From positions 3,168,001 through 3,232,000 of the forward strand of contig CAXXTU010000002.1 in the NCBI GenBank assembly GCA_963662655.2: a stretch of 64,000 nt of DNA, given 5' to 3'. This document shows positions 1 to 64,000 of this stretch, piece after piece (positions within the stretch are counted from its first letter, which is position 1; every line of letters begins with the position of its first letter). This stretch comes from Candidatus Cloacimonadales bacterium. Lineage in GTDB: Bacteria > Cloacimonadota > Cloacimonadia > Cloacimonadales > JAIOQZ01. The translations under genes were made by a program, and so were the position numbers. The notes under the pieces were generated by a model. The model made no database searches. It worked only from the letters and a program-made list of their open reading frames with translations, and was not told where the DNA came from.

Positions 1-33
1 GAGAACGAATCCAAAGAGTATCACTTTTATCAT
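1..33 (-). CDS. 5' end of a gene running off the window (MIKVILFGFVL..., probable signal peptide)
   Basis: Minus-strand GAGGT RBS 5 nt before the ATG at 33; hydrophobic open frame to the window edge; only 11 codons visible. Confidence 0.4.
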   Translation of the reverse strand, partial: MIKVILFGFVL

Positions 34-46
34 TGATTACCTCATT

Positions 47-74
47 AAAACAGAAGCCCCATTGCTGGGGCTTC
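47..74 (-). terminator. Rho-independent terminator after the adhesin/PorP-like operon
   Basis: Perfect 9-bp stem GAAGCCCCA-ttgc-TGGGGCTTC (53-74), followed on the minus strand by TGTTTT, about 40 nt after the stop at 112. Confidence 0.75.
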
Positions 75-111
75 CGCATATTATTCTTCTATTCCCATGT
101 TACCGGGATGA

Positions 112-1803
112 TTATTCGTTATCCTTTTTCTGACGCTTCGCTGCGATGATGAACATGATGATCACGCCAACAATCGCCAGCGCGATGAGCAGATACCACC
201 ACCACGCCATGCCCGGTTCTTCTTCTACCTGTACCGGCTCAACGATTTCCACGATCTCTTCAGGTTCTTCGACGACCGGTTCTTCGACCACCACGGGTTC
301 CTCGACCACCTTCTTCACAACAGGTCTTGGCCTTGGTTTCGGCTTGACGGGCTCAGGTTCGGGTTCAGGTTCCACAACCACTTCCGGTTCGTAAACCGCG
401 CCCTTGAAGAGCGAGCTCGTTCCCTCGATGTTCCTTCCGGCGTCTACGATGCGAAGCTGATATTCATACTGGTTCTCTTCGTCGTCCGGCATCAGCTCCA
501 TGACGTCCCACGTGTATTCGTAGGATTTATCCAGGCCTTCCTGCGCAATCGCGCCCGTGATCGGCTGGGTGTTCAGGCTGGCCTTTTCGATGCCGTTTTC
601 GTAGAGATAGATGCTGAATTCAGGTTCTTCGATCGTGGATGTCCATGCGAGCGTCACCTTGTCCTCGTTCCATACCGTGTCCGGTAGAGCCGCGATCCGG
701 ATTTCACGGAGGCGTCTGAGGATGTTGACCTGATCTTTCACCGGTTCACCCATCGCGCCGGCAACTTCCAGCGTTACCAGGTTGTCGCCAGGATTAAGAT
801 CGAAGTTCTCCACGAAATGCTTGCCGTCGTACTCGCGAACGTTGTTGCGAATCAGGATTGGGCTTCCGTTCACGAACACGCGCACGTAGTCGTAACGCTT
901 CTGGCCTTCCACGTGGAAATCGACCCGTTCCTTCTCCGCGAGCGTCTCGAAGTGACCTTCCTCCCAGCGGTTATCCGTGAAGATGATGCTGGGGGTCTCG
1001 GACGACTGCGGAGCGTAAGTCACGAACACACCGTAGTTGGTGCTGTTGATCTCGTCCTCGTAGTAGTAGTCGTAGTTGAACATTACATCCCAGTAGTTCA
1101 GCGTGTTGATCTCCGGAGCGATGGACACCTTTTCCGCCGTGCTGGTGATGTTGGTGGTGAAGAACGGAGTCGGGAGGCTCACGCCAACCGAGATACCGTA
1201 GTAGTCTTCGTCATCCTCACGCATGTAGAACGCGCCAAGGTTGATATACTTCTTCACCTGCCAATCGACCTTCGCAAGCACCTTCATCGGGAGCTTCTCT
1301 TCGTAATCGGTGTTCGCCATGGATACGTCGGGGCGGTTCAGGTGGAACAGGCCCACGCCCACGTTGAGGCGATCGTCGAAGAAGTTGCCGTGCAGCGAGG
1401 CTCCGAATGTCGGAACCGTGATGCTGTAGTCTTCCAGGGTTTCCGCCTGACCGAAATCCAGTCCGCTCTGGCTGATATCGCGGTAGATGATACCTGCTGA
1501 GACAGCCGCGGTGAGGAAAGAGGTTACGCGGTACCCAGGACTGATGCTGAATACGTAGTTCTTGTATACGTCATCCTGAAGTCCCATCACGTCCGCTTCG
1601 ATAGTGAAGCGCTGATAGACGGGGACGTTGATCATCATACCCATCTCATCGAATCCGTCTTCGAAGTTCGAGAACGTCTTCTGATAATATGAGCTTAGCT
1701 TGAAATAATTTCCACTCATTTCAGAGGCTGGGATGAAACCGTCAAATGCAAGCAATGCTGCCAGGATCGCGACGAATGTAAGGGCTATAATCGTTCGTTT
1801 CAT
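112..1803 (-). CDS. PorP/SprF-like (T9SS) outer-membrane barrel fused to Ig-like domains, a Pro/Glu-rich linker and a C-terminal TM helix
   Basis: Signal peptide; amphipathic strands with GVGLFHLNRPDVS, which resembles the PorP/SprF HLN.P motif; LNPGDNLVTLEV Ig-like motif; EPEPEPEPVKPKPRPRP; WWWYLLIALAIVGVIIMFIIAA followed by KRQKK; GGAGG RBS; directly downstream of a type-B CTD protein. Confidence 0.7.
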   Translation of the reverse strand: MKRTIIALTFVAILAALLAFDGFIPASEMSGNYFKLSSYYQKTFSNFEDGFDEMGMMINVPVYQRFTIEADVMGLQDDVYKNYVFSISPGYRVTSFLTAAVSAGIIYRDISQSGLDFGQAETLEDYSITVPTFGASLHGNFFDDRLNVGVGLFHLNRPDVSMANTDYEEKLPMKVLAKVDWQVKKYINLGAFYMREDDEDYYGISVGVSLPTPFFTTNITSTAEKVSIAPEINTLNYWDVMFNYDYYYEDEINSTNYGVFVTYAPQSSETPSIIFTDNRWEEGHFETLAEKERVDFHVEGQKRYDYVRVFVNGSPILIRNNVREYDGKHFVENFDLNPGDNLVTLEVAGAMGEPVKDQVNILRRLREIRIAALPDTVWNEDKVTLAWTSTIEEPEFSIYLYENGIEKASLNTQPITGAIAQEGLDKSYEYTWDVMELMPDDEENQYEYQLRIVDAGRNIEGTSSLFKGAVYEPEVVVEPEPEPEPVKPKPRPRPVVKKVVEEPVVVEEPVVEEPEEIVEIVEPVQVEEEPGMAWWWYLLIALAIVGVIIMFIIAAKRQKKDNE

Positions 1804-1814
1804 CTTGCACCTCC

Positions 1815-4800
1815 TTACCGTACTAAGTAAATTTTGCCACGTTTATCGATACTGCCATTCTTACGTAGTACGTAGATGTACGGGCCACTGCCGCACTTAC
1901 GTCCTCCGTCATCCTTACCGTCCCAGCTGAGGGTCATTCCGGTACCATCGTAGGTTCCGTTCACCTCGCGAACGCGTTTTCCGTGCAGATCGTAAATATT
2001 CATCTTCGCTTCGACATTACCGCTGTTCACCAGCCTTACCGTGTAGATATCGTTCAGACCGTCGCCGTTCGGTGTGAAGGCGTTGGGCTGCGGCTCGATG
2101 GAGTTACCGCGAACCGATATATTCACGTCGGTCTCATCCACGCCGTTGTGGACAATCTCGATCTCTCCAGTGTATACCTTGCGGGTACTCGGCGAGAACC
2201 TGGCATAGATGTCCTCGCTGCCCTGGTATGGGATGGTCATGCTCAGGGTCTCGACCCAGCCTCCATCCGTTCCGTGTCTTATCTGGAACCCGGGCGGGGC
2301 TCCAATCTCGGTCACCTCGAGCTCGTAGTTTCCAGTGTTTGTTATGGTGAACATCTGCGGTGCGGAATCCTCTCCTGCATATACGTCGCCGAAGTTCATC
2401 GAGGTCATATCCACCGCGATGTTCGGCAGCGGCGTCGCCACGATGGCGCGGATCAGAAGATCGCCATTCGGAATGACGCCCCAGCCGGATCCGGCTTCCA
2501 CGTAGCTGTGTCCGCTAACGGGATCGCTTGTATCGAAACCGACCTGATACGGATGCGAGGCATCCACCACAATGTGGAATCTCTCGCCGACGAATTCCAG
2601 GTCAGCGCCGGACGGAATATCCAGAATGTTCCAACCCAGATGTAAGTCGTTCACATCGTAGTTGAAGGTCTGGATGAAGTTGTCCGCGCTAGGTGTGTCG
2701 CCGTTACCGTAGATGTTGATCAACAGATCCTGCACATCGAGCGTATACAGATAGATCGCGAAACGAATCAGCGTGCTGGTCGGCGTGTAACGCTGGATCG
2801 GAGACAGATCGAACTGAACGCCGAACTCGTTGCCGAAGAGGTAGCCTTGTTCAGGAATACCATCGTCGTAGTACAGCGCGAATTCGGTCGGAGGCAGCGG
2901 ATAGACCGTTGCGACTTCCGAGGCGTACGATTCGCCCTGCCAGTCGATATGATCCGCTTCCAGAACTGCGGTTACCCGGTAGCAGTTCTGTACGCCGACA
3001 TTCGGTTCATCGTCGGTGAAATGGGTGACGTTTCCATCAACCTCGCCGATGAGCTCGTAATTGTCATCGTAATCGCCGGAGCGATACACGTTGTAACCCG
3101 TGAGCCACTTGGCGCTGACCGGAGCGCTCCAGGTCAGTTCCGAGGTTCCGTCGTTGAAAAGCGTCGGTATCAGGTTCTGCGGCGCGTCGTTCCGGTTGAT
3201 CACGGTAAAGGTGAATTCTTCATCGTCCATACCGGTATTGTTCTCCAGGTGCACCGTGATGTTATATACGTCTGTTTGTGTCGCGGAAGGCGTCCAGCTC
3301 ATCAGTCCGGTTGCCGGATCGATGGTCATGCCTTCCGGGGCATTCATCAGCGAGAAGGTTGCCGTCGGATAGATATACGCCGTCACCTGATATTCCCATG
3401 CGGTATCGATCAGGTAGACGACCTGGTCGTCGATCGGATCGATAACCGGCACATCGATGATATTTTCAACGGTAATCACTACAGATTGCTGTGCGACCTC
3501 GCCGTCGTTGTCTTCCGCGTAGAAGGTGATGGTCTCGACGCCGTACCAGTCGGTTTCAGGATCCAGCGAAACAACGCCGTCCTGGATTCCGACCATGATG
3601 TGCGAGTTACCGCTGTAGCTGAAGGTCAGTGCGTCGCCGTGGATCAGATCGTCGTCACCGAACATCGCGTTCATGTCGAGCGAAGTATCGATAGCATTCT
3701 CCGGAATCGTGAGGCTATCGACAACCACCGCCACGTATGGTGCGTCGTTGACATTGGCAACTACGATGGTGAACGGCTGCTGCGCCGTATCGCGCAGGTT
3801 CATCGTTTTCTTGATAGTCTTGCGGTCGATTCCGTCGTCCACAACCAGCACGACTTCGTTGTCTCCTACGTTATCGTTGGTCGGCGTACCTTCCAGCGTT
3901 GCGTTGAAGTTGTCGGTTTGGGTCAGCGTCAGCCATTCCGGGCCGCTCTGCATCGTGATGGTCAGAACAGGATTCGGATCGTCGTCATTGCAGATGACGC
4001 TGTAGCTATACTGCTCGTCTTCGTTCACCGCGAGAATCGGATCCGAGGTGAAGTACGGAGCGTCGTTGGTGTTGAGCACTTCGATTTCGAAGATATCGTT
4101 CACGCTGGCCCCGTCCTCGTCTGTTGCCGTCACCATGATCATGTAGGTGCCGATATCGTCGTTCGTCGGCGTACCCGAGAATGTACGGGTCGCGCCATCG
4201 AAGCTCAACCACGCTGGAAGACCATCCTCGTCTACCTCGCCGGCAGTATAGGTCAGTACATCACCGTGGATGAGATCGTCGTCGTCGAACGTGTTTTCCG
4301 GGAAGGCATAGCTGTAAGCCTCATCTTCGTCGGTCGTCTGATCAGGGATCGGATTCAGGACAACCGGTGCGTCGTTGACGTTCGCAACGACAATGGTGAA
4401 CGACTGGATATCGAGCGTCGTCCCATCGTGCACTTCCAGCACGACCGCGTTGTCACCGACGTTCTCGTTGAGCGGTGTTCCGGTGATGTTGCCGGTACCG
4501 TCTCCGTTGTCGGTGAGCGTCAGCCAGAGCGGAAGTGTTGTGGCGATGATACTCAGGTCGTCGTTCGGATCGTCGTCCGTCGCCGTGATGTCATAGGTGT
4601 ATTCCACATCTTCTGTCGCGGTTGTGACCGGCGTGGATGTGAATTCCGGTGCGTCGTTGGTGTTGTCCACCGTCAGGACGAAGATATCCGATACGGACTC
4701 GCTCAGGTTATCGGTTGCGGTAACCTCGATGCTGTACTGTCCCAGATCGTCGTTCGTCGGTGTTCCACTGAACGTTCTCGAGACGTCGTTGAAGGTCAGC

Positions 4801-7800
4801 CATGCGGGAAGTGGATTGCCACCTTCGAGCAACGCGCTGTAGGTGAGTTCGTCACCGTGGATCAGATCGTCGTCGTCGAACGTGTTTTCCGGGAACGTAT
4901 AGCTGTAAGCCTCATCTTCGTCGGTCGTCTGATCCGCGATGGGGTTCATCACGTACGGAGCGTCGTTGGTGTTGGTCACCTCGATGTCGAACGTCTGGTA
5001 AGCCACCACTCGTACGCCGTCGCTTACGGTCAGGGTGACCGCGTTGGTTCCGACGTGCTCGTTGAGCGGGGTACCGGCGATGTTGCCGGTGCCGTCGCCG
5101 TTATCGGTGAGCGTCAGCCATGCGGGAAGCACGTCCGCGCCGAGAACCAGCGTTGCGCCCGGATCGTCGTCCGTCGCCGTGATGTTATAGGTGTATTCCA
5201 CATCCTCCGTCGCGGTCGTAACCGGCGTGGATGTGAAGTATGGGTCGTCCTGAGTATTGCTTACGACAATCTCGAAGTCGTCGAAGGCTGTCAGGTCGCC
5301 ATTGTCGGTTGCTGTCAGGCGGATGAACCAGGTTCCGTTGTCCTCGTTGGCAGGCGTTCCGCTGTAGGTGCGGGTCGCGCTATCGAAGGTCAACCACGCG
5401 GGAAGCGGCGAACCGTCTTGCAGTGCGGAGGTGTAGCTCAGCATGTCGCCGTAGACGATGTCGTCGTCACCGAAGGTATCGTCGGCAAACGTGAAGCTGA
5501 ACGGGGTATCCTCTGTCGCAGCCTGATCCGCGATGGGGTTCATCACGTACGGAGCGTCGTTGGTGTTGGTCACCTCGATGTCGAACGTCTGGTAAGCCAC
5601 CACTCGTACGCCGTCGCTTACGGTCAGGGTGACCGCGTTGGTTCCGACGTGCTCGTTGAGCGGGGTACCGGCGATGTTGCCGGTGCCGTCGCCGTTATCG
5701 GTGAGCGTCAGCCATGCGGGAAGTACATCCGCGCCGAGAACCAGCGTTGCGCCCGGATCGTTGTCCGTCGCCGTGATGTTATAGGTGTATTCCACATCCT
5801 CTGTGGCGGTCGTAACCGGCGTGGAAGTGAAGTATGGATCGTCCTGAGTATTGCTTACGACAATCTCGAAGTCGTCGAAGGCTGTCAGGTCGCCATTGTC
5901 GGTTGCTGTCAGGCGGATGAACCAGGTTCCGTTGTCCTCGTTGGCAGGCGTACCGCTGTAGGTGCGGGTCGCGCTATCGAAGGCAAGCCATGCGGGAAGC
6001 GGCGAACCGTCTTGCAGTGCGGAGGTGTAGCTCAGCATGTCGCCGTAGACGATGTCGTCGTCACCGAAGGTATCGTTGGCAAACGTGAAGCTGAACGGGG
6101 TATCCTCGGTCGCAGCCTGATCTGGGATGGGGTTCATCACGTACGGAGCGTCGTTGGTGTTCGCTACTTCAATATCGAACGTCTGGTAAGCCACCACTCG
6201 TACGCCGTCGCTTACGGTCAGGGTGACCGCGTTGGTTCCGACGTGCTCGTTGAGCGGGGTACCGGCGATGTTGCCGGTGCCGTCGCCGTTATCGGTGAGC
6301 GTCAGCCATGCAGGAAGCACGTCCGCGCCGAGAACCAGCGTTGCGCCCGGATCGTCGTCCGTCGCCGTGATGTTATAGGTGTATTCCACATCCTCTGTGG
6401 CGGTCGTAACCGGCGTGGATGTGAAGTATGGATCGTCCTGAGCGTTGCTTACGACAATCTCGAAGTCGTCGAAGGCTGTCAGGTCGCCATTGTCGGTTGC
6501 TGTCAGGCGGATGAACCAGGTTCCGTTGTCCTCGTTGGCAGGCGTTCCGCTGTAGGTGCGGGTCGCGCTATCGAAGGTCAACCACGCGGGAAGCGGCGAA
6601 CCATCTTGCAGTGCGGAGGTGTAGCTCAGCATGTCGCCGTAGACGATGTCGTCGTCACCGAAGGTATCGTCGGCAAACGTGAAGCTGAACGGGGTATCCT
6701 CTGTCGCAGCCTGATCTGGGATGGGGTTTATCACGTACGGAGCGTCGTTGGTGTTCGCTACTTCAATATCGAACGTCTGGTAAGCCACCACTCGTACGCC
6801 GTCGCTTACGGTCAGGGTGACCGCGTTGGTTCCGACGTGCTCGTTGAGCGGGGTACCGGCGATGTTGCCGGTGCCGTCGCCGTTATCGGTGAGCGTCAGC
6901 CATGCAGGAAGCACGTCCGCGCCGAGAACCAGCGTTGCGCCCGGATCGTCGTCCGTCGCCGTGATGTTATAGGTGTATTCCACATCCTCTGTGGCGGTCG
7001 TAACCGGCGTGGATGTGAAGTATGGATCGTCCTGAGCGTTGCTTACGACAATCTCGAAGTCGTCGAAGGCTGTCAGGTCGCCATTGTCGGTTGCTGTCAG
7101 GCGGATGAACCAGGTTCCGTTGTCCTCGTTGGCAGGCGTTCCGCTGTAGGTGCGGGTCGCGCTATCGAAGGTCAACCACGCGGGAAGCGGCGAACCATCT
7201 TGCAGTGCGGAGGTGTAGCTCAGCATGTCGCCGTAGACGATGTCGTCGTCACCGAAGGTATCGTCGGCAAACGTGAAGCTGAACGGGGTATCCTCTGTCG
7301 CAGCCTGATCCGCGATGGGGTTCATCACGTACGGAGCGTCGTTGGTGTTCGTGATCTCGATCTGGAAGACTCCTTCCGCAGTCTCCATTGCGATGTCTGT
7401 CGCCACGATCTTCACGTTGATAATGCCGATATCTTCGCTGAGCGGTGTCCCACTGTAGGTCCGAGTGACCGGATCGAACGCCAGCCACGCAGGAAGCGGT
7501 GTTCCGTCTTCAAGTGTCGATGAATAGGTCAGCACGTCGCCGTAGATCAGGTCATCGTCCTCGAAGGTGTTCTCCGGTACGATGTACTCGAAGAGGGCGT
7601 CTTCCGGCGCGATTTGATTCGGAACAGCGTTGGTGTAAACCGGCGCGTCGTTGGTGTTGGCCACCGTGATGGTGAAGCTCTGGATAACCGGATCGTTGTT
7701 GTTGTCCGTAACCGAGATTTCCACCGGGTTTTCGCCGACATTCGCGTTGAGAGGCGTTCCGCTAAGAGTGGCCGTACTATCGCCGTTATCGGTGAGGGCC

Positions 7801-10800
7801 AGCCACGATGGAACGTTCACTTCTGCGAATACAAGTGATTCACCGTTGATATCGCTCGCTGTAATATTATAGGTATAGATGGCGTCTTCAATGGCATCCG
7901 TTACCGGCGTGGATGTGAATGCCGGCGGTAGCTGGATGAATACCACATCGAGCGTGTATTCATCCGAGACGCTCTGCATATCCATGTCGGTCGCTGTCAC
8001 CTTGATTTGATAGGTTCCAAGGTCCGAAGGCGTACCGCTGAAGTTGCGTGTGACCGCGTCGAACGCGAGCCATGCAGGCAGAGGACTGTCGTCGGACAGC
8101 GTGGCGGTGTAGGTCAGCGCATCCCCAGGCGTTGGTTCGGTGAACGTGTTCGCCGGGAATGTGTAATCGTAGAGTATATTGATGTAGGTTTCCTGATCGG
8201 GTATCGGATTGGAAACCACCGGCGGCTCAACGACATTCTGAACGTAGATGGTGAATATCTGATCGACGGGGATATTTGTCGAATCGACCACGGTTATCAC
8301 GACAGGGTTGTCACCGATGTTTGCCTGATACGGCATACCTGAAAGCGAGCCCGTGCCGTCGCCGTTATCCGTGAGGGTAAGCCAGCTCGGAAGAGTCGGG
8401 GCCGTAAGCGTCCAGGAGTCCATCGCATCGACGTCTTCTGTGACGATGTTGTATAAGTATGGTGAGGCTTCCTGTGCTATTGTATCCGGTACTGATGTGA
8501 AGTACGGCAGATCGTTCGCGTTGTATACCGTGATAATGAATATGTCGGAAGCGCTCAGGAGATAGATATCTGTTGCCGTAACCTTGATGGAATAGCTGCC
8601 AACATCTTCCTGGGCAGGCATTCCGTTGAAGGTACGGGCGAAGTCGTCGAAGCTCAACCATTCCGGTAAGGCGTCGCCGTTGGAGAGGGTTGCTTCATAA
8701 TACAAGGTGTTGTCGTAGTCCGCATCGCCGAAGGTATTCTCCGGGAATGTGTAGCTGAATGCAACTTCTTCCCAAGCGGATTGATCCGGGATCGGATTTA
8801 CTACAAACGGTGCATCCGGATCGTCGAGAACCTGAAGGATGAAGTCGTCGAACACGGCCAGGCCCTCGGAATCGGTCGCAGTCACCCGGATCGAATAGTG
8901 GCCAACATCTTCGTGCGTCGGGATACCGTTGAACGAACGGGTTTCCGGAGTGAACTCCAGCCATTCCGGCAGCGGAGAACCGTCTGTCAGTTTTGCCGTG
9001 TAGGTCAGGAAGTCACCCCACTGGATATCCGGATCGCTGAACGTGTCCGCGCGGAAGGTGAAGGAGTAGGATGTCAATTCGACAATCTCGTGATCGGGGA
9101 TCAGGTGCGTGACATAAGGCGCGTCGTTCACATTGACGACAAACAGCGTGAATGTGCTGATCGCCGTTTGTCCCGCCATATCCATAGCCGTCACATCAAC
9201 CATCATTGAACCTACGTTATCGTTGGTCGGCGTGCCGCTGAATGCTCTGGTTTCTTCGTCGAATGAAAGCCATTCCGGAAGCGGTCCGTTTCCACTGATG
9301 ATCGCGCTGTAGGTGAGGATGTCGTCGGCATCGAGATCACCGAATGTATCTTCTGGGATCGTGTAGAAGAATGCGGCATCCTGCACTGCGTTCTGATCCG
9401 GGATCGGATTTTGAACATAGGGTGGCGTATTCACATCGCGAACTTCGATCGAGAAGCTCTGCTCTGTCGGAATAGGCTCGATGCCGTCTTCGGCGTTGAG
9501 TGTAACGGGGTTGGCTCCGATGTATTGCCATGTTGGAATACCGGAAAGCGTCGCCGTTCCATCGCCGTTGTCGACCAGGCTCAACCAATCCGGAAGAACT
9601 GGTGCCGAGATATTGATGCCGAGGTTGGTGCCGTCATCCGTAACGGTGATGGAATACGAGTACAGTGTTCCTTCGTCCGCGGTGAGCTCCGGCATCGAGG
9701 TGAATACCGGCCCGTCGTTTTCATGGACGACTCTGATGATGAAGATATCGCTGGCGGTTCTGAATGAAGTATCCATTACCGTAACGCGGATGTTGTAAAT
9801 ACCGATATCGCTCAGAGAAGCGGTACCGCTGAAGGTTTTTGTTACCGGATTGAATGCGAGCCAGGCCGGAAGGGCGCTACCGTCAGCCTGATCTGCGCTG
9901 TATGTGAGAACGTCGCCATGAATGATGTCGTCGTCCGCGAACGTATTTTCAGGAACAGCGTACTCGAACAGCATCTCGATCACCGCACCGCGATCCGGTA
10001 TCTGATTTGCCACGTATGGCGCATCGTTCACGTTGATCACGGTAAGTGTGAAGGCCTGATCCGTCGATTGACGAATGCCGTCGTCCACACGGAGGATAAT
10101 CTCGCTCGATCCAACCGCATCGTTCGTCGGGGTTCCTGCGAGGAGACCTGTCCCGTCGCCGTTATCGGTGAGGGTAAGCCAGCCGGGAATCTGAACGGCG
10201 GTAATGTTGATGAACTCATTGTATCCGTCATCCTGCGTCTCGATTTCGTAGGAGTAATGCACGTCCTCTGTTGCGGTTGTGTCCGGTACGGAGACGAAGA
10301 CCGGCGGTACGTTGTTTCCGTAAACGGTAAGCACGAAGTCGTCGAACGCACTTGCGTTCATCAGGTCTGTCACCGTTACGCGCATGTCGTAAATACCGAC
10401 ATCCATGATATCCGGCGTTCCGGAGAATGTGTGTGTGTCGATATCGAAATCGAGCCATGCCGGAAGGAAGGACCCGTCGGCAAGTTTTGCGCTCCAAACG
10501 ATCTCGTCTCCCCAAATCAGGTCGTCGTCGCCAAAGGTTCCGGATGGGATCTCGTAGTTCAGGGCAATTCCCTGACGGATTCCGACGTCCGAAATCGGTT
10601 CGATCAAGTATGGTGCGTCGTTGGTATTGTATACGGTGATCGTAAAGGATTGCTCTTCGATCACGCGAACGTTGTCGTTAGCTTGCAGCACAATCTCATG
10701 CTCGCCAACATCGCCGTTTTTGGGAACTCCCGCAAGGACGGCAGTCCCATCGCCGTTGTCGGTGAGTGTCAGCCAGCCGGGAAGCGCTGTTGCGGTGATG

Positions 10801-13800
10801 TGGACACCGAATCCGACGCCATCGTCCATGGTTGTGATATTATATAGGTACGTTGCATCCTCGTTCACTTCCGTCACAGGCGTTGATGTGAACTGAGGAG
10901 GAAGGTTACCGTAGTACACTTCCAGGACAAACACATCGGAGACGCTGGCGAGAGAATCGTCGGTAACCGTAACCTTGATCGAGTAATTTCCGCTGTTACC
11001 GATTTGTGGCGTACCGCTGAATGCCAATGTTTCTGCATTGAAGGTCAGCCATTCGGGAAGCGGACTGCCCGTCTCGAGAGTTGCGTCATACGCCAGGTGA
11101 TCGCCATACATAATGTCCGGATCGGCAAACGTACCGCCCGGAATCGTGTAGTCGTACAATTCGCCGGCCGTCGTGGTCATATCCGGTATCGGATTGGCGA
11201 TGTACGGAGCGTCGTTCATGTTGTGAACCGTAATGGTAAATTGCTGGCTGGTCGCATCGCGGATGATTCCGTCGCTGACATAGAGAACCACCTCGTGAGC
11301 GCCGACATTATCGTTGCCCGGTACGCCGGACAGAACGCCCGTTCCGTCGCCGTTATCGACAAGTGCGAGCCACTCGGGAACAACGCCGCCGATAATGGTC
11401 AGTCCGGCGTTATTGTTGTCATCCGTCGTGACGATATCGTACGAATAGGTCTCACCCTGAAGTATTTCAGTCGGCGGTACGCTTGCGAACTCGGGCGCTT
11501 CGTTCCCGGCCCTCACAACGATATCGAACTGGTCGACCGCCGTTGCAAGAGAATCGTCGGTTGCGATCAGAAGAATCGAGAAAAGCCTTGCATCGAGAAT
11601 GGATGGCGATCCGCGATAGAGCATCGAGACGGGATCAAACACCAGCCATCTCGGCAGGTTCGAACCGTCGATGAGCTTCGACGTGTATGTCAGGTGGTCG
11701 CCGTAAGGTATATCCGGATCATCAAATGTATCCAGATTTGCCTGATACTGATAGAATTGTCCAATCACCGCGCGTTGGTCGGGATTCGGATTCACCACGA
11801 TCGGCGCATCGTTGATGTTGTGGACCGTTAGCTGGAACGTTTGCTCGACTTGCGAAGCAAGCCCATCGCTGACAAGGATCGTGATTTCGCTTTGACCGAC
11901 ATCAGCGTTGGATGGAATACCGGCCAGCACGGCCATGCCGTTTCCGAGATCGTTGAATGTCAACCATTCGGGAAGCGCGTTTGTCGAGAAGACCAGGCCG
12001 TCAAGACTGTACGCGTCGTCCGTTGCTGATATCTCATAGGTGTAGCGAGAATCTTGCGTTGCATTCGTAACCGGTGTGCTTGTGAATTCCGGAGCGTCGT
12101 TGCTGCCAATCACGCGCAGGTTGAATTCGTCGTTTGCTTCTTCTCCCTGAATATCGGTAGCCTTGACTCGAATTGGTATGATGCCCGTGTCGACAAGCTG
12201 AGGAGTACCGCTGAGGGTTCTACCCGCTTCGTCGATGAGCAGCCATACAGGCATCGGTGAGTCGTCTACCGTGGTGATTTCGTAAGAAAGAACATCACCC
12301 TGATCCGGGTCTACGAATGTGTCATCTGCGAATGTATAGCTGAAGAACGAGCCGGCGACAGCAACCTGGTCGATCAACGGATTTGCCACGTATGGCGGGT
12401 GGTTGATCGCGCTAACGTTGATATCGAACGCTTGCTCGACAGGAGCCGAGATTCCGTCGCTGACGCTGAGGACAACGCCGTTCGATCCGACAAATTCGTC
12501 GGTTGGCGTTCCGGTCAGCGTGGCGGTACCGTCCTCGTTATCGTAAAGAGCGAGCCATGACGGTACGGTTTCGGCCGTGATTACGAGACCGCCGAAGTTA
12601 TTTACGTCGTCGCTTGTGGTGATGTTGTACAGGTACAGCTCATCCACATTGATTTCCGTTACAGGTGAAGAGGTGAATACCGGCGGTTGATTCTCGGCGA
12701 ATATGCGCAAGAGGTAATCGTCGTCGGCCATCATGCCGCCATCGTCTGTAACGATAATCATGATGTTGTGCGTTCCGGCGTCGGCTACAGCCGGAGTTCC
12801 CTGGATTACCCGGGTTTCCGGATTGAACGTAAGCCATTCCGGAAGCGGCTCGCCATTGGCAAGCATGGCATTCCAGGTAAGAACGGAGGCTTCGTCCGGA
12901 TCCTCGAAGGTATTCTCGGGAACCGTGTATTGATACAGTTGCTCCGCGACCGTTGTCTGGTTCGGAATCGGATTGACGAGCACGGGCGGCTGATTGACGT
13001 CGAGAACTTCAATGCTGAAGGACTGGTCGATCGAAGGCAGGATGTTGTCCGTAACCGTCAAAACGACATCGTGAGTTCCAATGTCCGATGTCGTTGGCGT
13101 GCCCCTCAACAAGCCTGTTCCGTCTTCGTTATCCGTGAAGGTCAGCCACGATGGCAGTGTCGGGGCTTCGATCGTGATCCCCAGATCGATGCCATCGTCG
13201 GTCGTCGTCACATTGTAGGTGTATTCTATATTTTCGTAGGCCTGCGTTATTGGTAGCGATGTAAACACCGGAGGAACATCCTCGGCATAAACAGACAGCG
13301 TGAAGATATCAAATGCGGACTCCATGCCGGTATCCGTTACCGTTACCCGAATGGTGTAGGAGCCGATATCGACCGCGCTGGGCAGTCCGTAGAACCGTCT
13401 TTGCGCCGGATAGAAGATAAGCCAGGTATGCGTCCATGATCCACCGGATGTGATGATCGCTTCGTAGGTGAGAACATCGTCGGCGTCGAAGTCGGCAAAC
13501 GTGTTTTCCGGAATGGAGTAGTTGAACGCCTGGCCTACCAGGGCAGCCTGGTCGGGAATCGAGTTCACCAGCACTGGCGGAGTATTTACATTCTCCACAA
13601 CAATACTGAATAGCTGTGCCACCGGAGCTGCGATACCGTCAGAGACATTCAGAACGACATTGTGGGTTCCCACGTCTTCGTTGGCCGGCGTTCCGAACAG
13701 GGTGGCCGTTCCGTCTCCGTTGTCCGTGATGGCAAGCCATGCCGGGACTTGCGGAGCCGATATCGTTATGCCCATGTTCACGCCATCGTCGGCTGTGGTC

Positions 13801-16800
13801 ACGTTGTACTGATACAATACATCTTCGGTGGCCGTGGTAACCGGCAAAGACGTGAAGGACGGTGCAACGTTCGTTTCGATGACCTGAAGGATGAAATCAT
13901 CCCAAACGGTTCCGGCTTGCTGGTCGTTGGCAACGACTCTGATCGAGTAAGAGCCGACTTCCGTCAAGCCAGGCAGGCCGTTGAAGTATCTTGCGTTCGG
14001 ATTGAAGCTCAACCAAGCTGGAAGCGGATTCCCGTCGGTCAGCATTGCTGCATATACCAGGGCGTCTCCGTAGATTGTATCGTCGTCGGCAAACGTATTC
14101 TCCGGGAATACATAGGCGAACTCTTCATTGATCAGGATAGCTTGATCCGGTATTGGCTGATTCACATACGGCAAATCGTTGGTGTTCGTCACATTGATTG
14201 TGAATGCCTGTGTTCCCAGAACGCGGGTTCCGTCATTCACGGTGAGAACCACATTGTGGGCGCCGACGTTTTCATTCAGAGGCGTTCCTTCGAGCAGGGC
14301 GGTGCCGTCTCCATGATCTGTCAGCGTGAGCCAGGATGGAGCTTGAGGCGCTGAAATGACAAGAAGCGCTCCAGGATCGGTATCCTCGGTTACAATGTTG
14401 TACTGATAGAGGAAATCTTCCGTCGCGTTTGTGACGGGAGAAGATGTAAAGTATGGGCTGTCGCCGTTATTGATGACTTCCAGATGGAAGGTGTCTTCGG
14501 CAAATGCTGATTCGATGTCTGTCGCGATAACGACGATATCGAGGTCGACAACGTCGAGGTCGCCCGGAGTACCGCTGAAGGTGCGGGTAACATCGTTGAA
14601 TGACAGCCAGGCCGGAAGCGGAGAATTATCGGAGAGCTTCGTGCTGTAACTCAGTTCGTCACCCCAAACGAGGTCTTCGTCGTCGAAGGTGTTGTCGGCA
14701 AATGTATAGGTGAAGAACTCGTCTTCGGTTGCCGTCTGGTCGGGAATCGGGTTCGCGACGTACGGCGCACCGTTCACGTTGGTGACAGATATGGAGAATA
14801 TCTGATGGACCGGATCGGCGATACCATCCGAGACCACGATGTCCAGGTTGTTCGATCCAACGTTTTCGTTATCGGGCGTTCCGCTCAATGTCGCGGTTCC
14901 GTCTCCGTGGTTGACCAGCGAAAGCCATTCGGGAATCTCCACGGCGAGGAATGCCAGGCCGAAGTTTTGTCCGTCGTCGCTGGCTGTTACCAGGTATGAG
15001 TAAAGGACATCCTCCGTTGCGGTAGTGACTGGTGTCGATGTGAAAACGGGCGGGTCGTTCGATTCGATAACCGCGAGAGAGAAGTCGTCGGAAACGCTCT
15101 CGAGCTGCGTGTCACGAACGAATACCCGGATGTCGTAGGTTGTGCCGATCAGTTCCAGAGGAGCAACGCCGTTGAAGGTATGCGTCTCGGGATCGAATGT
15201 GAGCCATGTCGGAAGCGCGTCGCCATTTGTCTGGCGTGCGGCGTATGTCAGAATATCGCCAAACGGAAGGTCGTCATCCCCGAAAGTCGTTTCCGGGATG
15301 GTGAAGTTGTACAGCGTATTGGCGATTGCCGCCTGATCCATGAGAGGATTCTCCACGTATGGCGGTGTATTGACGTTGAGTACCTGCAACTGGAATTCGT
15401 CCGTCGCGGTCAGTCCGGCAATGTCGGATGCGATTACGCGAATGGTGTAGGTACCAACGTGGTTGTTCATCGGGATACCGCTGAAGGTTCTTTGTGACGG
15501 AATGAAGCTGAGCCAGCCCGGCAGCGGGTCTCCGTTCGAGAGTTCCGCGACGTATGTCAGCTGGTCGCCGTAGATGATGTCGTCGTCGGTGAAAGTGTCT
15601 TCATCGAAGGTGAACGAATAGGCTGCGCTTTCGTAGGTGACGTGATTCGGGATCGGGTTCACCACAACGGGACCGTCGTTTGTGTTCACTACGGTGACAG
15701 CGAAACTCTGCTCGACAGCCGGTGAGATTCCGTCGCTGAGCGTGAGGGTCACGTCCCATACACCGATCATCGAGTTGTCCGGCGTTCCGGTAAGATCGGC
15801 TGTCCCGTCCCCGTTGTCGTTCAACGTAAGCCATTCAGGGATTACCGGAGCCTGAAGGACGATTCCGCCTTCATTCACGCCGTCGTCGGATGTTTTGACG
15901 TTGTACAAGTACAGCGCATCTTCGAAGGTGGAAAGTAACGGACTGGATGTAAACTCCGGCGGGTAGTTCGAGGGAACGATTTCGAGAACGAACTCGTCTG
16001 TTGCGAACGCGCCTTCGATGTCCGTGGCCTTCACAACGATATCGTATTGTCCGATATCCTCGACTGCTGGCGTTCCGCTGAATGTAACGGTCGGAGCGTC
16101 GAAGCTCAGCCATCCCGGCAATGGAAGTTCGCCTGTGAGGCTCGCGCTGTATGTGAGTGCGTCACCCGTATCGATGTCGTTGAAGGTTCCTTCCGGGATT
16201 GTGTAACTGTACGCGATATCAACCCGAGATATCTGATCCGCGATCGGATTCACCAGAACCGGTGCATCGTTCACGTTCTGAACCTCGATGGTAAAGCTTT
16301 GCTCAACCGGATCTGCGATGTGATCCCACGCGGTGAGCCTTACATCGAATGTGCCGATCTCGTCGTTGGTTGGCGTTCCGGTAAGCGAGGCGTTTCCGTT
16401 GCCCAGGTTCGAGAACGTCAGCCATTCTGGAAGTTCGGGCGCTTCGAGCGTCAGGCCGAAATTCACGCCGTCGTCCTCAACCGTGATGTTGTATATATAA
16501 GGTATATCCTGTGTCGCGTCCGTGACGGGAGTGGATGTAAACTCCGGTGCGAAGTTGGATGCGAAAACAACAATATTGAAATGATCTTCTGCTGACTCCA
16601 GCGCAGCATCGGATGCTGTGAGAAGAATCGGATAGCTTGTTCCCGATTCGATGCCTGCTGGTGTTCCGTAGAAGCGCCGGTCGGATCCATCGAAGGACAT
16701 CCAGGCCGGAAGCGGAGAACCGCCTTCGAGGGTGGCCGTGTAGTTCATGAAGTCGCCGGGGTCCGGATCGTTGAAGGTATCTTCTGGGAAGATGTATTCG

Positions 16801-19800
16801 AACGGTGTATCCGTGAATGCGGCCTGATCCGGGATCGGATTAACCAGTTCGGGCGAGTCGTTGAAGTTGTTGATAACCAGGTTGAAGTCGTTATATACCG
16901 ATTCCCCTGCGATATCCGTGGCTGTCAGCCGGATGGAGTATGTCCCGGTGTCGTAGTCCGAAGGCAATCCGGAGAAGAGTCTCTGGCTTGAAGTGAAGGT
17001 CAGCCATTCGGGAAGTGGATTCCCGTCGCTAAGCGTTGCAGAGTATGTAAGGATGTCTCCGTAAGGGATATCCGGGTCTGTGAATGTGTTGGATGGGAAC
17101 GTGTAGTTGAACAAAACGTCTTCCCAACCGATGACCATTGAAATCGGATGAAGAAGGTAAGGTCCGTCGTTCACGTTCTCGACCGTGAGCGTGAAGATGT
17201 CCGTTCCGGTCGCTCCTTCGATGTCCGTGGCGATCACGGCAATACTGTACTCGCCGACATTAGAGTTCGCCGGCGTACCGGTGAATGTTCTCGTTCCCGG
17301 CTCGAAGCTCAACCATGCCGGAAGGGGAGAGGCGTCCGCGAGCTTGGCGCTGTAAGTAAGAGCGTCCACGGCGTCGATATCCTCGAACACGTCTTCGGTG
17401 AACGAGAACTGGAAGTAAACGTCCTGCGTCGCCGTCTGATCGGCAATCGGATTAACCACCTGCGGTGCGTTGTTCACGTTGGCCACGAGGATGGAGAATT
17501 CCTGCGAAACTTCCTGCGCGATGTTATCGCTGAGTGTAAGGATCACGGGATTCTCACCGACGTTGTCGTTTCCGGGCGTACCCTCGAGGAGAGCGGTACC
17601 GTCGCCGTTGTCCGTCAGCGTAAGCCACTCGGGAACGGTCGTTCCGGCAATGGTGAAACCATCGTCGATTCCGTCGTCGCTCGAGGTGATATTGTAGGTG
17701 TAAAGCACATCTTCCGTTGCGTCTTCCGATGGGGTGGAAGTAAACTGCGGCTGCTGATTCGTGGGAATCACGGTCAGGATGAAGTCGTCGAACGCTTCTT
17801 CGTTCGAGTTGTCCCGAACCGTCACGCGGATTTCGTACGTATCCACATCGTCGAGCGCGGGTTGGAAGGTGAAGTATTTCGATTCGGCGTTGAACGCGAT
17901 CCATGCCGCGAGCGGATTGCCGTCACTGAGTGCGGCAGAGTAGGTCAACTCGTCGCCCCAGATGATGTCGTCGTCGACAAACGCGTCGTCCGCGAGGTAG
18001 TAATCGATGGTGGTGTTTGCCGCGACGGTTCTGTTCGGGATTGGATTCGCGACAACCGGCGCATCGTTAACGTTCGCCACCTGAATCGTGAATTCCTGAG
18101 TTGAGATAACGCGAACGCCGTCGCTGACCGTGAGGGCAACCTGGTTTTCTCCGACGTTTGCATTCAGCGGAGTTCCTTGCAGGACTCCCGTGTTGTCGCC
18201 ATTGTCGTCGAGCGTCAACCACCCGGGCAGCACGGTGGCGTCAATCGCGAGGATTGCGTCGGGATCGTCGTCCGCCACGGTGATATTATATGTGTAAGGT
18301 GAATCTTCCGTACCCTGAAGAACCGGAGAGGATATGAAGTACGGATCGTCCTGCGTATTCTGTATCTCGATAGTGAATACCGAAGAGACGCTTTCCGATT
18401 GATTGTCGGTGGCGGTCACCTTGACCTGGATATTCTCGGGAACGGTCGGCGTTCCGGAGAAGGTCTCGGTCTCATCGTCGAAAGCTAGCCACGCCGGAAG
18501 CGGTGAATCGTCTTCAAGGGAAGCTGAAAGGATGAGCGCGTCTCCCCAGATGATGTCGTCGTCTTCAAACGTGTTCGCGGGAATCGTATAACTGAATGCC
18601 TGATCCTCGGTGGCGATCTGATTCGGAATCGGATTCGCGATATAAGGCGCATCGTTGGTGTTTGCGATCACGATTGCGAACTCGTCGGAAACGGATTCGT
18701 CCGAACGGTCCCTTGCCGTAACCCGGATGTCGTAGGTTCCCACCTCCGCGTTGGTCGCGGTACCGCTGAAATTGCGCGATGCAGGCGTGAATGTCAGCCA
18801 CCCTGGAAGGGGGGCGTCCGAAACGAGCGTCGCACTGTAGAACAGTGTGTCTCCCACGCCCACGTTCGCATCGAAGAAGGTGTCGCTGTTGAAGGTGAAC
18901 GTGAATGGCGTGTCCTCAAGACCGTTCTGGTTCGGAATCGGATTGGCCAGCACAGGTGGTTGATTGAGATAGCGCACCTCGAACTGGAACAAGTCTGTGG
19001 CGGAGGTGTTCGAGCTGTCGGTGGCTGTTACCTGTATCTCGAATATCTCGATATCCGATGCTTGCGGAGTACCCGAGAACGTACGAGTGGCCTGGTTGAA
19101 GGAGAGCCACGTCGGCAAGTTCTGCAGGTCGCCATCGACGTATTTCCGGGCAGTGTATGTCAGGTAATCGCCGTGGATGATGTCGTCATCGGTGAAAGTA
19201 TTTTCCGGGAACGTGAAGCTGTAGGCATCTGCTTCAGTAGTAACCTGATCTTCAATCGGGTTTGCCAGAACCGGAATGTCGTTCACGTTCTCGACTTCCA
19301 GCCTGAAGGTATCTACGGCGGTAGCAAAGGCCGTATCGGTCGCGGTTACCGCGATTTGATAGATACCAACGTCTTCGTTGAGCGGGATGCCATTGAACGT
19401 TCTGAGCTCGGGCGTGAAGTTCATCCAGGAAGGAAGGTCGACGATCGTATCGGTGGAATCGACCATTCCGGCGCTGTACAGGAGGATATCCCGAACAGGC
19501 TGGTTGTCCGGATCGCTGAATACGTTCGCGCTGAATGTAAATGTGTAGGGTAAATCTTCTGTGGCATGGTGATCGAGAATGGGGTTCAGAACGACGGGGC
19601 CGTCGTTCGAGTTCAGCACTTCGATCTGGAACACGACGGAAGCCGTGAGACCTGCCGCATCCTCGATGATGACCTTGATGCGGTGGATACCCCGATCGTC
19701 ATTCGTGGGTGTGCCCGAGAAGGTTCTTGTGTTGCTGTCGAATGACAACCATAGCGGGAGCGGTATTTCCCTTCCGCTGCTGTCCTGCACGGCGCTGTAC

Positions 19801-22800
19801 GTGAACGTATCGCCATAAGGCGTGTCCGGGTCACCGAATACGGAATCGGAGAAGGTGAATTCGAAGAGCTGATCCTCGTTAGCCAACTGGTTTGGTATCG
19901 GATTCAAGACGTAGGGAGGATCGTTCGTGTTCGCGATATTGATATCGAAGACATCCTCCGCGGTCAATCCCGGAACGTCCGTAACGATCGCCTTCACTGA
20001 AAGCGTACCGACGTTCTCGTTGCGTGGAATACCCGTGAATGTTTTCGTGTTCGGATCGAAATTCAGCCAATTCGGCAGGGGGGAATCGTTCGCCTGACGA
20101 GCGCTGTAGGTGAGAATATCGCCTTCGGCAATGTTTTCGTCGTCGAATGTTCCGTCAGGGATCGCGAAGCTGAATCCGCTGTCTTCGGTGGCGTTCTGAT
20201 CGTCAAGCGGCGTTGCTACGAATGGAGCGATGTTGATCCATGTAACCCAAAGCCTGAATACATCCGACGCAGCTTGCCCCGAGATGTCCTCGGCCTCGAC
20301 GCGGATAAAAATCTGGCCAATGTTCACATGAACCGGTGTTCCTGAGAAAGTCCGGGTTCCCGGATCGAAGCTCAGCCACGCGGGAAGCGGTGACAAATCG
20401 GAAAGGGTTGCGCTATAGGTGAGGTTATCGCCCGGGTCGTCGTCCGCAAAGATGGTGTCCGGCACCGTGTATTGGTACAGGTCCTGTTCCTGCGTGATCT
20501 GATCAGGAATCTCGTTGAGGACGTACGGAGCGTCATTCGTGTTGATAACCGTTATTGTGAACGTATCGATTACCGTCTCGGCGCTGAGGTCGGTTGCTGT
20601 CAGTGCGATGCTGTAAACAGCGATGTCCTCATTCGCTGGAGTTCCGGTGAATCTTCTGCTGAGGGGCACGAAGTTCAACCAGGCGGGGAGTTCCGATCCA
20701 TCCGATTGCTCGGCAGAGTAGCTGAGCGACTCATTCGGGTCCGGATCGAAGAATGTGTTTTCTGGGAATACGTAGTCGAGCAGGGTGTCCTCGTTGACAT
20801 TCACATTGCCAATCGGGTTGAGAACCTCCGGAGGATCGTTTACATTGATAACCTCGATGTTGAATGTTTGCGGTACCGGGTCGGCAATGTCGTCGCGAAT
20901 GGTGATCGCCACTTCGTTGAGGCCGATGTACTCGTTGGTAGGATAACCCGAAAGCGTGGCGGTGCCATCGCCATGGTCTGTCAGCGACAGCCATGCTGGA
21001 AGAGTTGGGCTTGCGTAATGAAGGCCGCAGACACTGATGGTGTCGTCGATTGCGGTAACATTGTATTGATAGAGTTCGTCCTCGTTCACCGTTAGGGGCG
21101 GCTCAGATGTGAAAACCGGGGGATCGTTCGTCAACGCGAAATAGAGTTTTCTCTCGATATTCACTCCGGTACCCTGTCCGGTGAAGCCCTGGTCGTTCAT
21201 GATCACGGTCATCGTTTCCATGCCTTCCACATCAGGGTCGGAGTAGTAATAGAAGTCTTTGAGATAGTTGTTCATGTTAGTTTGGCTAACAACGATAACA
21301 ACGTTGTTCGTGCCATCGCCGGAGATGAATCTCGAACCACCGTCAACGCTGAGAATACCCTTTGTCACGCTGATGTTCAAGATGAGCTGGTTCGATGCAA
21401 TATCGGGATCCCAAACTCTGATCGAATCGGCGGCGGTGAAATGGTAATTCAGGTTTTCATCGACATCGAGCGGAACATAAAGGCAGCTATCGACCTTTGT
21501 CGATCCGTGGAAAAGCTCTGGGGTGTCGTTGATGTCCTGTACTTTGATCTGAGCAATGTCGCTTGCCACGCTAAACGCCGTGGTATCGCCTACAGCGACG
21601 ACATTGTAGGTTTGACCGGCGTTACCAGCGCTTCTGTCCCAGGCGCGGAAACGTAAGTTGGCGTAACCGTTGTAGTTGACCATCGGAACGAAACGGATTC
21701 GATGTGTGCCCAGCGTACCATCAAGCAAAGGAGCAGCGCTTGAAATATCTACCAGGTCATTATCGATCGCGGTGAAATCGTCCCAGGTTATACCGTTGTT
21801 CGTGGAATATTGCCAATTACCGTAGGTGTTGTCCACTTCGATAACGGCGATGGCCTTTACCGTATTGCCATCCGGATCGTAAATCGCGCCGTTTTCGACG
21901 ATGTTTTCAATGAGGTTTCCGGGGTTGTCGTAGTCATCTTCAGGGATGCTTGTCAACACGGCGTTGTAGCTTGGATAAAGGATCGGAGCATCGTTAACGG
22001 GTTCTATATAGAAACTCAGGTTTCGATAAACATCATTACCGCCACCCTGACCGGTATTACCCTGGTCGTTGATTCTGATAACCAGTGTGTCGGGTCCCGA
22101 AACGTTCTGGTTGGGGTGAAGGGTAAAGCTGTCGAGGTAATCGTTGATCTGGTTGATCGTCGAAACGATGGTCACGTTGCTCGTGCCATTACCCGAGATA
22201 AAGCGGCTCATCCCCCGGTCAATGGTTAACGTGCAGTAGCTCGTCATCATGTTCAGGATAACTGGAGTATCAATATCATCTTTGTTTAGAATATCAACAT
22301 CGTCAATTCTGATTGAATCTGCGGGAGTAAAGGTGTAGAATCCATCTTCAAACACTGTAATATTAAGATCGATGGTTCCGGTTATCTCCGTTCCGTCCAT
22401 GAATAACTGAGGGTCGTCGTTCACGGCGGTAACATTGAAAGTGAACTGATATTCGCCGCTGAACTCGGTTGCGGAATCCATAACCTGGAAGTTGAATGAA
22501 GAGTATGCAGTGCCGTTTCCGTTGATTTCAGGAGTGTATTTCAATAAATTCAGCGCTGGAACGTCAACGGGATAGGGAACAGAGCCGGCCCCAATGGTAA
22601 ATCCCATGTAAGTAATCGTTCCGTGGTCCGGAATCGATGTGAGCCTGACGGCAAGAAATTCGTTCCCATCCGAGTCGTTGAAGGGAAAGTCTGATTCCGA
22701 GAAGGTCCAGACCGAATCTTCCAGAATTGTCTTCGTTACATTCGCACTTGTTGGTGCACTACGGTGCAAAGTGTCTCTCGATTGAGCCGCAATCGAGGTG

Positions 22801-22859
22801 CTTAACGCCGTAAAGATGATCAAGAGTGTGATCACAAATAAAACCCTTGAGTTTCTCAT
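1815..22859 (-). CDS. Giant (7014 aa) secreted adhesin with tandem dystroglycan-type cadherin-like/putative Ig (He_PIG-like) repeats, FN3- and ASH-like domains and a T9SS type-B CTD
   Basis: Signal peptide; dozens of alternating repeats NDAPYV.NPIPDQ...LP.WL.F....RTFSGTP and P.FTS.P.T.A.ED..Y.Y...LTDNGDGT..L.GTP; C-terminal PNAFTPNGDGLND...IYD..G..V...WDG...G.Y.Y...GKIYLVR; AGGAG RBS. Confidence 0.92.
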   Translation of the reverse strand: MRNSRVLFVITLLIIFTALSTSIAAQSRDTLHRSAPTSANVTKTILEDSVWTFSESDFPFNDSDGNEFLAVRLTSIPDHGTITYMGFTIGAGSVPYPVDVPALNLLKYTPEINGNGTAYSSFNFQVMDSATEFSGEYQFTFNVTAVNDDPQLFMDGTEITGTIDLNITVFEDGFYTFTPADSIRIDDVDILNKDDIDTPVILNMMTSYCTLTIDRGMSRFISGNGTSNVTIVSTINQINDYLDSFTLHPNQNVSGPDTLVIRINDQGNTGQGGGNDVYRNLSFYIEPVNDAPILYPSYNAVLTSIPEDDYDNPGNLIENIVENGAIYDPDGNTVKAIAVIEVDNTYGNWQYSTNNGITWDDFTAIDNDLVDISSAAPLLDGTLGTHRIRFVPMVNYNGYANLRFRAWDRSAGNAGQTYNVVAVGDTTAFSVASDIAQIKVQDINDTPELFHGSTKVDSCLYVPLDVDENLNYHFTAADSIRVWDPDIASNQLILNISVTKGILSVDGGSRFISGDGTNNVVIVVSQTNMNNYLKDFYYYSDPDVEGMETMTVIMNDQGFTGQGTGVNIERKLYFALTNDPPVFTSEPPLTVNEDELYQYNVTAIDDTISVCGLHYASPTLPAWLSLTDHGDGTATLSGYPTNEYIGLNEVAITIRDDIADPVPQTFNIEVINVNDPPEVLNPIGNVNVNEDTLLDYVFPENTFFDPDPNESLSYSAEQSDGSELPAWLNFVPLSRRFTGTPANEDIAVYSIALTATDLSAETVIDTFTITVINTNDAPYVLNEIPDQITQEQDLYQYTVPDTIFADDDPGDNLTYSATLSDLSPLPAWLSFDPGTRTFSGTPVHVNIGQIFIRVEAEDISGQAASDVFRLWVTWINIAPFVATPLDDQNATEDSGFSFAIPDGTFDDENIAEGDILTYSARQANDSPLPNWLNFDPNTKTFTGIPRNENVGTLSVKAIVTDVPGLTAEDVFDINIANTNDPPYVLNPIPNQLANEDQLFEFTFSDSVFGDPDTPYGDTFTYSAVQDSSGREIPLPLWLSFDSNTRTFSGTPTNDDRGIHRIKVIIEDAAGLTASVVFQIEVLNSNDGPVVLNPILDHHATEDLPYTFTFSANVFSDPDNQPVRDILLYSAGMVDSTDTIVDLPSWMNFTPELRTFNGIPLNEDVGIYQIAVTATDTAFATAVDTFRLEVENVNDIPVLANPIEDQVTTEADAYSFTFPENTFTDDDIIHGDYLTYTARKYVDGDLQNLPTWLSFNQATRTFSGTPQASDIEIFEIQVTATDSSNTSATDLFQFEVRYLNQPPVLANPIPNQNGLEDTPFTFTFNSDTFFDANVGVGDTLFYSATLVSDAPLPGWLTFTPASRNFSGTATNAEVGTYDIRVTARDRSDESVSDEFAIVIANTNDAPYIANPIPNQIATEDQAFSYTIPANTFEDDDIIWGDALILSASLEDDSPLPAWLAFDDETETFSGTPTVPENIQVKVTATDNQSESVSSVFTIEIQNTQDDPYFISSPVLQGTEDSPYTYNITVADDDPDAILAIDATVLPGWLTLDDNGDNTGVLQGTPLNANVGENQVALTVSDGVRVISTQEFTIQVANVNDAPVVANPIPNRTVAANTTIDYYLADDAFVDDDIIWGDELTYSAALSDGNPLAAWIAFNAESKYFTFQPALDDVDTYEIRVTVRDNSNEEAFDDFILTVIPTNQQPQFTSTPSEDATEDVLYTYNITSSDDGIDDGFTIAGTTVPEWLTLTDNGDGTALLEGTPGNDNVGENPVILTLSDNIAQEVSQEFSILVANVNNAPQVVNPIADQTATQDVYFQFSFTEDVFEDIDAVDALTYSAKLADASPLPAWLSFEPGTRTFTGTPANSNVGEYSIAVIATDIEGATGTDIFTLTVENVNDGPYLLHPISMVIGWEDVLFNYTFPSNTFTDPDIPYGDILTYSATLSDGNPLPEWLTFTSSQRLFSGLPSDYDTGTYSIRLTATDIAGESVYNDFNLVINNFNDSPELVNPIPDQAAFTDTPFEYIFPEDTFNDPDPGDFMNYTATLEGGSPLPAWMSFDGSDRRFYGTPAGIESGTSYPILLTASDAALESAEDHFNIVVFASNFAPEFTSTPVTDATQDIPYIYNITVEDDGVNFGLTLEAPELPEWLTFSNLGNGNASLTGTPTNDEIGTFDVRLTAWDHIADPVEQSFTIEVQNVNDAPVLVNPIADQISRVDIAYSYTIPEGTFNDIDTGDALTYSASLTGELPLPGWLSFDAPTVTFSGTPAVEDIGQYDIVVKATDIEGAFATDEFVLEIVPSNYPPEFTSSPLLSTFEDALYLYNVKTSDDGVNEGGIVLQAPVIPEWLTLNDNGDGTADLTGTPDNSMIGVWDVTLTLSDGISPAVEQSFAVTVVNTNDGPVVVNPIPNHVTYESAAYSFTFDEDTFTDDDIIYGDQLTYVAELSNGDPLPGWLSFIPSQRTFSGIPMNNHVGTYTIRVIASDIAGLTATDEFQLQVLNVNTPPYVENPLMDQAAIANTLYNFTIPETTFGDDDLPFGDILTYAARQTNGDALPTWLTFDPETHTFNGVAPLELIGTTYDIRVFVRDTQLESVSDDFSLAVIESNDPPVFTSTPVTTATEDVLYSYLVTASDDGQNFGLAFLAVEIPEWLSLVNHGDGTATLSGTPDNENVGSNNLDIVVSDGIADPVHQIFSISVTNVNGAPYVANPIPDQTATEDEFFTYTFADNTFDDEDLVWGDELSYSTKLSDNSPLPAWLSFNDVTRTFSGTPGDLDVVDLDIVVIATDIESAFAEDTFHLEVINNGDSPYFTSSPVTNATEDFLYQYNIVTEDTDPGALLVISAPQAPSWLTLTDHGDGTALLEGTPLNENVGAHNVVLTVNDGTRVLGTQAFTINVTNTNDLPYVNQPIPDQAILINEEFAYVFPENTFADDDTIYGDALVYAAMLTDGNPLPAWLSFNPNARYFNGLPGLTEVGSYSIRVVANDQQAGTVWDDFILQVIETNVAPSFTSLPVTTATEDVLYQYNVTTADDGVNMGITISAPQVPAWLAITDNGDGTATLFGTPANEDVGTHNVVLNVSDGIAAPVAQLFSIVVENVNTPPVLVNSIPDQAALVGQAFNYSIPENTFADFDADDVLTYEAIITSGGSWTHTWLIFYPAQRRFYGLPSAVDIGSYTIRVTVTDTGMESAFDIFTLSVYAEDVPPVFTSLPITQAYENIEYTYNVTTTDDGIDLGITIEAPTLPSWLTFTDNEDGTGLLRGTPTTSDIGTHDVVLTVTDNILPSIDQSFSIEVLDVNQPPVLVNPIPNQTTVAEQLYQYTVPENTFEDPDEASVLTWNAMLANGEPLPEWLTFNPETRVIQGTPAVADAGTHNIMIIVTDDGGMMADDDYLLRIFAENQPPVFTSSPVTEINVDELYLYNITTSDDVNNFGGLVITAETVPSWLALYDNEDGTATLTGTPTDEFVGSNGVVLSVSDGISAPVEQAFDINVSAINHPPYVANPLIDQVAVAGSFFSYTFADDTFVDPDQGDVLSYEITTVDDSPMPVWLLIDEAGRTLSGTPQLVDTGIIPIRVKATDIQGEEANDEFNLRVIGSNDAPEFTSTPVTNATQDSRYTYEISATDDAYSLDGLVFSTNALPEWLTFNDLGNGMAVLAGIPSNADVGQSEITILVSDGLASQVEQTFQLTVHNINDAPIVVNPNPDQRAVIGQFYQYQANLDTFDDPDIPYGDHLTYTSKLIDGSNLPRWLVFDPVSMLYRGSPSILDARLFSILLIATDDSLATAVDQFDIVVRAGNEAPEFASVPPTEILQGETYSYDIVTTDDNNNAGLTIIGGVVPEWLALVDNGDGTGVLSGVPGNDNVGAHEVVLYVSDGIIRDATSQQFTITVHNMNDAPYIANPIPDMTTTAGELYDYTIPGGTFADPDIMYGDHLAYDATLETGSPLPEWLTFNAETLAFSGTPQIGNSGNYSIKVTVTDDSLASVSDVFVLEVYYGNLPPQFTSTPVTEVNEDATYLYNITTMDDGVGFGVHITATALPGWLTLTDNGDGTAVLAGVPKNGDVGEHEIVLQANDNVRVIEEQSFTITVYNTNDAPYLIEPISDVGIRQGIALNYEIPSGTFGDDDLIWGDEIVWSAKLADGSFLPAWLDFDIDTHTFSGTPDIMDVGIYDMRVTVTDLMNASAFDDFVLTVYGNNVPPVFVSVPDTTATEDVHYSYEIETQDDGYNEFINITAVQIPGWLTLTDNGDGTGLLAGTPTNDAVGSSEIILRVDDGIRQSTDQAFTLTVINVNDAPYVANQIPDRGAVIEMLFEYAVPENTFADDDIIHGDVLTYSADQADGSALPAWLAFNPVTKTFSGTASLSDIGIYNIRVTVMDTSFRTASDIFIIRVVHENDGPVFTSMPELTADEGTLYSYSITVTDDGTNLGINISAPVLPDWLSLVDNGDGTATLSGIPTWQYIGANPVTLNAEDGIEPIPTEQSFSIEVRDVNTPPYVQNPIPDQNAVQDAAFFYTIPEDTFGDLDADDILTYSAIISGNGPLPEWLSFDEETRAFSGTPTNDNVGSMMVDVTAMDMAGQTAISTFTLFVVNVNDAPYVTHLIPDHEIVELTSYSFTFRADTFSDPDIQWGDFLTYTAKLTDGSPLPEWLEFTPETRSFNGIPTHEDVGHYSIRVTATDSEGLAVFDDFILQVLDDPDAPFVVNPIPDQSAWEEVAFSYTFPENTFGDADYDNTLYYEATLSNGDALPEWLSFDDFARTFNGMPAQEDVGSYSIKVTATDIYLLSASDIFIITVYNANDLPYFTSVPDTIAQEASPYLYNIVTEDVDAMDSWTLTAPTLPSWLTLTDNGDGTGSLSGMPYQANIGDNPVVITVVDSTNIPVDQIFTIYVQNVVEPPVVSNPIPDQETYINILYDYTFPANTFTEPTPGDALTYTATLSDDSPLPAWLAFDAVTRNFSGTPSDLGTYQIKVTATDMDMQSVSDEYTLDVVFIQLPPAFTSTPVTDAIEDAIYTYNITASDINGESLVFAEVNVPSWLALTDNGDSTATLSGTPLNANVGENPVEISVTDNNNDPVIQSFTITVANTNDAPVYTNAVPNQIAPEDALFEYIVPENTFEDDDLIYGDVLTYSSTLEDGTPLPAWLAFDPVTRTYSGTPLSEDIGIINVKIVATDIAMETAEGVFQIEITNTNDAPYVMNPIADQAATEDTPFSFTFADDTFGDDDIVYGDMLSYTSALQDGSPLPAWLTFDSATRTYSGTPANEDNGTWFIRLTATDNGDLTAFDDFEIVVSNAQDDPYFTSTPVTTATEDVEYTYNITATDDDPGATLVLGADVLPAWLTLTDNGDGTGNIAGTPLNEHVGTNAVTLTVSDGVRVVAYQTFDIEVANTNDAPYVINPIPDQAATEDTPFSFTFADDTFGDDDIVYGDMLSYTSALQDGSPLPAWLTFDSATRTYSGTPANEDNGTWFIRLTATDNGDLTAFDDFEIVVSNAQDDPYFTSTPVTTATEDVEYTYNITATDDDPGATLVLGADVLPAWLTLTDNGDGTGNIAGTPLNEHVGTNAVTLTVSDGVRVVAYQTFDIEVANTNDAPYVMNPIPDQAATEDTPFSFTFANDTFGDDDIVYGDMLSYTSALQDGSPLPAWLAFDSATRTYSGTPANEDNGTWFIRLTATDNGDLTAFDDFEIVVSNTQDDPYFTSTPVTTATEDVEYTYNITATDNDPGATLVLGADVLPAWLTLTDNGDGTGNIAGTPLNEHVGTNAVTLTVSDGVRVVAYQTFDIEVTNTNDAPYVMNPIADQAATEDTPFSFTFADDTFGDDDIVYGDMLSYTSALQDGSPLPAWLTFDSATRTYSGTPANEDNGTWFIRLTATDNGDLTAFDDFEIVVSNTQDDPYFTSTPVTTATEDVEYTYNITATDDDPGATLVLGADVLPAWLTLTDNGDGTGNIAGTPLNEHVGTNAVTLTVSDGVRVVAYQTFDIEVTNTNDAPYVMNPIADQTTDEDEAYSYTFPENTFDDDDLIHGDELTYSALLEGGNPLPAWLTFNDVSRTFSGTPTNDDLGQYSIEVTATDNLSESVSDIFVLTVDNTNDAPEFTSTPVTTATEDVEYTYDITATDDDPNDDLSIIATTLPLWLTLTDNGDGTGNITGTPLNENVGDNAVVLEVHDGTTLDIQSFTIVVANVNDAPVVLNPIPDQTTDEDEAYSYAFPENTFDDDDLIHGDVLTYTAGEVDEDGLPAWLSFDGATRTFSGTPTNDDIGTYMIMVTATDEDGASVNDIFEIEVLNTNDAPYFTSDPILAVNEDEQYSYSVICNDDDPNPVLTITMQSGPEWLTLTQTDNFNATLEGTPTNDNVGDNEVVLVVDDGIDRKTIKKTMNLRDTAQQPFTIVVANVNDAPYVAVVVDSLTIPENAIDTSLDMNAMFGDDDLIHGDALTFSYSGNSHIMVGIQDGVVSLDPETDWYGVETITFYAEDNDGEVAQQSVVITVENIIDVPVIDPIDDQVVYLIDTAWEYQVTAYIYPTATFSLMNAPEGMTIDPATGLMSWTPSATQTDVYNITVHLENNTGMDDEEFTFTVINRNDAPQNLIPTLFNDGTSELTWSAPVSAKWLTGYNVYRSGDYDDNYELIGEVDGNVTHFTDDEPNVGVQNCYRVTAVLEADHIDWQGESYASEVATVYPLPPTEFALYYDDGIPEQGYLFGNEFGVQFDLSPIQRYTPTSTLIRFAIYLYTLDVQDLLINIYGNGDTPSADNFIQTFNYDVNDLHLGWNILDIPSGADLEFVGERFHIVVDASHPYQVGFDTSDPVSGHSYVEAGSGWGVIPNGDLLIRAIVATPLPNIAVDMTSMNFGDVYAGEDSAPQMFTITNTGNYELEVTEIGAPPGFQIRHGTDGGWVETLSMTIPYQGSEDIYARFSPSTRKVYTGEIEIVHNGVDETDVNISVRGNSIEPQPNAFTPNGDGLNDIYTVRLVNSGNVEAKMNIYDLHGKRVREVNGTYDGTGMTLSWDGKDDGGRKCGSGPYIYVLRKNGSIDKRGKIYLVR
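4935..7348 (-). repeat. Four near-identical tandem 594-bp (198-aa, two-domain) repeats inside the adhesin
   Basis: GCGTTGGTTCCGACGTGCTCG recurs at 5041, 5635, 6229 and 6823 (period 594) with only scattered substitutions; boundaries approximate. Confidence 0.95.
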
Positions 22860-23450
22860 TTTCTATGCTCCTTATGTTGTAAATTCATAATCTATATATC
22901 CTGAAACCATGTAATAGAACATCCCCTTCACCATATAGCTATCCGGGACGTCATTGTCAATTTTATTATTCCTTATATAAAAAGAAAATTTCACGCCCAA
23001 CGTTAAAGCGTTCATTATCGATACGGCGCAACGCTCTGTAAAACAAAGTGTTGGAAGAAATTCTGGGCGATTTCCGGCAAAAAAATGAATGATGAACAGA
23101 ATCTTTCGTTTTTCGCTCCAAGCGCTATGGATGGCAGGCTGCAAAAGGTTGTTTCTATTCATAGTATGACTTTTTCTCATTATAATTCCCCAGAATTTCA
23201 AGAGCATGAAACTTGAGCTCTTCTTCTTCAGAATCGAGCGTCCTGATCGTGAATCTCGTGCAGGCATTCATGCCCCGGAAAAGCATTCAGGCAAGATATA
23301 AAATATTAAAAAAACGCGCTCTGGGCGAATTTTTTCTCTTGCAGGGGGGTGTTTTAATGTGGGTTAATTTTATGCGGTAAATCAGACGTGTGGGAAAGCC
23401 TCATGCCTTCGTGTGAGAGAATATTTAATTTCGGGAAGCATAGGAACTCA

Positions 23451-23494
23451 TGTTTGATGCAAAGTGACACCAATAATGTCAAATTAGGTCACGA
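23451..23494 (+). repeat. Left end of the Mu-like element
   Basis: TGTTTGATGCAAAG GTGACACCAATAATGTCAAATTAGGTCACGA-type sequence; 23464-23494 matches the reverse complement of 44061-44090 at 25 of 31 positions. Confidence 0.65.
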
Positions 23495-23510
23495 TGTCCA
23501 AGTTTCCTCA

Positions 23511-24674
23511 TCATTTATGTCCTGCCTTTTGTATTACCATGTTGTATATACAGTGTGAAATGTAGTCAGAACGAGCCTTTTCACCAAGAGCATCGAGGAT
23601 GATTTCGCCGATTAAGAAATGCTTCTCCATTTTCTCGTCTTCTTTAATTAGCTTCCCGATATTATCAATAAAGCTTTGAACAAGCGATTCCGAAGGCAGT
23701 CTTTCACGAAGATATGCAACAACAGCGTCTTTGTCAGAGAAATCATTAATTTTGTCGTTGATTGATTGTCGTTTATTTAATGTAAACATGAAATCAAAAT
23801 CATTGTGAAAAGGATATGCTGATTTTAGAAGCTTGGTGGGAGCAAGTTGGTAATAATCAATATCATCCTGATGGAATTCCATTGCAAGCGTTGAAGCAAT
23901 TGAAACAAATCGATTTTGTAATGTTCTACTTATTCCTTTCCATCGAGGATGCAAGTTCTCCCAGTAAAATCCGTACTGTATTCCAAAGAGAATCATCAAA
24001 ATGACAACAAAGATAATCCTATAGGCTGGAAGAATTACAGACAATATAATGATAAGACACTCAGAGAGAACAAGATATGCGTAAATTCATTGTCCATCAA
24101 ATGGATTTATGCACACTTTCGAGGACATCGTCATTTTCTTCAGATTTCTTCTGATTAATTCGTTATTGAAAAATCCGAGAAGCACCAATAATGTTATCGC
24201 TGCTAAACAAAACCAGGATTTGATTACATAGAAGTAAACAATAAAACCAATCGATACCAACAGAGAACCCGGTAGAAATTGAAGAATAAAATAAATCCCA
24301 AGTGGGATATACTGATGCTGGGAAAACATGATGGTGCCCACAAATACTCTTGCTGGCAAAATGAAATGTTCCAATATACTACAAAATCCGCATATTCTTT
24401 CTCGACTCTTCATCGTGTAAATATATTCGGTGTAAAAACTTGAGCGAAAAACTCTTTGTGGCAGAGTAATAGAGGAACAGGGTTTATCATTCACATGTTT
24501 TGATTTCTTATCTTTCCGTATATCTCTATGCATCATAACCATAACAAACAATAGCAGCCCCACGCTGCCTGCAATACCGATCCATGTCCAAAGGCCTTTG
24601 GGTGCGCCTGAAACAGCAAAAACGAAAACTGGGGACAGTAAAAACAGGATTATGCACGATTCTACTTTTCTCAT
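23511..24674 (-). pseudogene. Multi-pass membrane protein of unknown function split by one in-frame TGA (24087-24089)
   Basis: ORFs 24087..24674 and 23511..24044 share a frame and read ...NPFDGQ*IYAYLVLSECLIIILSVILP...; several hydrophobic segments; low GC. Confidence 0.65.
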
Positions 24675-24745
24675 GGCTACTCCCTATCAACACCATGCAA
24701 TGAAGTCAATTATCTGGCAATATAATTAATACCACATACGACGAG

Positions 24746-25040
24746 CGGACGGAGCAGTTCGAGCGCTTCGTGAGCACCTTTCGCGGCGCGAACGTCGCCG
24801 ACAAACCGTCCACGCTGATGCGCAACGAGGACTGGATGCAGAAGATGTTCGAGGGGAAGGCCCCAACGGTCGGGGAAGCCATGAGCATGAAGGGCTTCTA
24901 CTTCCGGCACGTCTATGGCAACTACCCGCACGCCGGAATCGGCAGCCGCAAGCCCTACGAGGTCTTCTCCTCCGCTCCGGTTCCCGACGACCGCCGGGTG
25001 AAACCGACCCGCCTGCACTACCTGATGCTGGCGGTGATGA
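24746..25040 (+). pseudogene. Internal fragment of a Mu-like (DDE) transposase
   Basis: High-GC patch reading EQFERFVSTFRGANVADKPSTLMRNE...VYGNYPHAGIGSRKPYEVF...LHYLML; the Y..PH.G....P.E.F pattern follows the catalytic Glu in MuA-type/rve transposases; no start codon or N-terminal region. Confidence 0.6.
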
Positions 25041-25223
25041 ACCGATTGGCGTATCGGGCGCACACACGCCCTTCCCGCCCTTTCACTGGCGGTGCAGAAC
25101 GGCGACGGAGATTGTGGGATAAGGAGATTGAGGGGTAGTGGAGTCCAGCGAGGTAAGCTAACAACGTTTCCGGTACGGAAACGGCCCTCAGAAGCGCGCA
25201 AGAGCCATGCTGGTCGCCAGTTT

Positions 25224-25520
25224 TCACTGTTTTAGGAGGAGCTCTTTTTTATCTGGATCAGTGAAGTGCTGGGTATTGTCCTCGTCGTTCATGAATTCGG
25301 TTATAGCCTGCTTGGTGGCGTCCCAGTTCAGAATCCGCCCGTCTTCAGATCGATATCGAGGCAAACATGGTCGGCCAGCGGTCGCTTCGCGAGCCGCAAA
25401 GGCCGTTTTGCTTAGCAAAACGCAGGTAGTGTTCATCCGGCATGAAATTCGGTACCGGCCGTCGTAGGACTTGATCACCTTGCCGTCCTTGTTTCTGAAC
25501 GAGGCCTGGCATCCGCTCAT
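25224..25520 (-). pseudogene. Frameshifted phage-type hypothetical gene with a palindromic insertion
   Basis: Joining frames gives ...DGKVIKSYDG/PVPNFMPDEHY-[insert]-GDHVCLDIDLKTGRILNWDAT..., resembling small phage proteins with a Y.G.VP.F.P..HYGDY..L.ID..TG.I.NW motif (recalled, not searched). Confidence 0.5.
25377..25425. repeat. 49-bp double-hairpin (REP-like) insertion
   Basis: Imperfect stem GCGGTCGC-TTC-GCGAGCCGC plus perfect palindrome CGTTTTGCT-T-AGCAAAACG (25404-25422). Confidence 0.55.
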
Positions 25521-25708
25521 AACCCTCGCGTTGGGATACGTCTTGCTCGGTTCTTCCTAAATCTACGGAGATCATCTACGCTAAGGAAAATTGGAACAGG
25601 ATGGGAACGAAGAATGGAATCGAAAAATTGAACTTGACATTGAAAAAGTATAACGACTTTATTTATATAGTAATTGTCACGACCATTGGGCGAGGCACAG
25701 GAGATAGA

Positions 25709-26279
25709 ATGACAATTCTTTCAAGATCGTCAGTAAGAGATATAGAATCGCTTGTTCGTTATTTCGTGAATCAAGTTATCGGAAAGAGTAAAAATTGCCT
25801 GGTCTTTAACAAGAATAGACAATCTGAATCGATGATATTCTATGATTTTTTTAATTTATTACCGATTGAGTATTCAAATGAATTTGGGTCCAATTTTTTA
25901 TATTGAAAAGATAAAGATCAACAAAGAAACTAATGGATTTCGAATTCCTTTTACATATGAGTGGGAGTTTGTATTAAACCATGATTTCAATGAAAAGGAA
26001 AATTCTTCAAAGATAGATCGGATTAATGAATTAGATAGGGTTTTCTTCTCAAACTATGTATCTGATTGGGTATTCGAACCAGAAACTTTCCTTAGCTTTG
26101 ATGCCTCGCCCTGCGAAGCAGTTTTTGGAGGAAATCATTATTTTGTACCAACTGCCTACAATGGTCTATCCTTTCTAATATATTTAGACCCAGATTCAAG
26201 AAATGGCCTCGGGCCGTTTCCAATTTCAATACCTCAATTTTCTAAACGCATTAGACAGGGGAGATATGCAACAATCTGA
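25709..26279 (+). pseudogene. AT-rich hypothetical gene, apparently frameshifted
   Basis: AGGAGA RBS and ATG at 25709; the frame stops at 25906 while an overlapping frame continues to 26279; T7 (25846-25852) and T6 (25894-25899) runs lie in the overlap. Confidence 0.45.
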
Positions 26280-28497
26280 AGATCTTGCTACAATAATTAG
26301 TGAGGCTGTAGATACATTTAGGCTGGGTAAAGTCAGCCAGGCTTTGGAGTCTTTTACAAAGGCATTAGATTTGGCTCAGCAGCAAAACGATCCGGTCAAA
26401 ATTGCCAGTTGCAACAATAAAATCGGCGTGTGCCACTTGCAGCTGAATCAGTATAAGCTGGCTATTGACTACCTGCAAAAAGCCCTGGAACTGCACCTGT
26501 TGCAGAATAACGAAGAAGAAGTTACAAGAGAGAAGACCTATCTGGGCTTATCCCACTTCTGGTTGGGGCAATACACTACAGCCCTGGTTTTTTATGAAGA
26601 TGCCGGACAGGCTTACACGGATAAAACCGATTCGGTTGCCTATGCCAGCCTTAGGAACATGATGGGCATGGCTCGCCAGCAGATGGGAGATTACCCCGGG
26701 GCATTAAACGACCTTCTAGCCGCTCTTAAGATACTGCAGACCGGTGGTGATGTATCTGCCCTGTCAACCGCAACGCTTAATATTGGTATGCTTTATATCA
26801 GCCTTAAGAACTATGAGCAGGCTGCCGAGTTTACCTCCCAGGCCCTTGAGCTTGGCCGACAAGTAAACAACACCTCTACCATTGCCTCCGCTTTGGCCAA
26901 CCTGGGCAGTATTAGTTCGAACCAAGAACAATATCAGCTGGCTTTGGACTATTACCAGCAGGCCTTGGCACTAGCTTTGGCCCATAATAACAAATACGTG
27001 GAAGCCAACATGATGCTTAATATTGGCCTGGCTTATAAACATCTGCAACAGCATTCCCTTAGCAGAGAGCACCTGACCCTCGCTCTGGAGCAGCAACGCC
27101 GACAGGGATCTTTGGACGGCATTGTTAAGTGTTTGCTAAGCCTAAGCGATTTGGAGCAAGACTCTGGTGACCTGTCCAAAGCCTTGGAATATGCCATCGA
27201 TAGCGAGGAACTGGCCCGGCAAAACGAAAACCTGGCTAACCTGCCTGGATGTTATAAGCACTTGGCTAAAATTTATGAACGCTTACACCGTTACAAAAAG
27301 ACTATCGATTACTGGAAAAAGGTGCTGGAAGCCGAAAAGCAGCTGTGGAACCAGCAAAGCCAAAAGCAACTGGCGGAACTACAGGCTCGTTACGAGGTAG
27401 AGCAAAAGCAGAAGGAGGCAGAATTTTTCCGCCAGAAAGCTCAGGTACTGGAAACACAAAATGCCCTGATTGAACAACAGAAGAATGAGCTTTCCGCCGC
27501 CTTGGATAAACTCAGAGCCAGCGAGATCAAGTACGAAACCATAGACACTGAGCTGCATCGTAAAATTGGGAGAGACCTAATAGGCCAAAGCCAGGCTATA
27601 ACAAACATTATGCATTTAATTGCCATTGTGGCCCAAAGCGACAGTACGAACGTACTTATTATTGGTGAAAGCGGTACCGGCAAAGAGATTGTAGCCCGGC
27701 AGATTCACAACTTAAGTAACCGCAGCAAGCACAATTTCTTCGGGGTTAACACCGCGGCTATCCCTGAAAGTCTGTTTGAAAGTGAGTTTTTTGGATACGA
27801 AAAAAACGCTTTTACCAATGCCGACCAACAACACATCGGCTGGTTCGAGATAGCCAACCAAGGCACTCTGTTTCTGGATGAGATTGGCTCTATGCCACTT
27901 GATCATCAGGTTAAATTGCTGCGGGTGCTGGAAGAGCGGAAGATAGTGCGCCTGGGCTCTCATAAGGAGATACCAGTAAGCGCTCGTCTGGTAAGTGCTA
28001 CCAATTTAAACTTGAATAATCAGGTGCAAAAGGGGCAATTCAGGGAAGATCTTTATCACAGGATATCCACCTTTGTTATCCAGATCCCACCTCTGCGCGA
28101 ACGCCTCGAAGACATCCCGGTGCTGCTAAAGCACTTTGTGAAGATGTTCAGCACCCAGCTAAACAAGCGGATCACCCGTATTGACCCTGCAGTTATAACC
28201 GCTCTTAGGCAATACAACTTCCCCGGAAACGTGCGTGAGCTAAAAAACCTGGTGGAACGCGCGGTGATTGTTGCCCAGTCTTCCACCCTGAAACCCGGGC
28301 ATTTTTTGATACCGGGATGTCAACAAATGGACATTCCCGCGGCTGGGATTGTACCCTTGCACGAGATGGAGAAAAAAGCTATTGTGCGAGCCTTGCAGGC
28401 CACTAATAACCACATATCTGATGCGGCAGAACTACTACAGATAGAACGCCGTGCCTTGTCCCGGCGCATGAGCAAGTATGGCATTACCAAAATTTAG
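26266..28497 (+). CDS. TPR-repeat sigma54-dependent transcriptional activator (TPR + AAA+ + HTH)
   Basis: GGGGAG RBS and ATG at 26266; many TPR-like repeats; GESGTGKE, ESEFFG, NAFTNA (GAFTGA variant), GTLFLDEIG, FREDLYHR, FPGNVREL; Fis-type HTH. Confidence 0.92.
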   Translation: MQQSEDLATIISEAVDTFRLGKVSQALESFTKALDLAQQQNDPVKIASCNNKIGVCHLQLNQYKLAIDYLQKALELHLLQNNEEEVTREKTYLGLSHFWLGQYTTALVFYEDAGQAYTDKTDSVAYASLRNMMGMARQQMGDYPGALNDLLAALKILQTGGDVSALSTATLNIGMLYISLKNYEQAAEFTSQALELGRQVNNTSTIASALANLGSISSNQEQYQLALDYYQQALALALAHNNKYVEANMMLNIGLAYKHLQQHSLSREHLTLALEQQRRQGSLDGIVKCLLSLSDLEQDSGDLSKALEYAIDSEELARQNENLANLPGCYKHLAKIYERLHRYKKTIDYWKKVLEAEKQLWNQQSQKQLAELQARYEVEQKQKEAEFFRQKAQVLETQNALIEQQKNELSAALDKLRASEIKYETIDTELHRKIGRDLIGQSQAITNIMHLIAIVAQSDSTNVLIIGESGTGKEIVARQIHNLSNRSKHNFFGVNTAAIPESLFESEFFGYEKNAFTNADQQHIGWFEIANQGTLFLDEIGSMPLDHQVKLLRVLEERKIVRLGSHKEIPVSARLVSATNLNLNNQVQKGQFREDLYHRISTFVIQIPPLRERLEDIPVLLKHFVKMFSTQLNKRITRIDPAVITALRQYNFPGNVRELKNLVERAVIVAQSSTLKPGHFLIPGCQQMDIPAAGIVPLHEMEKKAIVRALQATNNHISDAAELLQIERRALSRRMSKYGITKI

Positions 28498-28637
28498 TGT
28501 CCGGAATTGGACATTGCATCTTGGAGCCAGGCCTTTTATGATAACTACACTATTCGAAACCCTTTAGCCCATGTATAGATCAGGCAGGTCCTTTTCAGGA
28601 CTTGTGTCTATCAGGTAAAAAAAGTCCATTTATGGAC
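28498..28637 (+). promoter_or_regulatory. Three GTCC-N6-GGAC palindromes (candidate activator UAS)
   Basis: GTCCggaattGGAC (28499-28512), GTCCttttcaGGAC (28588-28601), GTCCatttatGGAC (28624-28637). Confidence 0.7.
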
Positions 28638-28723
28638 AATATTTCACCTATCTTGTACCCGGTTTTCTCCCCTCCTGGCCACGCTCTATGCGTAACTCAT
28701 TGCCATTTATATAAATATGTTAC

Positions 28724-28739
28724 TGGCACTCTTGCTGCT
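28724..28739 (+). promoter_or_regulatory. Sigma54 (-24/-12) promoter
   Basis: TGGCACtcttgctGCT: GG at 28725-26, exactly 10 nt, GC at 28737-38; preceded by an AT-rich tract and followed by a GGAGGAG RBS. Confidence 0.8.
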
Positions 28740-28761
28740 ATAGTAAACTGGAGGAGTGAAT

Positions 28762-29052
28762 ATGAACGTTTTATTGTACAAGGTTGGATCAAATCTGGAA
28801 TCATTAGTAAAGATACTGCAAGAAGTGGAGCGAATAAGCCTATTTTTTGGCTACAGCCTAACGGAGGGGCAATTGATTATTAGAGACTACCATCCTCAAG
28901 TGGTTATAACTAACAATCCAGACCAGATAGCACAACTAAATCCGTCAAACATTCAAACAAGGTTCCTATTTGTATCGCAGCAAAGCGGGAAAGAGATACT
29001 AGCTGCTGTAAAAGCGGTGAAAGAACAAGCATACAAGGAGATGAAGAGATGA
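28762..29052 (+). CDS. Small protein, possible degenerate (pseudo-)receiver domain
   Basis: GGAGGAG RBS; MNVLLY...IRDYHPQVVITN alpha/beta pattern like REC but without the acidic pocket; stop overlaps the next start (ATGA). Confidence 0.6.
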   Translation: MNVLLYKVGSNLESLVKILQEVERISLFFGYSLTEGQLIIRDYHPQVVITNNPDQIAQLNPSNIQTRFLFVSQQSGKEILAAVKAVKEQAYKEMKR

Positions 29053-32000
29053 GATTTGTCATAATATTCTTAGTTATTGCCCTGTTTGGGGTAACCCTGG
29101 CACCCGCCTTATGGGCTAATTCTCTACCGAAACACGCTGATGCTATAGATGGCATTACCAGCCAGATCATCCAACGCCCAGCCCAGCGAAACGCAGGTTA
29201 TGCCCTGCACTTCAACGGTACGAACCAGTACATGTATGTTTTTCACGATGATATTGGCAACCCGGCTGGCAACTTCACCATTGAAGTTTGGGCCAAACTT
29301 ACTGCTTACCCAAGCGGTAATGCTGATATAATTTCCAAGCACACGTTTCTCGAGGGATTCAGAAGTGGCTACTTTATTGAGTACAACCCCGAACTTGGAA
29401 TAACAGCCGGAATAGGTAAAGGTTCTGGTTGGACTACTACAGAGGGAACTACTTGGGAATTAAACGAATGGCATCATGTAGTAATGACATTTCTGGCTTC
29501 AAACAGGCGAATAGAGTTATGGGACAACGGCAATAAAGTTGATACTAAGTATGCTCCAAGTGTACAATTTTGCGATGAACAATTTGTGATTGGAGGATCA
29601 AGACACTATGGCAACTTCTGGCCTGGTGTAGTTGACGAAGTGCGGTACTGGAGCAGTGTTCGCACTACAGACCAGATCAGGGAAAACAGGTTTATTCCTG
29701 TTTCCAGCACAGAGGCGTACTTGGAATGTTACTGGAAGTTTGATGAGAATACAAGTAACTGGAGTTATGATGAGGTTAATGGTTACCCCGCTACAATGTT
29801 TAATGGCAATGTTAATGAATGGGTAACCTCCGATATTATTTTCGGTGAAGGCGTGTCTGATACATACAACAGCAACAACGGTAATTTGGTGTTAGAAGGG
29901 ATAGATATGACATTCCAATCGGTACAGGGTAGCAGCATTGTAGTATACAAAATGGATGGTGCGCCCAACGTAGAACCGCAGGGCGAAATTATACTGTTTG
30001 ACAGCAATTACTGGATAACTGAGCCTTTTGGAAATGTGAACGCAGTTTATGACATAGTTTTTTACCCAACTGAACAACTAACCCAGATTGATCATTCCCA
30101 CCCTGAATTAATCTGGTTGTATCACAGAGATACGTTATCCAATGGAGAATGGGAGTTTTTAAGTGCAGCAAGTTCTGTTGATGAAGATTTGAGCCATATA
30201 ACTTTTAATGATCTGCCGGCTGGAGGCCAGTTCATTATTGCCAGGGCAATTCCGCAGGATATTGACGTACAGAGCAGCCTGGATTTTGGGGAAGTGTATT
30301 TGAACAACACTTACAATCAGACATTTTATATCCGCAACCAGGGACCGCATCTGCTTGTTGTAAGCGAAATCAGCGTAGCGAACTCTGATTTTGTAATACA
30401 ACCTACCCAATGCTCTATTGCCGCACAAGACAGTTGTGAGATACATGTTACTTTGACAGTATCCGATTATACCACCTATAATGAGCAAATAATAATCACC
30501 TCGGACGATCCGGACGAGGAAACAGTGCAGGTAGCTCTACAGGCAAACACCGTTCCTGCCAGGATTAAGTTGGCAGACGGTCAGGAGTTCAGTCTTGCAC
30601 AACAGAACTTCTGCGGAATCGACGTTAGCGGGAGTTATGCCTCGCCCGTTGTTATTGATTTTAATCACGACGGTTTGTTAGAACTGTTCATCGGTGCCAG
30701 CAGTGGGTGTATAAACATGTATGAACAACGTTCATTTGGCTCAATGCGGTTTGATTTCGTTACTGGCGAGTTCAATAATATAAACTACTCACAGTGCAAC
30801 GACCTGGCTACGATGGATTTCAATAACAACAATCATCCGGAGCTTTTGTTTTCCACATCTGAAGACGGTATCAAACGCTGGGAACAAACAGTGGGGCTAG
30901 ACACTATCCAGTTAAGCGACCTTATAACAGGCTACGTCAATTATACAGAACCGCATATCTGCGCGGCAGATATCAACGATGATGATTACTGGGATATGTT
31001 TTTAGGTACAACCAACAACCAACTACTTTACTTTCGGCAAAATGCATTGGCATCCCCCAGTTTTTTCCCACATTCATCACATGATTTACCCTCAATTTTC
31101 GACCACTTAAAACCAGCAATAGGTGACCTGGATAATGATGGCCTGTATGATCTTGTTGTCGGTACTAATAACGGGCATATAGAACATTGGGAACAAAGCT
31201 CGTACCATAGCTTAAACTTTACATATATGGGTTATGACCTGATTAGTTATTGCCATCCCTACAGCAACCCTTATATATGTGACCTGGATGGCGACGGCCT
31301 AAAAGAAGTTCTGGTTGGTTACGGTAATGGTAGCTTAAACCTGTTCACCATGCCTGGCCTACACTCGGTTGATTTTAGAACCATGCAGGTGGGCCAACCA
31401 AGGGTTAAAAAATACCTGTTGGGATTTACCCAAACCAGTGCCGACGTTAGTTTAACCTGCCCTGCTGGAGTTATGGCAGCGACTAACCCGGATGGGCCCT
31501 TCGCCCAAACCATTACTTTTAGCAATCCCCAATCTAACTACGGCGTAGATTTGTACTTACAAGCACTTTTGGAGGTGGAAGGCGATCTCGAAGGTGATCT
31601 TGTAATAAGTACAAACGGATGCGCACCTTACACGGTGAGCATCAATGGAGGTGCTTACTATATTGACCAGGATCCGGGTACTGCCTTAGAGTTCAACAGC
31701 ATTGACCAAACTGTATTTATCTCGAATGATTTGATTGGTCCCCCCCAGGGTGATTTTAGCTATGAGTGTTGGGCTAAGTTGGATGAACTACCTACAAACA
31801 ACAGATTCCTGATTTCTACTCACTTTAACGCTGGTGGCTCGAAAAGGGGTGGTTATGTGCTGCAATACACTCCCGGTAACGGCGTAACGGCTATTATTGG
31901 TACCAATTCCGGTTGGTTTTCAGTACCTGATGGGACTGACTGGAATGTAGGCCAGTGGTATTATGTAGCGTTTACATATAATAGTGCGGCCAACCAAATG

Positions 32001-33104
32001 AGTTTGTACATAAACGGAGAGCTTCAGGGCACCACTGACCTTACTGCCATTCCTAACTGGGGTGAAAAAAATCTGATGTTCGGTTCGTCTGAGTACTACG
32101 GCGGTTACTTCCCGGGGCAAATGGATGAGGTTAGGTACTGGAATATCTGCCTTAGCCAAGATCAGATTCAAGCACAGCGTCACCGTATTTTCACCAGCCA
32201 CGTTGATGGCCTTGTGGCCTACTGGCAGTTTAACCAGGAAGGTGATACCGTTATAGAACCAATCAGCGGTATAGATGGCCAAATCGAAGAAGCCGGTAGC
32301 GGAAACCGTGTCCCATCAACTATCCCGGCTGGGTATGGCAACAGCTTTGTTCGACAAGAAGTAGAAGCCGGGATTAATTTCCCCGATACAGAGGCGTATC
32401 TTACTATCCATAGTACTCCTGGTGGAACCTGCACCTTTACTCACCTACACGTTACCCCTAACCAGGTTACTGATGAACCGGACACAGTGTTTGGTAACGA
32501 GTACTGGATTTTTGACCGTTACGGGTCTGTAAATGGGTTTGAGGCTGATTTAACATTAACCTCTGAAACCGCACTAACGGATGAAGACGAGCAGGATCCC
32601 TGCCGCATTGCTTTGTTTACCAGAGCCTGTAATGCCGATTCTGCCTGGGTGTACCTGTGTTCAGCTTTTGAAGTTGATGCAGAAGATGCCTCTGCTACTT
32701 TCAGTAACATATCCCAAGAAGGTCAATTTTTAATGGCGCGCTGGGTACAACAGATAGACACACCACAAGACATTCGTGTGTGTGTGTGGAATGACAGCTT
32801 GCAGATTAGCTGGGATGCGGTTGCGGGAGCTACCTTCTACCACGTGTATGGCGCAATATCGCTAAACGATGAGTTCGTAAATGTTAGTGAAACCGGCTAC
32901 TTTGGTAACGGGCAAAGCTTTGTCAGGAAACAAATGCCAAGCAGGGGGCTGGTCGGCCTGCCACAAATACAGACCACAAACACCGCCAGAACCGCCAGTG
33001 CAAGTAATGGCCATGGCAGAGACACCACCCGCCAGCGTTGTACCTGGAGCACAACGCTTGATTGTACATCCCGATTTTTTTATGTAAAAGCCATAAAACA
33101 GTAA
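29049..33104 (+). CDS. Secreted surface protein: LamG-like, Ig/ASH, FG-GAP/VCBS repeats, second LamG-like, C-terminal FN3-like tail
   Basis: Signal peptide; two LamG-type units (FTIEVW...WHHVV...G.VDEVRYW...YWKFDE); DFNHDGLLEL, DLDNDGLYDL and DLDGDGLKEV repeats; ITSDDPDE. Confidence 0.88.
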   Translation: MRFVIIFLVIALFGVTLAPALWANSLPKHADAIDGITSQIIQRPAQRNAGYALHFNGTNQYMYVFHDDIGNPAGNFTIEVWAKLTAYPSGNADIISKHTFLEGFRSGYFIEYNPELGITAGIGKGSGWTTTEGTTWELNEWHHVVMTFLASNRRIELWDNGNKVDTKYAPSVQFCDEQFVIGGSRHYGNFWPGVVDEVRYWSSVRTTDQIRENRFIPVSSTEAYLECYWKFDENTSNWSYDEVNGYPATMFNGNVNEWVTSDIIFGEGVSDTYNSNNGNLVLEGIDMTFQSVQGSSIVVYKMDGAPNVEPQGEIILFDSNYWITEPFGNVNAVYDIVFYPTEQLTQIDHSHPELIWLYHRDTLSNGEWEFLSAASSVDEDLSHITFNDLPAGGQFIIARAIPQDIDVQSSLDFGEVYLNNTYNQTFYIRNQGPHLLVVSEISVANSDFVIQPTQCSIAAQDSCEIHVTLTVSDYTTYNEQIIITSDDPDEETVQVALQANTVPARIKLADGQEFSLAQQNFCGIDVSGSYASPVVIDFNHDGLLELFIGASSGCINMYEQRSFGSMRFDFVTGEFNNINYSQCNDLATMDFNNNNHPELLFSTSEDGIKRWEQTVGLDTIQLSDLITGYVNYTEPHICAADINDDDYWDMFLGTTNNQLLYFRQNALASPSFFPHSSHDLPSIFDHLKPAIGDLDNDGLYDLVVGTNNGHIEHWEQSSYHSLNFTYMGYDLISYCHPYSNPYICDLDGDGLKEVLVGYGNGSLNLFTMPGLHSVDFRTMQVGQPRVKKYLLGFTQTSADVSLTCPAGVMAATNPDGPFAQTITFSNPQSNYGVDLYLQALLEVEGDLEGDLVISTNGCAPYTVSINGGAYYIDQDPGTALEFNSIDQTVFISNDLIGPPQGDFSYECWAKLDELPTNNRFLISTHFNAGGSKRGGYVLQYTPGNGVTAIIGTNSGWFSVPDGTDWNVGQWYYVAFTYNSAANQMSLYINGELQGTTDLTAIPNWGEKNLMFGSSEYYGGYFPGQMDEVRYWNICLSQDQIQAQRHRIFTSHVDGLVAYWQFNQEGDTVIEPISGIDGQIEEAGSGNRVPSTIPAGYGNSFVRQEVEAGINFPDTEAYLTIHSTPGGTCTFTHLHVTPNQVTDEPDTVFGNEYWIFDRYGSVNGFEADLTLTSETALTDEDEQDPCRIALFTRACNADSAWVYLCSAFEVDAEDASATFSNISQEGQFLMARWVQQIDTPQDIRVCVWNDSLQISWDAVAGATFYHVYGAISLNDEFVNVSETGYFGNGQSFVRKQMPSRGLVGLPQIQTTNTARTASASNGHGRDTTRQRCTWSTTLDCTSRFFYVKAIKQ

Positions 33105-33391
33105 CGGGTTTTTATAAGAAGGCAAGCAGCACCGAATGATCGTACAGCGCTATAGGATACTTGCACCGCCTGAATACTTTGAAAAGATGAAGAAGCACGA
33201 GAAAAAAACCGATCCGGGAAGGCGGGGAGATTTCGCTCTCCCTCCTTTCGGATCATATGACTCTAACCGGATAACTCTCATTTAGGGCGGTTTTCGATTC
33301 AGATGTCGTATTCCGTTTAATCGAAAAACGCAGGATACTACAACAAACTGGATCATAAACGATATGGGTATACGTCATTTCTATCGTGAAA

Positions 33392-33530
33392 TGAGAAGTG
33401 GCTCCGGTAGTATGGACAGAAATCCGTCATGTATAAGTGGAATCTTGCCGGTGATGATGTCATGCAGCATCGGGTAGATGCTCCGAGCTTTTTCGATACA
33501 TTTCGTCGGACGTGGCCGTGTGGGCCGACC
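33392..33530 (-). mobile_element. Orphan 3' end and right inverted repeat of an IS3-family element
   Basis: About 120 bp closely similar to 34960-35090 (GAAG.GGCTCCG.TAGT.TGGACAGAAATCCG...GTGATGATGTCATGC.GCATCGGGTAGATGCTCCGAG). Confidence 0.8.
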
Positions 33531-33567
33531 TGCTCGCAGGCGAATCCGATGACGATACAATCGACAG

Positions 33568-33798
33568 CTACACCTCCCATGAACTGATTGTAACTGCTTC
33601 CGTTACCGTACCACGATGCTCAATAACATAGAATTGTCCCATTATCCAATACGCGATACCAGCATGTCCAAAAAAGGAGGCTAATCCTGGACCTTCTCGA
33701 TAAAGGGCATGACCATATCCTGGTTGTGGAAGAGGTTGAGCTAAGCAGGCAATACTGATTGCTAGAATGATGCAAGCTAGAAATATGGTTTTTCTCAT
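33568..33798 (-). pseudogene. Truncated secreted protein, possibly a permuted NlpC/P60 (papain-like) N-terminal fragment
   Basis: Signal peptide, then LYR.....FGHAGI....YVIEH...V...S; ends just before the IS3 fragment. Confidence 0.5.
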
Positions 33799-34937
33799 TT
33801 CTCACCTTCATACTCACTATACTCCCGATGGAACTGAAGCATAGATTCGCTATGCCAACCTGATTTATCCTTTAGATAGTTCACTGATAGTTGTCCTTCT
33901 CGCTGTACTTCATCATCTTTCCGAAGTTTAAGCACTTCGTGCACCATCTCAGGATTAAAGTGCATATCTCCAATTCTGATAGCTTTTAAGCCATAGATAA
34001 TGATTTCATCACTATGATCTTGCTTAGCAGAAAGCATCCATCTGACCGCTGCCTGGGATGGCCACAATTTTAAAGAAATGTCTGCGTGCTTGTGACCTTC
34101 AAATGATGTAGGACCATACCCAAACCTGCCAAGGTTGTCAATGAAAGACATTACTGCTTGCATTGTATTCATTTTCCCCATTCTTTCGAGAATCTCCAAG
34201 TATACAGTCATGGAGTCTGTATTCTGTGCTATCTCACTAAATGTCCTGAGATAATCCCATTCCGGAGTGAGTTCAATGTACCGAATGGCGAGCCTAAGCA
34301 TATTGTCTTGATAATCATATGGGCTGTGGATTACATCACTAATATATCGGTCGAACTCCTGACTACCAGAAGATCTGAGTGCAAAAACGAGAGAAGGCAG
34401 TAGTTCAGAAGAATCCGTTTGCTCAACCAGTTGAATTATTCTTTGTTGAACCAGAGGAGTTTTCCAAGAGAGGCTTGAGACAGCACTCCTTCTGTAGATG
34501 TCTTGTTCATCAGTATCTGATGCAATATTCAACAGAATTTCCTGTAGATCATTATATTTCTTATCCCCTTGCTTGATTCTTTGTTCTGCGATGCAAAGAA
34601 AATAATACCTGAAATGTCTATTAAATTCCTTACAACCAATAATATACAGAAGTTCATCTTCATATGGTTTTTCATTCCATTTCTCAATCAATGGTTCAAT
34701 CAAGAGCATCCCACTTCCGCTAAATTCTTCAGGGTCCAACGAAAGCTCGTATGTAAACTCGAAAAGCTCCTCTAAATCCAGTGATTCAAGAAAGCTGCGA
34801 TCCTGCAAGAATTTCTCTGTGTAATATTTGCTGTTTATCCTGTCGAAATCTAGCGTCACTGTCTTTTTCTGATCAGTGCAAGACAGCAAGTGTGCCATTA
34901 AAACTAGCACTGTGAGAAAGACAACTCTTCTTTTCAT
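33795..34937 (-). CDS. Lipoprotein with alpha-helical (HEAT-like) repeats
   Basis: GGAGG RBS; MKRR + hydrophobic + LLSC lipobox; helical repeats such as RRSAVSSL and LRLAIRYI. Confidence 0.75.
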   Translation of the reverse strand: MKRRVVFLTVLVLMAHLLSCTDQKKTVTLDFDRINSKYYTEKFLQDRSFLESLDLEELFEFTYELSLDPEEFSGSGMLLIEPLIEKWNEKPYEDELLYIIGCKEFNRHFRYYFLCIAEQRIKQGDKKYNDLQEILLNIASDTDEQDIYRRSAVSSLSWKTPLVQQRIIQLVEQTDSSELLPSLVFALRSSGSQEFDRYISDVIHSPYDYQDNMLRLAIRYIELTPEWDYLRTFSEIAQNTDSMTVYLEILERMGKMNTMQAVMSFIDNLGRFGYGPTSFEGHKHADISLKLWPSQAAVRWMLSAKQDHSDEIIIYGLKAIRIGDMHFNPEMVHEVLKLRKDDEVQREGQLSVNYLKDKSGWHSESMLQFHREYSEYEGEK

Positions 34938-34959
34938 TCATCCTCCATAGGTTTGTAAT

Positions 34960-35673
34960 TGGTAGAAGAGGCTCCGTTAGTTTGGACAGAAATCCGCATT
35001 GTATTAAGTGGAACCTTGCCGGTGATGATGTCATGCTGCATCGGGTAGATGCTCCGAGTCTTCTCGATACATTTCGTTGGGTGTGCAGCCACCGTGAGCC
35101 GAGTGTGGTCGCATCTGGTTATAGAAGTCCAGATATTTCTGCAGTGATCCTCTCGCGTCGCTGATACTGTCGTACGCCTTCAGATAAACCTCCTCGTACT
35201 TGATTGTCTTCCAAAGCCGCTCCACAAAGACGTTGTCCCGCCAGCAACCCTTGCCGTCCATACTGATCGAAACGCCATTTTCCTTGAGCAAAACCGGTAA
35301 ATTTAGCGCTCGTGAACTGACTGCCCTGATCCGTGTTGAATATCTCCGGGCAACCATGTATTTGCATCGCCTTCACGTCGGGTTAGCTGTCCTTGTCCTT
35401 ACGCGGACCACCGAACACCTGGGAAGCGTTGTCCAGCATCTGCTGTTTCCAGTCCGATATCTGGTTGGGATGTACGTCGAATTGTTCTGCAAGTTCGGCA
35501 AGCGTCCGGTCGCCCTTGAGCGCGGCCAGAGCCACTTTCGCCTTGAATTTCGCCGAGTGATACCGTCGTGGTCTTCTCATTCGCTTACTCCTTAAACACA
35601 CACTCTCTCTTTGATCAATCGGAGCAAGATTTCCACTTATACGCAAGTCCTAATTTCCGTGACCACTTCTGAC
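34960..35673 (-). mobile_element. Internally deleted IS3-family element (about 0.7 kb)
   Basis: orfA RRYHSAKFKAKVALAALKGDRTLAELAEQFDVHPNQISDWK stops at 35383; orfB C-terminus PEIFNTDQGSQFTS / ISMDGKGCWRDNVFVERLWKTIKYE is frameshifted; both inverted repeats (GAAG.GG..C.G.A.T..GGAC...TAAGTGGAA) retained. Confidence 0.88.
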
Positions 35674-36335
35674 TGGCGCATCGATAAAAAGGGATTTCAA
35701 ACGCCCTGGAAGCAAAAACATTGAATCGAGAAAATGATCTTGACAAAGCAGCGGCATAAATCTCAGATAAACTCAAGTCGTGTCTCAATTGTTACGTTGC
35801 TGAAAATCTTGGACATGGATTTTGAGATAATTGATGATGTCCTTGGAGGATGGGTTGAGAATATCTGTATTTCGGTTGACTCTCGCCTTGGAAGCCGCTC
35901 CCTGCAAACCTGTAGGGTGGAGTAGTTCCGGAAACGCGAGACCTTGTTGAACCTCCTCAGAGGATATTCGACCTATGCGCTTTTCGAAGTGTTGGGAACC
36001 GTAGTTTTGGATATGGAGAAATGGCTTGAGAAAACCTTTCGCGTCCTGGAATCCAACTCGTGAAGAGAAGAGGTGATCCATTTATATATCTTATCGGTCT
36101 TGTAATAACACTTTTACAGAACCATGTTCTACGCCACATCGGACAAAACAATTACTTCCCACGCTATAAACTGAATCGCAAATCAGACTCACTGCAGAAT
36201 GTGGGCATCAACCTCACATCGAAGCTAACTATATATAGAATCGTAAAATCGAAACTGGCAAGCCAACGCATGTTCTCAAACCATCACATCGTATTCCTTT
36301 AATTGGGTGCGATACATAAACAGAGGGGACGTACC

Positions 36336-39300
36336 ATGAAAAACAGGAAGTTTTCTATATTATTGAGTGTTATGGCCTTGGCCATGTTGTTGAGTGTAAC
36401 GAGTCTTTCCGCGGAGACAATTCATGTCGATGCCAGCGCGTCTGGAAGAGAGACAGGGGAATCCTGGACGGATGCATTTACTTCTTTGCACACTGCATTG
36501 AATTCGGCGGTTTCAGGAGATCAAATCTGGGTTGTGGAAGGCGTTTATTACGCCACAAGCAGTTTTATGCTCAGCTCGGGCGTGGAAGTCTACGGTGGCT
36601 TTGCTGGAACGGAAACGCTACTGACTGAAAGGGACTGGCAGGCAAATCAAACGATTCTAAGCGGCGATATCGGGCAGGATGATGTGAACGACGACGGTAA
36701 CTGGATTACCGAAAGCTGGGATCAGCAGGTCGGAACGAATGCTGATCATGTGGTTGTCGCTCCATATGGTGTGGACAGTACAGCAAGATTGGATGGTTTT
36801 ATCGTAACTGCCGGTTCTGGAACCACCTATTACGGTGGTGGCGGGATATTGAACTGGTATAGCTCACCCAGTTACTATAACTTGGAGATAAGGGGCAACC
36901 AGGGGCAAACGTATGGCGGCGGAATGCTGAATGCCAGCTCGTCACCACATGTAGAAAACGTTCTAATCGATGGCAACCGGTTGATAAACTATCTCTCGAT
37001 TGGTTATGGTGGAGGCATGTACAACTTATATGGAGGAAGCCCTTCTATAATCAATGTCCATTTTAACAATAATCTGGCATCTGCGGGGGGAGGATATGCT
37101 GGTGAAGATGTAAATCCATCTTTTGACAATGTTGTTTTCAGCAATAACATCAGCACTGGAGCTGGGGGAGGTGGCGTATATCTCAAAGATCAGTCAAGCG
37201 CAACCATGAATAATACCACTTTCAGATATAATCAGGCTTTTTCGGGAGGAGGTTTGTATCATGTAGGTGGTGGGACGCTAACACTTAGCAACGTAGCCTT
37301 CATTGAAAACACAGTCCTTTCCAGTGAAATTATAAATTGCGGCGGTGGATTGGAAGCTGCCTATGGGGTGACGGTTGATGCTGTAAATGTTTCCATCATA
37401 GGCAATACAGCAGCGGACAATGGCGGAGGCGTAAGCTTCACAGACAATTCTATAGGAACCTTCACAAATTGCCTATTTATCGGCAATCGATCTGTTGGAG
37501 GGACGATTGGCGGAGTGAGAGCATGCTGGGGATCCACAGTCACACTAACCAATACTACTTTCAATGGTAATCGTGCATCAGGCACAGGTGGAGCTTTCGG
37601 AACCGATTGGGGAGCGAACGCAATATCAGCCACAAATAGTATTATATGGGGTAATTATCCTGATCAGGTTCGCGGATCAGGAATATCCATTAGTTATAGT
37701 AATGTCCAAATGGACAGTGGTGTTTATGCAGGAACAGGCAATATCAATTGCAATCCCCTGTTCCTTGAGGCGGTTGACCCACTGGAAGCTCCCACCACCG
37801 GTGGCGATCTGAGAATCAATGGAATATCCCCTTGTGTGGATGCCGGTGAGAATAGTTTTAATTCAGAAGCGCTGGACTTCCGCGGTCAAGCCCGGATTCA
37901 GAACTCGACGATTGACATGGGAGCTTATGAGTGGACCGATGGAATCGATCCGTCTTTTCAGGTCATTTATGTGAATGCTATGGCGGATGGCAATAACGAT
38001 GGTTCAAGCTGGGTCGACGCCTTTAATTCATTGCAATCGGGACTCGATGCAGCCATTTCTGGAAATCATATCTGGGTAGCAAAAGGAACCTATGTTCCAG
38101 AAGATTCTTATGATTTAATCAATACACCTCGCAATTATCACTTCAGAATGATTGAAGGCGTTGAGATCTACGGTGGATTCTCTGGTACGGAAACTTCCAG
38201 CAATCAAAGAACCTGTTACGGGGTTGGAGAAGAAAACGAAACAATACTCAGTGGTGATTTGAATGGTGATGATGTAGTCAGCGGAACCGGGGAAACGCTC
38301 GCCTTTTCGAACTACACGGATAACTGTTTTCATGTAATCTACAATCCGGATCCTTTGACATCAACAAGCCTATTGAATGGATTCTCCGTAAGAGGTGGAA
38401 ACGCCGATGGCACAAATCCTCACAATAGCGGTTCCGGGATTTACAACTTCCACGCATCTCCTTCATTAACGAATGTGATTTTGATAGAAAATCAGGGGAT
38501 CTATGGAGGCGGTATTTATAATCAGGACGCTTCTCCAGTCGTCACCAATTGCATCATCTATCGTAATATTGCTCAAAATGGTGCAGGATCTGAAAATGAG
38601 ACATCTTCACCGGTTTTTATCAACACAACCATTGTAATGAATCTGGCAACGAATGCTGGCGGTGGATTGAATAACCATCTGAACGCCACCCCAACCTTCA
38701 ATAATTGCATCATTTGGGGAAATCATGCTCTCACCGGGAATCAGATGTATATATCTGGAGGTGGTACGACCACACTTAATTATTCCTGCTACTCCAGTCA
38801 GGATAATGATGTTATAATGAGCGGTGCGACCTTTTTCGCGGATAATAACAATACCACGGAAAATCCGGACTTTTGGGATGCTACAATCGGTGATTTCCGA
38901 CTTTGGGAAAACTCCCCCGCAGTCGATAACGGTCTGAACAGTTATAACAGAACATCAACCGATGTGCGTGGTCAAGCCAGAATCCAAAACACCACAATCG
39001 ATATGGGCGCTTACGAGTGGACACTTGGCGTCGATCCATACAGTATCGCTGGAATCCTATATGTCGATATCAATGCCGTGGGAGCGAACAATGGAGCAAG
39101 CTGGATGGATGCCTTTACCTCTCTGCAATCAGCGCTTGATATTGCCATACCCGGAGATCAAATCTGGGTGGCAAAGGGAACATATATTCCAAGTTCTTCT
39201 TACAATCTGACGAATACCCCCCGCTATTATCATTTCAGGATGATGGAAGGGGTCGAAATTTACGGCGGATTTTCCGGTACGGAAACTTCCATGGATGAAA

Positions 39301-42300
39301 GAACGAATTTCGGAATGGGAGACGAAAACGAAACCATTTTAAGCGGTGATCGATTCGGGGACGACATTGTAAGCGGAAGTGGAGAGACGCTGACTTTCTC
39401 CAACAATTCGGAAAACTGCTATCATGTAATCTACAATCCGGATCCTTTGACCACCGCAAGTGTTTTGAATGGTTTTACCGTGAAGGGTGGGCACGGAAAT
39501 GGAACAGACTCTTTTGACAGGGGTTCTGGCTTTTTCAATTCCGGGGCTTCGCCATCCATCACAAACGTTACTGTTACAGCGAATGAAGGTGATTACGGGG
39601 GCGGTGTCTGTAATTACAATGCATCTCCCATTATCACGAATTGCTTGATCTTTGGCAACAAGACCACGAATAACAGCGCTGGAATCGAGAACTCTACTTC
39701 ATCTTCACCTGTACTGACAAACACAACGATTGCAATGAATGTAGCCATGTATTACGGTGGCGGCATGTTGAATTACAACAATTGCTCTCCAGTTCTGCAA
39801 AACTGTATTGTCTGGGGAAATCTTGCAACGACCGGTAATCAGATGTACCTGATGGGTGGCGGCACAACGACTTTGAACAATTCATGCTACGCAAATGGCA
39901 CGAATGATGTGGTACTTGCAAGTGGTTCAGACATTCTTGATGCAACGACGAACAACATTTCTGTTGATCCTCTATTCATTAGCGCTGAAACCGGTGACTT
40001 GAGAATCGATGGCTCTTCTTCATGCGTGGATACCGGAGACAACAGCTACAACAGCGAATCCTGTGACATCCGAGGACAGGATCGCATTCAGAATACAACG
40101 ATTGATATGGGTGCATACGAGTGGACAGTCGGCGTTGATCCGCCCCTTCAGGTCATCTTCGTGGATATTCTTGCCGGTGGAAACAATGACGGTTCATGCT
40201 GGTTTGACGCTTACACTTCGCTTCAATCAGCTTTGAATGAAGCGGTTTCGGGTGATCATATCTGGGTGGCAAAAGGAACGTACAAACCAGAATATGACTA
40301 TGGATTAGGTGGTGGTTCCCGTTATTATCATTTCAGAATGGTGGAAGGAACTGAAATATATGGTGGGTTTGCCGGAACCGAGACTGGGGTCGACCAGAGA
40401 ACCAATTATGGTTTTGAAGAGGCAAATGAAACAATCCTAAGCGGTGATTTGAATGATAATGATGATTTTGATGTAACCAATGGTGGTTATCAGGGTACTA
40501 GCGGAAATGATAACTGCTATCATGTATTCTATCACCCAGACGGAATGAATCTAACAAATTCTGCCTTGCTTGACGGATTTACAATAACGGGTGGAAATGC
40601 AAACGAAGGGAGCAATCCTCATAACAGAGGAGGTGCATTTTACGTGTTCTCCTCCTCGCCAGTCATCAGGAAGGTGAATTTTGATTCAAATAAAGCAGAA
40701 AGCATTGGCGGCGCTGTATATATGTATAACAGTATGTCGTTCCTGGAAAATGTCTCATTTTCCAACAATATCTCATCAAATAGCGGTGGAGGCGTATACG
40801 TTTACAACGGTTCTCCAGAATTTGGTTGCTTGAGTTTTGCATCGAATTATGCGTACAATGCAGGTGCAATATATTTCAGAGAAACAACAGCGTCAATTCG
40901 GAACGCGATATTCACCGGTAACAACTCGGCTACTGACGGTGGCGCTTTATCTACGCACTCATCTTCGCTTACGATCGCCAACACGTTGTTTTCTTCTAAC
41001 ACGACGACCAATAATGGTGGAGCCATTATCTTCTACTCCAGTTCAGTCCAGTATGATGCCGTTTTGAATAACGTAACCATTTCTGAGAATCATGCCGGAC
41101 TGTCCGGAGGCGGTATCAGGTTTGCATCGGACAATGTGGCATCAACGTTAACCATCAATAATTGCGTTATCTGGAATAACACGGCAACGAGTTCTGGGAA
41201 TGAACTATCGTTGGTCAGCACCGGTTCAACAACTATAAGCTATTCCTGTTACAAGAATCTCGTCAATGACGTTGAAACATTGAATGGAATCCTCGACGCG
41301 ACCAATAACAACATCACGATTGACCCTCTTTTTATCGATGCCTTCACGCAGGATTTCCGATTGCTGGGCTGCTCACCTGCAGTCAATAGCGGTCTGAACA
41401 GTTATAACAGAACATCAACCGATGTGCGTGGTCAAGCCAGAATCCAAAACACCACAATCGATATGGGCGCTTACGAGTGGACACCTGGCGTCGATCCATA
41501 CAGTATCGCTGGAATCCTATATGTCGATATCAATGCCGTGGGAGCGAACAATGGAGCAAGCTGGATGGATGCCTTTACCTCTCTGCAATCAGCGCTTGAT
41601 ATTGCCATACCCGGAGATCAAATCTGGGTGGCAAAGGGAACATATATTCCAAGTTCTTCTTACAATCTGACGAATACCCCCCGCTATTATCATTTCAGGA
41701 TGATGGAAGGGGTCGAAATTTACGGCGGATTTTCCGGTACGGAAACTTCCATGGATGAAAGAACGAATTTCGGAATGGGAGACGAAAACGAAACCATTTT
41801 AAGCGGTGATCGATTCGGGGACGACATTGTAAGCGGAAGCGGAGAGACGCTGACTTTCTCCAACAATTCGGAAAACTGCTATCATGTAATCTACAATCCG
41901 GATCCTTTGACCACCGCAAGTGTTTTGAATGGTTTTACCGTGAAGGGTGGGCACGGAAATGGAACAGACTCTTTTGACAGGGGTTCTGGCGTTTTCAATT
42001 CCGGGGCTTCGCCATCCATCACAAACGTTTCTATTACAGCGAATGTAGGTGATTACGGGGGCGGTGTCTGTAATTACAACGCATCTCCCATTATCACGAA
42101 TTGCTTGATCTTTGGCAACAAGACCACGAATAACAGCGCAGGAATCGAGAACTCGACTTCCTCTTCTCCGGTACTGACAAACACAACGATTGCAATGAAT
42201 GTAGCCATGTATTACGGTGGCGGCATGTTGAATTACAACAATTGCTCTCCGGTTCTGCAAAACTGCATTGTCTGGGGAAATATAGCAACGACCGGTAATC

Positions 42301-42896
42301 AGATGTACCTGATGGGTGGCGGCACAACGACTTTGAACAATTCATGCTACGCAAATGGCACGAATGATGTGGTACTTGCAAGTGGTTCAGACATTCTTGA
42401 TGCAACGACGAACAACATTTCTGTTGATCCTCTATTCGTTAGCGCTGAAACCGGTGACTTGAGAATCGATGGCTCTTCTTCATGCGTGGATACCGGAGAC
42501 AACAACTACAACAGCGAATCCTGTGACATCCGAGGACAGGATCGCATTCAGAATACAACGATTGATATGGGTGCATACGAGTGGACAGTCGGCGTTGATC
42601 CCGGTGAATTGACAGCACCGGCGAATGTAACAATATCTGTCGGAGATAGCTCAATCCTGCTGAGTTGGGCTATAGTACCGAATGCTACGTCATTTATCAT
42701 TTATCGCTCGGAGTATCCTGACAGAGAATTTGTGCAGATCGGTACATCTGCGACGGAAAGCTACACGGACACAGAATTGCTGAGTGGATCCAGTTATTTC
42801 TATTTTGTTGTGGCAGCAAACCCCCTCCGAACTGATCAACAATGTGTAAACACCCGGCATCATCCCGGAGGAGGCAAACAAAAAGTTATCAAGTAA
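36336..42896 (+). CDS. Large secreted protein with five parallel beta-helix (pectin-lyase-like/Pmp-like, choice-of-anchor-Q type) modules and an FN3-like tail
   Basis: GAGGGG RBS and ATG at 36336; signal peptide; five units V....G..DG.SW.DAF.SLQ.AL...GD.IWVA.GTY...GGG...IDMGAYEW. Confidence 0.88.
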   Translation: MKNRKFSILLSVMALAMLLSVTSLSAETIHVDASASGRETGESWTDAFTSLHTALNSAVSGDQIWVVEGVYYATSSFMLSSGVEVYGGFAGTETLLTERDWQANQTILSGDIGQDDVNDDGNWITESWDQQVGTNADHVVVAPYGVDSTARLDGFIVTAGSGTTYYGGGGILNWYSSPSYYNLEIRGNQGQTYGGGMLNASSSPHVENVLIDGNRLINYLSIGYGGGMYNLYGGSPSIINVHFNNNLASAGGGYAGEDVNPSFDNVVFSNNISTGAGGGGVYLKDQSSATMNNTTFRYNQAFSGGGLYHVGGGTLTLSNVAFIENTVLSSEIINCGGGLEAAYGVTVDAVNVSIIGNTAADNGGGVSFTDNSIGTFTNCLFIGNRSVGGTIGGVRACWGSTVTLTNTTFNGNRASGTGGAFGTDWGANAISATNSIIWGNYPDQVRGSGISISYSNVQMDSGVYAGTGNINCNPLFLEAVDPLEAPTTGGDLRINGISPCVDAGENSFNSEALDFRGQARIQNSTIDMGAYEWTDGIDPSFQVIYVNAMADGNNDGSSWVDAFNSLQSGLDAAISGNHIWVAKGTYVPEDSYDLINTPRNYHFRMIEGVEIYGGFSGTETSSNQRTCYGVGEENETILSGDLNGDDVVSGTGETLAFSNYTDNCFHVIYNPDPLTSTSLLNGFSVRGGNADGTNPHNSGSGIYNFHASPSLTNVILIENQGIYGGGIYNQDASPVVTNCIIYRNIAQNGAGSENETSSPVFINTTIVMNLATNAGGGLNNHLNATPTFNNCIIWGNHALTGNQMYISGGGTTTLNYSCYSSQDNDVIMSGATFFADNNNTTENPDFWDATIGDFRLWENSPAVDNGLNSYNRTSTDVRGQARIQNTTIDMGAYEWTLGVDPYSIAGILYVDINAVGANNGASWMDAFTSLQSALDIAIPGDQIWVAKGTYIPSSSYNLTNTPRYYHFRMMEGVEIYGGFSGTETSMDERTNFGMGDENETILSGDRFGDDIVSGSGETLTFSNNSENCYHVIYNPDPLTTASVLNGFTVKGGHGNGTDSFDRGSGFFNSGASPSITNVTVTANEGDYGGGVCNYNASPIITNCLIFGNKTTNNSAGIENSTSSSPVLTNTTIAMNVAMYYGGGMLNYNNCSPVLQNCIVWGNLATTGNQMYLMGGGTTTLNNSCYANGTNDVVLASGSDILDATTNNISVDPLFISAETGDLRIDGSSSCVDTGDNSYNSESCDIRGQDRIQNTTIDMGAYEWTVGVDPPLQVIFVDILAGGNNDGSCWFDAYTSLQSALNEAVSGDHIWVAKGTYKPEYDYGLGGGSRYYHFRMVEGTEIYGGFAGTETGVDQRTNYGFEEANETILSGDLNDNDDFDVTNGGYQGTSGNDNCYHVFYHPDGMNLTNSALLDGFTITGGNANEGSNPHNRGGAFYVFSSSPVIRKVNFDSNKAESIGGAVYMYNSMSFLENVSFSNNISSNSGGGVYVYNGSPEFGCLSFASNYAYNAGAIYFRETTASIRNAIFTGNNSATDGGALSTHSSSLTIANTLFSSNTTTNNGGAIIFYSSSVQYDAVLNNVTISENHAGLSGGGIRFASDNVASTLTINNCVIWNNTATSSGNELSLVSTGSTTISYSCYKNLVNDVETLNGILDATNNNITIDPLFIDAFTQDFRLLGCSPAVNSGLNSYNRTSTDVRGQARIQNTTIDMGAYEWTPGVDPYSIAGILYVDINAVGANNGASWMDAFTSLQSALDIAIPGDQIWVAKGTYIPSSSYNLTNTPRYYHFRMMEGVEIYGGFSGTETSMDERTNFGMGDENETILSGDRFGDDIVSGSGETLTFSNNSENCYHVIYNPDPLTTASVLNGFTVKGGHGNGTDSFDRGSGVFNSGASPSITNVSITANVGDYGGGVCNYNASPIITNCLIFGNKTTNNSAGIENSTSSSPVLTNTTIAMNVAMYYGGGMLNYNNCSPVLQNCIVWGNIATTGNQMYLMGGGTTTLNNSCYANGTNDVVLASGSDILDATTNNISVDPLFVSAETGDLRIDGSSSCVDTGDNNYNSESCDIRGQDRIQNTTIDMGAYEWTVGVDPGELTAPANVTISVGDSSILLSWAIVPNATSFIIYRSEYPDREFVQIGTSATESYTDTELLSGSSYFYFVVAANPLRTDQQCVNTRHHPGGGKQKVIK
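38931..42601 (+). repeat. About 1.2-kb near-identical intragenic direct repeat (38931-40141 and 41391-42601)
   Basis: GGTCTGAACAGTTATAACAGAACATCAACC at 38931 and 41391 (offset 2460); the match continues to GGCGTTGATCC with few substitutions. Confidence 0.95.
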
Positions 42897-43464
42897 CTCG
42901 AACAAGGAATTGCACCTTGATTTTGATCGTCACCATGCCAATCATGTTGTCATGAACCAAAGATTAAGCCGCGGGTTGCTGAACACTTCCTTGAAGTGAA
43001 CGTCCCGTCGTGATTGGTAAAATTGCGATCAATATCATCTCCAACCAGATAGCTGATAAGACGGCAAGAAGATTCTGAGCACAGCTTGTTTTAGCGGACT
43101 TGTGCCGGGATGAATTCAAATTCTGCCCGACTACTTGCACTGTCTTGCATAAATCCATAAATAATCTCTGAATGGGCCTCTATGGAGGCCGTGTTCTTAA
43201 GCAACGAACATTTTCCATTGCTGTTTTCAACGTTTGCACACCTGAAGGTCTTCTTCTGAAGGTTTTCTTCTCGATGAATAAGATCGATCCACCTGTGATT
43301 ATTTGAAAACCTTGCCTTCTATAAAGGCGATAGCCCTAACGACTGCGCTGCTGGGCCAACTTCCGAAGTGCTTTTCTGAACTTGTCGTCCTCACGCTACA
43401 CCAACTTGTACAAATAGCTGCTACGATCTAGGCTGATAAGTCTTTAGGCTTGGAATAGCAGTTC

Positions 43465-43935
43465 GTGCTACAGCGTGCCGCAACGCATACAGGCAGCGAG
43501 AGCATCGTCTATGCCTGCGAGAGGGGCACCGTCGAGTACACGCCCAAGCTCAAGTACCGCATCGAGAAGAAGAACGCCGTCACCCGTGACGCCATCGCAG
43601 ATGAGGCCGTATGCGAGGACAAGCTGGAATCCGGCGCTATCAGCTCCAAGCAGCTCACGTCGTCCTGCGTGTGCCTGAGCAACATCAGAGCGGAAGTCCA
43701 GTGCGAGACCACCGGCAGAACCCCGGCTACCATCGGTTCGGACAAGTACGCTGTCCACAGCCTCGAGGAGTCCTACGACGTCGAGCCGCTGGTGCTGCTC
43801 ATCCCGATGTGCGACCTCACGCTGTTCATCGGCGAGGTTTCGCTGGCGCACGGGGTGGTCAAGGTAACGGTAGGTCTGGGTTCGAAGGGTACGGCGACGG
43901 CGCTCAAGTACCGGCTGGTTGCGATTAGAAATTGA
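43465..43935 (+). pseudogene. High-GC 3' gene fragment, possibly the last (structural-type) gene of the Mu-like element
   Basis: Abrupt GC rise; open frame to TGA at 43935 with no clear RBS or start; beta-rich sequence; lies about 125 bp from the right-end repeats. Confidence 0.4.
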
Positions 43936-44060
43936 GGTGAAAATGCGCGAAAATATCGCCCGTTTAGTTGTTGCGCATTTCATTGGCATTGAATACGATA
44001 CGCCCAGCCGCCCATGAACCGTTGCCTTGTATCCAACTGCAAGCCAGGCGTTTGCAATTT

Positions 44061-44102
44061 TCGTGATCCGATTTGACATTTCGCTGTCACAATTTGACAT
44101 TT
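44061..44102 (-). repeat. Subterminal transposase-binding boxes of the right end
   Basis: ATTTGACATTT twice (44071-44081, 44092-44102); inverse of the left-end AATGTCAAAT box. Confidence 0.65.
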
Positions 44103-44161
44103 TGTCCCGTCCTAAAATAGTTGACCAGCTTTTTCGTGTTTGATTTCATTTCGATTGCTTC

Positions 44162-45043
44162 CTACGCTGCGTTCAATATCTCGTTCGGTGTGCGGTAGCC
44201 CTGCGTGATGATGAGCCGTTCTTCGTTGTAGATCCGAACTGCTTCCTCTACGTACTTCAGCGCGTCGTCGAAGTCCCTGAATCTCCGTTCCAGCCCCAAC
44301 TCGTGCTTCAGAATCCCGTTGATGCGCTCCGCCTTGGCGTTGTCGTAGCACTTGCCCGGACCGGTCATGCTGGTGCGATAGCAGTAGCGTCGCAGCGCGT
44401 TCTGGAAGCAGGCGCTGGTGAATTGCGTACCATGATCGGAGTGGTGGATGCAGCCTTTGATATCCACGGCTCCGGCATTGCGCAACGACCTCATCGCCCG
44501 TTTCAGAGAGAGCGCTGGACCATGCGTGCGCAGGTCGGGCTGCAGCGAATATCCCAGGATCGCGTCCGAGTACTGATCCGAGGTCAGCGAAAGGTAGGCG
44601 AATCCGCGTTGCAACCGGATGTAGGTGATGTCGCTCGCGATGATCTGGCCGACGCGGCGAGCGATGATGTCCTTCACCAGGTTCGGGTGTCGACTGCGGC
44701 TGCCCAGGCTCGTGCGGAGGTATGAGCGGTACGCCGTCGACAGCAGCCCGTAGTCGCGCAGGATGCCGAACAGCCGGTCGCGACCAACCTCGAGCCCGTG
44801 CGCCTTCAGCATGTATTGCAGCTTCCGCGCCCCGACGCGTGGCTGTTTCACGCGAATCTCGCGCACGGCGGATACGATCTCCTCCACCTCCGCCTGGAGC
44901 CGATGGAGCCGCTTCCTGTGCTGGTAGTAGCTCTGCTTGCTGCGACCGAACAAGCCGCAAATCACCTGCATGTTCGCGGCTACTTCTCTTTCTTTCGCGA
45001 CAGCTCGACATTCGGTGATAACAGCGAACCAGTCTTTTTTTTT
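44162..45043 (-). CDS. IS3 transposase OrfB (DDE), expressed by -1 frameshift
   Basis: GARKL, SDITY, HHSDHGTQF, CYDNAKAERINGILKHE, YNEER...GYRTP; A9G at 45034-45043. Confidence 0.88.
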   Translation of the reverse strand, partial: KKKDWFAVITECRAVAKEREVAANMQVICGLFGRSKQSYYQHRKRLHRLQAEVEEIVSAVREIRVKQPRVGARKLQYMLKAHGLEVGRDRLFGILRDYGLLSTAYRSYLRTSLGSRSRHPNLVKDIIARRVGQIIASDITYIRLQRGFAYLSLTSDQYSDAILGYSLQPDLRTHGPALSLKRAMRSLRNAGAVDIKGCIHHSDHGTQFTSACFQNALRRYCYRTSMTGPGKCYDNAKAERINGILKHELGLERRFRDFDDALKYVEEAVRIYNEERLIITQGYRTPNEILNAA

Positions 45044-45387
45044 GCGCTGATGCCGTACTTGCGCTCGGTCACGTTCACGATCGCCTGCAACGCGCAGTTC
45101 TCCAGCACTTTCTCGCTCAACGCAGCCTGCAAATCCTGCACCTTCTTCTCCAGCTCCGCGATTGTCTTGTCCTTGTAATCTTCTTTCGCCATGCGATCTC
45201 GCTTTTGAGCTCCCTTGCGTCGCGCCGGCTTCACGGCGTCCTCTTTGATCCAGCGATACAGCGTGCGAACGGATATGTCGTACTGCTCCGCGAGCTCCGC
45301 CACGCAGTAGTCGCTCGTCAGCACGTGATGCAGAACACGCGCCTTCACCTCGCAACGCTTCGCCCGTCGTTTCACATTTTCTCCCAT
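44980..45387 (-). CDS. IS3 transposase OrfA (HTH)
   Basis: GGAGG RBS; VAELAEQYDISVRTLYRW HTH; coiled coil; ends past the KKK slippery site. Confidence 0.88.
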   Translation of the reverse strand: MGENVKRRAKRCEVKARVLHHVLTSDYCVAELAEQYDISVRTLYRWIKEDAVKPARRKGAQKRDRMAKEDYKDKTIAELEKKVQDLQAALSEKVLENCALQAIVNVTERKYGISAKKKTGSLLSPNVELSRKKEK

Positions 45388-45435
45388 ACCTGAGCCTCCT
45401 TCGACCCAACGGTCAACCTATTTCAGGACGGGACA

Positions 45436-45451
45436 CTCTTTGCATTTGACA
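45436..45451 (-). repeat. Right terminus of the Mu-like element, separated from its inner boxes by the IS3
   Basis: Reverse complement TGTCAAATGCAAAGAG matches the left terminus TGTTTGATGCAAAGTG at 12 of 16 positions. Confidence 0.6.
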
Positions 45452-45545
45452 CTACACGGATGAAGCCCCGCTCATGCGATGGTTTTTCTTGACACTTAAT
45501 GAAGGTCGTGCGAGTTTCAATATACTTTAGACATTGGGAGAAAAT

Positions 45546-46349
45546 ATGCTGCTTTACGATTTTCCGGATGCGTACGATCTCTTTTACAACGAGAGTTTCC
45601 AGCAATCGACCCGAGACTTCTACAGCAAGTTTCTGCTTAAGAAAAATCTTCGCGAGGTACTCGATTGCACTGCCGGTTCGGGCCAGATGACAATACCCCT
45701 CGCCCAGATGGGCTACAGCGTAACCGCTTCGGATATCAACCGCAATATGATCCGCAAAGCGAGGCTGAACTTCGTGAAGCTCGATCTCATGGCGAACTTC
45801 GTTACCAGCGATATTCTCGAGCTCGAAGAGAAGGTTAAGAGAACCTTCGACTGCGTCATGAGCACCGGGAATTCGCTCGCCCACGTGAAGAACGATCAGC
45901 TCGAGGATGCCGTTCGCCAGATGGATAGCGTACTCAAGCCGGGTGGGATGCTCTACATCGATTCTCGCAACTGGGACTTGATTCTGGAACGACGGCAACG
46001 TTTTTATCTATTCAATCCGCTTATCCGGGATCGTGGGCGCGTCAATTTCGTGCAGGTGTGGGACTACAATACCGATGGTTCGATGGTTTTCAACTTCCTC
46101 GTCTTCGAGGAGATTGAAAACAAGATTGTCAGCAAGCGCCAGTTTTACGTGATTTACTACCCCTTTACAGTCGAAAGGCTGAGGGAAATCCTGGTCTCGA
46201 TGAACTACAGGAATATTCATTTCTTCAAGCTGGGCGATCCGAGCGTCACCGACCTGTCACAAATCGACTGGTTCGCCGTTACAGCAGAGAAACCCTTCCC
46301 CGAAACAGATGACAACAAGAAGAAAAAGATAAAAGGAGGAAGCAAATGA
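45546..46349 (+). CDS. Class I SAM-dependent methyltransferase
   Basis: VLDCTAGSG motif I, VTASDIN, FDCVMSTGNSLAH, LKPGGMLYID. Confidence 0.9.
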   Translation: MLLYDFPDAYDLFYNESFQQSTRDFYSKFLLKKNLREVLDCTAGSGQMTIPLAQMGYSVTASDINRNMIRKARLNFVKLDLMANFVTSDILELEEKVKRTFDCVMSTGNSLAHVKNDQLEDAVRQMDSVLKPGGMLYIDSRNWDLILERRQRFYLFNPLIRDRGRVNFVQVWDYNTDGSMVFNFLVFEEIENKIVSKRQFYVIYYPFTVERLREILVSMNYRNIHFFKLGDPSVTDLSQIDWFAVTAEKPFPETDDNKKKKIKGGSK

Positions 46350-46954
46350 AAGCTTTCAAACTACTTCTGGCTTTAGTTGCTGTTACACTGATTCTCACGG
46401 CATGCGGCGGTCCGGCCAAGACGGTCGAGCGCAGGGCGGTCGATGAGACCATCGACCTGAGCGGACGCTGGAACGACAGCGACCTTCAGCTCACAGCCGA
46501 GCAAATTGTGCGGGATGTTCTCTCTCGCCCGTGGCTGCCGGATTTCATTTCCGCAGAAGACCGAAAGCCGGTCGTGATCGTCGGTACGGTTCGCAATAAA
46601 ACCGCCGAGCATTTGGACACCGTGCCGCTGGTTAACCACATCGAGATGGAACTTATCAACAGTGGAAGGGTCACGTTCGTGGCGAATCAGCAGAAACGCG
46701 AGGAAATCCGCGGCGAGAGAATGGATCAGCAGACGCAATCCTCCGAGGACTCCGCGAAGAGACTCGCTGCCGAAACCGGCGCCGACTTCATGCTTCAGGG
46801 TGAGATCACCTCCATCGAGGACGCGGAAGGCGGACAGAAGGTGATCTTCTACCAGGTCGCGATGGAGCTCATCAATATCGAGACCAACGAAATCAAGTGG
46901 AAAAACACGAAGCAGATCAAGAAATTCATCTCTCAGAAAAGTTCAAAATTCTAA
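46346..46954 (+). CDS. lpoB: Penicillin-binding protein activator LpoB-family lipoprotein
   Basis: LTAC lipobox; DLSGRWNDSD, VRNKTAEHLD, GADFMLQGEI, YQVAMELINIETNEIKW. Confidence 0.8.
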   Translation: MKAFKLLLALVAVTLILTACGGPAKTVERRAVDETIDLSGRWNDSDLQLTAEQIVRDVLSRPWLPDFISAEDRKPVVIVGTVRNKTAEHLDTVPLVNHIEMELINSGRVTFVANQQKREEIRGERMDQQTQSSEDSAKRLAAETGADFMLQGEITSIEDAEGGQKVIFYQVAMELINIETNEIKWKNTKQIKKFISQKSSKF

Positions 46955-46965
46955 GGGGATCGTCC

Positions 46966-48351
46966 ATGAGGAAAATGAACCTTGTTGCGATTCTTGCGCT
47001 GTTCGCGTTGCTCGTAGGGTGCGGCGCGCCGAAGAAAGAGCTTCGCGAGATCGAGAAGAAGCTCGAGAAGAGACAGTTCGACCAGGCATCGCAGCAGGTG
47101 GAAGAGATCAAGGAATCCACATATTCCAAGAAGGATCGCGTGGTGTTCTATCTCGACGCCGGTACCGTCCATCACTACAACCGCGATTTCGACAAGAGTA
47201 ACCAGCGGTTGGAGGAGGCGGAACGAGCGATCGAGGATTTATTCACGAAGAGCATCAGTCGCGCTGCCGCTTCGTATATCCTCAACGACAACATAAAAGA
47301 ATACGACGGTGAGGATTACGAGAATATCTACCTCAACGTTTTCAAAGCGCTGAACTACGTTGGTAAAGACAAGTTCGATGAAGCATTCGTCGAGATTCGC
47401 CGCATTAACAATAAACTCAATCTGCTTGAAGACAAGTACAGGGATTTGGCGGACGAATACAACAAGTCCAAGGACAGCAAGGCGAAGGTTGAAGTGGGAC
47501 GTAACAGGTTCCACAATTCCGCTCTGGGAAGATGGCTGAGCATGTTGATCTATCGCGCGGAAGGCGACATCGACAACGCGCGCGTGGACCGCGAGGCCAT
47601 CGACGACGCCTGGAAGACCCAGAGCCATATCTATGGCTTCGGGAAGCCGGATTTAAGCCATTATCTCGATGCAACGGACAAGGCGCGTATCGATCTGATC
47701 AGCTTCGTGGGAAAGAGTCCCGAAAAGAAGGCGCACACGCTGTACATCCACACGGAGAACAACCTGATCGTATTTGCTTCAACCGCCGAGAATGAGGACG
47801 GAAGGCAGGTCATGACGAACCTTGCACCGATTCAGTGGCCGGGGATCGAGAAGGGGCTTCACTTCAAGTTCGAGATTCCGTTCTTCGAGCCAAGAGGAAC
47901 CATCGTGAAGAGCGTGAAGGTTCTCGTCGACGGCAAGCAGGCCGGAGAGCTGGAGCTTCTGGAAGACATGGAAAAGGTCGCGATCGAAACCTATCAGGTG
48001 AAGAAGCCGCTCGTCCTCATGAAAACCCTCACGCGTACGATCGTCAAAGGGCTGGTGGCTGCCGAGGGCAAGAAGCAGATGGAGAAGGAGATCAAGGATC
48101 CTCTTCTGGCGTTCGGGGCGAGGCTCGCCACGGATATCGCCGTCGACGCGACGGAGAAAGCCGATCTGCGATTGTCGCATTTCTTCCCCGCGAAGGCGAT
48201 GGTGAAGGAACTGGAGGTCACGCCCGGCGAGCATCAGGTATCGCTCGAATACCGCGGCGCAGGTGGCCAGCTTCTCTACACGCACGATCTGGGAATCAGG
48301 GATTTTCAAGCGGGTAAGCTGAATCTGCTGGAGTCGTACTATCTGAAGTAG
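46966..48351 (+). CDS. COG3014-like TPR lipoprotein
   Basis: LVGC lipobox; SNQRLEEAE, Y.GEDYE, EKADLR...FP; usual neighbour of lpoB. Confidence 0.75.
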   Translation: MRKMNLVAILALFALLVGCGAPKKELREIEKKLEKRQFDQASQQVEEIKESTYSKKDRVVFYLDAGTVHHYNRDFDKSNQRLEEAERAIEDLFTKSISRAAASYILNDNIKEYDGEDYENIYLNVFKALNYVGKDKFDEAFVEIRRINNKLNLLEDKYRDLADEYNKSKDSKAKVEVGRNRFHNSALGRWLSMLIYRAEGDIDNARVDREAIDDAWKTQSHIYGFGKPDLSHYLDATDKARIDLISFVGKSPEKKAHTLYIHTENNLIVFASTAENEDGRQVMTNLAPIQWPGIEKGLHFKFEIPFFEPRGTIVKSVKVLVDGKQAGELELLEDMEKVAIETYQVKKPLVLMKTLTRTIVKGLVAAEGKKQMEKEIKDPLLAFGARLATDIAVDATEKADLRLSHFFPAKAMVKELEVTPGEHQVSLEYRGAGGQLLYTHDLGIRDFQAGKLNLLESYYLK

Positions 48352-48387
48352 GATGAATCGTTGCTGCAACCCGATAAAGGAGATATA

Positions 48388-49401
48388 ATGCGTAAACTAA
48401 TCATAATCACATTACTTGTGTGCTCGGTTTTCCTGTTCGCGAAGAAGCAGGAAGCCCCCGAGTGGCTCGACAACCCCAAGTCGATCTACCCCGACGCGAT
48501 GTACCTGAGCGCTCTGGGTGAAGGCGATACGCGTCGCGGAGCTGAAAGCGACGCGGCGGGAAACCTCTCGCGCATCTTCGAGAGCAAGATCACCGTGGAT
48601 CAGACGTATCAGGAGCGCTACCGGGAATTGACCAAAGGCGTATCCTCCGAGACCGAGGAACTCTCGCAGATGGATCGCAATGTGGGTATCCAATCCGAGC
48701 AGACGCTCTTCAATATTCAGTTCGGGGAATCCTACACCGATCCCAAGGGACGCGTGCATATCGTCGCGTATCTCGATCGCATGAAAACGGGAGAAATCTA
48801 CAGCAGCAAGATCGAGGCGAACGCCAACCAGGTCACATGGTATCTGGGGCAGAAGAAGGAGACCGATGATCTCCTCAAGAAATACGCGCTACAGAACGCC
48901 GCGATTATCATCGCGACGAGCAATCGGGTTTTGCTGGAGCAGCTTCGCATCATCTCGCCGAATATGGCGGAATTCATCGACCTGCCCTACAAGATGACCG
49001 AGCTGGAGACGACCCTGCAAGAGATGGGGAAGAAGCTACAAATATCCATACAGATCAAGGGCGACGAGGAAAACAAGATTGCCAGCTCCCTGAAAGAGAT
49101 GTTAAGCGACGCCGGATTCAGTCTGGGCGATAGCGGTATCCTGAAAATCGATGGTGAAATCTCGTTCGAGATGGTCGATCTGGACAAGCAGGATCAGAAA
49201 TTCGTGCGCTGGGAGATCACGCTCGACCTGAACGATCAGCAAGGCGAAAACCTGATTCACTACTACGAAAAAGGACGCGACGGCCACATATCATATCCCG
49301 AGGCGATGGCACGCTCGATTCGAGAGATCGAGAAGAAGCTGAAAAAGCAGTTCATCGGTAAGCTGAACGATTACATCGATGGGTTAGTGATGACGAAGTA
49401 A
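48388..49401 (+). CDS. LPP20-family exported protein
   Basis: AAGGAG RBS; signal peptide; PEWL..P...YP...YLSALGEG....AESDA...LSRIFESKI. Confidence 0.7.
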   Translation: MRKLIIITLLVCSVFLFAKKQEAPEWLDNPKSIYPDAMYLSALGEGDTRRGAESDAAGNLSRIFESKITVDQTYQERYRELTKGVSSETEELSQMDRNVGIQSEQTLFNIQFGESYTDPKGRVHIVAYLDRMKTGEIYSSKIEANANQVTWYLGQKKETDDLLKKYALQNAAIIIATSNRVLLEQLRIISPNMAEFIDLPYKMTELETTLQEMGKKLQISIQIKGDEENKIASSLKEMLSDAGFSLGDSGILKIDGEISFEMVDLDKQDQKFVRWEITLDLNDQQGENLIHYYEKGRDGHISYPEAMARSIREIEKKLKKQFIGKLNDYIDGLVMTK

Positions 49402-49568
49402 TTGTGGTTTTGCCCGAGAGTCCATGCTACATTGTTCCTTGTACTGAAGTCGAATCGCCCATTTTCTGATTTTATTTCAGTAATAATGGGCGTTGTGGAA
49501 TAAATCTTTCATACTGTCAAAGACTTGCCAGAATGGCAAACGTATTTCTGCATTATTTGAGGGGAGAT

Positions 49569-50138
49569 ATGAAAAAGATAATCTTTGCGCTTGTGATTGT
49601 GCTGGCGATGTTTATTCTCGTGGCCAAGACGCAATCCTATCACCATGTGGAGCCCGGCAAGTGTATCGGCTGCACGCTGTGCGTTCAGAAATGCCCTGTT
49701 CAGGCAATATCCATGCAGGACGGCAAAGCGGTGATCGATCGCGAAAAGTGCATCCAGTGCGGTCTTTGCATCAAAGCTTGCCCGGTGACGGCCATCTCCG
49801 TCGTGGAAGAAGCCGCGGCACCGGATTCTCTTGCGGAACAACCGGATAGCGTCGATACGCCCAAGCAGGAAGAGCCATCCACAGGCATGATCGAGACACA
49901 GGAAGAACCTGCACCCACTGTGGAAGCCGTTGAAGAGCAGATTGCCTCGACTTACTATCACGTACACGATAATAAATGTATCGGTTGCATGGTTTGCCCG
50001 AAATCCTGTCCCGTCGATGCGATTCACATGAAGCAGGGCGTGGCCGTAATCGATACGGAAAAATGCATTAAATGCGGTCTATGCAAACGCGATTGTCCTG
50101 TTGCCGCGATCTCCGTGGAAGAGAAACAATCCAGCTAA
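49569..50138 (+). CDS. Exported tandem di-ferredoxin (four CxxCxxCxxxCP motifs) with an acidic Pro linker
   Basis: Sec-type signal MKKIIFALVIVLAMFILVA; CIGCTLCVQKCP, CIQCGLCIKACP, CIGCMVCPKSCP, CIKCGLCKRDCP. Confidence 0.88.
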   Translation: MKKIIFALVIVLAMFILVAKTQSYHHVEPGKCIGCTLCVQKCPVQAISMQDGKAVIDREKCIQCGLCIKACPVTAISVVEEAAAPDSLAEQPDSVDTPKQEEPSTGMIETQEEPAPTVEAVEEQIASTYYHVHDNKCIGCMVCPKSCPVDAIHMKQGVAVIDTEKCIKCGLCKRDCPVAAISVEEKQSS

Positions 50139-50165
50139 TGATATAAAAATCACCTTGGAGCTTTC

Positions 50166-53100
50166 ATGCGTAAACAACGTTTACTGCTGATTCTGATGCC
50201 GTTGCTCTCCTTCTTCTTGTTCTACTGCACGGACAAAATCAGCAAAAATCCCGAAAACGACGGCGACGTTCGCGTCGAGTACTCGAGCTGTACCGCCTGT
50301 TATGAGTGTATGGACCTGTTCAGTTGTCCGCAGAATGCGATCTACATCGATGAAATGCGTGGAACCGCCACCATCGATCCTGATAAATGCGTCCGCTGTA
50401 TGCGCTGCATCACCGAATTCACCTGCGAGTACAATGCATTCACCTTCAAAGAAGATTTGATTCCGCCTGCGCCCATCACGGATTTCAGTGCGGTTTCCGA
50501 TTCGATGGGAACGATCGACATCAGCTTCACCGCGACGGGTGACGATTCCACGTCAGGAATCGCCTGGCGATATGAGCTCAACCTGAAAAACGCAAGTGGT
50601 GAAGTACTGCTCCCCGATTTCCAGCCCAACGCGCCAAAGATCGCCGGTTTGAAGGAAACGTGGCACCTGAGCGGCCTGGATTCCCCTCAGACGGTTGCCG
50701 TTGGCGTAAACGTGTTTGACGATTGCGGTTTGTACGCCTCTTCGCAGACGTTAATCGTGGATATTTCTTCCGATTATCCCGATGTTACGGCTCCCTCTGC
50801 CATCACCGATCTGATCGCCCAGCCGGATGCGGATTATGTCACCCTATGGTGGACCGCTCCCGGAGATGACGGCGATGAAGGCACCGCGGCAGCTTACGAT
50901 ATTCGATACAGCCGGACGGCGATTGACAGCCTGAGCTGGGATCAGGCAAGCGTCTTCGAGAATACTATTGCCCCCACTTCTCAGGGTGTGAAGGAGACCT
51001 GCCGGATAACATTGCCGGATCAGGCGAACTACTACTTCGCCGTGCGTGCGCTGGACGATAGCGGCAATATCGCGAGTGTTTCCAACAACGCCCAGGCCGC
51101 CATGACGGCGGACGTTACTCCTCCCGACCAGATAACCACGCTGGTGGCCGGAAACGAGACGACAACCTCGGTTACGCTCACCTGGGAGGCTGTAGGCGAT
51201 GACGGAAGCATAGGGGTTGCCGACGATTACGTCGTGAAATACCACGTGTTGCCTATTACTGCGCAAAATTGGCAAGCGGCCACGACGTACGACGCAGAGA
51301 TGTCTCCTCAACCCGCCGGTGAGACGGAAGAACTCATAATAGAAAACCTGGAAGAAGGATTTGAATACTACTTCGCGGTCAAGGCCGTCGATAACGCCGG
51401 AAACCAGTCGGCGATCTCCAATGTTGCCCACACGCAAACCGTGGACATCCCCGATGAGACGGCTCCTTCTGCAATCGACGATCTGGTCGTGAGCAACACC
51501 TCGACCAGCACCGCGCAATTGCGCTGGACCGCCCCCGGCGGCGACGGCGATGAGGGCTATGCATTTCAATACGTCGTCAAGGCGTCCACACAACCGATCA
51601 CCATTGATAACTGGACTGCGGTCGACGAAATTCCCAATGATTTGTCGCCACAGGTTGCCGGTTCGCAGGAATCGTTCATCGTGACGGGCCTGGAGGCAAA
51701 TACAACCTACTGGTTTGACGTCCGTGCGGTTGACGACGCGCTGAACATCGCAGATCTATCCAACGTCGCGCAGGGACAAACGGCATCCGAAGACGACACC
51801 GTCGCTCCAGGAGCGATCACCGATTTATTAGCTCACGAGGATGATCCAAACATCCTTCTGACATGGACATCGACCGGCGATGACGTCAGCGAAGGGACCG
51901 CGTCATATTACGAAATCAGATATTCTTTCGAGACGATTACCGGTTCCAACTGGGCGGAGGCGACACTTCTGCAAAATCTCCCCATACCCGAAACGGCCGG
52001 AACGCAGCAGCAATACATTTTTACATCTCCGCAGCAAAACACTGCGTATTACTTTGCGATCAAGGCTTTCGACGATGCGCTGAACGCGTCGGAGCTCTCC
52101 AACATCGCGGAGGGAGTGATTGCGGACGATATCGCGCCCTCGCAGATCGACGACCTGCAAGCGACAGCCGGCACCTCGGACATCGAGCTGCAATGGACCG
52201 CTCCTGGCGACGACGGCGATGATGGTACGGCGTTTTCATACGAAATCCGCATGAGCACGGTTGCGATTACCCAGGCGAACTGGGACGATGCCCAATTGCT
52301 GGAAAATCCCCCGACACCTTCTACCGCGGGGACGGCGGAAAGCTACACGGTTGTTGCGCCGCAGCAGGATCAGACGCTTTTTTTCGCCATTCGTGCGACG
52401 GATGACGCGGACAATGTCTCGGCTGTGTCCAACAACGCGGAATCGGGAATCTTCGATACAACTCCGCCGGCGGATATTACGGATTTGGATGCGACGCAAT
52501 CCGGTGAGGAAGCGCTTCTGACCTGGACGGCTCCAGGAGACGACGGTTTTACCGGTACGGCGGAAAGCTACGAGATTCGCTATGCCACGACGATTATCGA
52601 CGAGACCAACTGGGCCTCGGCCACGCTTCTGAGCAATGCTCCATATCCTGAATCGGCGGGAACGCAGCAGCAGTTCTCGGTAGCAGGACTCACGGCGGAT
52701 ATCCAATACTACTTTGGAATCAAGACCCTCGATGACGCCGATAACCAGTCGGGGCTTTCCAACATCGCCGATGTCACGCTGGGCGACGACACGGTTGCGC
52801 CTGCCGCCGTGACCGATCTCGAAGTGGTGGAAAGCTATGTGAACCTCTCGACGATCCGTATCTCCTGGACAGCCCCGGGGGACGACGGCATTACCGGCAC
52901 GGCGGATCATTACGAGATTCGTTATTCGAACTTGCCCATCACCGATGCCAACTGGAGTAGCGCTTCGCTATTCGGCAGTCCGCCCGATCCGGCAAGCGCT
53001 GGAACCGCGCAGACGTTGAATGTGACCGGCCTGGATGAGGGTGAATTGTACTACTTCGCGATCAAGGCGTTCGACGAGATCGGGAATGCAGGTGACTGCT

Positions 53101-53312
53101 CCAATTCACCGGCAGGGAAGATCGTCTACACGATCAGCGCTTCGCAGTGTCGTGATTGCAACCATTGCATCAACCGATGCGATCAGCACGCGATATACGA
53201 TGCGGGTCCTTACAAGGCGATCGATCCCGAACTTTGCATCGCGTGCGGCGAATGCGATCCGTACTGCCCGTACAACGCGATCAGCCCAGCAGTTATAGCT
53301 TATAACGACTAA
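50166..53312 (+). CDS. Lipoprotein: 2[4Fe-4S]-type ferredoxin, 8 FN3-like repeats, 2[4Fe-4S]-type ferredoxin
   Basis: LFYC lipobox-like site; CTACYEC.....CP and CVRCMRC.....CE; eight P..I.DL...W.A.GDDG..G.A..Y.IRYS repeats; CRDCNHCINRC and CIACGECDPYCP. Confidence 0.88.
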   Translation: MRKQRLLLILMPLLSFFLFYCTDKISKNPENDGDVRVEYSSCTACYECMDLFSCPQNAIYIDEMRGTATIDPDKCVRCMRCITEFTCEYNAFTFKEDLIPPAPITDFSAVSDSMGTIDISFTATGDDSTSGIAWRYELNLKNASGEVLLPDFQPNAPKIAGLKETWHLSGLDSPQTVAVGVNVFDDCGLYASSQTLIVDISSDYPDVTAPSAITDLIAQPDADYVTLWWTAPGDDGDEGTAAAYDIRYSRTAIDSLSWDQASVFENTIAPTSQGVKETCRITLPDQANYYFAVRALDDSGNIASVSNNAQAAMTADVTPPDQITTLVAGNETTTSVTLTWEAVGDDGSIGVADDYVVKYHVLPITAQNWQAATTYDAEMSPQPAGETEELIIENLEEGFEYYFAVKAVDNAGNQSAISNVAHTQTVDIPDETAPSAIDDLVVSNTSTSTAQLRWTAPGGDGDEGYAFQYVVKASTQPITIDNWTAVDEIPNDLSPQVAGSQESFIVTGLEANTTYWFDVRAVDDALNIADLSNVAQGQTASEDDTVAPGAITDLLAHEDDPNILLTWTSTGDDVSEGTASYYEIRYSFETITGSNWAEATLLQNLPIPETAGTQQQYIFTSPQQNTAYYFAIKAFDDALNASELSNIAEGVIADDIAPSQIDDLQATAGTSDIELQWTAPGDDGDDGTAFSYEIRMSTVAITQANWDDAQLLENPPTPSTAGTAESYTVVAPQQDQTLFFAIRATDDADNVSAVSNNAESGIFDTTPPADITDLDATQSGEEALLTWTAPGDDGFTGTAESYEIRYATTIIDETNWASATLLSNAPYPESAGTQQQFSVAGLTADIQYYFGIKTLDDADNQSGLSNIADVTLGDDTVAPAAVTDLEVVESYVNLSTIRISWTAPGDDGITGTADHYEIRYSNLPITDANWSSASLFGSPPDPASAGTAQTLNVTGLDEGELYYFAIKAFDEIGNAGDCSNSPAGKIVYTISASQCRDCNHCINRCDQHAIYDAGPYKAIDPELCIACGECDPYCPYNAISPAVIAYND

Positions 53313-53328
53313 GAGATAAAGGATTCTC

Positions 53329-53565
53329 ATGAAACGAACGATTATTATTGCGGCGATCTTGATCGTTGCTTTATCGATACTGATTGCAGCAACCGAGACG
53401 AAACCGGAGGTCTTCCGGAAAGACTGTACAGGATGCGGTGATTGCGTAAAAGCATGTCCGGTGAAGGCGATAGAAGTCCACAATGGCAAGGCGGTGATCG
53501 ATAGCAGGAAGTGTATCAATTGCAAGCTCTGCACAACGAGCTGCACCTTCGGAGCAATCCGGTGA
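53329..53565 (+). CDS. Small exported 2[4Fe-4S]-type ferredoxin
   Basis: Signal MKRTIIIAAILIVALSILIA; CTGCGDCVKACP, CINCKLCTTSC. Confidence 0.85.
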   Translation: MKRTIIIAAILIVALSILIAATETKPEVFRKDCTGCGDCVKACPVKAIEVHNGKAVIDSRKCINCKLCTTSCTFGAIR

Positions 53566-53572
53566 GGCGCGT

Positions 53573-53845
53573 ATGAAGAAACTGCTGATCTATTCCGCTT
53601 TACTCATGATACTGCTTGGGCTTTTCATGACCGCCTGTGATAAAAAAGACTCGATCACGACATCCGCTTCCCCCTCCGCGTTTTACGAGATCGATAGCGA
53701 CGCTTGCATCTCCTGTGGGCGTTGTGTCGATGTTTGTCCATACAATGCCATCCAGTATGATGGGGAGGAGCCGGTCATCATCCAGACACGATGCAAGAGA
53801 TGTGGCGAATGTGTCTCCGTATGCCCGAAGGATGCGATCCAATGA
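53573..53845 (+). CDS. Small lipoprotein 2[4Fe-4S]-type ferredoxin
   Basis: MTAC lipobox; Ser/Thr linker; CISCGRCVDVCP, CKRCGECVSVCP. Confidence 0.85.
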   Translation: MKKLLIYSALLMILLGLFMTACDKKDSITTSASPSAFYEIDSDACISCGRCVDVCPYNAIQYDGEEPVIIQTRCKRCGECVSVCPKDAIQ

Positions 53846-55026
53846 GAAAAACCATCCTGTTTATCATCCTTGCAGGCATGAGTTGCGTTCTTCTCGGACA
53901 GACGGTTCTGAACTCCGAGATGGACAGCCGGGAAGGCTTTGTCGAGCGTTTATATCAATACTTCGATGTCCGGTTCGAGAATGGATTCGAGCTGAGCAAC
54001 ACCTTGTACATGAAGGTCAGCGAGGATCAGGACGAGCTGGAGCGGGATTACCTGAGAAATTACATTCGCGACAAGCTGCGTTTCTCCTTGTTCCGAGAGA
54101 GCTTCTATATTTCTTCGCACGTTGGAATTCAATACTATCACGACGAGCAGCACGAGACGCGTATCTCTGGTGCGGATGAGCAATACCGGCTCAAGAACGC
54201 TTTCTCCGGCGGTATTGATTTCTTCGGAACGTGGGACGGATTGGAGACGCTGCTCGAAGCGAGCTGGTTTGCGAACTACTATGATCGCTATGTGTTCAAC
54301 GACGCCGCGCAAAATTCCGATGATGATTGGGTCGTGAAGGAAGAGAAGAATCAGCTCGATAACGATGGAACCATCAAGGCGAGAATTGCCTATAAATTCA
54401 GCGATTATATCAAGCCGTTCGTGGAGGTGAATCACTTCAACGACATGAACGACATCGACACCTACGACTACACCGAGTACCGGCTCGGAAACCATTTGCT
54501 GAGCAAACTGGACAACCTGCATACTGTCGAGATGGAGGTTGCTGTCGTGAAGACGGACGCGTTCGAGAATCTTCCTGCCTATCTGGATTTCGATCTTCGT
54601 TTGACCAGCAAATATATCCATGACTGGATGTTCATCAACCGCGTCTCCGATAAAATCTGGAAGAACGATGACGAGAGCTCGAAAGCATACGGAAACGGTT
54701 TCTGGGAGTGTATCCTTCAGCATAATCTGAATTTCGATCGAGAGAACCGGGTCGACCGTTTCCTGATGGCGATCAAAAAGCATTTCGACGAGAACGTAAC
54801 CATCGCTCGCACTGGGTTGATGTACTACTTCGGGCCGTTCAGCCTTTACGGCGCATATCATTACTACTTCGGTAACGACCGTGTTAACAACTACAAGACC
54901 GGCATGGAACTTTCGTGGTACTACCCGGCTTACAGCGCGCGAATTTACTACGGCTTCTCGTTGATCGACGCGAGGTATGTCGAGAATACAACCGTTCACA
55001 GTATAAACATCGAGTTAGGCTATTGA
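53842..55026 (+). CDS. Predicted outer-membrane beta-barrel protein
   Basis: ATGA overlap with the upstream gene; signal peptide; many alternating aromatic/hydrophobic strands; C-terminal ...HSINIELGY resembles a BAM beta-signal. Confidence 0.72.
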   Translation: MRKTILFIILAGMSCVLLGQTVLNSEMDSREGFVERLYQYFDVRFENGFELSNTLYMKVSEDQDELERDYLRNYIRDKLRFSLFRESFYISSHVGIQYYHDEQHETRISGADEQYRLKNAFSGGIDFFGTWDGLETLLEASWFANYYDRYVFNDAAQNSDDDWVVKEEKNQLDNDGTIKARIAYKFSDYIKPFVEVNHFNDMNDIDTYDYTEYRLGNHLLSKLDNLHTVEMEVAVVKTDAFENLPAYLDFDLRLTSKYIHDWMFINRVSDKIWKNDDESSKAYGNGFWECILQHNLNFDRENRVDRFLMAIKKHFDENVTIARTGLMYYFGPFSLYGAYHYYFGNDRVNNYKTGMELSWYYPAYSARIYYGFSLIDARYVENTTVHSINIELGY

Positions 55027-55027
55027 G

Positions 55028-56404
55028 ATGATTCAATCGTTGGCTGAAGGTTTTTCGCTCGGACTTGCGACCGGAATTGTTTGCCTCTCCACTTGCACGC
55101 CGATTTATCTGCCCTATCTGCTGAGCAGCGATCGCAAGCTGCTGAAGAGCTTTGGGGTGATCCTGGAGATATCCGCTGGAAGGTTCTTCTCTTATCTCAC
55201 GTTCGGCGCGATCGCGGGATTTCTGGGAGCGCAGATCGGTCAGGTGAATCGCGATTTGTTCACCGCGATTGCCTACATCATGCTCTCGGTGTATTTGATT
55301 CTCTCCGCTGTGAGGTCGCGGAACGAGCATAAAAAATGTGCGGTTCCCAAGATGGCTGCCATGACGCGCAGTCCTTTCGTATTAGGGATTCTAACAGGTA
55401 TAAACTTTTGCCCGGCTTTCCTCATCGCGCTTTCCAATGCGCTCAACCTCGCAGGCGCGTTGAGTGGAATGCTGCTGTTCATGGGATTTTTCTTCGGAAC
55501 TTCGCTGTTCCTGATCCCTTTGGCGTTGGCGAATTTTCTGACGAAGATCCGCCAGATGAAGCAGATCGCTCAGGTTGCTTCCGTGCTGATCGGTATCTGG
55601 TTCATCGGCAAGGGGCTTTTCATGCTCTATGGATACGCGGTGGGTACGGAGGTCAACAATCCGTTCGCGCCCGGCAAGGAGCTGGCGGTTGTTTCATCCG
55701 AAGCGGATATGGCGTATTTCACGGATTTGAGAGATTCGCTACAAGTTCGTACGGATGAGGCTGTCGATCTGCTAGAATTCAGCCCGGGTGGAGCCTTGGA
55801 GAAGAGGAAATCCGTGCTTTATTTCGTTAACCGGACACTGGTCGAGCAGGATTCAGCGGCATTCGAGGGGATGGATTATTTCGCAGTAGAAGCCGGCTAT
55901 CCCATCGGCGAGATGATGATGTATCTCACGACGGTCTTTCAGGGGTGTCCGGACGAAAGTGAATATGGTGACGGGAACAACAACCTGTGCTCCACATGCA
56001 CCCTGACGAAGGGACTTGATTTCTCGGGAAGGTTCCCGGTTGATTTCGAACAAAAAGAATTGTACATGATGGATGTGTTTGCTCCCGGAAATCAACTGGT
56101 CATTCTTGCGGACAACGACGATCCGTACTGGAAAGAACTTCAGAACACTTTGCAAGCCAATATACAGAAACCGATTCAGTTCATGCCTTTCGATCCCGGT
56201 AAAGACTTGCCGAACGAGGAGACGACTGTCTATATCATACCACAATCGGCCGAGCAGATAGCTCAGGACTCGGGGTGGATCGATTCGCTTCATACGATTG
56301 TCGTACCGAAAGGGTATTCGCCTCAGACCATCGCGGGATTTCTCAAGAAGTTCACGTTCAAGGTGGAAAATAGGCTAAGCTGGCATTTCGATGCCGACAA
56401 ATGA
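55028..56404 (+). CDS. DsbD/CcdA-like (DsbD_2/TauE-like) membrane protein with a C-terminal soluble extension
   Basis: About 6 TM helices; GIVCLSTCTP and GINFCP membrane cysteines; GRFFSY.TFG...GFLG pattern; tail contains C...CSTC. Confidence 0.75.
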   Translation: MIQSLAEGFSLGLATGIVCLSTCTPIYLPYLLSSDRKLLKSFGVILEISAGRFFSYLTFGAIAGFLGAQIGQVNRDLFTAIAYIMLSVYLILSAVRSRNEHKKCAVPKMAAMTRSPFVLGILTGINFCPAFLIALSNALNLAGALSGMLLFMGFFFGTSLFLIPLALANFLTKIRQMKQIAQVASVLIGIWFIGKGLFMLYGYAVGTEVNNPFAPGKELAVVSSEADMAYFTDLRDSLQVRTDEAVDLLEFSPGGALEKRKSVLYFVNRTLVEQDSAAFEGMDYFAVEAGYPIGEMMMYLTTVFQGCPDESEYGDGNNNLCSTCTLTKGLDFSGRFPVDFEQKELYMMDVFAPGNQLVILADNDDPYWKELQNTLQANIQKPIQFMPFDPGKDLPNEETTVYIIPQSAEQIAQDSGWIDSLHTIVVPKGYSPQTIAGFLKKFTFKVENRLSWHFDADK

Positions 56405-56429
56405 AACAGTTTCCGCATAGACAGACCAT

Positions 56430-56598
56430 AATGAGGGAGAGGAATTCAAGCCGTCTTCGGATGGGACGCTATCTAATTCGGGTGCGGCAATAAGAAGAGG
56501 ATATCGTTTCGCGCGTGGAATCGGTCGGGGGAATCGGCCGCATGGCATCGTTTATCGACTCGGAAGGCAATCGTACTTCACTCTGGTCAAAGCAATAA
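56430..56598 (+). pseudogene. Remnant of a VOC/glyoxalase-family gene
   Basis: Fragments EGEEFKPSSDGTL and GGIGRMASFIDSEGNRTSLWSKQ*, matching the A.F.D.EGN..LW C-terminal VOC motif; no intact frame. Confidence 0.5.
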
Positions 56599-56763
56599 TC
56601 GGGAAGGTACCGGCTTTTTTATGTGAGAAATGGTCTCTCGCGTGGCATCTTCGCCCGATTGCGCCGCTCCACCGTGGATATAATGCACCACGGAGCTATC
56701 GAACGTAAAAAATGTGGTGCATAACACCACGCCTGCGCGGCGAATCGAACCAATCTGCTCACG

Positions 56764-57282
56764 CTATGCGTGAATGGTGGAGAGAACCTTCCGGTAGACT
56801 TCCAAAGTACGTTCATCGAAGCAAACGAACAGCGTTTTTTCGATCGATGGGAATTCTTTGAGGGCTTCGATTACTGTGTTGATGGCAATTCTAGTGGCTC
56901 GTTCGAGCGGGAAACCGTATGCGCCGGTGCTTATGGACGGGAAAGCGATGGAGCGAATGTTGTTGTTCGCCGCGAGCTTCATGCTTTCGTAGTATGAGCT
57001 GCGAAGAAGCTCGTCTTCGTTGCTGTTGCCACCCCTCCAAACGGGGCCTACGGTATGGATGATGTATTTTGCGGGAAGCTTGAATCCCGGCGAAAGCTTC
57101 GCTTTGCCTGTGGGACACCCACCCAGGTTGCGGTTGTAATCGAGGAGCTCTTTTCCCGCTTTGCAGTGGATTGCTCCGTCGACTCCTCCTCCGCCGAGGA
57201 GAGAGTTGTTGGCTGCGTTCACGATGGCGTCCGTGTCAACTTGGGTGATATCTCCCTTGTGAAGCGAGATTCGCATTGTCAT
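56764..57282 (-). CDS. Macro-domain O-acetyl-ADP-ribose deacetylase (YmdB-like)
   Basis: GDIT..DAIVNAANNSLLGGGGVDGAIH, IIHTVGP, IAFPSISTGAYGFP; start overlaps the dinG stop. Confidence 0.93.
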   Translation of the reverse strand: MTMRISLHKGDITQVDTDAIVNAANNSLLGGGGVDGAIHCKAGKELLDYNRNLGGCPTGKAKLSPGFKLPAKYIIHTVGPVWRGGNSNEDELLRSSYYESMKLAANNNIRSIAFPSISTGAYGFPLERATRIAINTVIEALKEFPSIEKTLFVCFDERTLEVYRKVLSTIHA

Positions 57283-60122
57283 GACTGACTCCCGAAATGA
57301 TTGGTTCTGAACCACCCCGCCACCATGTCAACCAGCTCCACCGGGTTGGAAGCGTTCCTCAGCCTGGTTGGCGTTATCTGTTTGAAGAATTTGCCATAGT
57401 ACTTCGTTTCGACCCTCGTATCGAGAATCAATACAACGCCGCGGTCAGTTTTGTGGCGGATCAGACGACCGAATCCCTGGCGGTATTTCAGGAGTGCGTT
57501 CGGCAGCATGTAGTGCATGAAGGAGTCCTTGCCGTCATCCTTGAGCTTCTCGATGTAGGCTTCCACGATCGGCTCCGAAGGAACCTGGAATGGCAGCTTG
57601 TAGAGGATGAGGAGCGAAAGGGATTTCCCCTGCACGTCCACGCCTTCCCAGAACGAGGAAGTGCCCAGCAGCACGGCGTTTCCGTGCTCGCGGAACTGGT
57701 CCAGCATCGCGCTGCGGTTAAGTCCCTTGCCCTGCGCAAACATGACCACGTTGTTCTGGTACATGACCTCGCCAAGGTTTTCATACATCTGGTTCAGATC
57801 CTTGTAGGAGGTGAACAGCACCATGGAGCCAACACGCGAAGCGAGTAGCGTCTCTTTGATGAGCGTGGTGGCCTGATTGCCGAAAAACCGGTCGGTGTGC
57901 TCGGGCAGGAATCCCGCGACGCAAACTTCCGTCTGCTTCTCGTAGTCAAAAGGCGAGGGAACGACCAACTCGCGGATGTCTCTCGTCTCGACGAGGGAGA
58001 TTCCCATGCGGGTCGAAAAGTATTTGAAGGAGCCCCTCAGCGCGAGGGTTGCCGAAGTGAAAACGATGGTCGGGACGCGATCGTACAGAAGCGAGTTAAG
58101 CTTCTCGTCCACATCCAGGGGCGCGAAATTGAGAATGCCGTTCGGCACCTCCGGGTCCTTCGCGTAAAAGGACGAGAGCCAGAAAACGGTCTTGCTGAAG
58201 TCGGGTTGCTGGAGCAGCTCGAAGGTTTGCAGGAACTCCTTGCAGCGATCGATTGCCCCATCCAGATGCGTCATGTGGGTGTCGTATTCCACGAAGCTCT
58301 CGTGCGGGACATCCACCAGCGCGTCGCGCAGGGTTTGAAGCTCGTTGCGCAGGGTTCTGAAGAACTGGATCAGCTTGCCCATTTCGCTGTTCAGGAACGG
58401 GTATTCGTTGTTGTCCCGCACGCGCAGCTTTCCGTAGGATCCCTTTTTGTCGACCACCCGTCCCGTTTCCTGGAACAGAACCGGCAGGTCGTCGAAAGAA
58501 AGCGATCGCTGGATTTCCTCAATCTTCGCGTGGACGTATTCCTTGGTGGTTTGGTCGATCCTGCTCTTCGCGAGGGCTGCCTTGAGCTGCGGAAGCGAAC
58601 CGCCCTGGAACCGGCTGCGCTGGGAGTAGAGCTGCCGGATGAAGTAGGTGACATCCATGTGCCCAAGGGAGATTCCCAGATGGCTCGACGCGATGTCCGG
58701 CAGGTTGTGGGCCTCGTCGATGATGAGCTTGTCGTATTCTCCGAGCGTCGCGTTGTTGGAGAGGAGGTCGGAGAGCATGAGCGAGTGGTTGACGATCACG
58801 ATGTTGGCGTTTTCCGACGCCTTGCGTATCCTCATCAGATAGCATCGCTTGTACGCGCCGCACTTCCTTCCGTTGCAGAAATGCCGTTCGGTGCAGGTCT
58901 TGCGCCATACGGAGCCGAAGCGTGAGCGACTGAAAGCGCTGTTCTCCGAGACGTCGCCGGTCTTGGTGTAGTGCATCCACACTTCGAGCAGAAGCAGCCC
59001 GTCCGCGTCGAACGATGAAAGCGCACCCGGGATGTCGAAATGCAGCTCGTCCCATTTGCGCTGGCACACATAGTTGTCGCGTCCCTTGAGAATCACCGCC
59101 GAGAAGGGGATATCCACACTCTCCATGACCTGGGGTAGGTCCTTGTTGAAGAGCTGCTCTTGCAGGTTCTTGGTGTTTGTTGTGACAACGACTTTGCCTC
59201 TTTTATCGTGGGTATGGCGGATGGATGGAATCAGGTACGCGAGGGATTTCCCGACGCCCGTTCCCGCTTCGACCAGCAGGTATTCCTTTTCACGGAAAGC
59301 TTGCTCCACCGCGTGCGCCATTTCCACCTGGCCCTCGCGGAGTTCGTAACCTTCGAACGTATTCGCGAATCTTCCGCCTGTCCCGAAGATGGCTTCGATC
59401 GTGCTGAACTGCGTCTCATCCGGCTTGTGCGAGAGGATGTTGTCTGGAATCGTGAACGGGTGCTTCTTGGATTTCTGCAGGAGCGCGTACTTGCGCTGGT
59501 GATCCACGATTTGCTTGAGAAATCCCGCCGATTCCCTTCCTGCAGCCTCCAGGAGCTGCGCGATGGTGTTGTTCAGCTTGAGCGGAATGACGTTCAATAT
59601 CAGATCGGTGAGTTTGGCGAAAAGCTGTGCCGTCGCCCGGGCATCGTGGATCGCGCGGTGCGCGGATTCGATTTCGATGCCGAAGAATTCGCATACGGTA
59701 CCGAGCTTCTGGTCGCGAATAAACGGCAGGTAGATTCTGGCTAGTTCCAGCGTGTCCCGCGTGGGGTTGAAAAGCTTCGGCTGGCCAATTCTCTCCAGGT
59801 GGTGATTGATGAAACCGACATCGAAGGGCGTGTTGTGACACACGACCGGCGCATCGCCCAGAAACGCCTGCAAGCGTCTCAACGCTTGCTCGACAGGCAG
59901 GCCGGAAGCAAGCTGCGCGTCCGTGATGTGCGTGAGTACCTTGATGAAATTCGGTACGGGTCCCTGGGGCTTGACGAACTCGGAGAATTCCTCGGTCACA
60001 TCGCCGTTAACAACACGAATCGCCGCGATTTCGATGATCTCGTCATCGCGGGGATCAAGCCCGGTTGTTTCGATATCAAGCGTGATGAAGTGGGAGATCA
60101 ACTCAAAGTTTATCGAGTCCAT
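57279..60122 (-). CDS. dinG: DinG-family helicase with an N-terminal DnaQ/DEDDh exonuclease
   Basis: LDIETTG, HN..FD, HRA..DA; EAGTGVGKS, Fe-S cysteines, DEAH, FTSATL, SFWEGVDV, QGFGRLIR. Confidence 0.93.
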   Translation of the reverse strand: MDSINFELISHFITLDIETTGLDPRDDEIIEIAAIRVVNGDVTEEFSEFVKPQGPVPNFIKVLTHITDAQLASGLPVEQALRRLQAFLGDAPVVCHNTPFDVGFINHHLERIGQPKLFNPTRDTLELARIYLPFIRDQKLGTVCEFFGIEIESAHRAIHDARATAQLFAKLTDLILNVIPLKLNNTIAQLLEAAGRESAGFLKQIVDHQRKYALLQKSKKHPFTIPDNILSHKPDETQFSTIEAIFGTGGRFANTFEGYELREGQVEMAHAVEQAFREKEYLLVEAGTGVGKSLAYLIPSIRHTHDKRGKVVVTTNTKNLQEQLFNKDLPQVMESVDIPFSAVILKGRDNYVCQRKWDELHFDIPGALSSFDADGLLLLEVWMHYTKTGDVSENSAFSRSRFGSVWRKTCTERHFCNGRKCGAYKRCYLMRIRKASENANIVIVNHSLMLSDLLSNNATLGEYDKLIIDEAHNLPDIASSHLGISLGHMDVTYFIRQLYSQRSRFQGGSLPQLKAALAKSRIDQTTKEYVHAKIEEIQRSLSFDDLPVLFQETGRVVDKKGSYGKLRVRDNNEYPFLNSEMGKLIQFFRTLRNELQTLRDALVDVPHESFVEYDTHMTHLDGAIDRCKEFLQTFELLQQPDFSKTVFWLSSFYAKDPEVPNGILNFAPLDVDEKLNSLLYDRVPTIVFTSATLALRGSFKYFSTRMGISLVETRDIRELVVPSPFDYEKQTEVCVAGFLPEHTDRFFGNQATTLIKETLLASRVGSMVLFTSYKDLNQMYENLGEVMYQNNVVMFAQGKGLNRSAMLDQFREHGNAVLLGTSSFWEGVDVQGKSLSLLILYKLPFQVPSEPIVEAYIEKLKDDGKDSFMHYMLPNALLKYRQGFGRLIRHKTDRGVVLILDTRVETKYYGKFFKQITPTRLRNASNPVELVDMVAGWFRTNHFGSQS

Positions 60123-63100
60123 ACCGTTTCATTTTCTTGATGAGTCCCTGCCTGCTGAGGCCGAGATCCTTGGATGCCTGCGTCTGGTTGTAGCTCCTGG
60201 TTTCCAGTGCGTTGACGATCATCTTACGCTCGATTTCCTCGACGGCTTCCTTGAGCGTGGTTTTGCCCAGGAGGTCTACAGTCTCGGCGTTCTCGGCGTA
60301 CTTGAACACTTCCTCGGAGAGGTCGGACGGCTTGATGAACGCGTCGTTCTCGGCCAGCGTCACCGCACGCTCGATTTCGTTCTCGAGCTGGCGGATGTTT
60401 CCGGGCCAGTCGCAGTTCTGCAGGTACTTCATCGCTTCGTCGGTGATTCCCAGGACGTTCTTGGTCATTTTCTTGTTGTATTTATCCAGGAAGTGGATTC
60501 CCAGAAGCGGAATATCCGATTTACGATCCTTGAGCGACGGGACCCTGATCTTGATCACGTTAAGGCGGTAATAGAGGTCGAGACGGAACTCGCCCGATTT
60601 CACCTTGTCGCTCAGCAGGACGTTGGTTGCGCAGATCACACGAACATCGACCTTGGTTGTCTTGGTGGAGCCAACGCGCTTGATCTCTCCTTCCTGAAGG
60701 AATCGCAGGAGCTTGGCCTGCGTGGAGAGGCTGATGTCGGCGATTTCATCCAGGAAGAACGTACCGCCGTCCGCAATCTCGAAAAGCCCCTTCTTGTCGT
60801 ACGCGGCACCGGTGAATGCGCCCTTAACGTGACCGAAGAGCTCGCTTTCGAGCAGGGTTTCCGGAAGCGCGCCGCAGTATTGCGCCACGAACTTCTTGTT
60901 GCGGCGATTGCTGGTATAATGGATCGCCCGGGCGATGAGTTCCTTGCCGGTACCGCTGGAACCTTCCAGCAGAACGGTGGTCGGCGTGTTCTTGATTTTA
61001 TCGATAACCTGGAAAATCTCCTGCATCTTCTCGCTCTTTCCAATGATGTTGGTGAACCAGTTTGCAGCGTTGAGCTCTTCGCGGATGATCGCATGCGATT
61101 TTGCCAGATTGCTGTGTCGAATGTTCTCGATGATGACCACGATCTGGTTGCAGAGCGCGCTCATCAGGTTATACATCTTCTCGGTGAAGTAGTGGCTGCC
61201 GTGCATGCTGAACAGGAGTACCACGCCGAGGATATTGTTTCTGATAATGAGCGGGAAGGAAATGATGTTGTTGAACTGCGGCGCTTCATGGGGCTGCTTG
61301 ATGTTCATACCTTGAGAGGAAGTGAACGTCTCCTGAATATATTGCAACAGGATATCGTATTCCTCGTTATCGCTGGAGAAATGCTTGAAGATCAGGTACT
61401 CCCACGATTCCGGGGTGGAGCTGCTGTTGTAGAGCGAGAGAATTCCTCCGTCCGCCTCGGAGAGGCTGACCAGGTTATCCAGCGCGGAATCGAGCAGGAC
61501 ATCGAAATCGGAGATCGTGTTCAGCTTCTGCGTGATTTCGTAGAAGCGGTTGAGCAGCGATTCCTGACTGCGGCTCTCCTTGAGCTCGATGGCGTGTTCT
61601 TTGGTGATCTTCTGGATCAAGATGTCGTTCTGCTCCAGGAATTTGATGGTGTCGAAGTCCTTCACGATCTTCTTGTTGTTCTGGAGAATCTCTAGCGCTT
61701 GTTCCCACTCCTGCTTCTCGAAGAGAATCTGCGCGTATTCGTAGTTGGCTTGGGCGAGTTCGAAATGGTTCTTGGTCTCGATGAAAATCTCTATCGCCTT
61801 TTTCAGATAATCCTGCGCAACTTCGATGTTCTTCCTCTCCAGGAGAGCCATGAGATAGTAGGAGTTGCCGATCTCGAAGCGATTGTTGATCGCCTCCGCC
61901 ATCTTGATGGAGTGTTCCAGGTAGTAGACGGCGCTTTCGTAATTGCGCGTCTGGATGAAGTAATACGCCTGCTTCTGGCACGCTTCGATCATCGATTTGT
62001 CTTTGCTGTGGATGCTCTTGAAGAAATCGTAGCTTTCAACCAGGTAGGCGTACGCTTTACCGTATTTGTGCAGGTGTGTCAGGATGCTTCCGAGGTTGCC
62101 GTAGAGCTCGGCCTTCAGAATTTCGTCTTGCAGTTCGGGGACAATCTCCAATCCCTTGAAGTAGAGGTCGTATGCCATGGTATATTCGCCGCGTTTTTCG
62201 TACACAGCGCCAAGATTGTTGTAGGACCGGCACAGTCCGTCGAGGAAATCGTTCTCCTTGGAGCGCTCGACAGCATTCTCGTAATATTCGATCGCCCTGG
62301 ACCAGTTGCCCGACTTGAAGTAAAGCGCTCCGAGGTTGTTCAGCGCGCTGATCAGATTGCGGGTCAGGTTGAAGGTCAAGGCGGTTTCCATGGACAGGTT
62401 GTATGCCTCGATCGCCTTGTCGAACTCGGCGTTGTTCATGTAGGTTACGCCAATATTGTTGTATATGTTGGTGATGTTGTAGCGATCGCTCAGCATCTTC
62501 TGTATATGCAACGCCTTGTAAAGGTAGTCCAGCGACTGGATATAGTCGCCCTTATCCTCGAGTAGAGCTCCGAGGTTGTTGTAGCACACGGAGATTCCGT
62601 TCAGGTTGAAGCGCTGCTGCTCCTGGTGGAGGCTTTTCTCGTAAAATTCCTGGGTCTTGTCCCATTCCCCTTGAAGATAAGCGATGACGCCGATGTTGTT
62701 GCTGATCGCGGCTATCCCCTCCAAGTTGTTGGCCTTGGCGTAGAAGCGTTCGGCTTCCTTGTAAATCATTTCAGCCTTTTCCCACTGGTTGCTGCTGTAA
62801 AACACCTTGCCGCGAAGCTTTTTGATATCGGCGTTCAGGTTCAGCTTGACCTGCTCGTTTTTGATCTGGGCGGCGGTTTCCTGCGCTTCGTCCAATTGGA
62901 GAATGGAATCTTCGAACTTCTCGAGGCCGATCAGGATATCCGACTGAAGCAGCAACATCTTGCATTTCCAGTATGGATCGGTTGCGTTCCCCTGATACTT
63001 GCGGATAATCTCGAGAGCGAAAGAGGAGGAATTGATCGAGAACAGGCTGTCCGCCAGGCGGAACACAATCTCTTCTGCTGGCAATTGATGCGCGGTGCAA

Positions 63101-64000
63101 AGCTTGAGAGCCTGCCGGAAATACTCGGCGGAAGCTTCGTTGCGATTCAGGTAGCGATTGACGATACCAAGGTTGTTGTGGATTTCCACCAACTTCGACG
63201 GCTGGCTGTGCGTGCCGAGCATCGCGTTGTATATTTCCCGGAGATTCTCGAGGTCCACGATCTTTCGAAGATAGGTTACGATGGGCTCCCACAGCTTGGC
63301 GTTGTATTCACCCGCCATGTACTGGTAGTATGCCTTGTTGTGAGGGGAAAGCTCCAGTTTGTCGGCGTTCTTGAGAATGTTTCGTATCGCCTTTTTCTTG
63401 ATTTCCTGCGTCATGCTCTTGAAGAAGTACTTGAAGAACACGGCTTTGCGGATCATGTAGCGATCGTCTTTCTTGCGAATGATATCGTTTTCGATCAGCT
63501 TGTCCAGATCCGATTGAGTATGCTTGCACAATAGTTGGAGTCGCTCGTCGGTGGCGTTTTGATCCATGAGGAAGGTGTAGATCGCCAGGTCGAGCTGCTT
63601 GGGATTCAGCGATTCGGTAAGGACGCTGTGTATGGTCTGGGTCGTGATTTTCTCGTCGAGATACTTGGAGAGGTCAAAGGCCTTGGGCTTGCCTTTCTCG
63701 AAGAACCGGTTGAGAAAATGCTCCAGGATAAAGATGTTGCCGTCAGTCAGGTTGTGCAGGATTTCGGCTTTCGATGCGGTCTTGGCGTCCTCATCGGGGA
63801 ATAGGTTTTCGATAACCTGCTTGATGTGATCCGCCGACAGGAAGCTGAGGGTTATTTTATTCGAGAACGGGAAAGTTTCATGGTTTGTAAATGTAACGAA
63901 ATGGATTTTACGATCGTGTGCATATTGAATAAAATACTGAATGAAGTCGATCGTGTATTGATCCAGCAGATTGCAATTATCGATGAGGATGAGCTGAGAG
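60103..64000 (-). CDS. Sigma54-dependent activator with a STAND-like N-terminus, TPR array, GAF, AAA+ and HTH (5' end beyond the window)
   Basis: The frame stays open from 63999 (SQLILIDNCNLLD...LHNLTDGNIFIL); many TPRs; GAF-like segment; GSSGTGKE, GAFTGA, FLDEI, WPGNIRQL, HTH. Confidence 0.9.
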   Translation of the reverse strand, partial: SQLILIDNCNLLDQYTIDFIQYFIQYAHDRKIHFVTFTNHETFPFSNKITLSFLSADHIKQVIENLFPDEDAKTASKAEILHNLTDGNIFILEHFLNRFFEKGKPKAFDLSKYLDEKITTQTIHSVLTESLNPKQLDLAIYTFLMDQNATDERLQLLCKHTQSDLDKLIENDIIRKKDDRYMIRKAVFFKYFFKSMTQEIKKKAIRNILKNADKLELSPHNKAYYQYMAGEYNAKLWEPIVTYLRKIVDLENLREIYNAMLGTHSQPSKLVEIHNNLGIVNRYLNRNEASAEYFRQALKLCTAHQLPAEEIVFRLADSLFSINSSSFALEIIRKYQGNATDPYWKCKMLLLQSDILIGLEKFEDSILQLDEAQETAAQIKNEQVKLNLNADIKKLRGKVFYSSNQWEKAEMIYKEAERFYAKANNLEGIAAISNNIGVIAYLQGEWDKTQEFYEKSLHQEQQRFNLNGISVCYNNLGALLEDKGDYIQSLDYLYKALHIQKMLSDRYNITNIYNNIGVTYMNNAEFDKAIEAYNLSMETALTFNLTRNLISALNNLGALYFKSGNWSRAIEYYENAVERSKENDFLDGLCRSYNNLGAVYEKRGEYTMAYDLYFKGLEIVPELQDEILKAELYGNLGSILTHLHKYGKAYAYLVESYDFFKSIHSKDKSMIEACQKQAYYFIQTRNYESAVYYLEHSIKMAEAINNRFEIGNSYYLMALLERKNIEVAQDYLKKAIEIFIETKNHFELAQANYEYAQILFEKQEWEQALEILQNNKKIVKDFDTIKFLEQNDILIQKITKEHAIELKESRSQESLLNRFYEITQKLNTISDFDVLLDSALDNLVSLSEADGGILSLYNSSSTPESWEYLIFKHFSSDNEEYDILLQYIQETFTSSQGMNIKQPHEAPQFNNIISFPLIIRNNILGVVLLFSMHGSHYFTEKMYNLMSALCNQIVVIIENIRHSNLAKSHAIIREELNAANWFTNIIGKSEKMQEIFQVIDKIKNTPTTVLLEGSSGTGKELIARAIHYTSNRRNKKFVAQYCGALPETLLESELFGHVKGAFTGAAYDKKGLFEIADGGTFFLDEIADISLSTQAKLLRFLQEGEIKRVGSTKTTKVDVRVICATNVLLSDKVKSGEFRLDLYYRLNVIKIRVPSLKDRKSDIPLLGIHFLDKYNKKMTKNVLGITDEAMKYLQNCDWPGNIRQLENEIERAVTLAENDAFIKPSDLSEEVFKYAENAETVDLLGKTTLKEAVEEIERKMIVNALETRSYNQTQASKDLGLSRQGLIKKMKRYGLDKL

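Follow-up and report, generated by a model that had tools for sequence, protein, structure and literature searches.

A compact operon in the genome (99% complete) of a Cloacimonadota bacterium likely provides electrons with an undescribed, heme-free route through the cell envelope. It is read here, with a probability of about 0.45, as a porin-ferredoxin conduit in which electrons would cross an outer-membrane barrel (E) by way of two small ferredoxins (C and D), whose Fe-S clusters would be loaded after Sec export. C would be the periplasmic end, and lipoprotein D would dock in or on barrel E. To this core may be added an optional periplasmic shuttle (A), an optional surface terminal (B on a flexible FN3 arm, or a T9SS-tailed ferredoxin) and optional inner-membrane links, namely a NapH-like protein (N) handing on electrons from the cytoplasm and protein F, which might keep the cysteines of apo-proteins reduced or supply metal or sulfur. 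Outward disposal of fermentative electrons is predicted to be the most likely direction of flow. The trans-envelope Fe-S conduit put forward in the initial annotation is partly supported: export leaders, a confidently predicted barrel, phylum-wide co-occurrence and electron-transfer neighbours favor it, while a six-gene unit, a PF02683 match for F and continuous wires did not stand.

To our knowledge, the outer-membrane electron conduits described so far all use hemes, so that cytochrome-free fermenters are scored as incapable of envelope electron exchange except via pili. Digesters and anoxic sediments commonly harbor Cloacimonadota, and pilin evidence is the sole basis on which direct interspecies electron transfer was proposed for these bacteria (PMC7382037). 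If the reading is correct, around half of the genomes in the phylum would encode a three-gene Fe-S conduit, which would give that proposal a testable machine. If clusters are indeed loaded outside the cytoplasm, a textbook rule would be contradicted, and C and D, with fewer than 100 residues, are easily tested. A literature search found no description of the operon; the large tables of PMC8238504 and the supplements of PMC8542988 may list its genes.

Positions are given in the window, i.e., the whole stretch of 64,000 nucleotides analyzed, and all six genes lie on the forward strand. The core genes are C (53329-53565; 78 aa), which has a Sec-type leader and a 2[4Fe-4S]-type ferredoxin and is predicted to be periplasmic; D (53573-53845; 90 aa), a lipoprotein with a 2[4Fe-4S]-type ferredoxin and the predicted outer-membrane partner of the barrel; and E (53842-55026; 394 aa), a predicted 20-strand plug-less outer-membrane beta-barrel. 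The accessory genes are A (49569-50138; 189 aa), a predicted periplasmic carrier with a leader and two 2[4Fe-4S]-type ferredoxin domains; B (50166-53312; 1048 aa), a lipoprotein with ferredoxin pairs at both ends and FN3 repeats, likely a surface arm; and F (55028-56404; 458 aa), an inner-membrane protein of PF13386 (DsbD_2). Re-measured gaps of 27, 16, 7, -4 and 1 nt agree with the coupled, co-directional arrangement annotated initially, as do the 12 ferredoxin motifs (4+4+2+2 in A-D) and the lack of heme motifs (0 CxxCH in A-F). Pfam Fer4 passes its cut-off in A (E 4.6e-29), B (2.3e-11), C (1e-13) and D (7.9e-19), and the canonical cluster motifs are complete and conserved, with two CxxCxxCxxxC per 2[4Fe-4S] ferredoxin domain. 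The [ST]GA[ST] motif is absent from A-F, an Rfam search gave 0 matches and a sigma-70 scan 0 sites. A hairpin lies ahead of A (49525-49539), with no counterpart upstream in three same-genus genomes.

Export signals on all four ferredoxins were confirmed at the sequence level. The ferredoxin domains appear to be addressed to three outer compartments by a plain leader (A and C), a lipoprotein leader (B and D) or a leader plus T9SS tail. The leader calls come from an in-house heuristic (basic n-region followed by a hydrophobic core), not from SignalP, and all C orthologues (22 of 22) and all D orthologues (19 of 19) show this pattern. All eight ferredoxin cysteines of C are invariant in its 22 orthologues; in the 19 of D, the lipobox Cys22 and seven of the eight ferredoxin cysteines are invariant, with C77 kept in at least 90%. 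Since both pattern and cysteines are conserved throughout the orthologues, the leaders of C and D are not attributable to chance. Among the 35 listed ferredoxin-motif ORFs of the genome, only A-D display the export-leader pattern.

Fe-S proteins normally mature in the cytoplasm and then leave via Tat, and TatC was not found in this genome, which would suit N-terminal segments acting as membrane anchors of the RnfB kind that keep the ferredoxins on the cytoplasmic side, with the barrel a mere bystander. This is very improbable, however, given the basic n-region of 41 out of 41 C and D leaders as compared with the uncharged anchor of this genome's RnfB, the invariant lipobox cysteine, the FN3 fusions, the T9SS-tailed paralogues and the tight synteny with the barrel. 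The N-termini thus do not resemble the cytoplasm-facing anchors that the initial annotation had named as the finding that would count against it.

Unlike Tat-exported Fe-S proteins, A-D have leaders free of RR, no such pair occurring within the first 35 residues of A-F. TatC is encoded in 8 of the 232 genomes of the phylum, and in 2 of the 112 with the barrel. Sec leaders on canonical ferredoxins and on a radical SAM enzyme, in cells devoid of Tat, would imply that clusters are loaded outside the cytoplasm. We know of no route for Fe-S cluster assembly there, and hence the cysteines could instead bind Zn or other metals, which speaks against the conduit. A broader proposal is advanced tentatively, with the odds somewhat against it: in Tat-less Cloacimonadota, ferredoxins exported unfolded through Sec, along with the radical SAM enzyme, would acquire clusters in the envelope, and a C-D stack in the 20-strand barrel would be the first conduit for extracellular electron transfer to rely on Fe-S instead of heme, with FN3-armed or T9SS-secreted ferredoxins as its surface terminals.

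An AmmeMemoRadiSam radical SAM enzyme of this genome (C2:1164127-1165215; TIGR04337, 392.8 bits) has a Sec-type leader, and its gene adjoins that of a MEMO-AMMECR1 fusion with an export-type leader. The clade is present in 42 of 232 genomes, none of which has TatC, and 28 of the 30 clade loci read carry a Sec-type leader, which may be taken as a further hint that Fe-S proteins leave the cytoplasm unfolded. Radical SAM enzymes require a low-potential reductant, and the exported ferredoxins might accordingly feed periplasmic or surface enzymes and thiol upkeep rather than outside acceptors. The persistence of N-A-F sets in genomes lacking the barrel fits this envelope supply; together with the retention of F alone (F without barrel, 18 of 95), it also speaks against the conduit, since those parts are useful without one. 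Envelope supply is nevertheless considered unlikely: only 19 of the 42 clade genomes have the barrel (28 have F), families f3 and f6, in which C-D-E is frequent, lack the clade, and the tightness of the pair formed by D and the barrel is left unexplained. The radical SAM enzyme as a client of the C-D-E core was rejected on this distribution.

The assignment of E as a beta-barrel was upheld as a confident structure prediction. The AlphaFold2 model (pLDDT 84.9) shows 20 strands, the first of them at residue 19, and lacks a plug domain; the protein ends in Tyr. With a modeled C-alpha diameter of 35-39 A, and ferredoxin domains measuring 25-30 A, the barrel would have room for one domain; a net charge complementary to D is not seen in its modeled lumen (mean +0.4). 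E has no Pfam match, no Pfam or NCBIfam family is common to 28 members of the barrel family, and PDB sequence searches with E and F returned nothing below E 0.028. Its structural matches are generic barrels at 6-11% identity (best Z 17.4 at about 8%).

The conduit reading draws on an analogy with porin-cytochrome conduits (Geobacter Pcc OmbB/OmaB/OmcB and Shewanella MtrCAB), which likewise cluster a periplasmic carrier, a plug-less barrel and a redox lipoprotein and in which the surface partner is also the variable part; this likeness in layout and the tight C-D-E synteny argue for it. Pcc barrels are predicted to have 18-22 strands (PMC4245776); E, with 20 predicted strands, lies in this range and in that of 18-28 taken for the Pcc/Mtr class as a whole. 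The operon differs in lacking heme motifs, a cytochrome c assembly gene and a Tat route, and a single chain of its carriers (2[4Fe-4S]-type ferredoxins, 60-90 aa) would not reach across the membrane. No CcmC/CcsA (PF01578) is encoded in this genome despite its completeness, nor any ORF with more than two CxxCH. MtrB ranks only twelfth among the generic barrels matching E (Z 15.5, rmsd 6.6, 351 aligned), and the MtrB/PioB/Pcc porin families gave no profile match among the 28 family members and no PDB sequence match.

Among the fold matches, TonB-dependent metal receptors rank highest for E. The ferredoxin receptor FusA (4zgv) scores Z 15.2, and these receptors share with the operon a large outer-membrane barrel tied to ferredoxin folds; they have 22 strands and an N-terminal plug, however, whereas E has neither, and the ferredoxins here are encoded by the cell itself. 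Fe-S or metal trafficking, in which ferredoxin folds carry clusters or metal, they or their cargo cross via the barrel, and F acts as transporter or maturation factor, would accord with these matches, with the annotation of F (discussed below) and with one locus (L084) followed by Fur-like and FeoB-like genes, assigned by reading the sequences. Such a role is judged improbable, as E is plug-less and its matches are distant, the gene maps read show no conserved iron-uptake genes near the operon, and both canonical cluster motifs are fully kept.

D lies immediately 5' of E at 52 of 55 loci, an adjacency that would also suit a dedicated translocon placing lipoproteins D and B on the surface, the clusters then serving as redox or oxygen sensors or as sacrificial scavengers. 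In Bacteroidota, surface-export signals have an acidic residue just past the lipid Cys, and B resembles them: of the 23 leaders read correctly, 22 have C-x-D following the lipid Cys; one look-alike cluster in the Atlas, with SlipAM (PF04575) in 19% of its members, provides a lead only. Slam (type XI) translocons are similar in linking a large outer-membrane barrel to lipoproteins, but they combine 14 strands with a TPR domain, whereas E has 20 strands and no TPR, and 0 of the 28 barrel-family members match SlipAM. In addition, the core member C is non-lipidated and no signaling gene is conserved in the operon across the 55 loci, which makes this explanation a poor prospect.

Returning to the conduit, the sequences of A and B argue against a continuous chain, since both appear to have ferredoxin pairs split by non-redox spacers and would not be continuous wires. 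In A, 16 cysteines form four motifs, and an acidic stretch of about 50 aa (net charge -12) links its two ferredoxin domains; many relatives have a one-ferredoxin variant or no such gene. B has its lipid attachment at Cys21 and ferredoxin pairs at residues 42-87 and 995-1034, separated by eight FN3-type repeats over some 900 aa (fn3 E 1.5e-41, Pfam), a spacer that the initial annotation does not mention, and full-length orthologues have about 4-14 repeats by motif count. A T9SS-tailed ferredoxin occurs inside the operon at 7 of 55 loci, mostly where long B is absent. This genome has one such copy (TIGR04183, 37.1 bits against a cut-off of 23), together with the T9SS components SprA and PorV.

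The membrane protein F was initially annotated as DsbD/CcdA-like. A match to PF13386 (73 bits against a cut-off of 24.9, E 4.1e-20; the sole Pfam match at E <= 0.01), six predicted helices and mid-membrane cysteines sustain this, but DsbD PF02683 does not match. CcdA has a pair of cysteines, whereas F has four invariant ones (C19, C23, C104 and C128), as well as two C-terminal alpha/beta domains in the model, predicted to be periplasmic, and no conserved thioredoxin partner, a thioredoxin gene directly following F in G118 and G119 only. Foldseek gave no match at E <= 0.001, and no solved relative was found. The database annotation of F as TauE/SafE would favor the trafficking explanation, as would two genomes (G228 and G223) in which a short, diverged F (31-33% identity) overlaps an Fe-S assembly gene of the DUF59/SufT type (PF01883, E 5.7e-18 and 4e-16) with an N-terminal hydrophobic leader; such a leader-bearing gene nevertheless gave a strong match in just 2 of 232 genomes, this one not among them. 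F occurs in 95 of 232 genomes, 77 of them with the barrel, and in the same-genus genomes G115-G117 it is located away from A-E. Of the 112 barrel genomes, 35 (several of them 99% complete) lack F, as do 14 of the 42 that encode the leader-bearing radical SAM clade, and F was therefore rejected as an obligatory maturase.

The barrel is found in 112 of 232 genomes of the phylum (117 less five weak partial matches, G010, G094, G154, G168 and G201, with E of at least 4e-5). The order C-D-E occurs at 51 of 55 barrel loci and, judging from these gene maps, the conserved unit is C + D + E. Of the six-gene system proposed at the outset, co-occurrence of barrel and ferredoxins across the phylum stands, but the unit is smaller, and the 14 family-f3 loci read that have C-D-E only lack inner-membrane redox genes of the kinds associated with the operon. 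The neighbors found in relatives (NapH-like, FMN-binding, DUF2271 and T9SS-tailed ferredoxin genes) favor a role in electron transfer. An FMN-binding and NapH-like pair is described as a transmembrane electron-transfer module, and DUF2271 as a flavinylated domain (PMC8238504). The flavinylation-associated clusters of that study resemble the present loci in the NapH-like PF12801 and DsbD-superfamily proteins and in the FMN-binding or DUF2271 genes of relatives; they differ in that the operon has no NapH-like, apbE, FMN-binding or DUF2271 gene, its carriers are Fe-S proteins, F belongs to PF13386 and not PF02683, and E has no DUF3570 match.

A NapH-like PF12801 gene adjoins the operon at 15 of 55 barrel loci, on the opposite strand at three. 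In this genome the orthologue N (C2:1473516-1474361; E 5e-96), ApbE and the FMN-binding genes sit outside the operon, and DUF2271 is absent. Of the 39 family-f3 genomes having both a DUF2271 gene and the barrel, 28 have the two no more than 5 kb apart; the DUF2271 gene is often on the opposite strand, and this proximity may be inherited synteny. A genome without DUF2271, barrel genomes without F, a lumen without charge complement to D and generic-barrel fold matches all count against the conduit. Outside the phylum, an Atlas lead points to Fermentibacterota (score 0.85), and two metagenome loci, L149 and L151, encode barrels of weak similarity (hhalign probability 28% and 76%); in L151, FMN-binding and NapH-like genes are followed by F, C, D and the distantly similar barrel.

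The operon of six genes, A to F (49569..56404, + strand), is predicted from sequence to be a real, conserved Fe-S system of the cell envelope, and apparently one without prior description. The literature searched holds no published account of it (supplements outside that search may list the genes); the available parts of a Cloacimonadota genome paper (PMC8542988) do not mention the operon and those of PMC9324843 and PMC11334425 give no information on it. In this genome, which is 98.95% complete, the six ORFs with gaps of 27, 16, 7, -4 and 1 nt are as initially annotated, and the 12 ferredoxin motifs in A-D and the absence of CxxCH heme motifs (0 across A-F) were upheld. The ferredoxin-type proteins A, B, C and D pass the Pfam Fer4 cut-off and B also has Pfam FN3 repeats, while E, the predicted outer-membrane barrel, has no Pfam match and the membrane protein F matches PF13386 only. 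Upstream of A lies a perfect 6-bp hairpin (window 49525-49539), with no counterpart detected in three same-genus genomes. It is preceded by genes for a methyltransferase, LpoB, an unknown lipoprotein and LPP20 (45534-49401) and, further upstream, by transposase-like ORFs (44162-45409, - strand) assigned by reading the translation; conservation of these neighbors (44162-49401) beside the operon was not seen in relatives.

Export signals had been claimed for all four ferredoxin proteins, and their leaders, called by our own charge and hydrophobicity heuristic in place of SignalP, are consistent with export. All aligned orthologues of C (22/22) and of D (19/19) show a basic n-region together with a hydrophobic core that averages 3.5 on the Kyte-Doolittle scale, and the lipobox cysteine of D is invariant (n=19). 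Among 35 ferredoxin-motif ORFs listed for the genome the basic-leader pattern occurs in A-D only, and RnfB of the same genome has an uncharged anchor, unlike the A-D leaders; that the ferredoxin N-termini are themselves cytoplasmic anchors is very improbable. Independent support for export is provided by genes combining a leader, ferredoxin and a T9SS tail, found within 7 of the 55 operons containing E and, with a ferredoxin pair and predicted cell-surface secretion, elsewhere in the genome of the window (G000 C2:1563092-1563874, - strand, locus L176). The T9SS components SprA and PorV are present in this genome, and T9SS may occur in Cloacimonadota (PMC11285876, part available). About 200 ORFs in it match a T9SS-tail-containing profile (203 with the G profile, some being ferredoxin-only matches).

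TatC was not found in the genome of the window, no twin-arginine leader was detected in A-F, and the operon does not qualify as a Tat substrate set; TatC scored above cut-off in 8/232 genomes of the phylum and in 2/112 barrel genomes. Since TatC was not found, export would proceed via Sec, in the unfolded state, and we infer that any clusters of A-D would be loaded afterwards. Every reading of the operon except cytoplasmic anchors implies metal-cluster folds that mature outside the cytoplasm without Tat.

E was detected in 20/232 genomes by single-sequence search, and an alignment search gave matches in 117/232, of which 112 were kept; F occurs in 95/232. Both are found together in 77 genomes, E alone in 35 and F alone in 18. 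In 73 mapped genome loci, picked from E/F matches, 55 contain E; D lies directly upstream of E in 52 of these (the exceptions being two contig ends and one decayed operon) and the order C-D-E is kept in 51/55, which identifies C-D-E as the conserved core, the counted genomes being kin and the counts not independent events. In metagenomes E precedes F in 49/70 F loci (our own count, some loci duplicating genome contigs). The barrel-ferredoxin synteny of the proposed six-gene unit recurs elsewhere. The accessories A, B and F vary: A has a full form or a one-ferredoxin variant, B carries about 4-14 repeats or is short, and a T9SS-tailed ferredoxin is a further variable accessory. So is a NapH-like gene, found in 15/55 E loci; its orthologue in the genome of the window sits away from the operon.

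The assignment of E as a beta-barrel agrees with an AlphaFold2 model built from a 14-sequence alignment (pLDDT 84.9), which predicts 20 strands from residue 19 and no plug. Fold searches with this model returned tied generic barrels, all at 6-11% identity, including MtrB (Z 15.5) and FusA (Z 15.2); the match to TonB receptors (Z 17.4, rmsd 4.9, 363 aligned) is at generic-barrel level and E does not qualify as one. The 28 aligned E members have no Pfam or NCBIfam family in common. That E is a translocon for lipoproteins, such as B and D of the same operon, with sensor cargo is improbable, and E does not qualify as a Slam. By the standard barrel formula, which derives C-alpha diameter from strand number, modeled E would measure 35-39 Å vs ~48 Å for 26 strands, predicted to be enough for one ferredoxin domain; its lumen-facing residues carry no net charge in the model. 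The operon resembles porin-cytochrome conduits in layout and barrel size (18-22 predicted strands; PMC4245776, in part), but the heme carriers are absent and the predicted likeness is one of function, not of membership. A heme-free porin-ferredoxin conduit is the preferred prediction, with a rough probability of 0.45. Interspecies electron transfer has been proposed for Cloacimonadota from pilins (PMC7382037, part available).

The ferredoxin pairs of B are split by 8 FN3-type repeats, and in A a linker with a net charge of -12 lies between the pairs, so neither protein would conduct end to end and the model has to invoke either a flexible arm or separate partners. No inner-membrane link was seen in C-D-E-only loci, and sets of the NapH-like gene, A and F, as well as F alone, persist without the barrel. 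The operon might instead supply reductant within the envelope, though this reading is unlikely. F has four invariant cysteines, its model shows six predicted helices and alpha/beta domains, its database annotation is TauE/SafE, and no solved structural relative was found. Its initial description as DsbD/CcdA-like holds as superfamily resemblance but not at family level, PF13386 being the only match. Residues about 305-348 of F (window 55940-56070), a genus-level insert with three extra cysteines also present in genome G120, separate two duplicated periplasmic domains.

Traffic of Fe-S or metal is likewise doubtful as the function of the operon. In two genomes (G228, G223) a divergent short F is overlapped by 4 nt by an Fe-S assembly gene of the DUF59/SufT type that encodes a hydrophobic leader at its N-terminus (L058:6054-7096 and L162:6734-7776, both - strand), a lead that hints at a maturation role for F; strong matches to this gene occur in only 2/232 genomes.

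For the conduit, three neighbor types, NapH-like (PF12801), FMN-binding and DUF2271, point to electron transfer on gene context. NapH-like and FMN-binding pairs are described as transmembrane electron-transfer modules, and DUF2271 as an ApbE substrate (PMC8238504, in its available part). Locus L151 (31% GC) encodes, in order, an FMN-binding protein, NapH-like, F, C, D and a barrel weakly similar to E. A DUF2271-T9SS-tail gene lies <=5 kb from the barrel in 28/39 genomes of family f3 holding both, 27 of them without F; it is often convergent and, in G121, co-directional with B. The exact [ST]GA[ST] motif is present in 2/7 DUF2271 copies read. DUF2271 is absent from the genome of the window, in which CcmC/CcsA was not found either. 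DUF2271-T9SS-tail fusions near the barrel in f3 (L073:2623-3705, L077:8989-10086, L088:1896-3077) usually carry TSAS, not TGAS, and may be surface flavoproteins. Divergent operon versions occur on metagenome contigs at L149:237-7600, with an FtsX/MacB permease, an ATPase and a long NapH-ferredoxin fusion as extras, and at L151:169-4124, where the extra is the FMN-binding protein. A 167-aa lipoprotein (G000 C2:1780124-1780624, - strand) contains DAITGAT, which resembles a flavinylation motif, and matches no NCBIfam family.

Scanning the ORFs that carry leaders revealed a radical SAM enzyme, AmmeMemoRadiSam, which bears a Sec-type leader and is encoded in a trio (G000 C2:1160512-1165215, - strand, locus L175), as a second predicted exported Fe-S protein beside A-D. 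Sec export of such an obligate Fe-S enzyme would favor the loading of clusters beyond the cytoplasm. Its clade occurs in 42/232 genomes (E < 1e-130) and in 0 of the 8 TatC genomes. As a client of the C-D-E core the enzyme was rejected, the barrel being present in just 19/42 clade genomes. A leader lacking RR is present in 28/30 clade loci read, and the MEMO-AMMECR1 fusion of the trio, in this genome without TatC, bears an export-type leader as well.

Follow-up and report, generated by a model that had tools for sequence, protein, structure and literature searches.

A two-headed ferredoxin lipoprotein and its conserved operon in Cloacimonadota: a possible heme-free porin–ferredoxin electron conduit

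The locus

The window, i.e. the whole 64,000-nucleotide stretch of a Candidatus Cloacimonadales contig analysed here, contains the operon listed below. One of its products, which we call the dumbbell, has a ferredoxin-like head at either end of a stalk of FN3 repeats.

49569..50138, + strand: FdA, 189 aa from an ATG preceded by a ribosome-binding site; signal peptide and two 2x[4Fe-4S]-motif domains with an acidic linker between them
50166..53312, + strand: dumbbell protein, 1048 aa; signal peptide and predicted lipid Cys21, N-head, eight FN3 repeats, C-head
50166..50228, + strand: Sec-type signal peptide of the dumbbell up to the predicted lipidated Cys21, without twin arginine
50271..50450, + strand: N-head, ferredoxin-like domain with 2 x CxxCxxC-x5-C; eight invariant Cys; pLDDT about 41-62 (low)
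50460..53132, + strand: stalk, eight acidic FN3 repeats of ~111 aa each, CLCA-type WTAPGDD subtype, short linkers
53133..53309, + strand: C-head (tip), ferredoxin domain with 2x[4Fe-4S] motifs; eight invariant Cys
53329..53565, + strand: Fd78, signal peptide and clostridial-type 2x[4Fe-4S] ferredoxin; core gene
53573..53845, + strand: Fd90, lipoprotein (MTA-C) 2x[4Fe-4S] ferredoxin; core gene, candidate barrel plug
53842..55026, + strand: predicted outer-membrane beta-barrel, 394 aa, 20 strands, plug domain absent; core gene
55028..56404, + strand: DsbD_2 (CcdA-like) inner-membrane protein; invariant C19, C23, C104 and C128

Architecture and conservation of the dumbbell

The initial annotation described a lipoprotein with a Fer4 + fn3 + Fer4 architecture. 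This is borne out by the reading frame of 1048 aa, by the Pfam profile search (fn3 at E 1.5e-41, Fer4 families above cut-off) and by the CxxCxxC motifs starting at residues 42, 75, 995 and 1024, the first and third of which lie exactly at the nucleotides that the annotation gave, 50289 and 53148. Its count of eight FN3 repeats is also right, as eight are found in residues 99-989 with a repeat HMM built from the dumbbell itself. The repeat signature it proposed, WTAPGDDG..G.A..Y.IRYS, is less regular: it is exact in two of the eight repeats, WTAPGDD occurs in four, and a looser version in seven. Structure prediction, which the annotation had suggested as a check, shows beta-sandwich domains in tandem along the stalk (AlphaFold2, mean pLDDT 85.3, pTM 0.36).

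Full-length orthologues with 64-66% identity exist in three genomes of the same genus, and 15 of 60 sampled relatives, from five families, have matches at E<1e-30. Both heads are retained in 52 Cloacimonadota-type sequences with 4-14 repeats and in two further sequences with three, and all 16 head Cys are invariant among the 51 aligned dumbbell sequences. The region 49400-55609 is covered by one contig in each of two runs with zero differences; both runs come from one sample, possibly the source, and are not independent. The orthologues in relatives exclude a chimeric origin. The two outcomes that the annotation had named as fatal to its description, an architecture unique to this assembly and loss of the Cys domains in homologues, are both contradicted by the conservation of the dumbbell and its two heads. 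By sequence comparison, the architecture is real and conserved.

The lipobox noted earlier stands in part. All 51 aligned sequences have Cys21, but the preceding residues here (LFY-C21) are non-canonical. Homologues mostly have ordinary lipoboxes such as LISC, IVSC and LSGC, and the dumbbell is predicted to be a lipoprotein. Just after the lipid Cys, D23 and K27 are almost invariant.

Both heads carry the two CxxCxxCxxxC-type motifs per domain that define Fer4, apart from the spacing of the last Cys. In the N-head it is x5 instead of x3 in both motifs, and in the C-head the last spacing is x1 in 24, x2 in 8 and x3 in 20 of the 52 sequences. The C-head directly continues the last FN3 strand and is homologous to the lipoprotein ferredoxin Fd90 (hhalign 97.6%). 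In four of 463 motifs the second ligand is changed from Cys to Asp, a substitution known from Asp-ligated ferredoxins.

These unusual spacings could mean that the Cys motifs hold Zn or disulfides instead of Fe-S clusters in vivo and that the dumbbell is a structural adhesin. The lack of a Tat route (see below) fits this idea, and so does the stalk, since the same WTAPGDD FN3 subtype forms many non-redox surface proteins, with no ferredoxin motif in 65 of 121 sequences. However, the motifs of Fd78 and Fd90 are canonical clostridial ones, a few motifs show Cys to Asp swaps, and some counterparts have twin-arginine leaders and NapH-NapG-like neighbours. We find a purely structural role very improbable.

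Gene order and interchangeable display modules

The annotation named the small ferredoxins of the gene context; the barrel, the membrane protein and the absence of Tat went unmentioned. The systematic search for the operon covered Cloacimonadota and Fibrobacterota. The barrel gene is present in 78 of 151 Cloacimonadota genomes, and the order Fd78>Fd90>barrel is kept in 74 of 75 testable loci. With DsbD_2 as marker, 80 GTDB loci were fetched; 61 have a barrel, 5 of these lie too near an edge, and the order holds in 55 of the remaining 56. Of the 25 barrel-only genomes, 20 supplied 19 testable loci, and it holds in all of these. In the window the end of Fd90 overlaps the start of the barrel gene. 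Matches of the small ferredoxins to NF058577 are below cut-off.

The inner-membrane genes are less tightly linked. DsbD_2 accompanies the barrel in 53 of 78 genomes and is missing in 25, while eight of 61 DsbD_2 genomes have no barrel. A NapH-like gene occurs in 119 of the 151 genomes, many of them without the barrel. In Cloacimonadota the head of the operon often consists of a NapH-like gene plus FdA, and in relatives FdA often adjoins such a gene.

The dumbbell is an optional part of the operon, the core being soluble ferredoxin, lipoprotein ferredoxin and barrel, as seen from the gene content of these loci. In some genomes its slot is occupied by a tip ferredoxin with a T9SS tail; among the 80 loci, 35 have the stalked form, 10 the T9SS form and none both. 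All four tested T9SS-tailed tip-type heads match TIGR04183, the type A C-terminal domain, above cut-off, a tail which the dumbbell itself does not have. SprA is above cut-off in 5 of 5 genomes with the T9SS-tailed form and is also found in the genome studied here. In Fibrobacterota the same operon has the slot filled by an unrelated FN3 stalk carrying the tip head, with an N-head-like lipoprotein encoded separately; some loci there have only a Cys-free FN3-like lipoprotein in this position. One-headed forms also occur. The suggestion in the annotation that the stalk is a scaffold for the small ferredoxins is not supported, as those ferredoxins track the barrel gene even at loci without a dumbbell.

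DsbD_2 is assigned to PF13386 (73 bits against a cut-off of 24.9), in agreement with its ESM neighbours, and its C-terminal soluble domain is apparently duplicated here. Its predicted topology and Cys ladder were derived from hydropathy and positive-inside counts, a scan which found four of six expected helices. PDB sequence searches gave no meaningful match for DsbD_2 and none at all for the barrel. Among the operon proteins there is no Pfam match to ApbE, FMN-binding, DUF3570 or DUF4266, and the apbE of this genome lies far away, at C2:908139. The operon encodes no terminal reductase and no constant signal-transduction gene. A comparison of 50 upstream regions with shuffles revealed no excess of Fur, Rex, FNR, DtxR and CRP consensus boxes or of shared palindromes, although this is a weak test.

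From the DsbD_2 protein it can be speculated that the system serves low-flux envelope maintenance, in which a DsbD-style trickle of electrons reduces surface enzymes or metals, cleaves disulfides or scavenges oxidants, with energy conservation uninvolved. The presence of this CcdA-like protein in most barrel genomes and the lack of a terminal reductase agree with this, and the DsbD family generally supplies extracytosolic thiol chemistry. The available text of PMC8238504 reports a DsbD–DUF3570 system whose partners are flavinylated. However, no thioredoxin-like partner is seen in the operon, and several types of low-potential ferredoxin together with a long, variable stalk would seem to surpass such a need. 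We regard envelope maintenance as unlikely.

Export, cytochrome c and cluster loading

TatC was detected in 3 of 151 Cloacimonadota genomes, none of which has the barrel or DsbD_2. A twin arginine is absent from all six window proteins, from all 52 dumbbells and from all 138 small ferredoxin leaders (loci L052-L123 and L221-L240). Five Fibrobacterota counterparts do have twin-arginine leaders, some Fd78 counterparts among them. As twin-arginine leaders are absent and the hosts have no TatC, the clusters in Cloacimonadota would need to be loaded after export; no route for Fe-S loading outside the cytoplasm was found in the literature searched. In the genome studied here SufBD is absent and there is one IscU-like gene.

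Cytochrome c assembly (PF01578) is absent from this genome and present in only 2 of 151 genomes of the phylum, so DsbD_2 does not serve cytochrome maturation. A single stop-to-stop ORF of the genome has two CxxCH motifs, and there is none in the operon.

In 10 of 11 Fibrobacterota NapH-NapG-like fusions, an internal twin arginine and a hydrophobic helix are followed by four Cys motifs. The Sec/Tat polyferredoxin has the same layout, according to the part of PMC5449189 available.

The barrel

In the AlphaFold2 model (pLDDT 89.3, pTM 0.79) the whole mature chain forms barrel strands, with 20 strand elements. Structurally the barrel best matches TonB-dependent receptors for iron, B12 and ferredoxin, to whose barrel parts it aligns full-length (Z 17.2, rmsd 4.6-5.3). 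TonB receptors have an N-terminal plug and a 22-strand barrel; here the alignment covers the receptors' barrel range only. MtrB aligns with Z 16.2 and rmsd 5.8 over 337 positions, at 7% identity. These matches are generic, with 8-10% identity and top Z values tied with transporters, and therefore uptake suits the fold equally well. No Pfam family, PF04575 included, was found in any of 30 barrel members at E 0.01.

A complex of the barrel with Fd90 is predicted weakly (score 0.44 against 0.00 for the best control), with no interface given; at least 8% of contacts recur between runs and the partner pLDDT is at least 58. Of 157 solved complexes 116 attain this mark, as do 2 of 215 mismatched pairs; at or below 0.60, however, lie only 18 of the solved complexes and both mismatches. 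The plugless 20-strand barrel and its weak contact with Fd90 are predictions from models.

The receptor-like matches bring up iron or Fe-S acquisition. Surface apo-heads would catch Fe2+ or FeS clusters in sulfidic water, the barrel would convey these to ferredoxins in the periplasm, and DsbD_2 would import the metal or cluster. CcdA uses a two-Cys relay, and the four invariant Cys of DsbD_2 exceed this. Acquisition would also account for Sec export of apo-proteins without any new maturation system, and it agrees with the lack of SufBD and the single IscU-like gene. However, the barrel has no plug domain, DsbD_2 is absent from 25 of 78 barrel genomes, and Fur- and DtxR-like boxes are not in excess in the weak upstream test described above. 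Moreover, the Fibrobacterota NapH-NapG-like fusions indicate electron transfer and the twin-arginine leaders of some counterparts imply export of holo-proteins. We consider acquisition fairly unlikely.

The barrel could instead be a SLAM-like channel for export or maturation of the operon lipoproteins, with the surface ferredoxins alone acting as sensors or adhesins. SlipAM clusters are among its ESM feature neighbours (score 0.95, rank 15), at a recognition value under the reliable range. The lipoproteins sharing the dumbbell slot begin with C-[ST]-D-x-x-x-K, even those without a ferredoxin; the accessible part of PMC12611786 holds no passage on a lipoprotein export signal. Several observations argue against this role: PF04575 matches none of the 30 barrels, soluble Fd78 is as well conserved as the lipoprotein ferredoxin, the barrel persists at loci without a stalked lipoprotein, and a signal-transduction gene is never a constant member. 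A SLAM-like channel appears improbable.

The stalk

The stalk repeats correspond to positions 742-862 of TIGR00868 (CLCA-type FN3), and a PDB sequence search with the stalk returned generic FN3 proteins only, e.g. titin and contactins. They are more acidic than ferredoxin-free repeats of the same subtype (D+E content 15.4% vs 10.9%). The number of repeats ranges from 3 to 14 among dumbbells, with ~111 aa per unit. In a quick tree of 75 repeats from 12 of 52 proteins, the first repeats cluster together (support 100), as do the last ones (92), whereas the middle repeats duplicate. An FN3 domain is ~4 nm long, and from the repeat count we estimate a tip reach of ~30 nm.

Neighbouring centres in multicentre redox proteins are <15 A apart, according to the available part of PMC12203936, so the earlier remark that the heads are too distant for tunnelling if extended holds for the ~870 residues between them. 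A conductive aromatic stalk was also considered and rejected, with aromatics at 9.1%, against 8.3% in ferredoxin-free repeats of this FN3 type. Among the functions first proposed for the stalk, the strongest case is that for a spacer which projects a redox head, given the variable repeat number, the duplication of middle repeats and the presence of the same tip on other carriers. The stalk is likely a passive spacer.

The flexible swinging arm of the annotation has less in its favour. In that model a folded-back stalk would let the N-head charge the C-head within one molecule, and the C-head would afterwards swing outward to reach the acceptor. This is compatible with the conduit proposed below and with the retention of two heads in 52 sequences, and AlphaFold2 leaves the domain geometry unfixed (pTM 0.36). 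However, the gaps between repeats are at most four residues in 206 of 234 cases, two-headed forms span 3-14 repeats, one-headed forms occur, and Fibrobacterota encode the N-head-like lipoprotein and the stalked tip in separate genes. A swinging arm is quite improbable. A four-repeat minimum was considered as a sign of fold-back and rejected, as two two-headed proteins with three repeats are among the 120 shorter matches listed.

A possible porin–ferredoxin conduit

We suggest that the operon could encode a heme-free porin–ferredoxin electron conduit, MtrCAB-like in its working, in which the dumbbell is the optional surface terminal and its stalk a passive spacer. Electrons would pass from a cytoplasmic reductant through the NapH-like and/or DsbD_2 membrane protein to periplasmic FdA and Fd78, then to Fd90 seated in the barrel and to the surface N-head, and from there to an external acceptor such as a mineral, a humic or sulfur compound or a partner cell. 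The lipid anchor would keep one head by the outer membrane while the FN3 stalk places the second ~30 nm outward. This tip head might be charged by touching other heads, through bending or on neighbouring molecules, or via a diffusible carrier, and not by conduction along the stalk. The outward direction is a guess from the fermentative lifestyle. Cluster loading would follow export, perhaps with Fe2+ and sulfide assembling spontaneously on reduced Cys.

Comparison of sequences and genomes establishes the operon, its signal peptides and ferredoxin motifs, the lack of TatC and of cytochrome c assembly, and the exchange of one display module for another; that the proteins bind Fe-S, where they sit, that they are expressed and that electrons flow are predictions from genes and models. 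In favour of the conduit are the conserved core order, the recurrence of the operon in Fibrobacterota, the barrel model with its weak Fd90 contact, the T9SS tails on tip-type heads in hosts with SprA, the NapH-like gene plus FdA at the operon head, the near-lack of cytochrome c assembly, the Fer4 matches, the twin-arginine leaders and NapH-NapG-like fusions in Fibrobacterota, and the Cys to Asp swaps. Further, the pattern of a core with an optional dumbbell is that of a minimal MtrAB with an optional MtrC, as given in the available text of PMC7096707. On the other hand, with one or two ferredoxins (2-4 clusters) the wire would be short, MtrA having 10 hemes, and no sequence feature bridges the two heads, the stalk aromatics being near control level. 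The distributions of DsbD_2 and the NapH-like gene leave the inner-membrane link loose, and the Cys spacings of the N-head and many C-heads are non-canonical, with a poor N-head model. The generic barrel matches, the failure to find an extracytoplasmic Fe-S loading route in the literature searched and the Cys-free slot lipoprotein of some Fibrobacterota also count against it. On balance, we give the conduit about an even chance.

A more far-reaching proposal is heme-free extracellular electron transfer in roughly half of the Cloacimonadota and some of the Fibrobacterota. Here, [4Fe-4S] ferredoxins would be threaded through a dedicated barrel and displayed on stalks of tunable length, after unfolded Sec export and Tat-independent cluster loading outside the cytoplasm, maybe via the four-Cys DsbD_2. 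These syntrophic fermenters would in this way be wired directly to minerals or to methanogenic partners. We hold this fuller picture to be possible though somewhat doubtful.

Comparison with known systems

The Gram-negative electron conduits known so far rely on hemes. For periplasmic Fe-S proteins the general view is cluster loading in the cytoplasm followed by Tat export, with which the available part of PMC5449189 agrees. In the genomes searched the operon departs from both rules, as the barrel occurs in 78 of 151 Cloacimonadota and never together with TatC. Should the clusters be real, there has to be some way of assembling Fe-S beyond the cytoplasm, and proteins of ~60 residues make loading readily testable. 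If the conduit is true, it is a candidate means for Cloacimonadota to exchange electrons directly; the accessible text of PMC7382037 proposes only conductive pili for them. The dumbbell further indicates that surface reach can be tuned through repeat number. No description of the operon was found in the open-access literature searched.

As far as the available texts go, porin–cytochrome conduits (MtrCAB, MtoAB/PioAB, PCC3/PCC4; PMC7096707, PMC5566968) share the plan of a barrel, a periplasmic redox protein, an optional surface redox lipoprotein and an inner-membrane protein. With MtrCAB-type conduits the operon also shares a barrel without plug, here predicted, and a two-part minimal core to which the surface terminal is optional. 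However, hemes and cytochrome c assembly are absent here and the carriers have 2x[4Fe-4S] ferredoxin motifs. With 20 predicted strands against the 28 quoted for MtrB (7% identity), the barrel is smaller, and the surface terminal consists of two small heads with a cofactor-free stalk between them.

The Fibrobacterota NapH-NapG-like fusion, which has a twin-arginine helix inside the chain and four Cys motifs on the outer side, resembles NapGH and the Sec/Tat polyferredoxin as presented in the accessible part of PMC5449189, while Cloacimonadota have a separate NapH-like gene and an FdA of 2-4 clusters. In contrast to those systems, the outer ferredoxins of Cloacimonadota are of Sec type in a host without TatC, nitrate reductase is unlinked, and barrel and surface proteins are added. 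Heme-free extracytosolic electron transfer from DsbD-family or NapH-like proteins is likewise found in the DsbD–DUF3570–DUF4266 and NapH-like flavinylation systems (PMC8238504, available text). Unlike these, the operon has no ApbE, FMN-binding, DUF3570 or thioredoxin genes, its carriers are ferredoxins, and its DsbD_2 is the four-Cys PF13386, not PF02683.

WTAPGDD tandem stalks also occur in the CLCA-type FN3 surface proteins of, for example, Zixibacteria and Eisenbacteria, where a signal peptide or T9SS tail is often present, but the dumbbell repeats are more acidic and capped by ferredoxins at both ends. Clostridial-type 2x[4Fe-4S] ferredoxins, which are known as cytoplasmic proteins, share the CxxCxxCxxxCP pairs and the Fer4 fold family, while the proteins here have signal peptides, lipoboxes or T9SS tails, and the N-head its x5 spacing. 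Every known system considered has defining features that the operon lacks, which sets it apart from all of them; judged from its genes, it could represent a conduit of its own kind.

The dumbbell protein and its operon

The dumbbell, a predicted lipoprotein with a ferredoxin-type head at each end of an FN3 stalk, is encoded by the second of six genes in an operon with intergenic gaps of 27, 16, 7, -4 and 1 nt. In order, the operon encodes:

FdA: signal peptide, four Cys motifs
Dumbbell: 50166-53312, plus strand, 1048 aa
Fd78: signal peptide
Fd90: lipoprotein
Barrel: 394-aa orphan
DsbD_2: CcdA-like inner-membrane protein

Other features of the window are:

1815-22859, minus strand: giant protein of 7014 aa, likely a surface adhesin, in which about 50 Ig-like repeats (He_PIG) accompany a type IX signal domain (CHU_C)
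36303-42896, plus strand: secreted 2197-aa protein of repeated beta-helix units, internal repeats near-identical
44162-45409, minus strand: two overlapping ORFs, presumably an IS3-type transposase pair
45534-49401, plus strand: methyltransferase, LpoB-family lipoprotein, unknown lipoprotein and LPP20 lipoprotein, immediately upstream of the operon

These upstream methyltransferase and lipoprotein genes were not found adjoining the operon in the loci of relatives.

Both CxxCxxC motifs that the initial annotation had placed at nt 50289 and 53148 start there in the dumbbell ORF, with partner motifs at residues 75 and 1024. The protein matches the Pfam families fn3 and Fer4. Its claimed eight FN3-like repeats are borne out by a local HMM (8 repeats, residues 99-989), and seven stretches resemble the CLCA C-terminal FN3 region (TIGR00868, NCBIfam). 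The 21-residue signature WTAPGDDG..G.A..Y.IRYS ascribed to the repeats is exact in only 2/8, although a looser form is found in 7/8. The proposed lipobox, LFY-C, is atypical, but its Cys is invariant in 51/51 aligned sequences. The AlphaFold2 model (pLDDT 85.3, pTM 0.36) contains tandem beta-sandwiches without a defined overall geometry, and its N-terminal head is of low confidence.

Conservation of the heads and the stalk

Dumbbell homologues that carry names are from Cloacimonadota. Among the query and the best 120 of 692 matches, 52/121 proteins carry a pair of Cys motifs at each end, 65/121 have the same repeat type without a ferredoxin motif, and the remaining 4/121 are partial. The 52 two-headed proteins contain 4 (13 proteins), 5 (14), 6 (16), 7 (2), 8 (6) or 14 (1) repeats of 110.7 aa, the number being possibly one too low in two of them; at least two 3-repeat forms, also two-headed, occur among the 120 shorter matches listed. 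A possibly mis-binned contig labelled Armatimonadota (L084) carries an operon in the layout of the Cloacimonadota locus L118, its dumbbell being 1053 aa long with 8 repeats.

Loss of the Cys domains in homologues was looked for as a refutation; instead, all 16 of 16 head Cys are invariant in the aligned dumbbells. The ferredoxin motifs of Fd78 and Fd90 are canonical, and in 4/463 motifs the second ligand is changed from Cys to Asp, a replacement with precedent among ferredoxins. The canonical motifs and these swaps argue for predicted Fe-S binding, and that the dumbbell is an adhesin without Fe-S clusters is highly improbable.

When 75 repeats taken from 12 proteins are placed on a quick tree, the first repeats cluster (support 100), as do the last (support 92), while the middle repeats show internal duplications. 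Gaps between repeats are at most 4 residues in 206/234 cases, and the aromatic content of the stalk repeats (9.1%) is rated equal to that of control repeats (8.3%). Therefore, the ends of the stalk appear to be specialised and the middle to be an expandable spacer.

The conserved core of the operon

The barrel is modelled as a plugless 20-strand barrel (pLDDT 89.3). It belongs to a small family (118 representatives), has no Pfam family in 30/30 members searched, and its structural matches are only generic, to TonB-receptor barrels (Z 17.2) and MtrB (Z 16.2). It could be an export channel, but we regard this as improbable.

Cloacimonadota genomes were sampled evenly (one sample of 151, each at least 90% complete): 78 carry the barrel gene, 61 carry DsbD_2 (two matches weak), 53 carry both, and 119 have a NapH-like membrane Fe-S gene, nearly always single-copy. 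As related genomes are not independent, these counts show how the genes are distributed and do not serve as a statistical test. The order Fd78, Fd90, barrel is kept in 55/56 testable GTDB loci and in 19/19 testable loci of barrel-only genomes (20/25 genomes taken in). The core of the operon is this trio. A predicted complex of barrel and Fd90 is weakly supported, scoring 0.44 vs 0.00 for the best control, with contact agreement of at least 8% and partner pLDDT of at least 58. That mark is attained by 116/157 solved and 2/215 mismatched pairs, and only 18 solved pairs and both mismatches lie between it and 0.60.

The neighbourhood varies. One family (L037-L039, L041, L048) has an apparent heavy-metal P-type ATPase upstream, judged by N-terminal sequence, and in another (L112:9966-16180) DsbD_2 is separated from the NapH-like and FdA genes by two kinase-like genes and a sigma54-type regulator.

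Alternative display modules

Of 80 GTDB loci fetched through the DsbD_2 marker, 35 encode an FN3 stalk with a tip head (the C-terminal head of the dumbbell) and 10 fill this slot with a tip-type head on a T9SS tail; no locus has both, and 35 have neither, some of these being cut short or split. The T9SS tail passes TIGR04183 in 4/4 tested, and SprA is present in 5/5 genomes with this form and also in the genome of the window. That genome encodes, outside the window (C2:1563089-1564069, minus strand), a 260-aa ferredoxin with signal peptide, 2x[4Fe-4S] motifs, middle domain and T9SS-type tail, which scores best, slightly, to the tip-head profile. The two forms thus exclude each other per locus, not per genome.

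The operon recurs in Fibrobacterota, where the DsbD_2 marker is found in 18/151 sampled genomes. There, the stalked lipoproteins (270-1043 aa) have a different FN3 type and only the tip ferredoxin, the lipoprotein resembling the N-terminal head is a separate gene, and at some loci a Cys-free FN3-like lipoprotein is the sole occupant. The dumbbell is one among several display modules. Because display forms swap and Fibrobacterota encode the heads separately, its two heads are probably best read as separate modules on one anchor.

Lipoproteins in the dumbbell slot with a C-x-D-(S/L)-x-x-K type start and no Cys motifs were seen at L211:7455-7913 (no match in a Pfam search), L212:5204-5650, L215:6304-6774, L216:2596-3060 and L220:2356-3489. 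In two Fibrobacterota proteins (L203:11259-12371, plus strand; L216:11150-11998, minus strand) a ferredoxin domain is apparently inserted within an FN3-like domain, and a further Cys-rich ferredoxin-like domain follows downstream.

Export and proposed cluster loading

A twin-arginine leader is absent from the operon proteins of the window (0/6), the dumbbells (0/52) and the small ferredoxins of L052-L123 and L221-L240 (0/138; two loci labelled as other phyla), and TatC from the genome of the window (98.95% complete). Of the 151 Cloacimonadota genomes, 3 have TatC, none of them with barrel or DsbD_2, and 2 have cytochrome c assembly. Among Fibrobacterota carriers, 15/16 have TatC, and the leader is present in 5 small ferredoxins and absent in 37. 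In 10/11 Fibrobacterota NapH-NapG-like fusions an internal RR helix precedes four Cys motifs, a layout shared with the Sec/Tat polyferredoxin in a passage of PMC5449189.

The Tat/Sec leader swaps, lipoboxes and T9SS tails speak for an extracytoplasmic location of the ferredoxin domains. An outside location together with Fe-S-type motifs, without Tat, implies that the clusters would be loaded after export. DsbD_2, with four invariant Cys, is a candidate helper; 25 of the barrel genomes lack it. Its C-terminal soluble domain is apparently duplicated at 55028-56404 of the window and L025:10982-12283, and the copies are joined by a linker that contains Cys (GCP...LCSTC). In three genomes of the same genus the gene is remote from the operon, and at three Fibrobacterota loci (L208, L209, L210, ~6834-10613) 205-aa four-Cys homologues stand without a ferredoxin operon, in the vicinity of a cytoplasmic Fe-S gene cluster. 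The NapH-like gene heads the operon in many relatives, its HxxCP-C motif invariant; in the genome of the window it is outside the window, apart from the operon (C2:1473513-1474361, minus strand).

That the system takes up iron or Fe-S clusters is unlikely. The receptor-like barrel fold would fit, as would the lack of any SufBD match across the genome of the window (14/14 control genomes have one), but Fur-like boxes, by their usual consensus, are not in excess in 50 upstream regions. A single IscU-like gene lies beside a likely cysteine desulfurase in this genome.

A possible electron conduit and known systems

We give about an even chance to the reading that the operon encodes a porin–ferredoxin electron conduit whose surface terminal is the dumbbell. 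At ~4 nm per FN3 domain, the stalk would be ~30 nm long. Neighbouring redox centres are <15 A apart (in a passage of PMC12203936), so the early suggestion that the extended heads lie beyond tunnelling distance holds. No wire-like feature was seen in the stalk, aromatics being at control level. Because of this and its length, the tip head would be charged by contact or shuttle; that the dumbbell itself is an intramolecular swinging arm is quite improbable. Low-flux maintenance (compare a passage of PMC8238504) is rather unlikely as an alternative to the conduit.

The operon is a real, conserved system, apparently undescribed before, and its function is what we infer. No description was found in the abstracts and article passages searched. 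Cloacimonadota passages mention conductive pili (PMC7382037), cellulosome-like structures (PMC8542988) and a possible T9SS (PMC11285876), and these passages do not mention the operon. It falls outside the Tat-exported Fe-S proteins, TonB receptors, SLAM and the DsbD–DUF3570 flavin system. Its layout parallels MtrCAB, for which a passage of PMC7096707 gives barrel plus periplasmic carrier as the minimal module, with an optional surface lipoprotein. The operon has no hemes and is thus not a porin–cytochrome complex, but it likely works alike.
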